A stretch of 61,273 nucleotides of DNA, the filler included, from Asterionella formosa (lineage: Eukaryota), in the NCBI GenBank assembly GCA_002256025.1. It is 14 parts of 14 records of this genome, joined end to end, with 100 filler letters (N's around TTAATTAATTAA, not from the genome) between each part and the next. Parts side by side here need not be neighbours in the genome. Positions count along the whole stretch, not along the records: positions 13,191 to 17,477 come from NKIB01013604.1; 13 more parts are not named here. One strand, given 5' to 3'. The position numbers and the translations under genes were made by a program. This document shows positions 1 to 61,273 of the stretch, piece after piece. Below the pieces are notes generated by a model. It worked only from the letters and a program-made list of their open reading frames with translations. It did not search any database and had not been told where the DNA came from. Position 1 is the first letter of the stretch. Every line of letters begins with the position of its first letter.

Positions 1-1411
1 AGCTAGCCTGATGCAATAAGTGGAATTGATGCAGACTTTCATCAGGACACCAAACTTGACTCAACTATCAGGATCAATACAAGTGGGGTGGGCACTACCA
101 TGATGGCAGAGTCTAATAAGGACTACTTGTATGTGACTTGTTTGGAGAAGAAGTTGTGAGATTTCCAGGCTGCTCTGGAAGCAGGCTATGGCTACCACAT
201 AATTATGTAAATGAGATTGAAGATGACTGTGTCACAACTACTCCTCTATGTAGTAGTACATCTGTATACTATATAGATTGAACATAGCATCACTGGTCTA
301 TTATGGTGCAACAGTTGACTCTGTGAAACTCAGGAGAGTGAGAGACTACCAAGCAAGAAGTTTTTCAAAGGAGGAGAGGAGAGGAAATAGCCAGGAACAT
401 CGTTAAAAGAGATAGAAACACCTAAAAAGCTCAATTTTGAAGGATTTTTAGCACCAACTGGACCAGGAAACAAATCACAGAGATTGAGATACAAAGGCCA
501 AACAATCACAGTTTTGCCCCAGAGGAGGACCTGGAAACTTTATAGGTACTATTCATTAGGAGTGATCACAAATCAATATAACGAACTTTATAGGTAGAGG
601 ATATGAGATATCACAAATCAAGACACAACTGCAAATCTAGAAGGATGCATAAAGAGAAATTCCCAGATTCGATTACAAATATAGTTGAAATCTACAACAT
701 CTTGGTTATGGAATTACTTATTACTTCAAATTAATTAGTACGTGTTCATACGATCTAGTTCATCTTACATCAGTCAAGTAATTCTACCAACATGAAAGTC
801 TCACGTAGCACTAATTTACAAGGAACAAAGTGAATGAGTTAACTAAGTGAAGTAATGATGAAAAATGCATCAGCAGAGTCGTTTTCATCCTCGTTTTTCT
901 ATGGATGCTTACTATAACAGTAGAATTACATATTTTTCACCAACTAAATTAAATCAGAGCCGTCTAATTGATCAACAATAAAGGAAATGGGATCGATAAT
1001 TCTCAACTTTCCTCACATGCTTCGAGGCCTGCATTATGTTGATATCTCATGTCCTTCAAGTTCATCACCATGTGCTGATAATACTATGAGGAATCTCCAC
1101 AAGACAATGCAAAAGTCTCAAAAGACTATTCATTTCTAACAGTCGACATTATCAAATGATAAAAAAATTCATCTTTTCGGTTTGATCATGACGATATTCA
1201 AGCCTTGCATTTTCAATAGTAGCAAATTGAAAGCAAATTCGGAACTACGTGTTGCGTCAATGCTTGTTTGTCGCAGACGCTCACAACAAGGGAGACAATG
1301 GTTAAGCCTGCATTAGATCGCATCATCATTGTAACATTGGAATATTTTCCAGTGAAACCATTATCACAGCTCATTGTACATGATTCCCTGATGGCTGAAA
1401 TGCCCATTCCA

Positions 1412-4252
1412 CTAGTAGCAAACATCAGTTGCATTCGGTTCTGAGCAACAACCACATATTAAATCACAGCCCACCATGGAAGTAGTAACTTCACCTAAAT
1501 TCTCGCAAACTCCTAACGGAACTTCTCCAAGGAAAAAATTACCAGCAACAAAAAGTTTCTGGAGCTTCGTAAGCATACCAAGAGAACTGGGCAACGAGCC
1601 AGTCAAACTATTGTTGGCAACATTCAACTCAGTCAACAATTCAAGCATTCCTAATTCAGGTGGTAAAGATCCAGTAAGCTTGTTGTTTTGGAGATAAACT
1701 GCTGTCAGGAGTGACATGTAACCAATGGAAGTAGGTATGGTTCCATCAATTTCGTTGTCATTAAAGGAAAAATGGTCTAGGTTTGTTAACCCTTGGAAAG
1801 CGTCAGGAAGAGAACCTCTAAGGCTACAGTTGTGCAGGTGCAAGTCACGAGCATTCCGAAAATTTCCAAGTAGTCCGCTAATGCTTCCACCAAGTGGATT
1901 GTCATTCAAGGCCAGAAATTCAAGCTGGGGAAACTTGCTATATAGCTCAAGTGGAATGCCCCCAGTGAGTCTGTTATTAGATACGTCAAGGGAACTCAAA
2001 GAAGTGGTGAATCCCAATGGAATAGTCCCATTAAACTGGTTGCCTGCAGCTCCAAAGAATTCAAGCGATTGCCATCCCTGAATATCATTTTGAGCTGGGA
2101 TGGAACCTGTGAATGCATTTCCTGATAAATCAATGTACTTAAAGGTAGGAATTAATGCCATTATATCTGGAAGAGTACCCGTCAGCTGATTATATGAGAT
2201 GTCTGCTCGTTGAAGTTTAAAGAAGATGCCTACAAAATCAGTAATGTTAACAGACTCAACACCTGGAACACTGCCAGATATGCGATTGTGTGAAAGGGTA
2301 AATTCTTGACGACCCAACATTTCCTTGCCTAAATTTGGCAAATTTCCCGAAAACTGGTTATTGTCAAGATAGATAAAATCGAGACTAACCAAACCAACGA
2401 AAGGAGGAATGGTCCCATTCAATGTGTTGATCTGGATGTTCAATGAGCCCAATGAAACAAGATTAGTAATATTTTGAGAGAGTGTCCCAGTGAGTTTGTT
2501 CTTGGAGAGATCTAACTTTTTCAATAGCCCAAGAGTGTATGTTGAGGACGGGATTGTGCCAGTTAATGTGTTATCGAACAACTCAAGAAGAAGGAGATCT
2601 TGAAGGTTTCCAATTCCTTTTGGGACTGGTCCACTTAACTGATTGGCACTCAAATCAAGATTTACAAGATTGGTCAGCTCCGAAATCTCTGGAGGTATCG
2701 TTCCATTGATAGCATTTTTTGCAAGACGAAGAAGAGTCAAACCCTCAATTAAACCGATCTCGCTTGGGATTTGGCTGCTGAGTCCATTTCTTGTTAAGTC
2801 GACTCCAGTTACAACTTGTTTTCGACTGAAGTCGGATGCACAAGTGACACCAATACTCCAGTCACAAACATGAAGGATCGGCGACAGCCATTGCTCTTGT
2901 TCCAACCAATTCTCACCTTTCATGGCATAGTAGAATACGGTTAGAATGTATCGTTCAGAGAAAATCAATCCTACGCCTTCGGTATCAAATTCATCCACTG
3001 ATGACAACCAACCAACAGCTCGACGCTGTGGCGATTCAGGAGTTAAGACAGTTTCAGAACCCGAAATGGCAATAGCTGCTCGTTCAAAATCAGCAGTGAT
3101 AAAGGAAGGAGCAGATGTAGGTGACATGGTCGGTTCGCTGGTCACAACAACTTGTGGATCTCCACCAGATCCTTTTAAAGCAAATACAATTGCTCCGACA
3201 CTTCCTCCAACAATGAGGAAACAAACGAAAGCAAATAGATGACGAACTGACCTGTCCTTGAGAATATATTTTATTCCAAAACTGGCTGACTCGGCATAGA
3301 CGATATCCTCGTCTTTTTCAATGACAGGTACAGCTTCAATGTAAGCAGAGCCCATGTTTGCTTCAACATCCAATTCTCCAAACTCCTGATTAATTTGGTC
3401 ATTCCATGGCCGCTCGGCACGACGAGGCGTACCAAAGGCAAGGCCTTCCATTTCGACGGCTCCAGGACGATCCGCTCGGGGGAAATGAGCACGGCCTCGT
3501 GATGGCATGGATTGTGTCACGGGCCGCTCGACAATGGCAGTGTCCTCTCTCCCTGGTGGTGCACTCTGCTGCCGGCGGGAGGCACCACCATGCATCGCTT
3601 CCATGTTCTTTTCATGAAGTGATTGCATAGCATGTCGGTGGTCATTCCTGAAAGCAACAGGAACGGCAATATCCCTTGGAGGCATGGGTACAGTATTATT
3701 GGCTGAAAGTTGTTGTTGTTGTTCTTCTTCGAAGCGATCTGCCATTTCCTCGGCAATATGAGAATCTGTTCCGACCGAGATCAAATACTGAATCAACAAC
3801 ATTCGCGTGTCTTCCGCTTCTTCTCCTGGACGCCGCCGAGCAACGGGCATACTAGGAGCACGAGCTGCAGCAAGAGGCCCACGAGGACTCGCAGAGGGAG
3901 GCACGGATACCATATACCTTTGCTCATTCTGCTCACGTTTTGCACGGTTAATCCCTTGCTCCAATGCGCGAATGACATTGCTGGCAACGCTACCATCATT
4001 GTCGTCATCATCATCAAAAATGGCAAACTTGTCAATGTCATGAGAGTTATTTCTACTAGTAGCTGGCAAAATTGTGTTTGGAGCCGTAGCATCAGATACA
4101 AATGTTTCCATCCCACATTGTTGCTGCTCTTCAAATCGAGTCGCCAGTTTTTCAGCTACTGCGGGGTTTGCTCCAGCAGAAATCATGTACTGAACCACCA
4201 AATCATGCGTGTCCAAAGGGGAATGATGGGACACTTGAGACTTGGCAGCCAT
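1412..4252 (-). CDS. Leucine-rich repeat type II membrane protein (receptor-like, no kinase), 946 aa
   Basis: Uninterrupted ORF with a low-complexity N-terminus, one hydrophobic segment (LFAFVCFLIVGGSVGAIVFAL), a PTxSPT stalk and an LRR N-cap (ERYILTVFYYAMKGENW...WLS...CDWSIGVTC). Many plant-type LRRs (LxxLxLxxNxLxGxIP) follow, then a Cys-rich end (CDLICGCC). This architecture is common in diatoms. Confidence 0.9.
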   Translation of the reverse strand: MAAKSQVSHHSPLDTHDLVVQYMISAGANPAVAEKLATRFEEQQQCGMETFVSDATAPNTILPATSRNNSHDIDKFAIFDDDDDNDGSVASNVIRALEQGINRAKREQNEQRYMVSVPPSASPRGPLAAARAPSMPVARRRPGEEAEDTRMLLIQYLISVGTDSHIAEEMADRFEEEQQQQLSANNTVPMPPRDIAVPVAFRNDHRHAMQSLHEKNMEAMHGGASRRQQSAPPGREDTAIVERPVTQSMPSRGRAHFPRADRPGAVEMEGLAFGTPRRAERPWNDQINQEFGELDVEANMGSAYIEAVPVIEKDEDIVYAESASFGIKYILKDRSVRHLFAFVCFLIVGGSVGAIVFALKGSGGDPQVVVTSEPTMSPTSAPSFITADFERAAIAISGSETVLTPESPQRRAVGWLSSVDEFDTEGVGLIFSERYILTVFYYAMKGENWLEQEQWLSPILHVCDWSIGVTCASDFSRKQVVTGVDLTRNGLSSQIPSEIGLIEGLTLLRLAKNAINGTIPPEISELTNLVNLDLSANQLSGPVPKGIGNLQDLLLLELFDNTLTGTIPSSTYTLGLLKKLDLSKNKLTGTLSQNITNLVSLGSLNIQINTLNGTIPPFVGLVSLDFIYLDNNQFSGNLPNLGKEMLGRQEFTLSHNRISGSVPGVESVNITDFVGIFFKLQRADISYNQLTGTLPDIMALIPTFKYIDLSGNAFTGSIPAQNDIQGWQSLEFFGAAGNQFNGTIPLGFTTSLSSLDVSNNRLTGGIPLELYSKFPQLEFLALNDNPLGGSISGLLGNFRNARDLHLHNCSLRGSLPDAFQGLTNLDHFSFNDNEIDGTIPTSIGYMSLLTAVYLQNNKLTGSLPPELGMLELLTELNVANNSLTGSLPSSLGMLTKLQKLFVAGNFFLGEVPLGVCENLGEVTTSMVGCDLICGCCSEPNATDVCY

Positions 4253-4303
4253 GGGAGTGTGGGGGGTCTGTTTCCGTTGTGCAGAAGCCGTCTGTGTGAC
4301 GAA

Positions 4304-4403
4304 NNNNNNNNNNNNNNNNNNNNNNNNNNNNNNNNNNNNNNNNNNNNTTAATTAATTAANNNNNNNNNNNNNNNNNNNNNNNNNNNNNNNNNNNNNNNNN
4401 NNN
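4304..4403. other. Artificial contig-joining spacer (N-run, TTAATTAATTAA, N-run); first of 13
   Basis: The same 100-nt spacer with six-frame stops recurs at 8698, 13091, 17478, 21864, 26247, 30630, 35012, 39393, 43773, 48150, 52526 and 56900. Contig lengths fall steadily from 4303 to 4274 bp. Confidence 0.99.
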
Positions 4404-4404
4404 T

Positions 4405-7400
4405 GAAAGCTACAAGAGTTTGGTAGTAGGAAGGTTCGGCCTGGCGCGCAACACGCTAACGGTCGAAGAGATTAAGACAGACATCCCGGACTACTACGAT
4501 CTATATGTCCGGGATGACGTCAAAACGACTAACAAGAACAAGAGTGAACAGGCCTTCTACACGAAAGGGAAGTTCAAAGGTGACTGTCGTAAGTGTGGCA
4601 AGTATGGCCACAAGGCGGCTGAATGTCGCAGTAAGGGCAATAGTGCCGACAAGAAGGAGCTCACTCCTGAGCAGAAAGAAAAGAGGAAAACGATCAAGTG
4701 TTTCAAGTGCCAACGCATGGGACACTACGCAAGTGAGTGCACCAGTAACAGTGCATCTAAGAATAATAAAAACGAAGAAAACAACACGACTACATCTACC
4801 CAGCAAGGAATGTTCGTCGCCACGTGTGTCGAAATTAGTTACAACGAGGAAGTCAACCTCGCTCGTGACGTCAGAAATCGCTGGTTGTTAGACAGCGGTG
4901 CTACTGTTCACATCTGCACAGACGTGCGCATGATGGAAGACAAGAAACAAGTGAGTGAAACGGTCGTGGTAGGGAATGGAACTGAGATAGTATCAACTGT
5001 CTCTGGTACCGTGACCCTGACGACTACGGACGAAGGAAAATGCTTGAAACTCACCGATGTGCTTTATGCACCGGAGTTCAAGCAGAACATCATCAGTGTC
5101 TCTAGAATGATCGACAAGGGTAATCAAGTGATCTTCGAGGATGATAGGATGACGATAAGAAACAAGAGCGGTTTTCTAACCTGCAAAAGAGATAAAACTC
5201 GAAAGCTCGGAGCAATGTATCATGTCGAAGGTAATCCGATCATCAAGCAAACGGTGATGGAAGTCGATCAACTGCAAGAGAACGCGACACAACAATCGAT
5301 CGACGACTACAACGAAAACGATTGGACGAAAGTTGAAGCAAAGAAAACGAACAAAGGAAAGAACAAATGGAATAATCAAAATGGTGAGTTTGAAAATAAT
5401 TATGTGATTGTCGATATCAATGAAGCGCATGCGATGCTTGGTCATGTGGGCGAGAAATGTTTGCACGATACGGCGAAATTATTTGAATGGAAGTTGAGCG
5501 GCATCATGACAGTGTGCGCAGGCTGTGCGGCAGCGAAAGCGAAAGCACGAGCCGTCCCAAAAACAACGCAAGAAAAATCGACGGTACCTGGAGAGAGACT
5601 GTTTGTGGACATCAGCGGACCCTACGCGAAATCCGCTGTTGGCAATCAGTACTGGGTCATGGCAGTGGACGACTACACAAGAAAGCGCTGGAGCTATTTC
5701 ATTAAAAAGAAGAGCGATATCGGAACAGTCATTGAAATTTTACTATCAAGTTTAGCCGGAGCCGGTCACAAGACAAAGTATGTCCGTTGCGATGACGCAG
5801 GCGAGAATACTAAACAATTGAGAAAGGTATGTGAAAATCGCGGCATAAAAATGGAATTTACTGCCCCGCACACTCCACGTCACAATGGTGTAGTGGAACG
5901 CGGTTTTGTCATTGTGCGACAGAGGGCACTAGCAATGATGCTAAGTGCGAAACTAACAGATGAGTACCAAGGGCTATTATGGGCAGAGGCGGTACATACA
6001 GCTACACGTTTAACAAATAGTACAGTTAACTCAGTAACTAAAAGAAGTCCCGACGACATGTTCTACGGCGAAATGAATCCAAGAAGGCCCTACAAGTTAT
6101 ACAAGCAATTTGGGCGCGTAGGATGGGTTACTGCAAGACACGGCATTAAGAAATTAGACGCACGTTCTTTCAAGTGTGTCTTTTTGGGTTATTTGGAGGA
6201 CCACTCCCAAGATACGTATCGTATGTATAATCATGAGACTAACGCTGTAATCAATACACGCGATGTTAAGTGGAGTGAGTGGCATGGAACAAATGCACCT
6301 ACAGACGGACTAGGAAAAATCTACAAGGACAGTGCTAAAGAGAAAGTAACAGTTCAACCAGAAGCTGAAGTCAATAATGATGGATTAGATGATGATTTCT
6401 ACAATGAAGATTTACTACCAGAAGGTTCAGACAACAAGGAAGATGATGACGACAAGGATAAAGCAACCGCAGACACTGAAAAAGGAAAATCTACCTCAAG
6501 GAGTGATGAAATTTCTGACCTAGAAAAGAGAAATGTTTTGAAGCAACAGGCAAAGTTGGAACGAGAAATGAAGAAGTTGGACTCATCATACAATCCAACT
6601 AAAAATGTTAAATTCACTTCAGACACTTCACTACCAAATGTGATTGAGGAGGAAGCTTCTTCGAATAAGGAAACTGAAGTAAATTTCGTATTCAATGCAA
6701 GTCTTGCATCGGACCCAGGTTTACCAAATAGTTATAATGAGGCAATGGTAAGACCTGATCGCAAAGAGTGGATGAAAGCTATAAAGAAAGAATTTGAAAA
6801 CTTCCAAGCAAGAGGAGTGTGGAAAATAGTTAAGAGAAATGACGTGAACAAGAGAGCTCTTAAGACAAGATGGGTCTTCCGTATTAAGGAGGACGTGATA
6901 ACCGGAAAGACAGTATACAAGGCACGGTTGGTTGTAAAGGGATATGAACAGATCCCGGGAGTTGATTTTACTGAAACATTCGCTCCTGTTGCAAGTGATG
7001 CTACAATAAAAACTGTTCTGGCTGTTACTTTGTACTACGGTTGGATAGCGGAAGCAATCGATGTTGAAGCAGCGTTTTTAAATGCTGACGTCGACGAAGA
7101 CATTTATATTGAGCCCCCAGAAGGATTGACAGGGATCGATCAGAATATACATATCTGCAAATTAATTAAGGCTATGTATGGAATTGTACAAGCTCCAAGA
7201 TGCTGGTCTAAGACATTTGCGAAATGCGTCACCAGCAAGAAAGGTATAACGAAAAGTGAAATAGACCCAATGTTGTTTATCTACCGTAACAACGATGGAC
7301 AAATTGAAGGGCTGTTGGCAAACTACGTGGATGATGGAATTATTTGTGGTACCAGGAATGCAGTCGACTATATGAAAAATATGATCAAGGAGGATTTTAA

Positions 7401-8517
7401 TATCACGGAACAAGGTCCCCTACGAAAACACTTAGGTGTGGAATATATGCGCAAGCATGACAAATTTGGAGAATACTGGGAAGTACAACTGAAGAAATTT
7501 CGTACTGAAATGCTACTGGAATATGAAATGCTTACTGGTAAGAAGATAAAGTCTTATGCGACACCAGGAGCACCAGGAAAAACATTAGGAGCCAATAATG
7601 GAGAAACTATTATGGAGGCGGAATATCGCAAGATTGTTGGGAAACTATTATGGTCTACTAAGAAAGATTCCCCGGACTGTGCCAATGCAGTACGTGAATT
7701 ATCTTCGTATTTAAGCTGTCCAGGCGAAGAACACTGGGATGGAATTTCACGAGTTGTTGGATTCTTATCAAGCAAATTGGACAGAGTTCTCAAGATTCGA
7801 AAACCAAAGGAATTACGGGTTATTGCTTATGTTGATAGTGACTGGGCTGCTAATAAGGTAAGCCGGAAAAGTACTACGGGTTTTCTGGTTACCATTGGTG
7901 GTGCGTTGATCAGTTGGCAATCAAAGGGCCAGTCATCCGTTACGCTATCAAGCACAGAAGCAGAATACGTTGCAATGTCGCAATGTGCTCAAGAGATTAA
8001 ATTTATTGCAATGTTACTCAACGAAGTGACAGGTGGCAAAAATATCCTACCAAGCATTTTACATGAGGATAATACAGGTGCAATATTCACAGCGAAGAAT
8101 CAACAACTTGGAACAAGAACAAAACACATTGATATTAAGTTTCATCATGTCAAGAACATGATAGATGAGGGTGAGTTGCATATTGTTTTTCTAAGATCAG
8201 AAAACAATCCAGCAGACATTTTGACGAAGAATGTCAAAGAGCAGATTTTTACAAGGTTATCTGGACCCGTGCTGAGTGGTACAATTTTAGAACTTCTTGA
8301 ACATGGTAACGAGGAGGATGTCAAGAATATAGCATCAATGGCTATAATGAGTCACAAGGACTGTGGACTCGACTATAGTCCAATGAGTCAAATGGTGCGT
8401 TCCCATGTCAAGAAGCTTGCTAACGAGATTGATGTCTTAGATCAATCAGAAGAAGGTTTACATCAACGAAAAGGGAACACGAAGAACAGGTTCTCGAAGT
8501 GTGATGAATGGGATTGA
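4405..8517 (+). CDS. Copia gag-pol polyprotein (partial at 5' end, no internal stops)
   Basis: Frame is open from the contig edge. Two CCHC knuckles (CRKCGKYGHKAAEC, CFKCQRMGHYASEC), protease WLLDSGATVH, integrase HHCC plus D-D-E (FVDISGP, RCDDAGE, VVERG), RT YKARLVVKG and YVDD, RNase H YVDSDWA/EAEYVA/EDNTGA/NPADILTK. Confidence 0.96.
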   Translation, partial: ESYKSLVVGRFGLARNTLTVEEIKTDIPDYYDLYVRDDVKTTNKNKSEQAFYTKGKFKGDCRKCGKYGHKAAECRSKGNSADKKELTPEQKEKRKTIKCFKCQRMGHYASECTSNSASKNNKNEENNTTTSTQQGMFVATCVEISYNEEVNLARDVRNRWLLDSGATVHICTDVRMMEDKKQVSETVVVGNGTEIVSTVSGTVTLTTTDEGKCLKLTDVLYAPEFKQNIISVSRMIDKGNQVIFEDDRMTIRNKSGFLTCKRDKTRKLGAMYHVEGNPIIKQTVMEVDQLQENATQQSIDDYNENDWTKVEAKKTNKGKNKWNNQNGEFENNYVIVDINEAHAMLGHVGEKCLHDTAKLFEWKLSGIMTVCAGCAAAKAKARAVPKTTQEKSTVPGERLFVDISGPYAKSAVGNQYWVMAVDDYTRKRWSYFIKKKSDIGTVIEILLSSLAGAGHKTKYVRCDDAGENTKQLRKVCENRGIKMEFTAPHTPRHNGVVERGFVIVRQRALAMMLSAKLTDEYQGLLWAEAVHTATRLTNSTVNSVTKRSPDDMFYGEMNPRRPYKLYKQFGRVGWVTARHGIKKLDARSFKCVFLGYLEDHSQDTYRMYNHETNAVINTRDVKWSEWHGTNAPTDGLGKIYKDSAKEKVTVQPEAEVNNDGLDDDFYNEDLLPEGSDNKEDDDDKDKATADTEKGKSTSRSDEISDLEKRNVLKQQAKLEREMKKLDSSYNPTKNVKFTSDTSLPNVIEEEASSNKETEVNFVFNASLASDPGLPNSYNEAMVRPDRKEWMKAIKKEFENFQARGVWKIVKRNDVNKRALKTRWVFRIKEDVITGKTVYKARLVVKGYEQIPGVDFTETFAPVASDATIKTVLAVTLYYGWIAEAIDVEAAFLNADVDEDIYIEPPEGLTGIDQNIHICKLIKAMYGIVQAPRCWSKTFAKCVTSKKGITKSEIDPMLFIYRNNDGQIEGLLANYVDDGIICGTRNAVDYMKNMIKEDFNITEQGPLRKHLGVEYMRKHDKFGEYWEVQLKKFRTEMLLEYEMLTGKKIKSYATPGAPGKTLGANNGETIMEAEYRKIVGKLLWSTKKDSPDCANAVRELSSYLSCPGEEHWDGISRVVGFLSSKLDRVLKIRKPKELRVIAYVDSDWAANKVSRKSTTGFLVTIGGALISWQSKGQSSVTLSSTEAEYVAMSQCAQEIKFIAMLLNEVTGGKNILPSILHEDNTGAIFTAKNQQLGTRTKHIDIKFHHVKNMIDEGELHIVFLRSENNPADILTKNVKEQIFTRLSGPVLSGTILELLEHGNEEDVKNIASMAIMSHKDCGLDYSPMSQMVRSHVKKLANEIDVLDQSEEGLHQRKGNTKNRFSKCDEWD

Positions 8518-8697
8518 AACTTAGTTTTAGTTTAATCTTATAATTAAGAAACAGTGAGAATTGACAGAGTAAGGTCAATAACGAAAACTAGCACGAAGGC
8601 TAGCAGCAGAAAGAAGATAACAATACTAGTGGTATAGCAGGTAAGTTCTACGTAAGAGGAACCCGTCAGACGGGAAGGAGTACGAGACCTTTCAACA
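8319..8697 (+). repeat. 3' LTR (379 bp) preceded by polypurine tract GAGGAGGA (8311-8318)
   Basis: Starts TGTCAAG directly after the purine tract and ends TTCAACA at the contig break. No second LTR is available to confirm the boundaries. Confidence 0.75.
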
Positions 8698-9582
8698 NNN
8701 NNNNNNNNNNNNNNNNNNNNNNNNNNNNNNNNNNNNNNNNNTTAATTAATTAANNNNNNNNNNNNNNNNNNNNNNNNNNNNNNNNNNNNNNNNNNNNCGT
8801 AGATGAGCTCACTTTAATAACAAAGTGACACAAGCTTTCAATAGAGAAACGCTAAATATAATACTGAAAGCTGAGGAGAACCAACCAATGCTTTTCATAG
8901 CCGAACAATTCCACCCTATAGTTCTCTACCGTTAGCCACTCACATGGGAGGGGATCTACTGGGTACAAGCAGCTCACCTGCGAAGGGCCAAGATTGCCAA
9001 TTTCGATGAGCTAGTTGTTATTGCCTCTGCAGATCCAGATCACGAAAGAGTGCCCATGTCCATGACTATCCGATTGAAATACAGACTTGTGTGTTAAAAT
9101 GGTGTTCTATATGTAGTAGTGGTTACACCCCTCTTGTGAGGACTCTCCTTCATTGATGCAACAAGTGGCGCAATCGATTTGTTCATAGGGTCCTGGCAAA
9201 CGCTACTTGAAAGCCATCCTAGCCTGTCGTTTGCATGTCCTCACAATTGTCATCTGTGCATTTAAAATATAAGCCTCCGCCAAAGATAAGATGTGAGTAG
9301 ACATGGCAATTGTGGGATGAATATCATAAGGTATATGTTTCCGATTGCCTGGGGTAGATCGGGGACACACATCTCTCGACAATACCACGGAAAAGCATGC
9401 AGTAACTACTAATGTTCTAGATCCACTTTTTGGCCAGAGGCATATGCAAAAACTTTTTTACAATCTGTTGAGGAATGCTCTGCAATGAAATGAAATTTAA
9501 AAAGTTTGCTTGCATACGGCTAATTTTGCTTGTATACGGCTAACATCCTCGTGTCCCCAAAACCACTACATGTTGTCATTTA

Positions 9583-11499
9583 TTACGTCGTCATGTAGGA
9601 GCTCACGTCCAATTCATCCGGAAGGACGGGAATGGAAACTTCAAATCGGCTCTGCACCTTATCGAGGATCTCCTTGTCAGCATCACTGGAGATAAACGAG
9701 ATCGCAATACCCTTGGTTCCGAAACGACCAGCGCGACCAACACGGTGAAGGAACTGGTCAGAATCGTCAGGGAAGTCGTAGTTAATAACGACATTGACAC
9801 GTTCGATATCAATTCCGCGACCAAAAAGATCGGTGGAAACTAGGATACGCGCATTGAACTCTTTGAATGACTTGTATTTGGCAATGCGCTCTTCTTGCTT
9901 TTGTCCAGCATGGATGCAAATAGAAGGGAAATTACACTCGGTCAAGAGACGATTAAGCTCGTTTGCGCGAGCAACCTTGGACACAAAAATGACAACCTGA
10001 TTAAATTCCAAAGCGTCGAGTAAGTCATTCAACTTACGGTTCTTTTCCGCCTCTGCGAGCTTCGTGTAATACAACTGCAAACCGTGGAGAGTCAATTTCG
10101 TATCATCGTCAACGTAAATCTCCATAGGATCTTGACAAAACTTTTTACAGACAGGACGTATTTCCTTGCTGAGAGTAGCACTGAACATCATGACCTGCTT
10201 TTCATGAGGTGTCATTTTGAAGATTTCCTGGATATCGCGACGCATATCAAGAGACTCCAAAATTTTGTCACACTCATCTAGGACGAAATGTTTGATGTGA
10301 TCTAGCTTCAGTGCCTTCTCACGAGCGAGACCAAGGACACGTCCAGGTGTTCCGACAACAATATGAGGGCAGTCGCTCTTCAAGATATCTCGGTTCTGCT
10401 GAATGGGCACACCGCCGTAAAAAACAGCAGTCTTTACATCTGGAAGGTACTTGGCGAAACGTTCGTACTCATGAGCAATCTGGAAGGCAAGCTCACGTGT
10501 GTGACAAATAACCAAAACGGAAACTTGGTTTTCGCCTTCAGGGAAGGCCGATGGGTTAAGCTGGTGGAGGGTGGCAAGAACAAAGACAGCAGTCTTTCCC
10601 ATTCCAGACTTTGCCTGACAGACAATGTCCATACCAAGGACAGCCTGAGGAATACATTCATGTTGGACCTCAGATGGATGCTCAAATCCGCAATCAACAA
10701 CAGCGCGGAGACATTCTGGCTTCAAAATGAAATCCTTGAAACCAGACGCATGTATACCGACATAGTGACCCCTGTTCCGAAGAAAGTGATGGAGGAATGA
10801 TAATGTTTAGTCTTCGAGTTTGATCTGTGATGGATGTATTGAGTTTCTTTCGTTGTGTGTTTGGTTGGGATTTTAGGGGAACAGAAGCTGATACATTGTC
10901 CATGATTACAACGATCGTTTGAAAGGATCATTCCAATACACTGATGTTGTTTTGTCGAAACCGAGCGAGTTGCGGATAGCAGATATGCGTTTCATTGACC
11001 TGAAGCAACCCACGTGGGTGGCTCGCTCCACAGGTCATGCCATTCCTCAAGTGCCAAACGGTCACAAAACTCTCGTGCATCGGTCAGGAAGGTCGCAGCG
11101 CCGCAGCCCCAAACAGTCTCCTGTTCACACAAACCTGCACAATCTGATACTCTCCATCATCCATCACAACGAAGCTTCCTGCATTCGCGCTTTTTGATTA
11201 TAACATTTCAACGCGTACAACTCAAAGTATTACGTTAGACTCACTTCTTGACATCTTTGGTATCGACCGAGGCCTTGTCCACCGAAACGTCGGCTACTTC
11301 CTATTTTGAAAAATCGAAAAATAATTATTTGTTGGAGCAGTTCAAAAACAGACATTAGTACGACGGTCACCGGCAAGACGGCACAATGATCTGAAACGCC
11401 AATCAAATCATTGCATTACAATGGCTCGTCCCCTTGCCTTTCTCGTACCTCTTCTTCGTCGTAGTCGACCAGTTCTTCTTCGGGATCGTGGTCTGCCAT
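9583..11499 (-). CDS. UAP56: UAP56/Sub2/DDX39B DECD-box RNA helicase, 431 aa; exons 11499-11449, 11300-11245, 10771-9583
   Basis: Motifs [29 protein letters not shown] and [10 protein letters not shown]. Removing two GT-AG introns (11448-11301, 11244-10772) gives 1296 nt in frame and the conserved N-terminus [17 protein letters not shown]...[21 protein letters not shown]. Confidence 0.96.
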
Positions 11500-12545
11500 G
11501 GTGGATGCTGTTGTTGGATGGAGGGAAAGACTTGGGACGATGAGATCGCTATGGACGACACAAAATGACTTGGAAAGTCAAGGCAAGGTGTGTGAAGCCT
11601 GCAGCAGCTTTGGTATTTACTATCATAATTGTACAACAACTCTTGGAGTAAGGAGTGAGTTCCGTTACCGTACCCGGACCAGGTACCGGTAGTCCATCTT
11701 AGCTAAATATGAATGATGGTCAGTAGGTACCTGGTACGGGTACATGCGGTACCAGGTGCCTGGTAGGTTGTCTAAATACCACAAATAATTAAGTCCATCT
11801 GCTTCAGCAGGATTGGACAAAAGGAAAGCCCCAACCTTACAGGGGTACCTGGTACCAGTACCTGGTACTGTTTGAAAAGATGAAACGATCATTATACTCT
11901 TCCACCGGTATAAATAACGGTAGGTTGATACCGCTACCGGGTACCTGGTACATGCATACATGCAGGAGCCTGGTTCAAGGGGTACCTGTTGGTAGTCTCT
12001 GTGAGGGCCTCAATAAAATATGATCCGAATAAGAATATTTGCATATGCAAACGTGTTTCTATTAACATTTTAGTATTCGCCTCGATTTTATTGTGTACTG
12101 TTAAATAGAAGGATATACCAGTAATAATTTTCATTATGACCTGTTAAATTGGGAGTAAAGAAAGACGTATGCACTAGTTATACTTGCAATTTAGGATAGC
12201 TCCCTTGCTAACCGAAACACTTTAATAAGGACAACAAACTGCCTATATTACAACCTGGTACTAGTACCATCAGGATTGGTACTATATTAAGGCCATGACG
12301 GGACCGGCAAGTGTAGCTACATGAAGATTTCTGCGTGGAAAACACAGTTTTGGCTCGTTTGCGATTCTATATGTTAGACCCTGGCAGGGGAGAAGTGAAG
12401 GGGTGTGTGTGATGACCTTACCCATTTTCTGCTGAACCATCACCCGACTGGTTGCATCTCATGAATCGTGCGTATAAGGTCCCCTTCCACAATCCATTTG
12501 CGGAAAAAAATATTTCAAGATTTATAATTATACATTGCTTTTTCG

Positions 12546-13088
12546 TCATTGTTCACAAGAGTTACAGGTCTCCACACACTTTTTATATGCATCACTTCCA
12601 GGGAGAAAAATCTGATTTTGAATTTCGGGACGCAAACGTAACCACTTACAATCGCGTTCGACGTTGTTGGTAAGCTTGAATTTGGAAGATGAATCTATGC
12701 ACTTGTTTACTATAGTGCAGTGACCGCATGTCGTGGAACATATCTTCCCAGTACCTTCTTCGATGCAAAGGACCTTTTTGTACTCTGGTTGTTGTTTCGA
12801 TAGCCAATTACAGTTTCGAAACTCTTGAATGTTGCTTACAAAGAAACTCGTCGTTTTGTGATCGCTGCAGTTTTTCCCCTTCGGTCTTTTCTTGGGATTT
12901 GATTTCATCTTATGATGAACGCTTGGTCGAAATGGGATTCTGGTGCTGTGTCGTGCCTTTGTCGATTTAGTTTCAGCGTGGAATGAGTGTTTGATTGGCG
13001 CTTTGCTTGGCTTTGAAATATTTGGTCCCAGCGTTGGGATGGTTTTGTTGGAGATTTGGTTCGTGGCAACGAAGGCGTTGAAGGTTTG
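12546..13088 (-). CDS. 3' part of a probably extracellular protein with a Pro/Ser/Thr/Lys linker and two Cys-rich repeats (5' truncated)
   Basis: Frame is open to the contig edge. Two units of the form CxD...F...CxWL...C...CxxTCxxC, a repeat type frequent in diatom proteins. Confidence 0.7.
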   Translation of the reverse strand, partial: QTFNAFVATNQISNKTIPTLGPNISKPSKAPIKHSFHAETKSTKARHSTRIPFRPSVHHKMKSNPKKRPKGKNCSDHKTTSFFVSNIQEFRNCNWLSKQQPEYKKVLCIEEGTGKICSTTCGHCTIVNKCIDSSSKFKLTNNVERDCKWLRLRPEIQNQIFLPGSDAYKKCVETCNSCEQ

Positions 13089-13521
13089 GTNNNNNNNNNN
13101 NNNNNNNNNNNNNNNNNNNNNNNNNNNNNNNNNNTTAATTAATTAANNNNNNNNNNNNNNNNNNNNNNNNNNNNNNNNNNNNNNNNNNNNCTACTGTCCA
13201 CATAGCTATAGTTATAGAATGATTCTGATTAGAACGCATTTCATTTTCATATCGCTCGCTCGTTTCTGCATTTGGCATACTGTACTTGAATTAACTATTG
13301 AACTTGTCCGCATCTTTGATGCCATCAAGAGAGCGAAAGCAAGTGGCTCTTTTCACTGTTGTTTGCTCGTAGGAATAATTTGATATCTGTATCGTCATTT
13401 GCTTGTTGAAATTGTCCGTTGCCTCAAACTTGCTTGCCGTGTGCGTGCAGACATTGTCGACTGGTTTTCAATGGTATGTTGTTCTTGTATTCACTGTTGA
13501 ACTTGTCCGCATCTTTGTTAC

Positions 13522-13807
13522 TGTTGAATATGTGTAATGGACATGTCGGTAACGGTTACACCAATTACACCGATATTGGCAATGACCGCACCAACCATGC
13601 CAGCGTGCAAACCAACGAACAAGAGTGGATCACAGCTGAACCAAGAAATATCAGGATTAGAGATAGTGTGTCTGGTACCAGCGAAACTGGCTCACTTTAA
13701 TTTAATTATTTGGTTTTATAAACAATACCATCCCGTTGTGCTTTTTTATCGTCGGATTCGTTGTTTTATGGACACGAAGACATATTGAGAACATTGTGGT
13801 TTCAACA
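13522..13807 (+). repeat. Family A LTR (286 bp), TGTTGAA...TTCAACA
   Basis: Perfect 7-bp terminal inverted repeats. Homology with contigs 13 and 14 starts exactly at TGTTGAA, where those copies have a PPT and this copy has unique flank. Confidence 0.92.
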
Positions 13808-13830
13808 TAATTAAATTAAAGTTAAATAAG

Positions 13831-16800
13831 ATGGACAAGGTGAAAACAGAAGGTGGGGACGCCGCCATGAAGGTTGACAAGGATTTCGGCATTGATGCCA
13901 AGAAAAGAGGTCGCTTCAACTTCGGAAAGCAACAGGCATCTCGGACACCAGCCGCAACGAAATTCGAAGGCAAATGCAACGAATTAAGAGGAAATATGTA
14001 TGACTGCTCGGATATGAAGCAAGCAGACCTATTCGCAAAGACGACGAAGGAGATTGCAGGTTTCGTAGGGCGCACCTACAAATACGGTGGTGACATACGA
14101 TTGGTGGTTGAGAACCTTGAGATGGTCAGCATCACTACACCTAAGGATCCACCAAAGGATTCTACACGCACAGATGAACGAATTTGGGAGAAAGAAGTGG
14201 ATGAGTTTGTAAAGAGGTCAACATACCTCAAAGAAAACATCAAGACACTATACTCCCTTGTAGTCTATGGGGACAATGCACGGATATAATGCAGAAGAAG
14301 GTTGAGGCCACGGACATATTTGAAACAATGTCAATGGAAGGCAATGGTTTGACTCTCCTTAAAGTCATCAAGGACGTCAACTATAACTTCCAAAGCCAGA
14401 AATACCTGCCTCACTCCCTATACGAATCCAAACGCAGGTTCTATATGTGTGTCCAGGGACGAAACATGACGACACAGGTCTACCTAGAACACTTCCAGAA
14501 CATGCTAGATGTTATTGATCACAGCGGAGGGACCATTGCTGGCGACTCAGGAATCGAGAACATGATTCTGAATGAAAAGACAACTAGCAAGGAGAACATG
14601 AATGATCAACAGTTAAGTGAACTCAAGGCAGAGGTACTCAAGCGATTCACAGCAGTAGCATTCCTAGTAGGAGCTGATCGTGTACGCTACGGCCGTCTGG
14701 TTGATAATATGGAGAACGACTTCCTACAAGGACGAAACAACTATCCCGAGACCGTCAGTGCAGCCTACCATCTACTAACAAACTGGAAGCAGGATCCACG
14801 GCATGGGCTACACGAAGTAGGGGCAGTTGGTGATGGCGTATCCTTTCACAATGTGAATGACAAAGATGGAACGACACTGAACAACAACAGCGAGAATGGC
14901 GCGCGGAAAAGGCCAAAAGGAAAGGCACACATCATGTGCCACCGATGCCAAAAGAAGGGGCACTACGCTACGGAATGTGAGGAGCCTGCACCTGTCCCTA
15001 GGAATTTGACCACCAGTACTCCTCCCACAGCTGAAACGACATCAACCCAGTCCGCCACCACACTACTAATGGATGGTGCGCATGAGGGAGAATTCGAGGA
15101 AAATGTACACTTCCAATTTCTAAATCAAGGAGGAGTGAGTCTGAAAATTGGGCCCGATGGAAGGCTACCACGTACATGGATACTATTAGACAATCAGTCA
15201 ACAGTTGATGTGTTCCATAACGCGGAACTCCTACGCAACATCCGTGTCCACACCAGTAAGATGGATATCCACTGCAACGCTGGTATAATCAGCACCCAAC
15301 TCGTCTCATAGGAGACCTTCATGGATATGGAACAGTATGGTACAACCCAAAGGGAATCGCGAACATCCTGTCCCTCGCATGTGTCAAGGAGCATGGATAC
15401 AGGGTAACATTTGATAGCAGCCAGGGCAATGCATTCCATGTTCACAAACCTGACGGAACCTATAGAGTGTTCAAAGAATCAATGAAAGGCCTATACTACA
15501 TGGATACAAAGGATCGCTCTGGAGTCACCCTTATCAATACGGTAGACGATAACCGTACTAGCTACTCCCAACGTGACTACTCACAAGCTGTGCTAGCCCG
15601 AAAGATACAGAAGATTATTGGGCGTCCTAGTACCCGCACATTCATCAAGATTGTCGAGAACAACCTGTTCCCAAACTGCCCAATCACACGCGATGACATT
15701 ATAGCGGCAGAACAAATCTTCGGGCCCGATGTGGGCTCGCTAAAAGGAAAAACAGTGCACCGTAGTTCAGTGCCAGTGAGGACCAACTCTACCACCATCC
15801 CCGCCGGGATTATCGACAAGTACCGTGTCGTGACACTTGCAGGTGACATCATGTTTGTCAACATTATGCCCTTCCTTGTCACCATATCAAGACACATCAA
15901 ATTTAGCATGGGCTCCTCGAAAACCGATGGCTACCAACAATAATCAAGGCCATTGACAATGTGCGCAAACTCTACATAAAAAGAGGTTTCCAAATCGAAA
16001 CAATCATCATGGATGGACAATTTGACGGACTGCGGGCCAACTTAGCCGAAATGGGAATGACACTCAACAGTTCTGCAAATGACGAGCATGTCCCTGAGGT
16101 TGAATGCCACATTCGCACACTTAAAGAACGAGTGCGATCTGTCTACAACATGTTACCATTTGCCAAAATGCCAGCTCGTATGATTATCGAGCTTGTCTAT
16201 TATTGTGGGTTCTGGCTAAACAGTTTCCCAGCCCACGGTGGAATATCTCCTACTCTCAGTCCACGCACTATAATTGCAGGCATGACCATTGACTACAACC
16301 ATCACTGTAAACTTGAGTTTGGAACATACGCACAAGTCCACGAGGAACACGATAACAGCATGACTGCACGCACGGTTGGGGCCATTGCCCTACGCCCAAC
16401 AGGAAACCACCAGGGCGGACACTTCTTTTTCAGCCTAAGCACAGGTCGCGTCCTAAACCGCAGCCATTGGACTGTGCTGCCAATGCCCACTGATGTTATC
16501 GATCGCGTTCACAAAATGTCATGTCGGGATGAAACTGAAGTCACCCTATACTTTGCCACAAAACGCGGTCAGATTGAAGATGAGATGCATGACGATGTTG
16601 ACGATGACCCCTTTGATCCAGCCAACAATGACAATACTGACGAAGATGATGACGACAACGCTGATGCCGCAGCACCCGTCCACATCGTAGGAGTGAATGA
16701 CAATAGCGATGTAGAAGGTGTAGAAGATGGAGACGAATACGATCTCGAAGCCACGGAACCAGGCAACGAACTAAACGAAAACACTGCCGAACTCAACGAT

Positions 16801-17343
16801 GAAGAAGAAGTCGACAAGGAACCCAACCCGCCTGATAATGATGAACCAAGAGCTGACAACAGCGATGTAGATGGTGAAGACAAACACGATCCCGAAGCCA
16901 CGGAACCAGGCAACGGAATAAACGAAGACACTGCCAAACCCAACAATGAAGAAGAGGTCGATGAGGAACCCAGTATCGAACAACGGATTCAACAAATGGA
17001 CGCCGCATATGGCCAGAGACAACACCAATACGATCTGCGGGCTCGCAAGCCTTGCGACTATAGTCACCTACATGTCATACTAGAAGTCACCGTCATGACC
17101 CAACACAACATAAAGAAAGGGCTAAAAGTATTCGGCGAAGCCGGTGTGGAGGCTGTGCTTAAGGAATTGAACCAATTACATGAACGTGGAGTACTCAAAC
17201 CAACAAAAAACTTATCACATGAGCAGCGCACGGATGCACTACAATACCTCATGTTTTTGAAACAAAAACGCAATGGAACAATTAAGGGCCGTGGCTGTGC
17301 TGATGGTCGGAAGCAACGTCAGTACACAACTAAGGAAGAAGCT
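13831..17343 (+). pseudogene. Frameshifted gag-pol of family A copy 1
   Basis: Frameshifts near 14263, 15303 and 15910 split one polyprotein into ORFs of 152, 340, 158 and 479 aa. It is cut by an insertion at 17344. Confidence 0.9.
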
Positions 17344-17477
17344 ACATCTAAGACGCGAAATACGCCACTTTTCGAAATTTCGTCTACGTATGAGTGTTAA
17401 TTATGTGGTACTTCACATGCATTAATGCCACTCTTCACGTAAAAAAGATTACTTTTAACTGTTTCATGTGAAGTTTT
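17344..17477 (+). mobile_element. Terminus of an unclassified element (ACATCTAAGACGC...) inserted into copia RT
   Basis: RT homology stops abruptly after KEEA. The same sequence occurs at 56766-56899 and 57000-57133, and with a different flank at 26347-26558 (minus strand). Confidence 0.75.
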
Positions 17478-17589
17478 NNNNNNNNNNNNNNNNNNNNNNN
17501 NNNNNNNNNNNNNNNNNNNNNTTAATTAATTAANNNNNNNNNNNNNNNNNNNNNNNNNNNNNNNNNNNNNNNNNNNNCCCCCCGCCCCG

Positions 17590-17617
<28 letters not shown>

Positions 17618-17620
<3 letters not shown>

Positions 17621-17720
17621 GGGAAGTGAAAGCTGAAGCGCCAATCACTGCGATGAGAGAATTGTGGAAAATTCTGTAGCCAATCAAGATATAGAAACAT
17701 GGAACCATTCTTAGCTAAAC
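17618..17720 (+). repeat. Dispersed repeat, also at ~34570-34670
   Basis: GGGAAGTGAAAGC...CCAATCA...GATGAGAGAATTGT...ATTCTGTAGCCA.TCAAG is clearly shared between contigs 5 and 8. Confidence 0.7.
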
Positions 17721-17821
17721 AGGCAAACTCTGCTACACTTTCTATGATCATGGTACCTGGTAGCCTGGTACTCCGGTACTAGATACCAGTGTAAAATGCT
17801 ACTGCATGCAATATGCATTCA

Positions 17822-18477
17822 TATGGCTGGGTGCATCCTGAAACATTGGGTAGCAACCGTACATCCGAGAATAACAAATGTTTTAAGTAAAATTTTGTAC
17901 ATAAACAACATGCATATGAATAAATTTTATGTATACATTTAACTAATTTCTCCATCCTATCACGTTGTTGTCGTGGTTGAGTTCATTAATGATGAACTTG
18001 AAATCGAAGTCCATTGCATAGCGATGGCTTTGAAAGCGTTGTAGTAGCTTAATTGTAACTCCTATAGGACCCTATGTGATGCATTCCTGTACAGTTTCAA
18101 CTCCAGATAGCCCACTGTCAAGCTCAACTGCTTTTGCACGTGAATTGGTGGTTGGTCATGTAGGCATATATTTGCCGTGCTCAACACAAACCAGGTCAAA
18201 TATGGACCAAATCGTGTGCGCCTTCGCCGCTTGATCCCTCTAATGATAGCGCTTTTCATGACGGTTATGTTGATAAATCAAGCGGTGCAGGAGGTTTGTA
18301 AAATTGTTGAGTAAATCAACAGAATAATACCAACATGGAAAGTGTGATTTTAACATAGGTTTTTAGGCGCAAAATATTATATACAGTAGGGTCAGGGTTT
18401 TTGCTAATGCTACTGGTAGGCCTACCGAATATACGGTGGGGTCTTCCTCGTGGCCCCAAAAATTGCACCTAGCCATA
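17822..18477. mobile_element. MITE-like element with TIR TGGCTRGGTGCA and flanking TA
   Basis: TA-TGGCTGGGTGCA at 17822-17835 and TGCACCTAGCCA-TA at 18464-18477. The interior is homologous (inverted) to ~49568-50201. Confidence 0.7.
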
Positions 18478-18498
18478 CATACAGACTCCTCCGTATGT

Positions 18499-18503
<5 letters not shown>

Positions 18504-18534
<31 letters not shown>
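18504..18534. repeat. (AT)n microsatellite
   Basis: About 15 AT units, read directly. Confidence 0.95.
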
Positions 18535-18538
<4 letters not shown>

Positions 18539-18669
18539 AGTGACACCTCTACAGATACTTCAAATGATCCTAACTATTGCCGGTAGGGAATCTTGTACGG
18601 TACTTTAAATCCAGAACGAAGGATGTGGGGTTTTTCACTTTCTTGGCCAGAAAATATAATTTTGGAGAC

Positions 18670-18802
18670 TTCAGGAAACTCCAGGAATTTCCTGAAGTTT
18701 CCTCACGCATTTCCTGACGTTTCCTGAAGTTTCCTAACATTTCCTTACGTTTCCTGAAAGTCATAGTCATTTCCTGAAATTCATAGGAATTTCCTGAAAG
18801 TC
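18670..18802 (+). repeat. Cluster of ~10-nt TTTCCTGA-type repeats (possible transposon subterminal array)
   Basis: About 10 copies of TTTCCT(G/C/A/T)A at short spacing. No convincing TIR pair was found. Confidence 0.65.
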
Positions 18803-19214
18803 ATAATCATATGCTTCGTATTCTCGTTTTTGCAATTACAAGAAGTCCGCTATTTATTTCGCTGAATCGTGCTATGAATACCCGTAGAAGATGTCCTTTA
18901 ATACAATAAATGATAAGAAAATATGTCGTTGTCCGGTAACATTTTGTCCGTTTCAGGAAAATGACCGCAGCTTGCAGGTACTACTGCAACCTGATGCGGT
19001 CATTTTGCTTCAAAAAACAAATTAATATGAGATAATGACAGCTAAATCCTTAGTTCAGCAAAATTACCGCAACTTGCTGGTAAGCAGATGTGAAATGAAT
19101 ATTTCTGTGTTTAGTCGAACTAACGGTAATCGATCGAACTTTTTAGTGAAACAGAGCTTCAAAGCAGATTTTATTTTATTACGTGGTACCTCCCTCTGGT
19201 TCTGGTAGCAGGTA

Positions 19215-21038
19215 GAGTTGACGTGACCTGTTCGACACACTCTTGGGGCAAAAATCTTGTGCCCTCCATTTTTTCAAATTGGCAATTTAAAGTGTGGAAT
19301 CGGTAGCTGATCCTTCCTACTAGTACCATCTAATACTATTTTCCATTTTAAAAAAGATTGCATATTATTAAAGTTATGGTCGTTTCCGCAAAAGCGTCCA
19401 TTTTCGGGAATCCCAGAATCCTTACCAATTCGCTAAGCACCACGCCCTACGGGCGCGCTACAGGAGAAATAGAAACAAAAAAAGCATGGTAGATTTACTA
19501 GCTTAATATTTAACATGGTAGAATCACATGCAAATATGTAGTCTAGTGTGCTTCAACTCCTCTCGACTCTAGTTTAGTAGTTTAAACTGATGCTATGGGG
19601 TTGACAGTAGGAGCCCTCTCCTCTCTACAGACCAACAGATATTTTAACAGCATTTCTCAATCTCTCTTTGTCCAATTTCATGACATTCACTGGTTGAGGG
19701 TCAGTGAAATACCTCAACATGTCCTGGAGCTGCTTGTTTGTCCACATAGCAATTGGATCCTCATTATGTATGACTTCATCAATCAGTGGAGTTACATGAG
19801 GCAAAATTGAAAGGTTCTTATGATCCAATGATTCTGCAGCTGCCACCTTCTTTCTCTCCTCACCCTTGGTCTCAACTTTCTATGCAATCAACCTTGCTTC
19901 CTCCTTTGCCCTGTCATTTTCTCCATGAATCTCACCAACAATAGAATCTCATTGATTCTTTCCATTTGGCTTTCTGAATTCATTACCCTGCTTGAGTAGC
20001 TGTTGGCCACATTGCCCTCTAACATATTGATTCTCCATTTTGCAATCTTCTTCTTTGCTCCAACACCGATTGCATCAGAAATTACAGAAGCAAGCAATAC
20101 CTTGAATCTCATCTCTTCCTGACAATGTTGTTAAGGATCTGGATGAAGGAAAAGTTGGGCGCAGCATTTCTATGGTTGCAATTCCCAGCCACCAAATTCT
20201 TATTGTTGGGGTTGGCAACCTGCAGTTGTTTCCTTGCATCATACAATGTTGATCTCAGAACTCTTTGAGTGTGCATCATGATTTTTGCATCATTCCCTCC
20301 CATGTTGTTCAATTCTTCCAACAGTGATGTTACCAGGCAAGTTCCAGTTCTTGTATTGACCGCGATGATGCTTCTTTGAAACCAGAGATTGACTCACTAA
20401 ATTTTCAACATCATTCAATTTTTCTGTAATCACTGAACGGCTGCGCATGGCCTTGGTTGCCTTCATCGTAGTTGTTCTTGCTTTTGATGTTACTGTCACT
20501 GGTTTCTGGTGAGACAAATCAGACTGATCCTTTGGAGGTCATCGGTGCCATAAAAGAATCCATCTAACAGAACAAGTAAACAAGAAAATGAGCACATTGC
20601 AATAACTCTGGAAGTCTGTTGCTATTTACTGGCATTGTAACTCACCATCATATATCACCAGACCCTTTCAGCCTTGCTTGTTCTTGCCTAGTCTTTGGCC
20701 TCCCAGACATAATTTGAGTTTTGGAATTGAATGTGCAGTGAGCAAGAAGAGTAAGTGACGCAAATTGATGAAGATGATAAACATTCATCCACCAGTGCGC
20801 AAAAAAATTGAGTTGGCGAGGATATGCATAAAAAATGTTGTACTGCTATTACGTACCTTTTTACGGCGGATTCGGATATAGTGCGCCAGAAGCATTCGAA
20901 ATCATCTAAAATATAATGAAAAAAATACCATAAAATTGAATGAACATATAACACAAGATCCTACGGCAGTTCTACGGGGGCTGTACCACAAGATCAAATC
21001 CAAAATTGGTCAGGGTGCCGGTTTGGTCAGGTCAACTC
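19215..21038 (-). mobile_element. Internally deleted TIR DNA transposon with TA target duplication (Tc1/mariner/pogo-like by TSD)
   Basis: TA-GAGTTGACGTGACC at 19213-19228 and GGTCAGGTCAACTC-TA at 21025-21040 (13/14 match). The interior has collinear broken minus-strand ORF pieces (20517-19625) but no recognisable DDE core. Confidence 0.65.
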
Positions 21039-21533
21039 TACACCCAGGAACTCCGTCTTGAATGTATAGTTTGTAAGCCGTAAGTATCCGTTATTTGCAT
21101 CATATATAACTTCTTAGCTACGTATAGAATAAAATTCCAATGCTCATCCATTGTTTACTCGGCGTCCTCGCCTAATTTCTGTAGAATATACTGGGTTGCT
21201 CGGACTTCTTTTCATCAAATACATGATATAATCGTTGATTTCATGGTGTAGCTAACGGTAATAAATATATAAATAGAAGGTATGCATTGTTCTCATCACC
21301 GTCATGTATAAATAAATCAAACCGGCATCTCGTTGGGTGGATATACTGGTATCTGCCAGAAAATAATTCAACATTTCTTATCGCTTGTTCTCGTTGACAA
21401 AACCAATCATCGTTCACCATTTGATCAGACCTCCCAACAGTGATTGACTCGTCCGTGTGTCAGAGAATAAGTCTCCCTTTTCCAAAGCACTCTTGCAACA
21501 ATCTTCTTTAACTGTTCACTTCTATACACAATC

Positions 21534-21863
21534 ATGAAGTGGTATCTGCTCTTAGTTTGCAGCGTCGTTTCAATTCTTCGCGCACAATCAGCGGATTATA
21601 GTGGCAATGCTGTTGATGTCTTTTGCAATAACAGTGTGCTTGCCATTACCAGCCTTTCACTGTTGTGCAATAGTCCTTACACGTATTACTATGGAAATGG
21701 GGTACGCAGAAACAGCGCAACTTGTGAGTATGGAGACAGGGTTGCTATCTCGATGACTCTTGAAGTTTTCGCAGACGTGGACGACGATATGACGATTTAT
21801 GCCACCATGGGGATATACACCGACAGCGAGCGATTATACAAGTCAGATTCAGTCGATCTGTGC
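21534..21863 (+). CDS. N-terminus of a secreted or membrane protein of unknown function (3' truncated)
   Basis: Signal-peptide-like start MKWYLLLVCSVVSILRA. The motif CNSPYTYYYGNG...CEYGD resembles diatom hypothetical proteins. An Inr-like TCACTT lies just upstream, and the frame is open to the contig edge. Confidence 0.75.
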
Positions 21864-23713
21864 NNNNNNNNNNNNNNNNNNNNNNNNNNNNNNNNNNNNN
21901 NNNNNNNTTAATTAATTAANNNNNNNNNNNNNNNNNNNNNNNNNNNNNNNNNNNNNNNNNNNNCAGACCATTTCTGTAAATATGATTTTTTAAAATTTTC
22001 ATACTCCCATATGAGGGAGTGACCACCTCTATCCACCACTGCCCCATCTTACATGGGCCATGAAGCGCAATGAAGACACATCAGGAAATAAAAAAGAAAA
22101 AATGTGCTACAAAAATGATTAATATACAATAAATATCTATATATATCTATATATGTAACAGAACAAGAACGTGTGTTTTCCTTGATGTATCTTTTCTTCC
22201 AGATGATTTGTTGGAACGGAAGAAAAAGATGATCCATTTTTACATGTGGCGAAATCTTTTTGTACTTCTGAGAAAATCTATAAAGGTGATTGTTGAAACA
22301 TTCCAATTCGTTGCCATATCCTGAAACCGCAGCTGCTACCTTTCCCTTTATCGATTTTTTCGATAAAAGTAATTGATGTGTTTCTTCACTTCTCCTCGCT
22401 CTTTTGCGTAAATATTTATGAATTACTTCATTGAATAAATTTCAAAAATTATTTATCCTTACAGGATAAATCACTCATCTCCTTGACCTGCTCAATTACT
22501 GTCCCAGTGACTGCAACAGTTTCGGGAATCTTTGGTAAGTAGTCATGAACTGGCAACCATGTCCTGTTTCAATATTTCCAACTCCTTACTGGATAAATGG
22601 GACAAATCACTCCTCCTCGACCTGTTCTTTATATACTTTCCCAATCACTCCTACAATTTTGGAACTCTTTGGTGACAAGTCATGGACTGCTTCTTCCGCA
22701 TTGGCAACCATGTCTAGGGTTGCCTTTAAGCTATATATATAAAGCGGTCACTTTGTGGAAAGTATATGTGTGGCAATGGGGTTAGGCTGTCCTATATAGT
22801 AGTGCCTCTGATGTTGCCGATAAAGAGATTTCTAAAAACAATGGGATAGTACAATGTTATTAAGCAAAGATACGATTATTATATCGAACCCCCTGCTATT
22901 CAAGGTTCATGTGATGCTAATATTTCCTGAATGAAATGAAGCTACTTCCTGATTATTAATGTTGCGGCTCTAATTCTGCAGCATACAAACGTTCTCGCCA
23001 ATAGCTAGTCAATCAGAATGGAAGACCCATAATTAAGGCCATGAGCAACAAACTGCGCCGCCATCTGGTCTATCTTCACTTTGATCCACGTCTCATTTTG
23101 ATGAACAGATTTGAAATACGGATCGATGTTCGCAATGGACGAATTATGATCAAAAGGTACTATCTTCTTGATTTCGGTTGGAATTGGAATCAGGTATGGC
23201 CTTCAATGCATCGTTCTCCAATTCTGTTGTATATGAAGAGACCAAAGCTTTTGATTTCGAGTAACAAACAAACAATTAAACTTCGCCAGCATAATTCCCC
23301 ATCAATATCGAGACCATATCATTCATTATAAGACTGAGATCATCGTTAACCCCCGCAAGAAGGTAGCTCATAAGGGATTGTTCAACAAACGCACGTGGCT
23401 TGTAAGAAATTCGATTACTGATATGCGAATGGAGAGATAATGACGAATACAAGCAACCGGTACAAGAATTGGATCAAAGCATGTCCCGGTAGAGCATTCA
23501 AATCGGGATGGCAACAAGGAACGCACCGTTGTTGCACAGAATTCATTCTGATAGCATCGTCAGGTACAAGGTTTACATACACGTAAGGTGATCTGTGTAA
23601 AGTCATAACCTTTGCTAAAACAATAATTGATCAAAGAGCAACAGCTATTGATCAATCAAACAACGTATCAATATATCAAAGCATTTGGTTAGCATATTAT
23701 ATTTGATACTTAA

Positions 23714-24002
23714 TATATATGACTTCTAACTATGCGTAACCTGACGTGTGTAAGAAAACAATCTGACAAACAAATTTGATTGACCACACTGACACGGTCA
23801 TTGATTTATCAAAATTATCATCAACATAAAAAATCATTTGATCAATATGTCAACAATTTTGGCTAACCGATTAGATTTGGTAACTGATATATATGAGTTC
23901 TTATATACGCATAACCTAACATGTGTATGCTAGTAACCTGATGAACAAATTTGATTGATCATACAGACACAGCCGTTGATATATCAAAATTATCATCAAC
24001 AT
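23714..24002 (+). repeat. Diverged tandem duplication, ~175-bp period
   Basis: ATATATATGA...AACAAATTTGATTGA...ATCAAAATTATCATCAACAT occurs twice. The second copy contains TTGATTGATCATACAGA, also seen in the 21-bp array at 52062-52220. Confidence 0.75.
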
Positions 24003-26346
24003 GTCAAAATATTTGAATAATCAATCAGTTTTTCAATTTATGCTGAGTAAAATGCTAGATCTAATTGAAAATCTATTCACAGACGCCTGCTTTGCTATTT
24101 GGTACATATATATCAAGTACAACATGCATAGACAATATAATCATAAAAAAATTTTAATACCACTAATATTGACAACAAAAATTGAAGTTGCGAAAGTGTA
24201 TTTTTCATATAATTTAAAGATGCCCAAGTCAAAACAACAATGTCATCAACAAAGTTGACACTTTCACAGTTGCTCTATGTCACGGTTGATTTATGTCTCA
24301 ACGTCTGTGGAGAACACATGATATCTAAAAATAGAATTCTTCCTCCAGTATGTCGGGTATGGAGACGTGTAGTAGGAGGAGTGAATTTAGAGGATATTGT
24401 TGTCCATCTTTTCCTCTAGTTAATTGATTGCTAATTTTATACATGGATGACTGAGGCCAATACTCAAACAACAATTTCTAGTCAATAAGTGGGTATTGGA
24501 ATGATGAACGGGAATGCCACTATATTTTTAGAGCATATATGAATCATCCCCCATTTTAGTCAGTTTGCAAGGCCAATGGATAGTAGGCCTATTGGTAGAT
24601 TGGTGTCTGTAAAATCCATTTTTGATCCCATCAAAGGTACCAACAAGAACTTACTTTGGATGCAACACCACCCTTAGTAGCACCGCCCCAATCTGGCCAC
24701 TTGGAAATTGCCCAAATCATGCTGGTTCCTTGCTTTCTTGGGTGCAATAAAATCACTGCCGCATCATCCTCTCCCTTTTCCATTTGTCAGACGAAGCCCT
24801 ATCCCACTCACTTGCTCTCAATGGAATCACAAACACAGCCAAATAACTCAGATTTATAAAGAGTTGACTTCGTTGAAGTTTTGAATGGCAACACAGCAAA
24901 CCAAGCAATCAACCTACTCCAAGGAGTTGTTCAGACTATTGACGAGATTTCGCCTTGCCTCTGTCAAGGTCTTGTCAGTCAGTATCCAGCAGATTTTCAA
25001 TTCACGAATGTAACATTTACCTCTGTGTAGAACAACAATGTTGAGTGTATGCGAAAAGTAGTGGCATAGGAATGATCACAAGGATCATGACAAAGCAACA
25101 GACAACAATGCTGAGCCAAGAAGTGTAATCAATAAAACCTATAAATGCACATACCAGTAAGAAGCAACTTAGTCCCTGCTGGTCACAGCTTGCATATCAT
25201 GTTCATCATTTCTATTTAGATAAAAAATATTTCATCATGGTTTTGTCAAATTACATAGGATTTTCTAGATCCTATTTTTTCAATGGTGACATATGCAATT
25301 TGATTGCTCAGATCAGCTGATTTACAAACTTTCTGAAATCTAACAACTTGCTTGCTGGTAAGCATTTTACATGTGTGATTTTGGATTTTGGATACAGGCA
25401 CCCAGAAAAACGTGCTTACCAGCAAGTCATTGATTTGAGCAAGATCTCAGTCTGCTGCACCAAAAATGATACCCCAAATTTCTCTCAGCAGCCAAGTAAG
25501 GAGGAGCGATAGAGAATTTATAAACAAATTTTCGGTCTGGAGGTCAAAACACGTTGTTGGTTGTGGCATCCAAATTCTATTTGTACATGTCAAGTGCTCC
25601 ATGTGGATATTGGTATTATCATCATGGTCAAGGCTGAGATGACATGAAGGATTCTCAAGCCACTAGTACCATGACTAGTGAAATACTGGTAGTGGTACTG
25701 GTAAGTCTGGTGTTAAACTACACATCAGCTAAATAATTATATACCAGGTCGTGGATAATGGTTTCTCGCCCTGCCGGTAACAACGTGAACCCTGGAGTCG
25801 TGGTTGTTGTCCCAATGAGGTGGTGACAGCAAAGCAGTCGTTGGAGTTTTCCCGATCGTGGTTTCACGCCATGTATTGTGTCGTGCTGGTAACGTTGGGG
25901 ACGACGATACATGTCCACAGATGCTCTCAACGACCGCTGAAAGTGTACCAGGTAGGAGTAGCCACTTTGTACATATGGAGTACCGGTACTGTATAGCTAA
26001 CAAGGCCGCCAAACACACCGCGCGGCGCTGGACCGGTATTCGACGGCAGCACACGTGTACAGTACTGCACATGCCAGTATATTTAATAAGGAAATACCAG
26101 TAAAGGCACACTGGTACACGGGAGTCTGACTCGTCAGGAAATGCCTGACCTCAGCTTGCAGCTAATAACACGGACATTTTGTACATACTGGTATGACAAC
26201 TCCCCTCAGGGAGCAATTGTCGTCGTGTGAATGATTACCGGTAGACNNNNNNNNNNNNNNNNNNNNNNNNNNNNNNNNNNNNNNNNNNNNTTAATTAATT
26301 AANNNNNNNNNNNNNNNNNNNNNNNNNNNNNNNNNNNNNNNNNNNN

Positions 26347-26558
26347 TCAAATGAATTATTTGAAACATCAACTAATTCAGTCTCGCGTTCAAAATTCATT
26401 GTGAAAACTTCACATGAAACAGTTAAAACTTCACATGAAACCGTTAAAAGTAATCTTTTTTACGTGAAGAGTGGCATTAATGCATGTGAAGTACCACATA
26501 ATTAACACTCATACGTAGACAAAATTTCGAAAAGTGGCGTATTTTGCGTCTTAGATGT
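26347..26558 (-). mobile_element. Independent copy of the ACATCTAAGACGC element terminus
   Basis: Near-identical to the reverse complement of 17344-17477 but with a different flank. Contains a tandem AAAACTTCACATGAAACMGTT duplication that coincides with the contig breaks in the other copies. Confidence 0.75.
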
Positions 26559-27400
26559 GGTACTAGTTGACATGATGCCTCCTTAACAAAGACAACATGT
26601 TATCCAATATATAGTATTTGAATCATCGTTTCATTTTGTCCATTGAGATCCATGATGCCTTTAGTTCTTGCTAGTCTCTCCTCTTGTAGATGACACCTTG
26701 GATGCGCGTGTTTTAGATGCTGTATTGTTGTCATGTTTATCAAGGTCAAAGATGCCCACTAAAATTCTTCTGAAGTTTAATCTTATTGAAATGCTGGAAG
26801 ATGTTGACAAAAGTTTTTCTTTCCTTTGATAAAAATATTGTGTTCTTTTTGCCTAAAATTTTCCACTTTTTCTTTGGAGTAGGTATATGAATATCTTGGA
26901 TGATTCTGATACAGTGCAAAGCTCATTGACCAGATGAATGTGGGCAACATGAATCATGAAGATCAATTACATATATGCTTGTTTCCTGTAATTAATTTAT
27001 GGATAACCGCAGGAAGGATAAGAAGATAGTTCAGAGAGAGGGGTGCCAATAAAATAACAAAATTATTATCAAGCAAAGATATCAAATTTTCGCCAATGCT
27101 TCAAACTTTAGAGTATACTTCTTATCCTTGTAGGGTAGTAACTATTTCGGTACTAACCTCCATCAAGAAATCATCCACTGTGGTTGTAAAATCCAAAAGA
27201 TTTTTTTTCCCATCTTTATCTTCCTTGATCTTTGATTTGGTCAGGAAATGTTTACACCAAGAGCTGAACAACCACCTTGATTGTTCGATATGGTTTTGAA
27301 ATTAAGCAATTACATTTCCATTTTAAATTCTTCGTACACCAAATTTTGAGGATGCCCCTCAACGTGGCAATTGTTGCGGGCTTGTGATGCAAGATGTGAT

Positions 27401-28486
27401 TTAAACATTCGAAAAAAGTGAAGACTGTACAGAGGGTAAAGGAGTTTCTTTGTGTTCCGAATTTGGACAATTAACCTCAAGAGTTGGGCAAAGATGAGTT
27501 GCTTCCATTTCCCTTTTTTTCAGCGACTGCTGCTCCACCAACTTGCATGCCCTATCTTCTTGTATAGTCAGCGACTGCTGCTCCACCAATTTGCATGCCT
27601 TATGTTCCAAAAGTGACTGAAGAAGATTGACAAGGAGGACAACACACAGCAAGTTCATATATGCATCCAAGTCATTCAACGGTCCAATTAGCATCAAGAA
27701 AATATGTCCCACCACGATGACTCGTCTACTCAAATTTCGCTGCCTGTATTGATAGTTCCTAGGCAAGTCAGCCTCTCTGTTGGCAGCATTCTTGAGAGTG
27801 TCCAAGACCTCTCGAGCTCGTTCTTTGCCAAGCTGTTTAGTTGCATGATGTTCTCGTTCCCGACAAAGGTACTCATCATTGAGGGCCATGCGAACCTGTT
27901 CACGACGGCGCTTCAGCCTCTCCTTGTCATATGTGTAGTATAGACCTCCAGGGAGACGATGATAACGGATCCAAGATTGAAGCATCAGCGATGCAATGAG
28001 AAGCGCACCAACAAAATGAACATATACCGCCCTTCCTTTATTAATCATTGTAGTATCCAGAGAGGCAATGGCTTTTGGGTATAATTCCATGGCCTGCCAA
28101 CACTTGGGGCCTTCAAGCAGGTCTGTTGCCTGTCTCATGATGCAACTTTTAATATCAGGACCTTCAAAAACGGGCGTATCAATCTTACTTAAGGAACTAT
28201 TGATGTCAGGAACATTCCAACCATTCTTTCGCCGGATAACAATAGATTCCAGAACAGTATCCACAATTGGCTGTTGTAGCTTTTTAGCAAGATTATTATA
28301 AATACTAGTGACAATTAAGTCCTCATGAAATTCCAATGTTGCTTGTTCGATAATCCCCATGAAGGTGTTGATGTCCCACAAATGATTTGGTAGTGTTGTG
28401 ATTTGAGTTTTCATATTACCAGTATATGTTTCCACATCGAAGAAAGTGTCGGAGGTACTATTATCTCGTATGGCAAAGTAGTCCAC
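27401..28486 (-). CDS. Hypothetical membrane protein (361 aa), possibly a decaying gene
   Basis: Long ORF in AT-rich DNA with hydrophobic segments and an internal repeat (ACKLVEQQSL twice). An overlapping upstream ORF (28701-28411) may be a frameshifted N-terminus. No family recognised. Confidence 0.5.
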   Translation of the reverse strand: MDYFAIRDNSTSDTFFDVETYTGNMKTQITTLPNHLWDINTFMGIIEQATLEFHEDLIVTSIYNNLAKKLQQPIVDTVLESIVIRRKNGWNVPDINSSLSKIDTPVFEGPDIKSCIMRQATDLLEGPKCWQAMELYPKAIASLDTTMINKGRAVYVHFVGALLIASLMLQSWIRYHRLPGGLYYTYDKERLKRRREQVRMALNDEYLCREREHHATKQLGKERAREVLDTLKNAANREADLPRNYQYRQRNLSRRVIVVGHIFLMLIGPLNDLDAYMNLLCVVLLVNLLQSLLEHKACKLVEQQSLTIQEDRACKLVEQQSLKKREMEATHLCPTLEVNCPNSEHKETPLPSVQSSLFSNV

Positions 28487-30350
28487 AAGATTTTGGACTG
28501 TTCGGTTGCCAGTTCCACCACCAAAGAGGGAGAGAAGCTCTGTGGTACTGTAAACAGAAGACTCAAAACCATACGAAAACTCAAGTGTTGCAGGACTCTT
28601 TGGGTATTTTTGTAGATATATGTCAAGGTGAGCAGCAGATGAATAAAAAATGTTCTTGAGGGTGCTCTTCCAAGCAGATGATTAAATATTGGAACTCTCA
28701 TTTATGGTTTTAGGTGAAGCATTGCACATGGGAGAAGAACATACATAAAAGCTGGAACCAATATCATCAAAGTGGACAAACCCATTTTGGTGTGTGTTGT
28801 TTCCAAAATCACCAAAAACCATCGCGTCATTATCATTACAACACCTTAGCTAAATGTAGTGTCCTTGTGCTGGAGTTGTTCAGTAGCCATTGATGTTGGT
28901 CGTCAATGGGGTGGTAGTGCTACTCATTGAAATGTTGTTTAATGTTGATATATTTCCAAGTCGTCAGTTCTACTGCTTTGTCATCAATTTGGATTTTTAT
29001 TCATGAGAATGTTTCTGCTTACCGGTAGTACCTGGTACCCATGGTACTTGTATATACATTGTGGATGACAACATTTGCGTGATTTAGGTCGTGCAAGGGC
29101 ACCACAAATCTATATCTGCCGCCAAGCGATTATCAGAGAAAGAATCAAATCGCCGTCGTTTGGCTGTCGTCAGCAGAATGCATGTAGCTAACACTGGCGG
29201 ATTCATCCGGCTAGGCTGAATTCAGTCTATATTTCAATCCCTTGCCCCTAGCTCAATTCATCAGATATTTGATTTCTGAAAAGTTAATCTATACCTTCAG
29301 AACTTAAAGTTTCTGGAGGTATGCATGGCAATAACTTTCTAGGATAAAACTCAGATACATGAGAAGTCTGCCTGCTATCTCAAAAATCTGGACAGGATGG
29401 GGCAAAAGAAAAAATTGATAATGGGCAAAGGTTCTGTCCTTTCATGCCTTTCCAAGTACATTTACCAATTACAGTGGTTTCGAAATCATCATGTGAATAT
29501 ATTAAATGGTTATCAAGTTGAAAGAACGACAGTTCTATGGAGGGACCAAAGCAAGAAAACCAGATGATGCTGATATGATGGAACTGTATGCTCATGAAAA
29601 GCACTTCAAGATCATTTCTGAAGGTGATCCAGTTAATGATATATCTTAAGAGGCAATTAAAGTTGAAGAGATGATTTTTCAGAGATCCTACAATAACTTG
29701 TCAAGTATACTGGCAGAATTTGTGATGCTGATTATGTTGCCCTTGCAGCTGGAGTTTTTGCTATTGATGATGACAATCACATGTAAATGCTGATAATCCC
29801 AATAAAGTGTTAACAATTTTTATAATGAGTAGCTGGGGACATTCAGGAATTTGCTACAGGATACAGACAAATGCATCAAATAGCAATGCAAAACTTTCAT
29901 CATCTCTAGTAATCAGTTGAAGACAACTGTCTTTCATTTGATAGAATTATTCTTCTTCCCTTCTGAGCTCTTGAAAGATAATGTTTTGTTGATCAGTCAT
30001 CTCAAGATAGAGGAGGGAAATGCTGTAACTGTAGCGAGGACACCTGGTATCCTTATAACATATATTAGTCCTGCTATATGCAGGATGTGAGAAGCAGCTT
30101 GGTATGTTGGCATAATTTGATGAGAATGGAACGGTGACAAGGATTCAGACAAGGCGAATGATGGCAATCTGTTCAATCAATTTATATATTTATGCTGCCT
30201 TTATTCAATGTATAGATAACCATAACCTCAAAATGTTTACAATTCAAAGTTTTAAGCATTCCTATCCTTGTGAGAACAAACTGATTTGGTACTTACATCC
30301 ATCTAAAAAGTAAAATAATGTGACACAACTCCGGCTTCAAAATCAAAAGA

Positions 30351-30629
30351 TGATCTTTGATTTGGTCAGGAAATGTTGTCACCAGGAGCTGAACAACCAC
30401 CTTGATTGCTCGATACGGTTATGATGAATGTGCAAATACATTTCGAGTTGACATTTGACATCAATTAAAATTTAAGGTTTCCCTTTGTGATGCTTCATAA
30501 AGTTTAAGATGAAAAGGAATTAGATGCCTTACAGAAGGCAAAATAATTTATTTGTGTTCCACAGCACAACAAATATCCTAACGAGATGGGCTTAGGTTAG
30601 TTACTTCATCTTCTTGTATAGTCAGCGAC
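30351..30629 (-). pseudogene. 3' remnant of a tandem paralogue of the 27401-28486 locus
   Basis: 30351-30420 matches 27226-27295, and the contig end ATCTTCTTGTATAGTCAGCGAC matches 27554-27575. Confidence 0.6.
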
Positions 30630-32099
30630 NNNNNNNNNNNNNNNNNNNNNNNNNNNNNNNNNNNNNNNNNNNNTTAATTAATTAANNNNNNNNNNNNNNN
30701 NNNNNNNNNNNNNNNNNNNNNNNNNNNNNTGTCCTGGGCCCCTTAAGTAAAATCAGTCAAATTCAGTCACGGCAGTGTACATTGGGGGGTCAAGGACAAT
30801 GAAGTATACGGTATTTCCCGGTATCATTTGCATTATGTATGTTCAATACCGGTAGTCCGGGCACCCACGACGGGGGGTGGTACCTTGTACGGTACCAGGT
30901 ACCGGTACCACCTGGTACCTCATGAGACCAGTAAATAGCATAAGAGTTGTACCTGGGCCATGCGGAAAACGTGAATTTTTGATTAACGTTTCAAAATTCG
31001 CCTCAAAAACTAAACCCGTTGTAAGTCATGTCCTTGGGATGGACCGGTGGGGGTTAAATGCAGGCATGCCGGCCTTCCCACCAAGGAAACTTTTAACTTC
31101 AGCAGGAAACTGACATCTTGCTTAAACTCAAGCAGCGAACGTCAATCTGCAAAGGAACTTCTAATTTCATTAGGGTTAGGGAAAGTCTTTTTTGAGCCTG
31201 CCAGTATCAGGTACCAGCCAGTAACAGGATGGAGGGGAGCCAACGCAATGACCCTGTTCAGAAAAAATTCTCCCGGAAAACCTAAATGTTCTTGTCAGCC
31301 CATCGACTGTGACATGGACAACAAAAATATTATGAAAAATGCAAAATATTTTATTAGACTACCAGGACTTTTCCCAAAACACCAGGATGAAACACGAAAA
31401 ACTATTACATAATAATAAATTCAACTGCCCATTGGCATTCACACCACAGTTGCACCACAATACATAGAGTAGCCTGAATTGCACCAGACTATATCTAATC
31501 CGTGCTACTCTACTAATATACATAACTGTATAGGAATACATGTGATCCTCAAAATTACAGCCCGCCAATATTTGTTGAAAAACTTTTTCACTTAAATGAC
31601 CAATTTCGCATCCATATACTTGAATTGTCAGAATAAGTAAGAAGAATACATGTGGTGAGACTAAAAATCTTGCCAATCTGCCTCGGGATGTCTTGTATGC
31701 CAAGGATATACCAGCAGATGTTGAAGATAAATTAGCCCAAGGAATTCTGAATGCTTTGGAAAAATTGGGGAATGGCTTAGTAGTTAGTACACCCTTCTGC
31801 AGTGGCGGATTCAATTCCTTCATTCTCCGCCTGTCTTTTCATATCATAGTCCCTAGAGTTCCAGGGGTGCGGCTTACAAAGAGAAAGGTCCCATTGTACC
31901 GTATGGACGAATAAAACCGGTACTAATTGTGTGCATTTATTTGGCCCCAAGTGCAATTATTGGATAGCTTTAATGTACTATAAATTTCATTGACATTTGA
32001 ATGCTTTGGACAAATTGAAACAGACATCTGTTGACCGAAGTTTAGCTAAATTGACTGGTACAAGTGCACTCCGATATCGCACATTGTTAAGGTATTAGG

Positions 32100-33270
32100 T
32101 TCATGTTCGTTATCTTGCAAAATTCTTCAAGTTGATTGGTGATTATGAATCACTGTTGATGCTTAGGGGCAAATTTCCTGAAAACTGTCCATCCATGAAG
32201 GTAGAATCCCTTGTAATGTATGTATGGTGGGAATACAATGCATCTAGCTCCTAGTATGACATTAGTGGCGGATCTTGGTGGAAAGGAAATGGTTGATGTT
32301 ACTGGGCATCTTATTAAATTTCGTGGGGTTTGATGAATGCCCCTGAAAAGCAAGCGTAAGGGATTTTGTACTGCAGTATGGTGCATTCATAAGGCTCACA
32401 CCAATCAAACTGGTAACTACATACAGGCTTGTCAAGATTTCCGTGATATGCCCTTTGATGAGTGGTATAAGAAGGGATGCAGTGCCCACAAGAAGGGTCA
32501 TCCTGCTCTACTTAGATCTGGTAGTCTTGTATATGACTCAGTCTTGACAGATTGTGTGGATAGAATTGGAATGAATAGATGAGACTAGCAACTTGAGGCA
32601 ACCTACAGAGCAGCTCCTACTTTGCAGGGTGGTAAAACAGTTGCGTGATCTTCTTCTGTCCAGCAATTCCTTAATCCAGCCACTTGCATACATTTGCTAT
32701 CATCCAGATTTCTATTTGTCTGTTCCTTCGCTTTGATGACATCGTTGACACCAAGCTAGACCATTTCGTAAGTATTTTGTCTTTGATGATGCTGGAAATA
32801 TCCGAGCTCTTTGTCTAAAAGTCTTTGGGAAGTCAGACGAAAATTGGGTGAATCTGTTCCTCGCTCTGGATCGATGAAGAATTGACCGAGTTTTGTCCAA
32901 TGTCACTCCTACTGTCTTATTTGCACTATGCAAAGATCAATGGAGGTTTTCTTTTTGCTTCCTACAGAGGAAAAGTTGAAATGTTCACCAGCTAATGGCA
33001 TTTTTGTCACTCAGATGTTCTACAAAGTGGGAACAAACCGGTGAGCTAAACTTGTTCGGGAGGTACTTGGTATGCACATGTTTTGTAGGACGGGGTACCG
33101 ATTTGGTTGTTGGGTTGGTGGAGCTGTGGAATCCTTGATGAAATCTGCTCATCACCAGTCACTCAAGACAGCAATGTAATATGTTGAGGATTCAGATGCC
33201 AAGCTAGCAACTTCCTACATACACAACAATCATTTTAAAAAAGTGCGTCCATTTAAGTCTAGTGTCGTTT
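32100..33270 (+). pseudogene. Decayed Crypton-like tyrosine recombinase gene
   Basis: Manual translation across frameshifts gives FFKLIGDYESLLML...CPSM, ISICLFLRFDD (Arg at 32729), VFGKSD (Lys at 32830), FCPMSLLLSY, and LGMHMFCRTGYRFGCWVGG...KSAHHQSLKTAM*YVED (33075-33182). This is the R-K-HxxR-H-Y order once CpG transitions are reversed. Not visible in the ORF track. Confidence 0.75.
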
Positions 33271-34879
33271 GTTTCACGATCAAATTTTAAAGTACAATGT
33301 ACTACTAAAGCTAGAAATTGCACTCGTGCCAGGTTTGACACTCCTTCATAGTCACATTGGTTTCTTACAAACTCTTGGATGTCTTCCATTCCCGCATGTC
33401 CATACTGGTGCAAGACGGACGACGCTCCCAGTGACGTTTGGTATGGTCCTGAATTGGTCGTGATTCCGAGCATTAAAGCAAGATCCACCGTTTCCACCCA
33501 CAAGCGCTCCTGCTGTAAAGTATTTGTTCAAGTCCCTCTTTCATTTTAGTAGCTATGTAGTGACATGCTCCTGGACCCATGATAGCTGATTCTATTAGCT
33601 ACCTGGTGCTGCAGCTCCTCCCGCGCTGATGTCTTAGCTGGGCAAGTAGTAATCACATGATTAATGTCCTCGTTGAGGCGTTTGCATTGAAAACATCTGT
33701 TATCCATGCTTTTGTTTTATTTACTACAATGACGAATCATCGCCAACAAATTAAATTCCAATATAATGCCGTCATTTACCGTGAACCTCTGAGTGTTTGC
33801 TTGCCTCATGTCTTGCTGTCCAATCCACCATGTCGTAAATTTCGGTTGTTGTATCGTTGTATCCCAACCAGCTACATGAATTATATACTTCTCCGTATCA
33901 GCACGATATGCCGCGATACGAATGGCCATTGGTATTTTTCTTGACACCACAGTATTGCGTATTTTTAGGGATGCTGAATGTCCCGGAGGTAGTTGGTATG
34001 TTTGTGCTGGAGAACCAAGACATCGTGTACAGGTCCGCACCATTGTGGCTTGATGGTCACAATTGCAGTTTAATTTGGCCTTCCATCATGAAAATTCCTC
34101 ATAAGCGCAGTCATTGTCTTGGTGTGCCTTAACATATTCTTATATTAAATCAATGTTATGACAATCAGCCAATTTCATTATCAGCACCTGTAGTAGATCG
34201 AAATCTGTGTGAAGTTTCCCTGAGGGGCCGCTGTGTTTTCATTTCCTGATTTGAGAAATGAGCGAGTGCTTAATTATTGATGAACACTGGCAATTGAATT
34301 TGCTGCGGATTAGGGCTCCTTGGAATTGACAGTAAAATATGAACTGTGGCTGCTAAGAATCCTCCTAGTAAAAACCCCATCTCTGGGCGTAGTAAGGAAG
34401 AAATTTCCTGACACCCGCTCAATACCCAGCGGCGGCCATAGGCTTGAGATTAAGTGTTCTTATCATGAAGTTTCCACCTGTGGGTAGCAGTCTTTTTTGT
34501 GGAGATTAAGGACCCATCGTATGTTAAGAACAAGGCAACCAGTATAACAACATTCAGAATTGGATTGGAGGGAAAGTGGAAGCGAAAGCTCCAATCAGTT
34601 TGATGAGAGAATTGTAGAACATTCTGTAGCCACTCAAGTTGTGATAGAAGCATAGAACCATTTCTAAATAAAGGTTATAAAATTTCGATTCATTTCATCC
34701 TATTTGATCAGTGATTTCGATGATAATTACGATCATGTTGCTTAAGTTAGATGTATGACAAAAGTATACACATCATAGGACCATGTTTAAGTAAATATAT
34801 GATTCAATGGTATTATAAGCATGATAATATCATCATACTTAACGCTTGGTAAAAGTTAACTGCATGATCATAACTATAT

Positions 34880-34895
34880 CGTCTGCAAATAAAAA
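34880..34895 (+). repeat. Conserved element terminus CGTCTGCAAATAAAAA
   Basis: The exact 16-mer also occurs on the minus strand at 35384-35399 and 42234-42249. Each copy has AT-rich, ATCAT-rich sequence on the inner side and unrelated outer flanks. Confidence 0.65.
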
Positions 34896-35441
34896 CTATC
34901 ATATTTCCATGATGCATCATAGGATTGTGATCATCTGATCATAATTTTTCGTTGTATCATCTAATAATTTTGATAAATGCCCTTGTAATTTAAATAGTAA
35001 CCCTTTTGACTNNNNNNNNNNNNNNNNNNNNNNNNNNNNNNNNNNNNNNNNNNNNTTAATTAATTAANNNNNNNNNNNNNNNNNNNNNNNNNNNNNNNNN
35101 NNNNNNNNNNNTGTAGTAAAAATTTACATTTGGCAATCACGAGAAGTGAAAATAATATGAGCACGCTTATGATATTCATGAGAAATGTTGTTGATCAGTT
35201 GATATACATTGTGTGATGATAATGTTCTTATTATCATTATACTTCAAGGTCCGTAAGATATTAATAAATCATCATAGTTATAGGATACCTTAATCATAGT
35301 TTTGATCCAAAAATAATCATATATACGAAAATCCTGTGCCACTTAGCTAGCGTACAATACCCTTGATCCTATATGCCTGATACTTTTTATTTGCAGACGA
35401 AGCGAGCTGCCATCAAGCTCAAACTATAAGGAGGCACGGCA

Positions 35442-35880
35442 ATGGGGATCATAGGAAAATGGTGTGGCAGACAATTTGTTACAGACATAATTATTTTCAT
35501 CAACCAACATCAGAGGAAAGACAGGGAAATAATTTTGATGATGGATGCCAATGAGGAAATTGGAATAAACTCCAAGGGAATCGCAACACTGCTAAGTGAA
35601 TGCTCATTGACAGATTTACTACAACACAGGCATCCTACTTTACAATCCCCAGTTACATACAACAGGGGTACAAAATCAATAGATTATATATTGGGAACAT
35701 CACATTTCAATGAGGCAGTGGAAAGGTGCGGGATAATTCCTTTTTATCATCACATACAAGCAGAACATCGAGCAATATACATCGATTTTCATGCAAACAA
35801 GCTAGTAGGAGGAAACCAACATGATATCGTAGCATTCAAAAGTAGACAATTACAGTATACAAATACAGAAGCAAGAATGC
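35442..35880 (+). pseudogene. Fragment of a non-LTR retrotransposon (LINE) AP-endonuclease domain
   Basis: APE motifs IILMMDANE, TYNRGTKSIDYILG and AEHRAIYIDF (SDHR-equivalent). No RT follows. Confidence 0.8.
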
Positions 35881-36889
35881 AGGAAATATCTTACGGTGCT
35901 GAGTTGTTCGGGAGTGGTGGAGTGATCATGTGAGGCTTCGTTGTTGGGGATGATGATCATGATGCTGGCTGCAAAGGCTTGTTAGCTTCGAAAAACACTG
36001 GTTGGGCGATGGATCCCAATCCGAGGAGGGCTACATAGGCCGTTGCCAACTGTCCTCAGTTATTGCCTGTGAGGACGATATGATTGTGGTAGAAGTGAAA
36101 ATTGTGGTAAAGAGGAGGATCTATCATTGCATGTAATTTGAAGAGAGTGTTGGTTAGGAGGATTTGACGAGTTTCTGGCATGGTTGCTGCGTGCTCAACA
36201 AGCAAGGTTGCAAAGTGATGAAACATCATGGTCAATAGATTGTTCCATAAAATAGTTCTTCCAGGTGTTTGTGAGTATCATGTTGCTAGAGATGTTGTTT
36301 ATTGATATGGCTGGACTATAAATTGCAAAAGGCTTGGTGATGCTTTAGACTGCTTCTCTGAATCATTATTCAAAGAATTGTGCGCTTCACCCCCGAACTT
36401 ATTCACTTGTTTAAATCTCGCCTGGTTGCTGTATTCTTCCCTTGTCTTAGCTGCCGAATCTTGGTTGTTTGATTCAACTCTAAAAGCTAGAACTTAATAG
36501 TTGTGTTGTTGCTATGTTAATATCTCAGCTTCGACTCCTTCGATTCGCATCGCCTGGGTTGTATAGTAAGGTGCTCGCCTGGTATAACTCCATCATGTCT
36601 GTCCTTGTCCATATAAAGTACCGGTTGTACACAAGTACATACCAGTAGTTTGCAGGCTTCTTGTCCTGTTTACTACATTTTGCAGCTGCGCAAGACCATC
36701 ACCAAAACCCACAGTACGACTGGATGCATGTACCATAAGCACCAAAATCAGACAAAAGTAGCTCTCATGATCAAGTATCAGTATGGTACGGTGGGTGTAG
36801 TATCATTCAAACAAAAGATCAACTAAAAGCAACAATCCATCAGCCATGGTGACCAAGAAGTAGCGCACTAATAACACCAACAAGAAGAT

Positions 36890-37832
36890 TGACATTCAAG
36901 GGTAAGACTTTCTCCTTCCTTTTGCTTTGTAGTGAAAAGCATTTTCATTGCATCTAAAATGATCTCCTGATAATTTAGTGCATGTTCTTTTATTGCAATA
37001 AGCAATGTTATTGGGTTATTCTCAATCTTATTCTTCATGGCTTTGTAGCATCTTTCCCAGAGCAACTCATATGCCTTGGTATTAATGTTTTTGTAGATCT
37101 TTATGCTCTTGCTATACTAAGCATCGTAATTGGCCAAAAATCGATTTCAAATTGTCGATTGAGTACAAAGCAATCTCCTTCTGTTGTAGCAGAGGAGCTC
37201 AGCTGTATTCTTGGCTTCCATGCCAATCATGTGTTCATTGGTTCTAAAAATTTGAGCGCAGTTCCCATGTCATTGCCATAATCAAATAAATTCTTGATGA
37301 AGTTGATCAGGTACTCTGTGGTAGTTTCAAAAATCAGATGCCTGCTTTGCCGATCAGAGGTAATAGTTGTAGTCATTGATAGACCTCGTGTTGGAATGGG
37401 ATGCAGGATTGCTCCCTCCCTTGGCTTGGAACCTGCCCTTGACTTGAGCCATCTTGGTGAACTTTCCTTTGCCACTCATCTTGCACCTTTTGAGACTTCT
37501 TCAGACTCTGTATGGTCTGGTACCCTCGATTCTTTACTCTGGACTCTCCACAGTCCGCTTTATGTTGTTTCTTGACTTGCGGCACTTCCTGGCTGGATGA
37601 TTCAATTAAAACCACTGTTGAAATTGCATCCCAAAGCCTTATATTGCTATCTTGTATCCTGTAAGGACACATCAGGGACCAAATAGGTTGAAGATATGAA
37701 CAACAATGTTGTAGAGATCAATTTTAATCGTTCCTAAACGTTTTAATTGAACTATGGGTTTTAATGTTGGTGCAGATTGTTTTCGAACCTGATTTTGGTA
37801 CCATATACTTTTTTGATTCATTCGATTCAACA
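36890..37832 (-). mobile_element. CoDi-like copia family B relic: 5' LTR plus degenerate gag
   Basis: Gag-like peptides across frameshifts: LNDYNYYL.SAKQASDFETTTEYLINFIKNLFDYGNDMGTAL and LWERCYKAMKNKIENNPITLLIAIKEHALNYQE...TTKQKEGESL. An LTR-like block lies upstream. Confidence 0.8.
37616..37832 (-). repeat. Family B LTR (217 bp), TGTTGAA...TTCAACA on the minus strand
   Basis: Perfect 7-bp terminal inverted repeats, positioned just upstream of gag. Only one copy is visible. Confidence 0.7.
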
Positions 37833-38453
37833 TATATATGTATGTAGGTAATTTCATACTGGGCAGTCTCCAAATATAATTTCTCAAACAATGACCATCT
37901 GTGCTTTTTAAGTAGCAAGTTGATGTTGTTGGAGATGGAGATGGAGTATATCATGATCCACATCATTCATTACGAAGCAGCCACAGGTAACGCTGGACAC
38001 AATGCAATGGTAGGTAGAACGACATTGTAATAATCATATCGAATCGATACCAGTTGATGGCAAGCCCTATTGGCTTGCTTGATAATTTTCTTTCGTTCCT
38101 CCCGATTCAGTGATGCCACTGGATCAGTTCGAGTCTTTCTTGACATTTTACAAAGTTTTATCTGATGATTCATGGGGTTTCTGTTTTTGTTTGTACCTGG
38201 TTACTTCAATAGTGTCTTTATAACAAAATGTCATCATGTAGTATTGCCTTGCTGTTGCCTCACTGGTACCAGGTATACTTCCTTCTGTTTCAAAGCTATG
38301 ATGTCTGAGCACAGATCGGGTACCTGTATATAGTCTTCTGTCATACTGTAGGTCCAGGTACAGATGCGCTCACGGACTATCATAGCTCTAAAAAGTGAAA
38401 ATCGTCAATAGGCAGAACATACATGAACAATGGTGAATTGCTTTTTAGAGTAA

Positions 38454-38562
38454 AATGTCACAATTTGCTTATAGCACTTTCAATAAACATTCTGTTGAGG
38501 CAGATTAATGTCACAATTTGCTTATATCACTTTCAATAAACATTCTGTCGAGGCAGATTAAT
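38454..38562 (+). repeat. 53-bp tandem duplication
   Basis: AATGTCACAATTTGCTTATA.CACTTTCAATAAACATTCTGT.GAGGCAGATT twice, with 2 mismatches. Confidence 0.9.
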
Positions 38563-39492
38563 TTCATTGATTATGATTAAGAGTTCAAGGCATTTTATGT
38601 TAACAAAGGGCAAACTGGCGCATGATTCCATCAACTAGAAATGCTTGGTTTCATCACTTCCCCTGACTTTGAAAAAAAGCTGGTATTTGATCCTCAACTT
38701 TATAATCATATGTACACACCAAGCTCATGTAACATTTAATTCATTCATGTAATTGATGTAAAAGCAAGCTGCAAAGGACCATGTAATGATGCATACTGCA
38801 ACATTGACACTCTTTTCAATAAAATTATTCTCATGGTTCATGGCCCACATAGGACAGATTGGCATCATATGGATTATTAATTGTTCAAATGATTGAGCTG
38901 GCTCAAGTCTCAGTGCACCAGAAACCTTGGACTAAAAATAGTACAAGCTCCTCTGGACAGCTGCAATGGACTTGCCTTTCGCAAAATATTCCAAAATTCC
39001 TGTCCATATAAATGTCGTCTATCAGCAAAAGGGTCTGTGCATTGCTCTTGTCAGCTTGATCATATGTTGGTTGCTTGTGCCTCAGAAACCACAAATACCT
39101 ATAGAAGCATCATTTCATTTCATTTCATAAATTGCATTTCAGCTAATACAACAATAAATTCCACAAGAATCAAAGATTAAGTTTGGTAACCCCCAAAAAG
39201 CTCAGTGAGCTAGTTTGGTACAAAACCAAACACCAAAAGACATCACGACAATCAAAGACAGCACTACATAATTCACTGCCATCCATCCCTCCAATCCACC
39301 CCCACCCCCTTCAAACACATATCCTGTAGATAGAGCAAGCGATCCAGCAAATAAGAACATGATAAAATCATTGGCTGCTTGTACTTTTGTTTNNNNNNNN
39401 NNNNNNNNNNNNNNNNNNNNNNNNNNNNNNNNNNNNTTAATTAATTAANNNNNNNNNNNNNNNNNNNNNNNNNNNNNNNNNNNNNNNNNNNN

Positions 39493-39800
39493 CATATCTT
39501 CAAAACTGAGCAAATGACGACCAAAAAAACTTCCAGCGTTGATTTCAAATTTTGTTGTCAATACTGGTACAAAAAAATTTATTTTTTAAATAATAATCTC
39601 GTCTATGTTAGTCTACATACATGTGCGAACTAGGAATGGTTCATTGTCAATATTCGTGAAGATATTCAAATCCATAATTTCGTCAGGGTCAAGATGGAGT
39701 TGCTGTCTCATCGACCCCATACCACAGGCAGCTGTACAAACACACATGCAAGCAATACTGGTAGGACCCAGTAGTATGTATGCCAAGCATATATAATATA
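39493..39800 (+). repeat. Long inverted repeat, left arm (partner 43465-43772)
   Basis: The two contig ends are reverse complements over ~310 bp. The outer 127 bp are identical. Confidence 0.92.
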
Positions 39801-40351
39801 CATCACTATATGATGTGTACCTGTGTTGTGGTACTATCAGTTGGAATACACATGTAACCCTGTAGGTCTGTCATTACTACTTGACAATAAAAGTCCACAT
39901 CATACATATCGGCATTCTACTTGGAAATGTCATGCTATGTATCCATGAATTACTTTTTGTCAAAAGTCCACAAATATCTAGTTCTTCCAACTTATCTCAG
40001 AATTCCTCCTCTGAAGAGGATGATAGCATCTTGCAGAGTCCAGGAGATAGTTCGTCAGATGATAGTGCTTCCTCTTCTGGGAAAAAAGGGGTACATCCTA
40101 ATAACTTTTCCATCCTGACATTGTCACCTGCAGGCAACACTCCAGCACGGATGAGGGGGACGCCATAACACTTTCTCGTACAAAAAAGGCGACATTGGTA
40201 TCTATTGTCACCTCGTACTCAGGCTAAAACACGTTTTGTACAGACAAGTTGACGACATTGGTATCGTCTATTGGTGATGGAGAGGACGCAATAACACGTT
40301 GTTTTCGTACTACCAAGCTGACATTGATATCTATTGTCATCTCGTACTTAG

Positions 40352-40667
40352 GTTAAAAGTAAGATCAAATGAGCTAAAAGTTGTTATCTGTGATCCTATT
40401 TATTGGCAATCATATCTAACCAGAAAGTATGATCTGTAATTTTTTAGTAGTAAGATATAGTCATGTTAAAAGTAAGATCAAAAAGGCTAAAAATTGTTAT
40501 CTGTGATCATATTTATTGGCAATTGTATCTAGCCAAAGTATGATCTGTAATTTTTTTTTAGCAGTAAGATATATTCATGTTAAAAATAAGATCAACAAAG
40601 CTAAAAATTTTCATCTGTGATCATATTTATTGGCAATCATTTCTAACCAGGAGGTATGATCTGTAAA
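40352..40667 (+). repeat. Tandem repeat, ~116-bp unit, ~2.7 copies
   Basis: TTAAAAGTAAGATCAAA...TATCTGTGATCATATTTATTGGCAAT...GTATGATCTGTAA occurs three times. Confidence 0.85.
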
Positions 40668-41669
40668 TCATAAAGATTGATTCGAGCGATTCATCTACTG
40701 GTAAATATTTTATGATTTGTACCATATGAAAAATTTCGTATGACTCCCGCTAATTGAGGGACTTAATTAAATTACTTACTTGTAGGTACAAGAATTGACG
40801 CGGAAAAATTCAAAGACAGTACATCAGGTCGTGGAAAACAATGATATTCTCATGCATTGTATATATTTGAATTATGTATAAGCTTAATTGATGATAGTAT
40901 AAACATTATATCTATATATATTTATACGTTTGTTAGGTTTAATAAATGTATACATAGCCTATACATTTGAAATCATGTTTAGAGGTTCCTTGTTATGCCT
41001 ACCGGTACCACGTGATCCTGACATGAAAGATAAGCAATCTCTGCCCTGTGACAAGGAAACCTGAATGAACGACGCTTCAACGCACACAATGATGATAAAC
41101 CTTGCGGTTTAGAAGGATAAAACTTGGAAGAGTTAATGGAATCTAGCTATAGTATGTCAAGAGTACATGCCAAGGTGATCAATTGTTGGGTTCACAAAGA
41201 CTAAATGATTGCCTCCTTCCCTAGCAATTCAAAAGCACATTTCGCATTCAGCGGGATACCACCAATGTCGACCAAAAACTTGTAAATGCTCTTGTTGGAT
41301 TAATGAGCCACTGTTAGGAAATCACTGACATATGTTTGTTTTTCAATCTTTCAGGATAATTTTAATCAAAGATTTTTGTTGTAAGTTATGAATGACGTTT
41401 TTATTGGTGGAATGGTTTATTGATTTTTACTTATGTGATCATTGACTGATACATTATTTTACTGCATTATGCAAAAAGTTCATCGATTTCTGGTAAGTGG
41501 AGCATGCTAAAATGGGACTGCAGTGTTGAGATATAAACAAAAGATGGCTAACGAGCGAGTAATTCCTTCTCATTGTTGTTATGATTAGGAAATCAAAATA
41601 GATAAAACAGAATCGGATCAAATGGAAATGGGATTCACAGCATGAAGTCAGATGAGTTTCAGAATCTGA

Positions 41670-41890
41670 GTGGAAGGGAGGCGGGAGGCATGCATCAAGA
41701 GAGTTGAAGGCAGGATGCAATACATTCTCAAGAGCATTGAAAGGAAGCGGGGGAGAGGCAGGCATCCTCAAGAGCATTGAAGGGAAGCGGGAGGCATGTA
41801 TCCTTAAGAGCATTGAAGGGAAGCGGGGGAGGCATGCATCCTCACGAGCATTGCAGGGAGGCAGGAGGCATGCATCAAGAGCATTGAGAC
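41670..41890 (+). repeat. Purine-rich minisatellite, ~35-40-bp unit, ~6 copies
   Basis: Variants of GGCATGCATCCTCAAGAGCATTGAAGGGAAGCGGG(G)A in tandem. Confidence 0.85.
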
Positions 41891-42462
41891 AAGAATAGAA
41901 AAGGGGAATATTGGCTGTTTAACCACACAAAATGTAGAATCATAAAAATGATTTCGTGATACAACAGTAAAATTACAATCCATTTCAACCTATTTTTAAC
42001 AGCTATTTTGATTAGAGGTACCATCATATAAGGCAGGATAGGTATATGATAAAAGAATATACATCATAGAATAATGTTTTGATAATTATATGGTGGTTTG
42101 ATAATTATGAGTAAGCTTAGCCTGTTCACTTTCATAGTAGGCATTTATCATACATATAACAAAATATGTATCATGCACAGAAAAATTCTGTGCCAGTTAT
42201 TGTATGAAACCCCTGATCTTATAACTACAATATTTTTTATTTGCAGACGGGGGCCAAGTGCGACTTCACAACCTCCATTATTGTCGAGTTCTTTAACAAT
42301 AGCGTACTATAAAATTTACTCAATAATTTATATATATATATTTTGTTTGCTTGTTTCTCTATAAACTTCTCTTTATCCTCGCCTTTACATTCAGTCCCAT
42401 CATCTGGTACATCTAGATATCATGAAATCTTTAAAACATCGACATTAGTATGTTCATTGAAA

Positions 42463-43256
42463 GTTGATAAAAATAATTATTGATTTGCTAGATATTTGGT
42501 CAGAAAAAGTATCATGCATTCCTGTACTAACTCATTGTGCATTTTCGCACTCTTTTGTGCAAAACGTTTAATGGAACTGTCAGGAAACCAACCTCAATCT
42601 ACTGCCGATTTCAATGATAATACAAAAACTGTTCATATCTTTTGATATTCTTTTCAGCAAAAAATTAGTAAACAAAAAGAGTGCGCTCCATGGCCCTTGC
42701 AATGTGCAGGAGTTATGTAAACGAAATTCTGTGTTCTTGGCACTTTTCAGGATGGCGCGTTTTGTTTCGCGCCTTTGAAATGAATGTTTAATTTGTTTGT
42801 TGCATTTTACTTCTGTACTTTTCCTGTGTGGAGTGTTTGGATGCAGTGTTACGGATTTTTCTGGGCATACTACTATGGGAAGTACTTGCTGATCTGATGT
42901 TGGCCTGTGATAGCCAGTTGTTTAGGTGCCGTCATAATAAATTCTGCTTGCTCCAAAAAATCCTTTCTTCTTTCTTAGACTCCTGGATTTAACCATGTCG
43001 GTTTCAATGATGGAAAATAGATGGCGATCCCAAGTGCAGATTTCATTCTCTTGTGTATATACCTTCTTGGTTTAAGTGTCATATTCAGATTTTGATATAC
43101 TTCGATTTTTCTTGTTGTGTAACAGTGCATTACTGTCCTCGTTCCATTACATTTTTTGCATAAAAGTGTCCGAAAATGCATAATGAGTTAGTCAGGGGAA
43201 CTCGGGATTACTTTTTTGACTAAATTTGTAGCAAATCAATAATAATTTCTATCAAT
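42463..43256. repeat. Diverged inverted repeat pair (~120-bp arms at 42463-42580 and 43135-43256), old MITE-like element
   Basis: TTATTGATTTGCTA...ACTAACTCATT.TGCATTTTCG...AATGGAAC is present in both orientations. No TSD identified. Confidence 0.65.
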
Positions 43257-43464
43257 GATATAATCTTTTCCTAACTAAATTTTTAATGAATTTTTTATTT
43301 AACATATTGAAAATCGAAAAATAAAAATAAATTTGTACTACTGTACATTTTGGCAAGAAATCGGATGCATAATGTATCAGATGTACTTACGTTTTCGACA
43401 TGGAACACATCATACATGCAGCAGACCTTGTATATACTTTGTACATTCAGTATATATAGCGTCA

Positions 43465-43772
43465 CATATTATATATGCCTGGCATACATACTACTGGGTA
43501 CTAACAGTACTGCTTGTATGTGTGTTTGCACAGCTGCCTGTGGTATGGGGTCGATGAGACAGCAACTCCATCTTGACCCTGACGAAATTATGGATTTGAA
43601 TATCTTCACGAATATTGACAATGAACCATTCCTAATTCACATGTTTATGTAGACTAACATAGACGAGATTATTATTTAAAAAATAAATTTTTTTGTACCA
43701 GTATTGACAACAAAATTTGAAATCAACGCTGGAAGTTTTTTTGGTCGTCATTTGCTCAGTTTTGAAGATATG
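43465..43772 (-). repeat. Long inverted repeat, right arm
   Basis: Reverse complement of 39493-39800. Confidence 0.92.
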
Positions 43773-43872
43773 NNNNNNNNNNNNNNNNNNNNNNNNNNNN
43801 NNNNNNNNNNNNNNNNTTAATTAATTAANNNNNNNNNNNNNNNNNNNNNNNNNNNNNNNNNNNNNNNNNNNN

Positions 43873-46211
43873 CCCACGGTAGCTTGGATGGGCATGAAAT
43901 ATTACGTTGTCACTACGAGTGTGGTCGCACATCACTTCAATTTCCATTGTTGACAAAATGAAAGGAAGGAGTTGGGCGCCTAGAACTCGCACCAGATCTT
44001 GGTCAACCCCAGTTTTGCAGATGCTACTTGATGATGATGAAACCCTGGCAATCTCAAATTCACCATTTCCATCTTCTTCAATCAGAAGAGAATATCGAGT
44101 ACCTCCTGTTTTGGATTTCACAATTCCAATGTCAACTGGGACAGCTTCCAACTTGTATTGTAAATCTCCAATATCTTCGCCAAGAAACTGACTCCAAGCG
44201 GTTCCGATCACCATGTTCTCCACCATTCTCGCCCCACTTTGAATATCCATCACATCTTTGCGTTTCTGGGAAGTCCTGGCTGGTAATTCACACAAGAATT
44301 TAAGATTCTTTTCCATTGGGCCTCCATTAAAAACCTGTGGACTTCCGAAACGATGAATGTTTCTTACAGTATGCATCTGATGATGAAACTTTGCAAGCTT
44401 CCATCCCTGAGAGGTTGTTGTTGCTTCTTGGGCATTCTTTTACCAGCTTAGTAAAATAGTTGACAATGCTTTGGTGTTCCTGTGGTAAATTTCCCACATC
44501 ATAGCTCTCTTTACTAAACCAGGCATTGTAGCAGAGCAGCCCTTCGAATAGACCTTGAAAGTTTCGAATGTCTTGATTGGTCATACCACTTTCTTCTCGG
44601 CAGATATTGATTCAAGCATCACATGCCATGACAACACAGGCAATAAGCGTCACTCTGATTCTTTCGTTAGCAGTAATTTTCGTTTTGCAACCATGAAAGC
44701 CGAAATTGAAGGAACAACGAGGAAGGTCTCGGTCACTCTGGTGAAGGAAGAGTTTAGATATTTTGTTGAACAACTGGTCAAACAGTTTTCGATTGGAATT
44801 ACTTTACTGTTTTGGGGCGCCCGATCATATAAGAATATAGCTCCATGAGGTGATCCATTATTCCTTCTTGAATGGAATGGAGTTTTTCAGGAGGAATATG
44901 CCCATTTACACCAAGAGGATCGCCACCAAAACACAACCGATACCAAAAGGGATAGATGAATCTTTTGCTCACATTATCCTATAAATCTTTTATGCCCCAG
45001 AATAAAAGTTCCTTGTAATCAATCTGACCTACAGGACTGCATTCAAGAGATGGATTGTCCATTTGATCAAACAGACAATCATATTCACGACACATTCTGG
45101 CAGTCTTTAGATATGTTTTCTTTTGTCCGCATTGTTCATCTAAACCTTATTCAGCATCACCGAGAATTAGACCAACCGGAACTTTCACATTAAGTGTAAA
45201 TTGATTGCCTCCGAAATTGAAAATGTGTTTGAATCCACCAGCTTCAAGAATCACACCAAGGACAGCCTAATAATCGGATTCCTTTTGATCAGGGGTTAGG
45301 GACTGGATTTCAGATAGACTTGATGAGGTCAGCTTTGGGATCAATCCGATTGGCCGCCATGCATTGACCTTATTTCTCACATTGGTAGTAAATATACCAA
45401 GTGACATTAGGACATGCTCCATTGTGTACTTTCCTTTTTCAACCATGTGTGTCTTGTCAATAAAGAACATGAGTGGAACAAGGAAGTCATTTGGCTGAGA
45501 ACATAAATATTCATGGGCATCTATCCACCAGGTACCAGTGTGAAATTCGGATCTGACACTGGTGGGTTGTGGTGCTTTACACGGATTCTTGACGAAATCA
45601 AATGACACATTTTGTGGTGACATTAGTGTGTCATTTGTCAAGAGATTCTTAACCTGAGCCATGAAATCAAAACATAAAACATCAATCAGTTTTCCATCAT
45701 GCAATATGGCCTGTTTCACCTGGGGAGTTAAATCATTAATGTTAAATCGGTTTTGAAATTCTTTCAGAACAGTGGTCCTCCTGGGAGGACAAGATTCAAA
45801 AATGAATCCAGCTTCCTGAGCTGTGCTGCAAAAACTCATGATTTGATCATACATTTAAAGAGGAGAACGGGTGCCAAGCAAAAGACTAAGCAGTCGAGAC
45901 TTCATAACATTGCCAACTGAGGATGGTATACCAGGATCGGCGGAGGAAAACCTAATCCCTGTGGTGCTCAGGACTGGAATAGTATTGGTTTCATCCTGTA
46001 CCACTATTTTGCTTGTATTTTCTTTATCTTCTTTTTGATCAATGTCATATATATTGGTATGATCGCCAAAATGTAGTGTTTGAACATGACAAATATTGGC
46101 CCTTTTCTTTAATGACGACGAAAAGTCATCAGCAGGTGATGGTGGAGATTGACGAAATCCATCATATTCTTCCTGACCGTCTTCTGGACCAGTTGCTAGT
46201 TTACGAAACAA
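43873..46211 (-). pseudogene. Decayed Plavaka-like (EnSpm/CACTA-related) transposase, 3' truncated
   Basis: Collinear motifs SEFHTGTWW, LVPLMFFIDKTH, RNKVNAWRPIGLIP, VPVGLILGDAE.GLDEQCG...RMCREYDC, FGGDPLGVNG..PPEKLHSIQEG, IHRFGSPQVFNGGPME and FHAHPSYRG, with several stops and frameshifts. Confidence 0.75.
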
Positions 46212-46950
46212 CTCAGCAGCTGTTTAGCATTCGGGGCTATGTGTGTAATGATGGTGAAGGGAAACAAATGGACCCTTACCACATATCAAACAGCAATCGT
46301 CGTCGTTCATGGTGATAAAACACGATAAAATAGCGATTATGTACCGATATTTGTTTTATAGAAAGACGAGACAACGGCCGATATAGATATTAGACCCATC
46401 ATTTGTAAAACCACAAAATAAATTATCTCATTCAATTCGATTTAACACAGTTATACATCCAATGCTACTTTCCCTAAGGCCAGCCACTTGCTAGAGAGAT
46501 CGCTGTTGACTATTTGAAGTATCTTGGAAATACCTCTTATTTTCGACTGACTACAACGATATTCGATGAACACTAATATAGTACCGGTATGCAACTCCTT
46601 TTTCCATAGAACTACGGGTGCCAGTATATATAAAACACATCTACCAACGTTTCTTTTGATTTGATTTGTTAACCGAATTTTATTTGATAAAATAATCATT
46701 GTAGACAAATTGTAGCCTTTCCGAAAAGAAATAGCTTTGGTTGCAGCTCTTATTTTCTACTCAGGCCGACTACAATGATATGATCATCAGATGAACGCGA
46801 ATACATGCAACAGCTATTTCTGTGTAACGAAATTCCCATATTCGATAGATTTGCTGCAGCTAGATATTTTCCCTGTTGGAGTCTTCATTGTAGCGGTAGT
46901 TTTGCTTATAGATGCTCCGAAAAGGTGGAAAAATAGTTGAGTTAATTCAG

Positions 46951-47546
46951 ACATCCTATGTAGTGCAATCTAGCGGCATTACTGCTGGTACTAACCTTTT
47001 GCAAATCACAACGTTGAAAATCGTGACGATTCACCATGTTCGTCAGATTTTCATGAGGTCTGCATTGCTCGCCAAAAAGTATACTGACAAAGCATAGACT
47101 GCGCGCCAGCTTTTTGTTATGTAGAATGTACACATGGCTAGTGCAAAGCAAAGGTATAGTAGGAGGAGGACCGTCCGTGCCAGGTTTCTTTTAATGGAAA
47201 ACAGCTACTGGCTAGAACGTGGTGAAGGAACAAATTATCACTTTCGTGGTAAAATGCATTATGCATTGTGGTTGTTTTTATTGTTGTCGTTGTCATTTAC
47301 GTTTTCGCTATCTGTTGTTTCTGCTGTTATCCCTTTGGATCTTATTGTTGGAAACAAGGAGCTGGCTGGTGGTTCATCGTGGTTACTGTGGCTGTATACC
47401 CATCTCTTGATTGTTCTTTGCCCTCCGTTTGAACTGAATATGCATTGTTTGTTAAGAAATACAAAAAGGTCTTGTGTGAGTTTAAACAGCTACTATGATC
47501 TTACTCTGATTTACATCCTATGTAGTGCAATCTAGCGGCATTACTG
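46951..47546 (+). repeat. 34-bp perfect direct repeat pair (46951-46984 and 47513-47546)
   Basis: ACATCCTATGTAGTGCAATCTAGCGGCATTACTG twice, 562 bp apart. Confidence 0.85.
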
Positions 47547-48967
47547 GTACCAGTAAAAAACTGCTGTGACCCACTAAAAAAAATTGGAACTGCTGTGACC
47601 CACTGAACAGGAGAAAAACACGGTTCGACCCTCCCAAATGCAGATTTGTTAATTTTAAAACTTCGACCCTAATCTTGAGCATGTACGCTTTAAGGCTATG
47701 TCATTAGATATTAGTTTATAGCAATTGGTTTCTCCTAAAATATTGGTTGAAAAGTGCGATCGACGAAAATATTGCCAGAACACGGATTACCCCATGTTTT
47801 GAGGATTCATTGTTATATGATATACGCAGCATAATACAAAAATATCGCCTTCGATTTATTTGTTGTATGATTCCTGTCATATCCTTATCCCTGTCACTTG
47901 ATAGTGCCTAAGTAACTTGAGCATCATAAACCGGCGCAAAAACACTTGAAAGGAAATGAGTACATACCAGTATACAATTTTCAGCTCATAATATGCATCC
48001 AATTTATGGCAAAAAAGAATTCGACTGTGCCTTCGGGCAAGGCGGCTCAGTCTATTAGCAGCGCAAACAAAGCGAGGATGATTGAACATTGCCTATTGAA
48101 CATTTCCTATTGAACATTTCTACAAATATGGAAGTGTTGAAAGCGAAAANNNNNNNNNNNNNNNNNNNNNNNNNNNNNNNNNNNNNNNNNNNNTTAATTA
48201 ATTAANNNNNNNNNNNNNNNNNNNNNNNNNNNNNNNNNNNNNNNNNNNNATATTGTACCGAAATCTTCAGCATCAACATCCATTTCTACTTTCTCAATTG
48301 AAGTAGATGATGAACCTTTGTTTACCTGTTCCCTCAATCATCCAATTTTGGCAGACAATATTCAATATCCTCTGGAATATTACTCAATACATGATAGACA
48401 ATTGCTGGATATACAATTGATTCTCAATCAAACAACTCATCTCATTCTCAATCAACAAACCAAACACATCTGTTAAATTTTCCCTCTATCAATTTTCATC
48501 ATATACATTTCATGTATTTTGTAAAGAATCCAGGAGATACTTGACGTATTGTTATTCCTACATCACTATCGAATCCTATGGTACAGTTACTTTTCAACAA
48601 ACTATGCATACAACGGAACGAATTAATATCCATTACATCAAACCTTTTCAAAGGTAAAAGGTTTTCCCTTGGTGTGGGAGAGTGAGCGATCTTGCGCATC
48701 AATACAGATGTATATAGGGTTAGTGTTATATCATATATGTATCAGAACTCAATAATGAGAGAACTCGACTAACCCTCATTGTATACTTTGGTGTCGACTT
48801 GGAGAACGAGTTACACACAAGGATTAACAAATAAGCTCATATATTCAACAAATACTACTACTTCTAGTTAGATACTTCACCTGGTACCTGCTACCATGTA
48901 CTGGTACCTGGTCCCATATGTACCAGGTACTGGTACCTGGTCCCATATGTACCAGGTACTGGTACCT

Positions 48968-50653
48968 GGAAGGTGCGGTAATTGCGCCTTCTGCGCGCTT
49001 TTTTGGTTTCAAAGCCCTCCTGCACAGCATCGAAGCCACAATGGACCCCTTGGTATGATTTTTTAAGTCTTTACACATTCACACCATTTGATGACAAGGA
49101 CAATGCACTTTTGCGTGCATGCTAGTAGTACCTGGAACATGAACCAGGCAGGTTAATGGAGTCGGCTGACTTTCTAGCCAATGGTTTTTTCTTAAGTAAA
49201 TTCAAATTATAACCTTAATTATGAAAAGGTAATAACCGCTAAAGCAAGCCAACCAGCAGTGAGCAAAATTTTTTAGCAATGAGCAAATGCTCTGAGTAAT
49301 GAGCAAAATTTTCGTGTAGTGAGTAATTAATTTAGCAATTGAGCAAAAAAGTTCGGGATAGAGCAAAAACGATAAGGTTAGAGCAAAAGCAAAAAGTCAT
49401 GGGCCAAAAAACCTTGTAATTTTTAATTTACGCTGAAATTTTTTTGTGTTGAAATTTTTTTGTGTTCATTTGTCGGAATTAGAGCAACAATTAAATACCG
49501 GTAGTAAATTCTATGCAATACCGGTCATTGAGCAATTTTAATTATACCACCGTTATTTGCTTGAATGAGGGGCACCAAGGTAGATCCCATAGGCCTAGTA
49601 TTGGCAAAAACCTGACCCTATGTGTTAATGTATCGGTACTATTTTGCGCCGAAAAACTCTTGTTAAAATCACATAGACCATGTTGGTATTCTGTTGGTCA
49701 AGTCATCAATTTTACAACCTCCCGCACCGCTTGATTTATCAACATACTAACCGCCATGATCAGCGCTTTCAGTAAACGCATCAAGCGGGGTGGGAGCACA
49801 CGATTTCGTTTAAATACGACCTATTTAGTGTTGAGCACGGCAAATCCACGCCTACATGACCAACCAAATCACGTCCAAAACCTCTTGAGCTTGACAGTAG
49901 GGTACCTGGTGTTGAAACTGTACAGGAATTCCTCAAATAGGGTGCTATAGCAGTAAAAATATAGCTAATTCAGCGATTTCACAACCATCACTGTGCAATG
50001 GACTGCTCGATTTCAAGGTCATTATGAATGAACAACTCAACCATGACAACAACGAGATCGGATGGTAAAAATATTTAAATGTATACATAAAATTTATTCA
50101 TGTGCATGTTATTTATGCACAAATTAAACTGATGCTAAAAATATGTTGTAGTGGTAGCTACGGTGGCTTCCTAATGTTGTTTCATGATGCAGCCAGCCAT
50201 ATAATATTTATTTTAGTGAAAGAAACGTGAAAACAATATTTCGGACATAACTCTACATCGATAAAATCTGGGCCAGCTCCTGCCTTTACCGGTAACTATT
50301 TGAAAATGAAATAGTTCGTGGCAATGAGCAATTATTTTTTTGCTATGAGCAAAAATTTGAAGTACTGAGCAAATTTATTTAGCAACGAGCAATTCTCTGA
50401 GCAATGAGCAAATTCTCTGAGCAATGAGCAAATGCTATTATCAAAGAGCAAAACTTTCGTGTAGTGGTGAGCAAATTGGAGGTTTTATTAAAGAGGGAAA
50501 GCCAAATCACTAAGTACGGTTATAATTTGAATTTACTTTAAAACGAACATGGATAGGAAGCCAGCCGACTCCAACGGTCGGTCGTACTTGCAAAGCCCTT
50601 CAGGCGGGCTGAAACGAAAAAAGCCCGCAGATGGCGCAATTACCAAACTTTCC
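48968..50653. mobile_element. Non-autonomous TIR element (GG...CC ends, 8-bp TSD-like flanks) with inner inverted repeats and GAGCAAA arrays
   Basis: Outer TIR GGAAGGTGCGGTAATTGCGCCTTCTGCGCGCTTTTTTGGTTTCA versus (reverse complement) GGAAAGTTTGGTAATTGCGCCATCTGCGGGCTTTTTTCGTTTCA. Flanks are TGGTACCT and TGGTACCC. Inner IR at 49158-49214 and 50518-50572. Confidence 0.75.
49568..50201. mobile_element. Nested diverged copy of the 17822-18477 MITE
   Basis: Collinear homology (e.g. AGCACGGCAAAT...CCTACATGACCAACCA...GTTGAAACTGTACAGGAAT). The right end TGCAGCCAGCCATA is retained; the left TIR is not recognisable. Confidence 0.7.
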
Positions 50654-52061
50654 TGGTACCCATGGACATGTAGAATGAGGGCTACCTAGTAACTGTACAG
50701 TGCTCTACATATTGGTATTATTATGTTACTGGTTTGTACTGTAAAAAGGTCTCCCTCCTACTACTGGCAGAGTTGTCCTTGAACACTTTCTAAGAAGGCC
50801 ATTTGGCATGTCCTGCATGTAAACAACAAGCGTGCTAATTTGCTACCAGTAGTTAGTAGTACTGGAGTACCAGGAAGGCCCAGTAGTGCACATTTGATGG
50901 TGTGCAACACCTTTTCAGTTTTAACTCCCTCCTCACCACCAGGCAAGATAGGCTGGCTTTCTATTCCAAACTTTCAAAAGTATTACATAATACCATTAAA
51001 TTTTCATTCACTGATTCCAAGCTGTGATCTGTCAATCCATTTTCATGTTCACCAATGCATGCATCATACCTTCCAGTAGGGGTATTCAGCCACCACTGGA
51101 AGCAAGATGGTTTGCTATACCGGTTCAGCAGTCAGCAACTTCGATATAGATATAGTCAGTTCATTCTGGATGTTGTCAAAAAATCTAGATCAAGTCAGCT
51201 GATTCTATTCATATTCAGCAAATTCTGAATGATGTAAAAAGAAATTCCCCCATATTTTGAGAAGACAGTTTGCTCAACTGGTTCATCAGCCAGTCAGTAA
51301 GTCTTATTTGTATTCTGTAAATCCAAGTAAAAGTAATGTTCAGTGACTTAATGTTCTGCAAATTGTTAAAAATATTACATAAAGGAATATTTGAAATCGA
51401 AAGCTGACCTATCTCACCTGGCAGGCATGAAATGAATCATTGGGAGTGAGTTGAAACTGAAAAGGTTCATACACAATATGCATTGTTCTGACTGGAACTT
51501 CCAGGTATTCCAAAGCAGCCACAGGTATGCATTTTTAGGATTGGTTGGCTGAATAGTATGATGTACCATTGTACTGGCTGATGCCACCAAAAAACTGTAA
51601 GACACTGCTAAATAGAGTATATGCAGGGTTTGAACTTAGATTGCAAGATACGCTATTTATTTTTGCAAATGAGTTGTTGAGATTTATATAGCAAGTCAAT
51701 ACTTTTGTACTTTTATTGTAGTATTGTGTGCATTTTTCATTAGGTATTATCGCCCAAAGGTAGCTGTCTGTGCGAAATTGCGAAAATTGGATATTTTCAT
51801 GTTAACTCGTCCTCTATTGACCAAGTATCACCTTTTCTATATATGTATACAGGTACTACGAGAATATTCCTTGGCTAGAAAACTAAAAGTTAGTATGTTT
51901 TATAGCCCATTAGTACTCCCCTATTTCTAGGCAAGTCTGTCATTGTGCTATGCACTTGCTGACAAGACCTGTGCTTCCCTACGTCTGTAAAAAACCGTTA
52001 GGCCTAACAGTTTTGCTGAAAGACCCACTGCCCAAAAAATTCTCAATATGACGTATTATTT

Positions 52062-52220
52062 TTTGATTGATCATACAAAAAAACTCATTGATCATACAGA
52101 AATATTGATTGATCATACAGAAATACTGATTGATCATACCAAAAAACTGATTGATCATACAGAAATATTGATTGATCATACAGAAATACTGATTGATCAT
52201 ACCAAAAAACTGATTGATAT
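52062..52220 (+). repeat. 21-bp tandem repeat, ~7 copies
   Basis: Unit TGATTGATCATAC(A/C)(G/A)AAA(T/A)A(C/T). It explains the MINQYFC repeat ORF. Confidence 0.9.
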
Positions 52221-52625
52221 CAACTAACGTTTTGGTGGTCGATCGAAAGATAGTAATCGTTAGATCAAATAAGTTATTCATTCGGTCTAACCTTTGGAAT
52301 GCTAATATCAAATAGAATTTTTAGCTTTCGATCTAACATTCATTACTACTGATCTGACTAATTTCTCCCATTGATCAAACCTATTATCATGTTCGATCAA
52401 TGATGAAAACAAATCGAATTAAATGGATTGCTATTTAATACTCAAATATTCTACTTCTGGTTACCCATACTTTCTACTGTGCATCCTCTATCAGAATGAG
52501 CACACACTGGTCTTCAATACCTCAANNNNNNNNNNNNNNNNNNNNNNNNNNNNNNNNNNNNNNNNNNNNTTAATTAATTAANNNNNNNNNNNNNNNNNNN
52601 NNNNNNNNNNNNNNNNNNNNNNNNN

Positions 52626-55600
52626 GGACCAGGTATTTTTTGGAGGCACAGGGGTATGATGTACAGGAGTCTATCATATATCAAGATAACCAAAGCACTA
52701 TGCTGCTGGCAATGAATGGAACAGCTTCAAGCAGCCGTCGAACACGTCACATTAATATCCGATATTTCTTTGTGGCAGACCGGGTCACATCAGGGGAAGT
52801 GAAAATAGAATACTGCCCAACTGCACAAATTTTAGCCGACTATTTTACAAAGCCTTTGCAGGGGAATCTATTCCGCACGATGCGGAACATGATCATGAAT
52901 GTTAATCCTACATCAGACCACACTTATGCCATGCAGGATTATAGGAGTGTGTTGAATATGTGTAATGGACATGTCGGTAACGGTTACACCAATTACACCG
53001 ATATTGACAATGACCGCACCAACCATGCCAGCGTGCAAACTAACGAACAAGAGTGGATCACAGCTGAACCAAGGAATATCAGGATTAGAGATAGTGTGTC
53101 TGGTACCAGCGAAACTGGCTCACTTTAATTTAATTATTTGGTTTTATAAACGATACCATCCCGGTGTGCTTTTTATCGTCGGATTCGTTGTTTTATGGAC
53201 ACGAAGACATATTGAGAACATTGTGGTTTCAACAGAATTAAATTAAAGTTAAATAAGATGGACAAGGTGAAAACAGAAGGTGGGGACGCCGACACGAAGG
53301 TTGACAAGGATTTCGGCATTGATGCCAAGAAAAGAGGTCGCTTCAACTTCGGAAAGCAACAGGCATCCCGGACACCAGCCGCAACGAAATTCGAAGGCAA
53401 ATGCAACGAATTAAGAGGAAATGTGTATGACTGCTCGGATATGAAGCAAGTAGACCTATTCGCAAAGACGACGAAGGAGATTGCAGGTTTCGTAGGGCGC
53501 ACCTACAAATACGGTGGTGACATACGATTGGTGGTTGAGAACCTTGAGATGGTCAGCATCACTACACCTAAGGATCCACCAAAGGATTCTACACGCACAG
53601 AGGAACGAATTTGGGAGAAAGAAGTGGATGAGTTTGTAAAGAGATCAACATACCTCAAAGAAAACATCAAGACACTATACTCCCTTGTATGGGGACAATG
53701 CACGGATATAATGCAGCAGAAGGTTGAGGCCACGGACATATTTGACACAATGTCAATGGAAGGCAATGGTTTGATTCTCCTTAAAATCATCAAGGACGTC
53801 AACTATAACTTCCAAAGCCAGAAATACCTGCCTCACTCCCTATACGAATCCAAACGCAGGTTCTATATGTGTGTCCAGGGACGAAACATGACGACACAGG
53901 TCTACCTAGAACACTTCCAGAACATGCTAGATGTTATTGATCACAGCGGAGGGACCATTGCTGGCGACTCAGGAATCGAGAACATGATTCTGAATGAAAA
54001 GACAACTAGCAAGGAGAACATGAATGATCAACAGTTAAGTGAACTCAAGGCAGAGGTACTCAAGCGATTCACAGCAGTAGCATTCCTAGTAGGAGCTGAT
54101 CGTGTACGCTACGGCCGTCTGGTTGATAATATGGAGAACGACTTCCTACAAGGACGAAACAACTATCCCGAGACCGTCAGTGCAGCCTACCATCTACTAA
54201 CAAACTGGAAGCAGGATCCACGGCATGGGCTACACGAAGTAGGGGCAGTTGGTGATGGCGTATCCTTTCACAATGTGAATGACAAAGATGGAACGACACT
54301 GAACAACAACAGCGAGAATGGCGCGCGGAAAAGGCCAAAAGGAAAGGCACACATCATGTGCCACCGATGCCAAAAGAAGGGGCACTACGCTACGGAATGT
54401 GAGGAGCCTGCACCTGTCCCTAGGAATTTGACCACCAGTACTCCTCCCACAGCTGAAACGACATCAACCCAGTCCGCCACCACACTACTAATGGATGGTG
54501 TGCATGAGGGAGAATTCGAGGAAAATGTACACTTCCAATTTCTAAATCAAGGAGGAGTGAGTCTGAAAATTGGGCCCGATGGAAGGCTACCACGTACATG
54601 GATACTATTAGACAATCAGTCAACAGTTGATGTGTTCCATAACGCGGAACTCCTACGCAACATCCGTGTCCACACCAGTAAGATGGATATCCACTGCAAC
54701 GCTGGTATAATCAGCACCCAACTCGTCTCATAGGAGACCTTCATGGATATGGAACAGTATGGTACAACCCAAAGGGAATCGCGAACATCCTGTCCCTCGC
54801 ATGTGTCAAGGAGCATGGATACAGGGTAACATTTGATAGCAGCCAGGGCAATGCATTCCATGTTCACAAACCTGACGGAACCTATAGAGTGTTCAAAGAA
54901 TCAATGAAAGGCCTATACTACATGGATACAAAGGATCGCTCTGGAGTCACCCTTATCAATACGGTAGACGATAACCGTACTAGCTACTCCCAACGTGACT
55001 ACTCACAAGCTGTGCTAGCCCGAAAGATACAGAAGATTATTGGGCGTCCTAGTACCCGCACATTCATCAAGATTGTCGAGAACAACCTGTTCCCAAACTG
55101 CCCAATCACACGCGATGACATTATAGCGGCAGAACAAATCTTCGGGCCCGATGTGGGCTCGCTAAAAGGAAAAACAGTGCACCGTAGTTCAGTGCCAGTG
55201 AGGACCAACTCTACCACCATCCCCGCCGGGATTATCGACAAGTACCGTGTCGTGACACTTGCAGGTGACATCATGTTTGTCAACATTATGCCCTTCCTTG
55301 TCACCATATCAAGACACATCAAATTTAGCATGGGCTCCTCGAAAACCGATGGCTACCAACAATAATCAAGGCCATTGACAATGTGCGCAAACTCTACATA
55401 AAAAGAGGTTTCCAAATCGAAACAATCATCATGGATGGACAATTTGACGGACTGCGGGCCAACTTAGCCGAAATGGGAATGACACTCAACAGTTCTGCAA
55501 ATGACGAGCATGTCCCTGAGGTTGAATGCCACATTCGCACACTTAAAGAACGAGTGCGATCTGTCTACAACATGTTACCATTTGCCAAAATGCCAGCTCG

Positions 55601-56765
55601 TATGATTATCGAGCTTGTCTATTATTGTGGGTTCTGGCTAAACAGTTTCCCAGCCCACGGTGGAATATCTCCTACTCTCAGTCCACGCACTATAATTGCA
55701 GGCATGACCATTGACTACAACCATCACTGTAAACTTGAGTTTGGAACATACGCACAAGTCCACGAGGAACACGATAACAGCATGACTGCACGCACGGTTG
55801 GGGCCATTGCCCTACGCCCAACAGGAAACCACCAGGGCGGACACTTCTTTTTCAGCCTAAGCACAGGTCGCGTCCTAAACCGCAGCCATTGGACTGTGCT
55901 GCCAATGCCCACTGATGTTATCGATCGCGTTCACAAAATGTCATGTCGGGATGAAACTGAAGTCACCCTATACTTTGCCACAAAACGCGGTCAGATTGAA
56001 GATGAGATGCATGACGATGTTGACGATGACCCCTTTGATCCAGCCAACAATGACAATACTGACGAAGATGATGACGACAACGCTGATGCCGCAGCACCCG
56101 TCCACATCGTAGGAGTGAATGACAATAGCGATGTAGAAGGTGTAGAAGATGGAGACGAATACGATCTCGAAGCCACGGAACCAGGCAACGAACTAAACGA
56201 AAACACTGCCGAACTCAACGATGAAGAAGAAGTCGACAAGGAACCCAACCCGCCTGATAATGATGAACCAAGAGCTGACAACAGCGATGTAGATGGTGAA
56301 GACAAACACGATCCCGAAGCCACGGAACCAGGCAACGGAATAAACGAAGACACTGCCAAACCCAACAATGAAGAAGAGGTCGATGAGGAACCCAGTATCG
56401 AACAACGGATTCAACAAATGGACGCCGCATATGGCCAGAGACAACACCAATACGATCTGCGGGCTCGCAAGCCTTGCGACTATAGTCACCTACATGTCAT
56501 ACTAGAAGTCACCGTCATGACCCAACACAACATAAAGAAAGGGCTAAAAGTATTCGGCGAAGCCGGTGTGGAGGCTGTGCTTAAGGAATTGAACCAATTA
56601 CATGAACGTGGAGTACTCAAACCAACAAAAAACTTATCACATGAGCAGCGCACGGATGCACTACAATACCTCATGTTTTTGAAACAAAAACGCAATGGAA
56701 CAATTAAGGGCCGTGGCTGTGCTGATGGTCGGAAGCAACGTCAGTACACAACTAAGGAAGAAGCT
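52626..56765 (+). mobile_element. Copia family A copy 2: RNase H end, PPT, LTR (52950-53234), frameshifted gag-pol (53258-56765)
   Basis: RNase H C-terminus YQDNQSTMLL...RTRHINIRYFF...ADYFTKPLQG, purine-rich AGGATTATAGGAGTG, an LTR, then gag. Near-identical to copy 1 and shares two of its frameshifts and the RT insertion. Confidence 0.93.
52950..53234 (+). repeat. Family A LTR (285 bp)
   Basis: TGTTGAA...TTCAACA, near-identical to 13522-13807. Confidence 0.92.
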
Positions 56766-57133
56766 ACATCTAAGACGCGAAATACGCCACTTTTCGAAAT
56801 TTCGTCTACGTATGAGTGTTAATTATGTGGTACTTCACATGCATTAATGCCACTCTTCACGTAAAAAAGATTACTTTTAACTGTTTCATGTGAAGTTTTN
56901 NNNNNNNNNNNNNNNNNNNNNNNNNNNNNNNNNNNNNNNNNNNTTAATTAATTAANNNNNNNNNNNNNNNNNNNNNNNNNNNNNNNNNNNNNNNNNNNNA
57001 AAACTTCACATGAAACAGTTAAAAGTAATCTTTTTTACGTGAAGAGTGGCATTAATGCATGTGAAGTACCACATAATTAACACTCATACGTAGACGAAAT
57101 TTCGAAAAGTGGCGTATTTCGCGTCTTAGATGT

Positions 57134-60100
57134 AGCTTCTTCCTTAGTTGTGTACTGACGTTGCTTCCGACCATCAGCACAGCCACGGCCCTTAATTGTT
57201 CCATTGCGTTTTTGTTTCAAAAACATGAGGTATTGTAGTGCATCCGTGCGCTGCTCATGTGATAAGTTTTTTGTTGGTTTGAGTACTCCACGTTCATGTA
57301 ATTGGTTCAATTCCTTAAGCACAGCCTCCACACCGGCTTCGCCGAATACTTTTAGCCCTTTCTTTATGTTGTGTTGGGTCATGACGGTGACTTCTAGTAT
57401 GACATGTAGGTGACTATAGTCGCAAGGCTTGCGAGCCCGCAGATCGTATTGGTGTTGTCTCTGGCCATATGCGGCGTCCATTTGTTGAATCCGTTGTTCG
57501 ATACTGGGTTCCTCATCGACCTCTTCTTCATTGTTGGGTTTGGCAGTGTCTTCGTTTATTCCGTTGCCTGGTTCCGTGGCTTCGGGATCGTGTTTGTCTT
57601 CACCATCTACATCGCTGTTGTCAGCTCTTGGTTCATCATTATCAGGCGGGTTGGGTTCCTTGTCGACTTCTTCTTCATCGTTGAGTTCGGCAGTGTTTTC
57701 GTTTAGTTCGTTGCCTGGTTCCGTGGCTTCGAGATCGTATTCGTCTCCATCTTCTACACCTTCTACATCGCTATTGTCATTCACTCCTACGATGTGGACG
57801 GGTGCTGCGGCATCAGCGTTGTCGTCATCATCTTCGTCAGTATTGTCATTGTTGGCTGGATCAAAGGGGTCATCGTCAACATCGTCATGCATCTCATCTT
57901 CAATCTGACCGCGTTTTGTGGCAAAGTATAGGGTGACTTCAGTTTCATCCCGACATGACATTTTGTGAACGCGATCGATAACATCAGTGGGCATTGGCAG
58001 CACAGTCCAATGGCTGCGGTTTAGGACGCGACCTGTGCTTAGGCTGAAAAAGAAGTGTCCGCCCTGGTGGTTTCCTGTTGGGCGTAGGGCAATGGCCCCA
58101 ACCGTGCGTGCAGTCATGCTGTTATCGTGTTCCTCGTGGACTTGTGCGTATGTTCCAAACTCAAGTTTACAGTGATGGTTGTAGTCAATGGTCATGCCTG
58201 CAATTATAGTGCGTGGACTGAGAGTAGGAGATATTCCACCGTGGGCTGGGAAACTGTTTAGCCAGAACCCACAATAATAGACAAGCTCGATAATCATACG
58301 AGCTGGCATTTTGGCAAATGGTAACATGTTGTAGACAGATCGCACTCGTTCTTTAAGTGTGCGAATGTGGCATTCAACCTCAGGGACATGCTCGTCATTT
58401 GCAGAACTGTTGAGTGTCATTCCCATTTCGGCTAAGTTGGCCCGCAGTCCGTCAAATTGTCCATCCATGATGATTGTTTCGATTTGGAAACCTCTTTTTA
58501 TGTAGAGTTTGCGCACATTGTCAATGGCCTTGATTATTGTTGGTAGCCATCGGTTTTCGAGGAGCCCATGCTAAATTTGATGTGTCTTGATATGGTGACA
58601 AGGAAGGGCATAATGTTGACAAACATGATGTCACCTGCAAGTGTCACGACACGGTACTTGTCGATAATCCCGGCGGGGATGGTGGTAGAGTTGGTCCTCA
58701 CTGGCACTGAACTACGGTGCACTGTTTTTCCTTTTAGCGAGCCCACATCGGGCCCGAAGATTTGTTCTGCCGCTATAATGTCATCGCGTGTGATTGGGCA
58801 GTTTGGGAACAGGTTGTTCTCGACAATCTTGATGAATGTGCGGGTACTAGGACGCCCAATAATCTTCTGTATCTTTCGGGCTAGCACAGCTTGTGAGTAG
58901 TCACGTTGGGAGTAGCTAGTACGGTTATCGTCTACCGTATTGATAAGGGTGACTCCAGAGCGATCCTTTGTATCCATGTAGTATAGGCCTTTCATTGATT
59001 CTTTGAACACTCTATAGGTTCCGTCAGGTTTGTGAACATGGAATGCATTGCCCTGGCTGCTATCAAATGTTACCCTGTATCCATGCTCCTTGACACATGC
59101 GAGGGACAGGATGTTCGCGATTCCCTTTGGGTTGTACCATACTGTTCCATATCCATGAAGGTCTCCTATGAGACGAGTTGGGTGCTGATTATACCAGCGT
59201 TGCAGTGGATATCCATCTTACTGGTGTGGACACGGATGTTGCGTAGGAGTTCCGCGTTATGGAACACATCAACTGTTGACTGATTGTCTAATAGTATCCA
59301 TGTACGTGGTAGCCTTCCATCGGGCCCAATTTTCAGACTCACTCCTCCTTGATTTAGAAATTGGAAGTGTACATTTTCCTCGAATTCTCCCTCATGCACA
59401 CCATCCATTAGTAGTGTGGTGGCGGACTGGGTTGATGTCGTTTCAGCTGTGGAAGGAGTACTGGTGGTCAAATTCCTAGGGACAGGTGCAGGCTCCTCGC
59501 ATTCCGTAGCGTAGTGCCCCTTCTTTTGGCATCGGTGGCACATGATGTGTGCCTTTCCTTTTGGCCTTTTCCGCGCGCCATTCTCGCTGTTGTTGTTCAG
59601 TGTCATTCCATCTTCGTAATCCACATTGTGAAAGGATACGCCATCACCAACTGCCCCTACTTCGCGTAGCCCATGCCGTGGATCCTGCTTCCAGTTTGTT
59701 AGTAGATGGTAGGTTGCACTGACAGTCTTGGGGTAGTTGTTTCGTCCTTGTAGGAAGTCATTCTCCATATTTTCAACCAGACGGCCGTAGCGCACACGAT
59801 CAGCTCCTATTAGGAATGCTACTGCTGTGAATCGCTCGAGTACCTCTGCCTTGAGTTCACTTAGCTGTTGATCATTCATGTTCTCCTTGCTAGTTGTCTT
59901 TTCATTCAGAATCATGTTCTCGATTCCTGAGTCGCCAGCAATGGTCCCTCCGCTGTGATCAATAACATCTAGCATGTTCTGGAAGTGTTCTAGGTAGACC
60001 TGTGTCGTCATGTTTCGTCCCTGGTCACACATATAGAACCTGCGTTTGGATTCGTATAGGGAGTGAGGCAGGTATTTCTGGCTTTGGAAGTTATAGTTGA

Positions 60101-61273
60101 TGTCCTTGATGACTTTAAGGAGAGTCAGACCATTGCCTTCCATTGATATTGTTTCAAATATGTCTGTGGCCTCAACCTTCTGCTGCATTATATCCGTGCA
60201 TTGTCCCCATACAAGGGAGTATAGTGTCTTGATGTTTTCTTTGAGGTATGTTGACCTCTTTACAAACTCATCCACTTCTTTCTCCCAAATTCGTTCATCT
60301 GTGCGTGTAGAATCCTTTGGTGGATCCTTAGGTGTAGTGATGCTGACCATCTCTAGGTTCTCAACCACCAATCGTATGTCACCACCGTATTTGTAGGTGC
60401 GCCCTACAAAACCTGCAATCTCCTTCGTCGTCTTTGCGAATAGGTCTGCTTGCTTCATATCCGAGCAGTCATACACATTTCCTCTTAATTCGTTGCATTT
60501 GCCTTCGAATTTCGTTGCAGCTGGTGTCCGGGATGCCTGTTGCTTTCCGAAGTTGAAGCGACCTTTTTTCTTGGCATCAATGCCGAAATCCTTGTCAACC
60601 TTCGTGGCGGTGTCCCCACCTTCTGTTTTCACCTTGTCCATCTTATTTAACTTTAATTTAATTATGTTGAAACCAAAATGTTCTCAATATGTCTTCGTGT
60701 CCATAAAACAACGAATCCGACGATAAAAAGCACACCGGGATGGTATCGTTTATAAAACCAAATAATTTAATTAAAGTGAGCCAGTTTCGCTGGTACCAGA
60801 CACACTATCTCTAATCCTGATATTCCTTGGTTCAGCTGTGATCCACTCTTGTTCGTTAGTTTGCACGCTGGCATGGTTGGTGCGGTCATTGTCAATATCG
60901 GTGTAATTGGTGTAACCATTACCGACATGTCCGTTACACATATTCAACACACTCCTATAATCCTGCATGGCATAAGTGTGGTCTGATGTAGGATTAACAT
61001 TCATGATCATGTTCCGCATCGTGCGGAATAGATTCCCCTGCAAAGGCTTTGTAAAATAGTCGGCTAACATTTGTGCAGTTGGGCAGTATTCTATTTTCAC
61101 TTCCCCTGATGCGACCCGGTCTGCCACAAAGAAATATCGGATATTAATGTGACGTGTTCGACGGCTGCTTGAAGCTGTTCCATTCATTGCCAGCAGCATA
61201 GTGCTTTGGTTATCTTGATATATGATAGACTCCTGTACATCATACCCCTGTGCCTCCAAAAAATACCTGGTCC
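57134..61273 (-). mobile_element. Copia family A copy 3 (reverse-complement variant of contig 13)
   Basis: Same length and structure as 52626-56899. SNPs are concentrated in RH, LTR and gag; the integrase-side ORF translations are identical. Confidence 0.93.
60665..60949 (-). repeat. Family A LTR (285 bp)
   Basis: TGTTGAA...TTCAACA on the minus strand. Confidence 0.92.

Follow-up and report, generated by a model that had tools for sequence, protein, structure and literature searches.

A lineage of Ty1/copia retrotransposons found in the diatom Asterionella formosa carries, directly behind the 5' LTR, a short sequence that is the reverse complement of a segment inside the same LTR. The pairing lies at a fixed position and is maintained among related elements by changes on both sides, at a place where no tRNA-type primer-binding site (PBS) is present. 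We interpret the two arms as the primer and the PBS of a self-priming element, a reading to which we assign a probability of about 0.8, and we give the same weight to Tf1-like self-priming across the whole diatom Ty1/copia lineage. A Tf1-like self-primer had been proposed in the preliminary description of this DNA, on the basis of a few copies, and the conserved and covarying pairing described here supports that proposal.

Family A and its complementary arms

The window, i.e. the whole stretch of 61,273 nucleotides that was analysed, consists of 14 contigs of about 4.29 kb each, arranged from longest to shortest and separated by 13 linkers composed of 44 N, the 12-base stop-codon word TTAATTAATTAA and another 44 N. 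As it is made of joined contigs and is not one piece of the genome, any feature spanning a linker is an artefact. This applies to a 116-nt "inverted repeat" (56784-56899 / 57000-57115), which was discarded because it lies across the linker between contigs 13 and 14.

Three copies of the element, referred to as family A, are present in the window, on contigs 13191-17477 (copy 1), 52626-56899 (copy 2) and 57000-61273 (copy 3, minus strand). Their features are listed in Table 1. None of the three copies has a 3' LTR within the window. The 5' flank of copy 1 is unrelated to the element, whereas in copies 2 and 3 the 3' end of pol is found upstream of the LTR, giving the layout pol 3' end, one LTR, gag. 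Since these two contigs begin in the 3' end of pol and pass through a single LTR into gag, they are circular permutations of the element. The permutation would result either from an assembly cycle through the LTR or from a tandem array sharing an LTR. Contigs 13 and 14, 4274 nt each, are mutual reverse complements at approximately 98-99% identity. A second LTR-leader junction was observed 5.1-5.2 kb past the first in the metagenome contigs L012, L025, L026, L027 and L042. Judging from the unit length, a full element would measure about 5.5 kb.

Table 1. Positions of the linkers and of the family A features in the window.
Feature	Position	Strand	Remarks
Linkers	4304-4403, 8698-8797, 13091-13190 and so on		13 in total
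Copy 1, 5' LTR	13522..13807	+	286 nt, TGTTGAA...TTCAACA; three-copy alignment and string check
Copy 1, putative self-primer arm	13694..13709	+	16 nt, ACTTTAATTTAATTAT; family-wide core of 14 nt, 13695-13708
Copy 1, putative PBS arm	13807..13822	+	ATAATTAAATTAAAGT; last LTR base plus 15 nt; family-wide core of 14 nt, 13808-13821
CTCA, initiator-like motif directly 5' of the primer arm	13691..13694	+	conserved in relatives
Hairpin A, TGGT...ACCA, directly 3' of the primer arm	13711..13730	+	MFE fold
Conserved U5 hairpin, 3 + 4 pairs, one bulged U	13758..13777	+	covariation
gag start codon	13831..13833	+	23 nt past the LTR
Copy 2, LTR	52950..53234	+	285 nt; pol 3' end and PPT-like ...ATAGGAGTG (52941-52949) upstream
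Copy 2, putative primer arm	53122..53137	+	
Copy 2, putative PBS arm	53234..53249	+	G at 53235 breaks the pairing; 14 nt exact
Copy 3, LTR	60665..60949	-	three-copy alignment
Copy 3, putative primer arm	60762..60777	-	one internal change
Copy 3, putative PBS arm	60650..60665	-	

As to the boundaries of the LTR, on the left the likeness of the three aligned copies begins at 13522, 52950 and 60949, respectively. On the right, contigs from RNA libraries match the element up to 53234/53236 and then diverge. The LTR end was further fixed by two relatives that have both LTRs and 5-bp target duplications. TGG, as in a tRNA-type PBS, was not found directly after the LTR.

The two arms of copy 1 are exact 16-nt reverse complements lying 97 nt apart. 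This pair had been pointed out in the preliminary description and its coordinates were confirmed, while a string check bore out the short leader between the LTR and the gag ATG and the lack of a TGG-type PBS in it. The behavior reported for the two other copies also held. In copy 2, pairing is limited to 14 nt (53122-53135 with 53236-53249) because of the G at 53235, a position at which contigs of three RNA runs carry a T. In copy 3, the arms differ by a single internal mismatch, and the change lies in the 5' arm.

Dinucleotide-preserving shuffles of the LTR were compared with the 24-nt leader. In 20,000 shuffles, a complementarity of 16 nt was never reached, and the maximum of 14 nt occurred once. 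Over the whole window, a single exact inverted repeat of at least 14 nt with a loop of 20-300 nt is unrelated to the family (25351/25413), the others belonging to the family A copies or to the linker artefact. The predicted fold of the whole region was no more stable than those of shuffled sequences (z of -1.08 and +0.63), and the arm duplex is itself AT-rich and weak. Fold energy is not significant, and the case rests on covariation.

Conservation and covariation in related elements

The gag ORF of copy 2 encodes 491 aa, with a zinc knuckle and weak Pfam matches. It has 265 relatives at E <=0.001 in the protein collection, and those few that carry a name are from the diatoms Fragilaria crotonensis and Attheya. 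A gag profile of 39 sequences yielded 79 metagenome loci, with gag 26-97% identical. An initial search for the longest exact inverted repeat with its 3' arm within 70 nt before the gag ATG detected stems of 14-18 nt in 34 of 42 loci (those in which an ATG had been assigned and no less than 200 nt of upstream sequence was available).

For the formal count, the best 14-mer inverted repeat was determined in the 44 of the 79 loci in which 250 nt or more precede the expected gag start, and in two control zones inside gag (79 zones in all). In the target zone, the best 14-mer had no mismatch in 31 loci, one in 8, two in 1 and three or more in 4. The corresponding numbers for the control zones were 0, 0, 2 and 77. 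A 14-mer inverted repeat with at most one mismatch was thus present at 39/44 target loci vs 0/79 control zones. A survey of this kind had been suggested when the pair was first noticed, and its outcome is that related loci keep the pairing, with compensatory changes. Among the five loci above one mismatch, the U5 end and the PBS have been lost in L020, no LTR can be recognised upstream in L034 and L038, the site of L066 lies 296 nt before the expected ATG, and L072 shows two mismatches.

When all 310,870 locus bases were scanned, such repeats were found almost only at this place or at the second LTR-leader junctions of wrap-around contigs, with four unrelated matches. The repeat at L018:14507/14631, which is GC-rich and located in unrelated sequence, was rejected as off-target. 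The two relatives with both LTRs, L018 and L059, are flanked by the target duplications ATTAC and ATAAT, respectively, and their LTR ends at the A directly before the arm. In both of them the PBS arm follows the 5' LTR and not the 3' LTR. The LTRs of L018 are 99% identical and its stem is perfect; those of L059 are 95% identical and its stem contains one mismatch. Another two loci, L051 (1085-1228) and L052 (251-394), are near-identical and have an LTR end mutated to CAATA. Their gag match does not begin before query residue 220, at the leader itself, and the gag N-terminus of this family is possibly shortened or very divergent.

All families display the same layout: gCTCA, a stretch of 14 variable nucleotides (N14) mostly followed by T, CTGGTTTAC, about 95-100 nt containing the U5 hairpin, GTTTCAACA, and the complementary N14. 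The two arms have independent anchors, the 5' arm being located between gCTCA and CTGGTTTAC and the 3' arm starting at the last A of GTTTCAACA. Most families have their arms about 95-100 nt apart, the extremes being 86 and 129. Immediately 5' of the arm (positions -4 to -1), the bases of CTCA are present in 34 (C), 37 (T), 36 (C) and 37 (A) of 40 sequences. In 31/40 sequences the T after N14 is paired to the LTR's final A, and in nine it is missing or unpaired, so that the core duplex corresponds to the 14 nt immediately behind the LTR. In the window family, one extra pair at each end brings the duplex to 16. The gag ATG is located 1-56 nt behind the stem, and in several families the leader between arm and ATG is reduced to 1-3 nt.

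The sequence of the arms varies widely within this fixed frame. There are 30 distinct 14-mers among the 40 sequences, and close relatives (L018 vs L011, L003 vs L004) differ by single compensated changes. This variation bears on the possibility that a host tRNA, a tRNA half or an organelle tRNA fragment binds the site, the match with the LTR being secondary. Plant copia elements that use internal tRNA segments, namely half-tRNA-Met or half-tRNA-Ile, are described in passages of PMC6317226. However, each 14-mer matches its own LTR, a pattern that no set of tRNAs could follow, and ARAGORN found no tRNA gene in the whole window. As the site varies between families and always matches its own LTR, there is no room for a shared tRNA primer, and the likelihood of a tRNA-derived primer appears very remote.

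Covariation was assessed on alignment A3, comprising copy 1 and 39 loci (40 sequences); these were preselected for a stem of at least 9 nt, and the unbiased figures are those of the 44-locus count. From the plain MAFFT alignment, RNAalifold predicted the 14-bp stem alone, with changes on both sides at 14/14 pairs. With the structure as specified, 97.4% of the stem cells were paired. When the partner columns were slid by 1-3 positions, stem and U5 hairpin being taken together, 36-45% of the cells were paired, and the observed pairing values were reached by 0/500 shuffles. In the U5 hairpin, 90.8% of the cells were paired and both-side changes occurred at 7/7 pairs.

A covariance model derived from A3 gave 65 matches in 372,143 bases, including all three window copies and loci outside the training set. 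Copies of the 3' LTR, which have no PBS arm, received lower scores (78.3 vs 125.5 bits, and 49.7 vs 95.0). The matches were assembled in alignment A6, which is fitted to the stem and the U5 hairpin, and not to hairpin A. The U5 hairpin was also predicted on A6. Moreover, three pairs of hairpin A were predicted de novo by RNAalifold on this alignment, with GC to AU changes in 19/65 sequences.

These data also settle the question of chance complementarity in AT-rich sequence, a coincidence that the preliminary description had itself named among the findings that could overturn its proposal. The arms are indeed AT-rich, and a sizeable fraction of cells still pairs in the slid registers. Nevertheless, this explanation is refuted by the LTR shuffles, none of which gave 16 nt, and by the excess of target loci over control zones, and it is ruled out by the maintenance of pairing through compensatory changes across relatives. 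The probability left to it is practically nil. Conversely, it is virtually certain from these comparisons that the arm pairing is a conserved and selected feature.

Predicted priming scheme and competing explanations

From this arrangement we infer where transcription starts, that the duplex is cleaved and that the 5' arm serves as primer. Transcription would begin at, or just after, the conserved CTCA inside the LTR. The first 14-15 nt or so of the RNA would then loop back across some 97 nt of structured U5, with its two conserved hairpins, and the RNA 5' end would anneal to the 14 nt directly past the LTR (16 bp in the window family). If the element behaves as Tf1 does, the duplex would be cleaved at its inner end, and reverse transcriptase would extend the resulting 3'-OH through U5. 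Finally, plus-strand strong-stop synthesis would copy the primer back, so that each cycle would rewrite the PBS from the 5' end of the element itself. Copying of the primer during plus-strand strong-stop synthesis is standard retroviral logic. Rewriting of the PBS in each cycle would explain both the free co-change of primer and PBS and the presence of the same two boundaries of complementarity everywhere.

The predicted start is at 13694 or 13695. Complementarity ends at the CTCA boundary in all families, the arm directly following this motif, and the A of CTCA is the usual start base. In most families this A is unpaired, which would mean either that transcription starts one base further on or that the primer has a one-base 5' overhang. 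For the first strand transfer to work, R must extend beyond the primer. A TATA-like box upstream of CTCA was considered and dropped, as an "ATAG"-type word is present in some families, at no fixed distance. If the predicted start is true, the lineage would provide a defined diatom promoter that lacks a TATA box and carries a conserved initiator.

RNA runs X1, X2, X5 and X6 were compared as contigs, which carry no read starts. No loose poly(A) ends appeared among them, and U3 is left uncovered in X5 and X6, a gap to which no weight is given. The element (52700-53600) was detected at 95-100% identity in freshwater and estuary metatranscriptome contigs (X1, X2 and X6), and a fraction of 0.67 of the sampled words was present in run X1. 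The element, or copies close to it, thus seems to be widespread in such samples; DNA carry-over is possible, and presence in an RNA library is no proof of transcription.

The conserved stem might alternatively be a structural or regulatory RNA only, the element using some other primer. Occlusion of the poly(A) signal in the 5' LTR, packaging, dimerisation and control of gag translation are roles that such a stem could fulfil. Pairing and covariation as such indicate a selected RNA duplex and not primer use, the arms are AT-rich, some of them with AATAAA-like words, and the stem ends near the gag ATG. However, many arms, for example those of L068, L073 and L047, contain no AATAAA-like word. There is also no alternative PBS, given the missing TGG and the gap of only 1-3 nt between arm and ATG in several families, and the duplex begins exactly at the LTR end. 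A PBS must lie directly after the LTR. Furthermore, a purely structural stem would need two independent mutations per change, whereas a PBS templated by the primer explains covariation at all 14 pairs. We therefore consider a purely structural or regulatory role unlikely.

Priming by the element's own 5' sequence could also take place in trans, if the PBS annealed to a short fragment of the 5' end or to another, co-packaged RNA. The same complementarity would serve in cis and in trans, and sequence cannot separate the two. Nevertheless, the arm distance is held within the narrow limits given above in most families, and the intervening U5 contains conserved hairpins. Together these features suggest one folded molecule, and priming in trans appears decidedly improbable compared with fold-back of the RNA 5' end onto its own PBS.

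Classification and comparison with known systems

The classification of family A rests on its relative L026, whose intact polyprotein of 1606 aa contains an RVT_2 domain at residues 1124-1348 (E 1.9e-13, 51 bits, cut-off 31.6). The copies in the window are cut short where RT begins, and no Pfam RT or integrase match was obtained for their pol pieces; the L026 polyprotein also gave no Pfam integrase match. In alignments with L026, the window ORF 55329-56819 covers residues 677-1169, a stretch upstream of the RVT_2 region that reaches into it, and the window pol tail covers residues 1510-1600. The RVT_2 domain of L026, together with these alignments, assigns the lineage to Ty1/copia. Other Ty1/copia features are the TG...CA ends of all copies and the 5-bp target duplications of L018 and L059. 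The integrase is tentatively placed before RT, by position and motif reading. Membership of the Tf1/sushi group (Ty3/gypsy) was rejected, since the relative has a copia-type RVT_2 and the region before its RT aligns with the window ORF. Family A is thus predicted to be Tf1-like in its working, and not in its family.

Several additional features of the coding region were observed. All three copies contain a 147-nt tandem duplication, 86% identical (16719-16972, 56141-56394 and 57505-57758), in an acidic Asp/Glu-rich linker between the integrase-like region and RT. The family A pol frame (52628-53128) remains open for about 75 codons past the conserved C-terminal motif and runs 179 nt into the LTR, where its stop codon TAA (53126-53128, equivalent to 13697-13699) lies inside the primer arm. 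In L026, pol ends about 6 residues after the same motif. The longer frame of family A could reflect a lineage-specific pol tail encoded by U3, or could be open fortuitously. A short purine-rich word ending AGGAGTG immediately precedes the 3' LTR in family A (at the position given for copy 2 in Table 1) and in L018 (about 11682-11690), and L059 has CAGCAGTG at this place. This word can tentatively be regarded as a conserved, if weak, candidate polypurine tract.

To our knowledge, self-priming is proven only for Tf1, and cases elsewhere consist of single-element sequence matches. Tf1 reportedly needs a U5-IR-like stem-loop, as Lin and Levin are said to have described in 1998. According to passages of PMC7175516, the initial 11 bases in the Tf1 RNA anneal to the PBS, and RNase H cleaves between bases 11 and 12. 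Self-priming, proven for this element, is proposed for the Tf1/sushi group (parts of PMC7175516 and PMC4600332), and it was proposed from sequence for Tj1 of S. japonicus (parts of PMC4600332).

The diatom lineage resembles Tf1 and Tf2 of Schizosaccharomyces pombe, Tj1 and the Tf1/sushi group in that the PBS past the 5' LTR complements a segment of the element's own LTR taken as the RNA 5' end. It also shares with the Tf1 group the absence of a tRNA site and the presence of a structured U5 between primer and PBS. Unlike the members of that group, which are Ty3/gypsy elements, family A belongs to the Ty1/copia superfamily, with INT (as assigned by position) before RT. The duplex is 14-15 bp long in the diatom lineage (16 in family A), a case known from sequence alone, vs 11 in Tf1. 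Finally, the host of family A is a stramenopile alga and those of Tf1/sushi elements are fungi or vertebrates.

Among copia elements, a sequence-based prediction of self-priming exists for the plant TAR lineage, which has Houba and Osr-1 among its members; the criterion was that at least 10 bp of the 5' LTR be complementary to a site beginning 0-5 bp behind it (passages of PMC6317226). The caution about novelty expressed in the preliminary description was therefore justified. Family A is similar to TAR as a copia element with sequence-predicted self-priming, and goes beyond TAR as described in the main text of PMC6317226 by its fixed anatomy, family-wide covariation and conserved U5 hairpins. 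The comparative support is, for a prediction drawn from sequences, much stronger than is usual for self-priming.

The fungal GalEa copia elements also have no tRNA PBS, and their "Conserved Hairpin Site" includes the last A of the 5' LTR (passages of PMC5445492). Family A is like GalEa in both respects, having a conserved self-complementary sequence that includes this A. In contrast to family A, whose partner sequence lies about 97 nt upstream inside the LTR, the GalEa site is a local palindrome or hairpin for which no complement in the LTR was found, as stated in the same passages.

The CoDi-like diatom copia elements (Maumus et al. 2009; Llorens et al. 2009) are likened to family A by diatom host range and copia type alone. 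In the CoDi literature, PMC2806351 contains "PBS" once, as a buffer, and PMC2774666 contains neither "PBS" nor "self-prim". Priming terms are absent from PMC8147415 and from bioRxiv 10.1101/2025.10.24.684338, and priming of diatom copia elements is not described in the portions considered of PMC5445492, PMC3601003 and PMC5776459. More generally, no description of it was found in the main texts of openly available papers.

With self-priming proven for Tf1 and predicted for TAR, the diatom case extends the prediction of a known mechanism to a large new lineage and to a new group of hosts. On balance, we lean towards a broader view, in which a diverse diatom Ty1/copia lineage gave up tRNA primers, is primed by its own first 14 nt or so and has its PBS rewritten in every cycle, so that both drift together. 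It would be the first such lineage outside fungi, vertebrates and land plants, and would have arisen independently of Tf1/sushi and TAR or be a relic of ancestral hairpin priming. The idea of an ancestral hairpin-priming state of LTR elements is mentioned in a passage of PMC3601003.

The lineage offers at least 30 natural primer/PBS variants in one fixed architecture, and this set constitutes covariation data for the rules governing primer length, cleavage position and U5 structure. These abundant diatom elements will be overlooked or wrongly scored by pipelines for LTR elements that require a tRNA-type PBS. Elements of the lineage can be found with the covariance model, or with the simple rule "CTCA-N14 ... 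CAACA-N14 complement".

Other contigs of the window carry unrelated genes. A second, more typical copia polyprotein, unrelated to family A, is encoded at 4420-8517 (+). It comprises 1365 aa and matches the Pfam families zf-CCHC, Pol_BBD, rve, SH3_retrovirus and RVT_2; its contig contains no LTR, and hence no primer site to compare. Host genes are located at 1412-4252 (-) and 9583-10725 (-), and encode a 946-aa leucine-rich-repeat protein and a DEAD-box helicase, respectively.

Follow-up and report, generated by a model that had tools for sequence, protein, structure and literature searches.

A putative primer-binding site complementary to its own LTR

How does a retrotransposon start reverse transcription when the sequence behind its LTR matches the LTR itself? 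This question is raised by a locus of the diatom Asterionella formosa, found in a stretch of 61273 bases (hereafter, the window). The window is made of 14 separate contigs of 4274-4303 bp each, which follow one another in order of length with N44-TTAATTAATTAA-N44 spacers in between; adjacency across a spacer is meaningless. The contig of interest, the ninth of the 14 (35112-39392), carries on its minus strand an element named family B and ends 2.5 kb downstream of the family B block. A first-pass annotation had described there a 217-bp LTR followed by GTG and by a 12-nt reverse complement of an LTR segment. It had read this as self-priming in a second copia family, unrelated to a family A present elsewhere in the window.

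Every base of this description was found on the minus strand. The 217-bp block (37616-37832, TGTTGAA...TTCAACA) is followed by the GTG spacer (37613-37615) and by a putative primer-binding site (PBS), GTTTTAATTGAATCAT (37597-37612). Within it, the reverse complement of GTTTTAATTGAA (37612-37601) recurs without a mismatch as TTCAATTAAAAC (37751-37740), which begins 136 nt ahead of the last base of the block. TTCAATTAAAAC forms the exact 12-nt core (37740-37751) of a putative self-primer slot of 15 nt, TAGTTCAATTAAAAC (37740-37754), in the context CCC-A-TAGTTCAATTAAAAC-GTTTAGG. Counted after CCA, the slot measures 15-16 nt, and its 15-nt length and its position match the pairing profile of the relatives described below. 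Beyond the core, pairing continues with a G.U (37752/37600), a mismatch (37753/37599) and two further pairs (37754/37598 and 37755/37597). The two departures from a perfect complement are transitions, as expected for a dead copy. The MFE fold of 37754-37595 closed the 5' end onto the PBS (z=-3.1), with 13 PBS positions paired with the 5' end, and predicted a U5 hairpin with an 8-bp stem and a 3-nt loop (37653-37671). Three features of the locus speak against self-priming of family B: a TGG close to the LTR end, a 3-nt spacer absent from most relatives, and a run of only 12 contiguous pairs. The spacer is atypical in that most relatives pair from the last A of the LTR.

No second family B LTR was found within the 14 contigs, and the block at 37616-37832 is the sole copy. 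Since the window consists of joined contigs, the absence of a second copy says little for a contig of 4.3 kb. Of the Ty1/copia hallmark of two TG..CA LTRs with a 5-bp target-site duplication, the contig shows one TG..CA block before it ends. The case for calling this block an LTR is therefore built on three things: its termini, the gag remnant that follows it and its colinearity with a relative. The remnant (36904-37478, minus strand), delineated from ORF fragments and by tblastx, begins with an ATG at 37478-37476 and is disrupted by frameshifts and stops. At about 0.6 kb, it is all that is left of the coding sequence, and its high-scoring tblastx segments cover 37386-36904 in different frames. 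B-type gag had 252 homologs, and the named ones came from the diatom Epithemia.

Relatives of family B

A search for relatives of family B gave no locus in viral contigs and five loci in genome contigs, among which L080 alone had a usable upstream region. By tblastx, the B remnant matched the gag of L080 (E=1e-37) and the gag of a B-like element nested in the gag of a further locus, L051 (E=1e-17). Between the TTTCAACA end of the LTR and the point where the shared gag match begins lie 230 nt in B and 232 nt in L080, and this colinearity within 2 nt implies that the end of the B block is homologous to the LTR end of L080. Together with the TG..CA termini and the gag remnant, it supports the annotation of the block as a real LTR. 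L080 carries a second LTR of 246 nt, 100% identical, with its final 18 nt missing. Its ORF2 encodes SH3_retrovirus (residues 299-353) ahead of RVT_2 (residues 621-690), which is the copia order; the Ty1/copia arrangement gag-protease-integrase-RT, with an RVT_2-type RT, is supported by L080 ORF2 and by homologs of family A ORF3. Judging from these features, the B block is in all probability the 5' LTR, the leader and ~0.6 kb of decayed gag of a dead diatom Ty1/copia copy.

According to the first-pass annotation, the pairing is kept while its sequence changes, as a property of the lineage and not of AT-rich chance. Inside the B lineage, this was borne out. In L080, cTCA|TTAATCTCGAAATACT pairs with A|GTATTTCGAGATTAAT over 17 nt, and in the B-like element of L051 a 15-nt pair lies directly after the ..TTCAAGA end of the LTR. 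The PBS strings of B, L080 and L051 are three unrelated sequences, each matching its own LTR. In L080 the pair begins 136 nt ahead of the LTR end, and the exact 12-nt core of B begins equally far from its own. At the DNA level, the R-U5 regions of B and L080 share 98 identical columns, barely above the 90.9 +/- 3.4 of shuffled sequences, and an alignment of the B leader with that of the L051 B-like element was uninformative.

Chance and tRNA priming as alternatives

Shuffled LTRs, against which the annotation had proposed to weigh its case, seldom reproduced the match. Dinucleotide-preserving shuffles of the B LTR gave at least 12 nt at offset 0-6 in 33 of 20000 cases only, and none of 20000 such shuffles of the family A LTR attained 14 nt. 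An empirical null was drawn from 37248 positions on both strands of the window; 45 of them scored at least 12 nt, of which 26 sit at five loci outside A and B (~7e-4 per position). Two of these five loci (around 25363-25420 and 27020-27130) were inspected and proved to be ordinary inverted repeats, away from LTR ends. Both controls place the single-test odds for B at about 1 in 500 to 1 in 1400, a value that is unlikely, but alone not overwhelming.

The 12-nt match of B could still be an accident of AT-rich, decayed sequence, whether its relatives are self-priming or not. The AT-richness itself, the five unrelated inverted-repeat loci of at least 12 nt in 60 kb and a spacer that departs from the lineage rule would fit such an accident. 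However, the per-position rate is 7e-4 to 2e-3, the left arm lies in the expected slot after CCA, 136-139 nt from the LTR end (136 nt in L080), and pairing resumes for two bases past the two transition differences. We consider a chance origin of the B match extremely unlikely.

Another explanation is that family B is primed by a host tRNA, whose 3' ...CCA would pair with TGG... and whose end would be the complement of TGGTTTTAATTG, or by a tRNA fragment, the match to the LTR being incidental. Priming by tRNA or half-tRNA is the rule for most Ty1/copia lineages (PMC6317226), and B has a TGG one base after its LTR. Among B-lineage elements, however, B is alone in having it: in L080 and L051, its closest relatives, TGG is absent, and the PBS strings are entirely different. 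A PBS conserved among relatives is the hallmark of tRNA-primed copia, whereas 35 strings were counted among 37 A-lineage elements and three in the B lineage. A tRNA of this kind would have an acceptor stem made up almost entirely of A/U, contrary to what is generally known of tRNAs, and the low frequency of 12-nt matches in shuffled B LTRs also argues against an incidental match. ARAGORN predicted no tRNA gene in the window or in loci L001-L060 (60 of the 84 loci), and Rfam returned no match within the window. Priming of B by a tRNA is, on this evidence, very unlikely.

Family A and its metagenomic relatives

Family A LTRs measure 285/286 bp and have the same TGTTGAA..TTCAACA ends as B. In copy 1 (13522-13822, plus strand; LTR 13522-13807), the primer site at 13694-13709 matches the PBS at 13807-13822 exactly over 16 nt, including the last A of the LTR. 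Copy 2 (plus strand) has a 285-bp LTR (52950-53234) with a putative self-primer site, ACTTTAATTTAATTAT, at 53122-53137 and a PBS at 53236-53249; the match is exact over 14 nt, and a G at 53235 breaks the 16-nt form. The complement site begins 113 nt ahead of the LTR end, which is the distance that the annotation had given for family A. In copy 3 (60650-60949, minus strand; LTR 60949-60665, PBS 60665-60650), a T>A change in the primer site breaks the pairing.

Pfam detected a zinc knuckle alone on family A. Family A ORF3 had 873 homologs, many of the 120 listed being fused to RVT_2 (PF07727), and its gag had 265 homologs, the named ones from the diatoms Fragilaria crotonensis and Attheya. The family occurs in many freshwater and marine metagenomes, and 20 sequencing runs carry it, six of them on record as RNA. 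Metagenome contigs from runs X1 (possibly DNA) and X2, compared with 52626-54200, leave the window sequence exactly at 52950 and 53234, which are the LTR ends. Over the same interval, contigs from RNA libraries (X2, X16 and X19 were compared) also cover U3 and the flank, and Logan contigs, the form in which all these runs were available, cannot show RNA ends.

The description of A and B as unrelated did not hold. They share TGTTG..CAACA termini, a slot directly after TCA or CCA, a U5 hairpin and a weak gag similarity (tblastn E=0.01), and are distant branches of one diatom copia radiation. On contig 2 (4404-8697) the window holds a third family, C, which is typical of copia by Pfam and whose contig carries no 5' LTR or PBS. 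Its integrase-RT-RNase H residues 655-1318 share only 20-30% tblastn identity with the A- and B-lineage loci that were retrieved.

An alignment of 53 gag sequences was used to fetch 79 metagenome loci with 26-97% identity. In 62 of the 79, the gag match began at query residue 71 or earlier; the 17 later-starting loci were set aside, as were nine with less than 150 nt upstream. Of the 53 remaining loci, 37 had an exact complement of at least 12 nt, which measured 14-16 nt in 33 of these. When the LTR end was chosen blind to pairing, as any CAACA within 130 nt before gag, at least 12 nt was found in 33 of 42 loci. Swapping each PBS against the LTRs of other loci gave at least 12 nt in 19 of 3494 pairs. 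Over all 79 loci, on the gag strand, 48 carried a Watson-Crick pair of 12-17 nt, mostly 14-16 nt; the others mostly begin inside gag or hold decayed pairs of 9-11 nt. One arm runs from the last A of a ..CAACA or ..AACA end, and the other lies 102-154 nt upstream, directly after TCA. LTR ends were backed by both LTRs and 5-bp target-site duplications in L020 (ATTAC), L065 (ATAAT) and L038 (AGCAT), where a polypurine tract of the CACAGGAGTG type abuts TGTTG. With pairing in 48 of 79 relatives, 35 different PBS strings and so few swapped matches, the view of the annotation that pairing outlasts its sequence as a lineage property extends well beyond families A and B of the window.

Shape of the duplex and structure of the leader

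A pairing profile was built from 35 non-redundant elements, with position 0 as the last A of the LTR. Positions 1-14 were Watson-Crick paired in 33-35 of the 35 elements, and position 0 in 24. The block ends sharply: position -1 was paired in none of the 35 and position 15 in eight, which is background. Only two G.U pairs were counted at positions 0-14 across the 35 elements, both at position 14; the two internal hairpins, by contrast, had G.U in 33 of their 240 cells.

The upstream arm follows a recurrent motif: 30 of the 35 non-redundant relatives have TCAHW, and pairing begins at its H. TCAH(+1)W has been proposed as an initiator-like motif of diatoms, with transcription starting at H (Kadono et al., PMC4686930). 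On this reading, the paired block would coincide exactly with the 15 nt at which the transcript begins. Family B has CCATA instead (37753-37757, minus strand), as does one of the relatives (L078); it aligns with the TCAH(+1)W of the other elements and predicts a +1 at T 37754. The annotation had pointed to an Inr-like TCAATT inside the primer, whereas the motif that fits the relatives, CCAT(+1)A at 37757-37753, lies 3 nt upstream.

RNAalifold on 30 leaders predicted, unaided, a helix joining the 5' end to the PBS and two internal hairpins, all with compensatory changes. In the full structure of 23 pairs, 85.3% of cells were paired, against 63.4% in shuffled sequences and 38-46% in slid registers, and none of 500 shuffles attained the observed value on all five measures. 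About five rows were misaligned by MAFFT, the effect of which is a lower score, not a higher one. Single-sequence folds of B, A1, L020, L004 and L018 all closed the 5' end onto the PBS. What the computation shows for these elements is a complementarity that stops abruptly at the LTR end and at TCA, covariation across ~50 elements and a near absence of G.U, together with U5 hairpins that are conserved, the limits of the LTRs and a gene order of the copia type.

The covariation proves that the pairing is selected, not what it is used for. The helix could be a structural panhandle of the leader, serving in packaging, dimerisation, translation control or RNA stability, while another molecule primes; the two further conserved hairpins inside its loop are reminiscent of structured retroviral leaders. 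However, the 3' arm lies exactly at the place of a PBS, from the last base of the LTR, and pairing stops abruptly at position -1. No other conserved site was noticed by eye in the displayed leaders, in which the LTR end and the gag start are ~20-110 nt apart, also by eye. A strictly Watson-Crick duplex, next to hairpins that tolerate G.U, fits templated copying better than selection at the RNA level. We therefore regard a purely structural panhandle as unlikely.

A model for self-priming

Taken together, these observations make it probable that B is a dead Ty1/copia copy and that, in its lineage as in that of family A, the element's RNA serves as its own primer for reverse transcription, in the manner of Tf1. 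The anatomy resembles that of Tf1, and it is on this likeness that the diatom elements are read as self-priming; we infer where transcription starts, that the RNA is cleaved and acts as primer, and that the PBS is renewed from a template. Transcription would start at the base after (T/C)CA within the LTR. The first ~15 nt of the RNA would then fold back over R-U5 and pair with a site at the last base of the LTR, or 3 nt after it in B. RNase H would nick the RNA past the duplex and leave a free 3'-OH, from which RT would extend through U5 and R. Plus-strand strong-stop DNA would copy the primer, so that the PBS would be rewritten from it. Under this general scheme of plus-strand strong-stop synthesis, a PBS rewritten from its primer may explain how the two arms stay exactly Watson-Crick while their sequence drifts.

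A broader form of the model is that a large Ty1/copia radiation, so far seen in diatoms only and including the A and B lineages, does without tRNA primers, the primer being precisely the ~15 nt at the start of the element's transcript and the PBS being rewritten at every cycle. We put this forward tentatively, with slightly more doubt than confidence.

Comparison with known priming systems

Copia and Ty5 are half-tRNA-primed. In plants, half-tRNA-primed copia elements comprise Osser, Bryco, Gymco-II and Bianca (PMC6317226). Like the diatom elements, these have no classical PBS for a tRNA 3' end. Their PBS is conserved in the lineage because it matches a host tRNA, whereas among the diatom elements almost every PBS is different, and each matches the LTR of its own element. 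The fungal GalEa copia elements likewise have no tRNA PBS and carry at its position a special sequence, the Conserved Hairpin Site, for which the authors found no complement in the LTR, in contrast with the diatom elements (PMC5445492).

A close parallel comes from Ty3/gypsy. In Tf1 and Tf2 of Schizosaccharomyces pombe, members of the Tf1/sushi group, the PBS just past the 5' LTR is complementary to the beginning of the RNA that contains it. The first 11 bases of Tf1 RNA pair with the PBS, and the RNase H cut falls between bases 11 and 12 (PMC7175516). RNA structures of R-U5 join the two arms, and no tRNA is needed (PMC7175516, PMC5341516). In the diatom elements, a U5 structure that would support the fold-back is found as hairpins in 30 relatives and as the 8-bp hairpin of B; we take these as analogous to Tf1 and do not claim homology. 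That the primer is the 5' end of the mRNA, as in Tf1-type priming, is argued here from the motif (TCAH(+1)W in relatives, CCATA in B). Unlike Tf1, the diatom elements are Ty1/copia, with IN before RT, their duplex measures 14-17 nt against 11 and usually includes the last LTR base, and they are known from sequence alone.

Self-priming has been predicted in silico for the plant Ty1/copia lineage TAR, which includes Houba and Osr-1, for which it had been proposed earlier, and also for the moss Tcn1 clade (PMC6317226). The hosts of the TAR lineage are land plants, not diatoms. The rule used there is a complement to the 5' LTR of at least 10 bp that starts 0-5 bp past it (Neumann et al. 2019, PMC6317226). 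Family B shows 12 bp at +3, and family A 14-16 bp from the last LTR base or from the second base after it. Diatom Ty1/copia elements, to which A and B belong, have been described as CoDi groups (Maumus et al. 2009, PMC2806351), and a term search of that paper returned nothing on PBS, tRNA or priming. No account of self-priming in diatom retrotransposons was found in the literature searched, and subscription journals or supplements may hold more.

Implications for diatom retrotransposons

Stress-responsive copia elements abound in diatom genomes. Self-priming is already known from Tf1/sushi and predicted for plant TAR copia; what would be new here is the case of diatom Ty1/copia. With it, a mechanism proven solely in fission yeast would reach a second supergroup of eukaryotes and gain another copia example, its second. 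With a self-primer that is lineage-wide, tools that need a tRNA-complementary PBS would under-score or misjudge these LTR elements. A simple finding rule follows, namely TCA, then 15 nt with a complement after ..CAACA, and it would mark both the transcription start site and the LTR end. A pairing that drifts and yet is always exact would also offer a natural experiment on the renewal of the PBS from its primer.

If the model is true, the pair of primer and PBS would be a fast-drifting, family-specific barcode, and the element would be freed from the host tRNA supply. In mammals, tRNA-derived small RNAs that target PBS sites silence retrotransposons. More speculatively, the self-primed elements of diatoms might escape silencing of this kind, aimed at the PBS.

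Composition of the window and its other features

The window consists of 14 contigs ordered by descending length, from 4303 to 4274 bp, and separated by 13 spacers of the form N44-TTAATTAATTAA-N44 (positions 4304-4403, 8698-8797 and so on). The adjacency of the contigs on either side of a spacer is artificial, and open reading frames extending into the N positions are artefacts. Contig 5 opens with a C-rich run (CCCCCCGCCCCGCCCCCCCC, 17578-17597), possibly representing an assembly end or a telomere-like end. Features found on other contigs, all on the minus strand, comprise a leucine-rich-repeat protein of 979 aa (1412-4351), a DEAD-box helicase (9583-10806) and a fragment of a Plavaka-type transposase (45267-45854; PF18759, E=5.5e-9). 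The two ends of contig 10 (39493-39799 and 43466-43772) are inverted copies of each other, with 96% identity over 307 bp, and a tandem repeat with a unit of about 113 bp lies at 40327-40649.

Copia elements on other contigs

Contigs 13 and 14 (52626-56899 and 57000-61273), which carry copies of the comparison copia family (family A), are mutual reverse complements, with 99.0% identity over all 4274 bp, and the match includes the 324 bp of flank preceding the long terminal repeat (LTR). These two contigs represent one insertion seen twice, as an allele, a strain variant or a duplicate assembly. Contig 4 has the element alone in common with them, from position 13522 onward.

Positions 4404-8697 hold another copia family, the third in the window, whose set of Pfam signatures is complete (zf-CCHC, Pol_BBD, rve, SH3_retrovirus and RVT_2). 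This family shares only 20-30% tblastn identity with the fetched loci of the A and B lineages across the integrase-RT-RNase H part. Its contig terminates in ..TTTCAACA, and the 5' LTR and primer-binding site (PBS) are absent from this contig.

Related elements in metagenomes and conserved hairpins in R-U5

Among the metagenome contigs fetched as relatives, locus L051 (2814-3455 and 3463-5443) is a nested insertion, in which the gag of an A-like element is split by a B-like element whose LTR begins TGTTGGAC at position 3463. Each of the two elements has its own primer/PBS pair. Diatom-type copia elements were also found in bacterial bins of metagenome-assembled genomes (MAGs), namely L080 (MAG labelled Chlamydiaceae) and L081 (MAG labelled Cytophagales), most likely reflecting eukaryotic contamination of these bins. 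Many metagenome contigs (L001, L004, L012, L028, L063, L026 and others) show the order RT/RNase H, single LTR, PBS and gag, with the LTR bracketed by a polypurine tract and the PBS. Such circular permutation is expected from an assembler collapsing two LTRs, or from 1-LTR circles.

The R-U5 region of the lineage, from the presumed RNA start to the LTR end, holds two conserved hairpins (columns 33-36/62-65 and 101-104/111-114 of A4, the alignment of leaders from lineage relatives; the analogous hairpin of family B is at window 37671-37653). A GGUU..AACC hairpin directly follows the primer, and a UGYY-loop-RRCA hairpin is located about 40 nt upstream of the LTR end. Both hairpins display compensatory changes, together with many G.U pairs.
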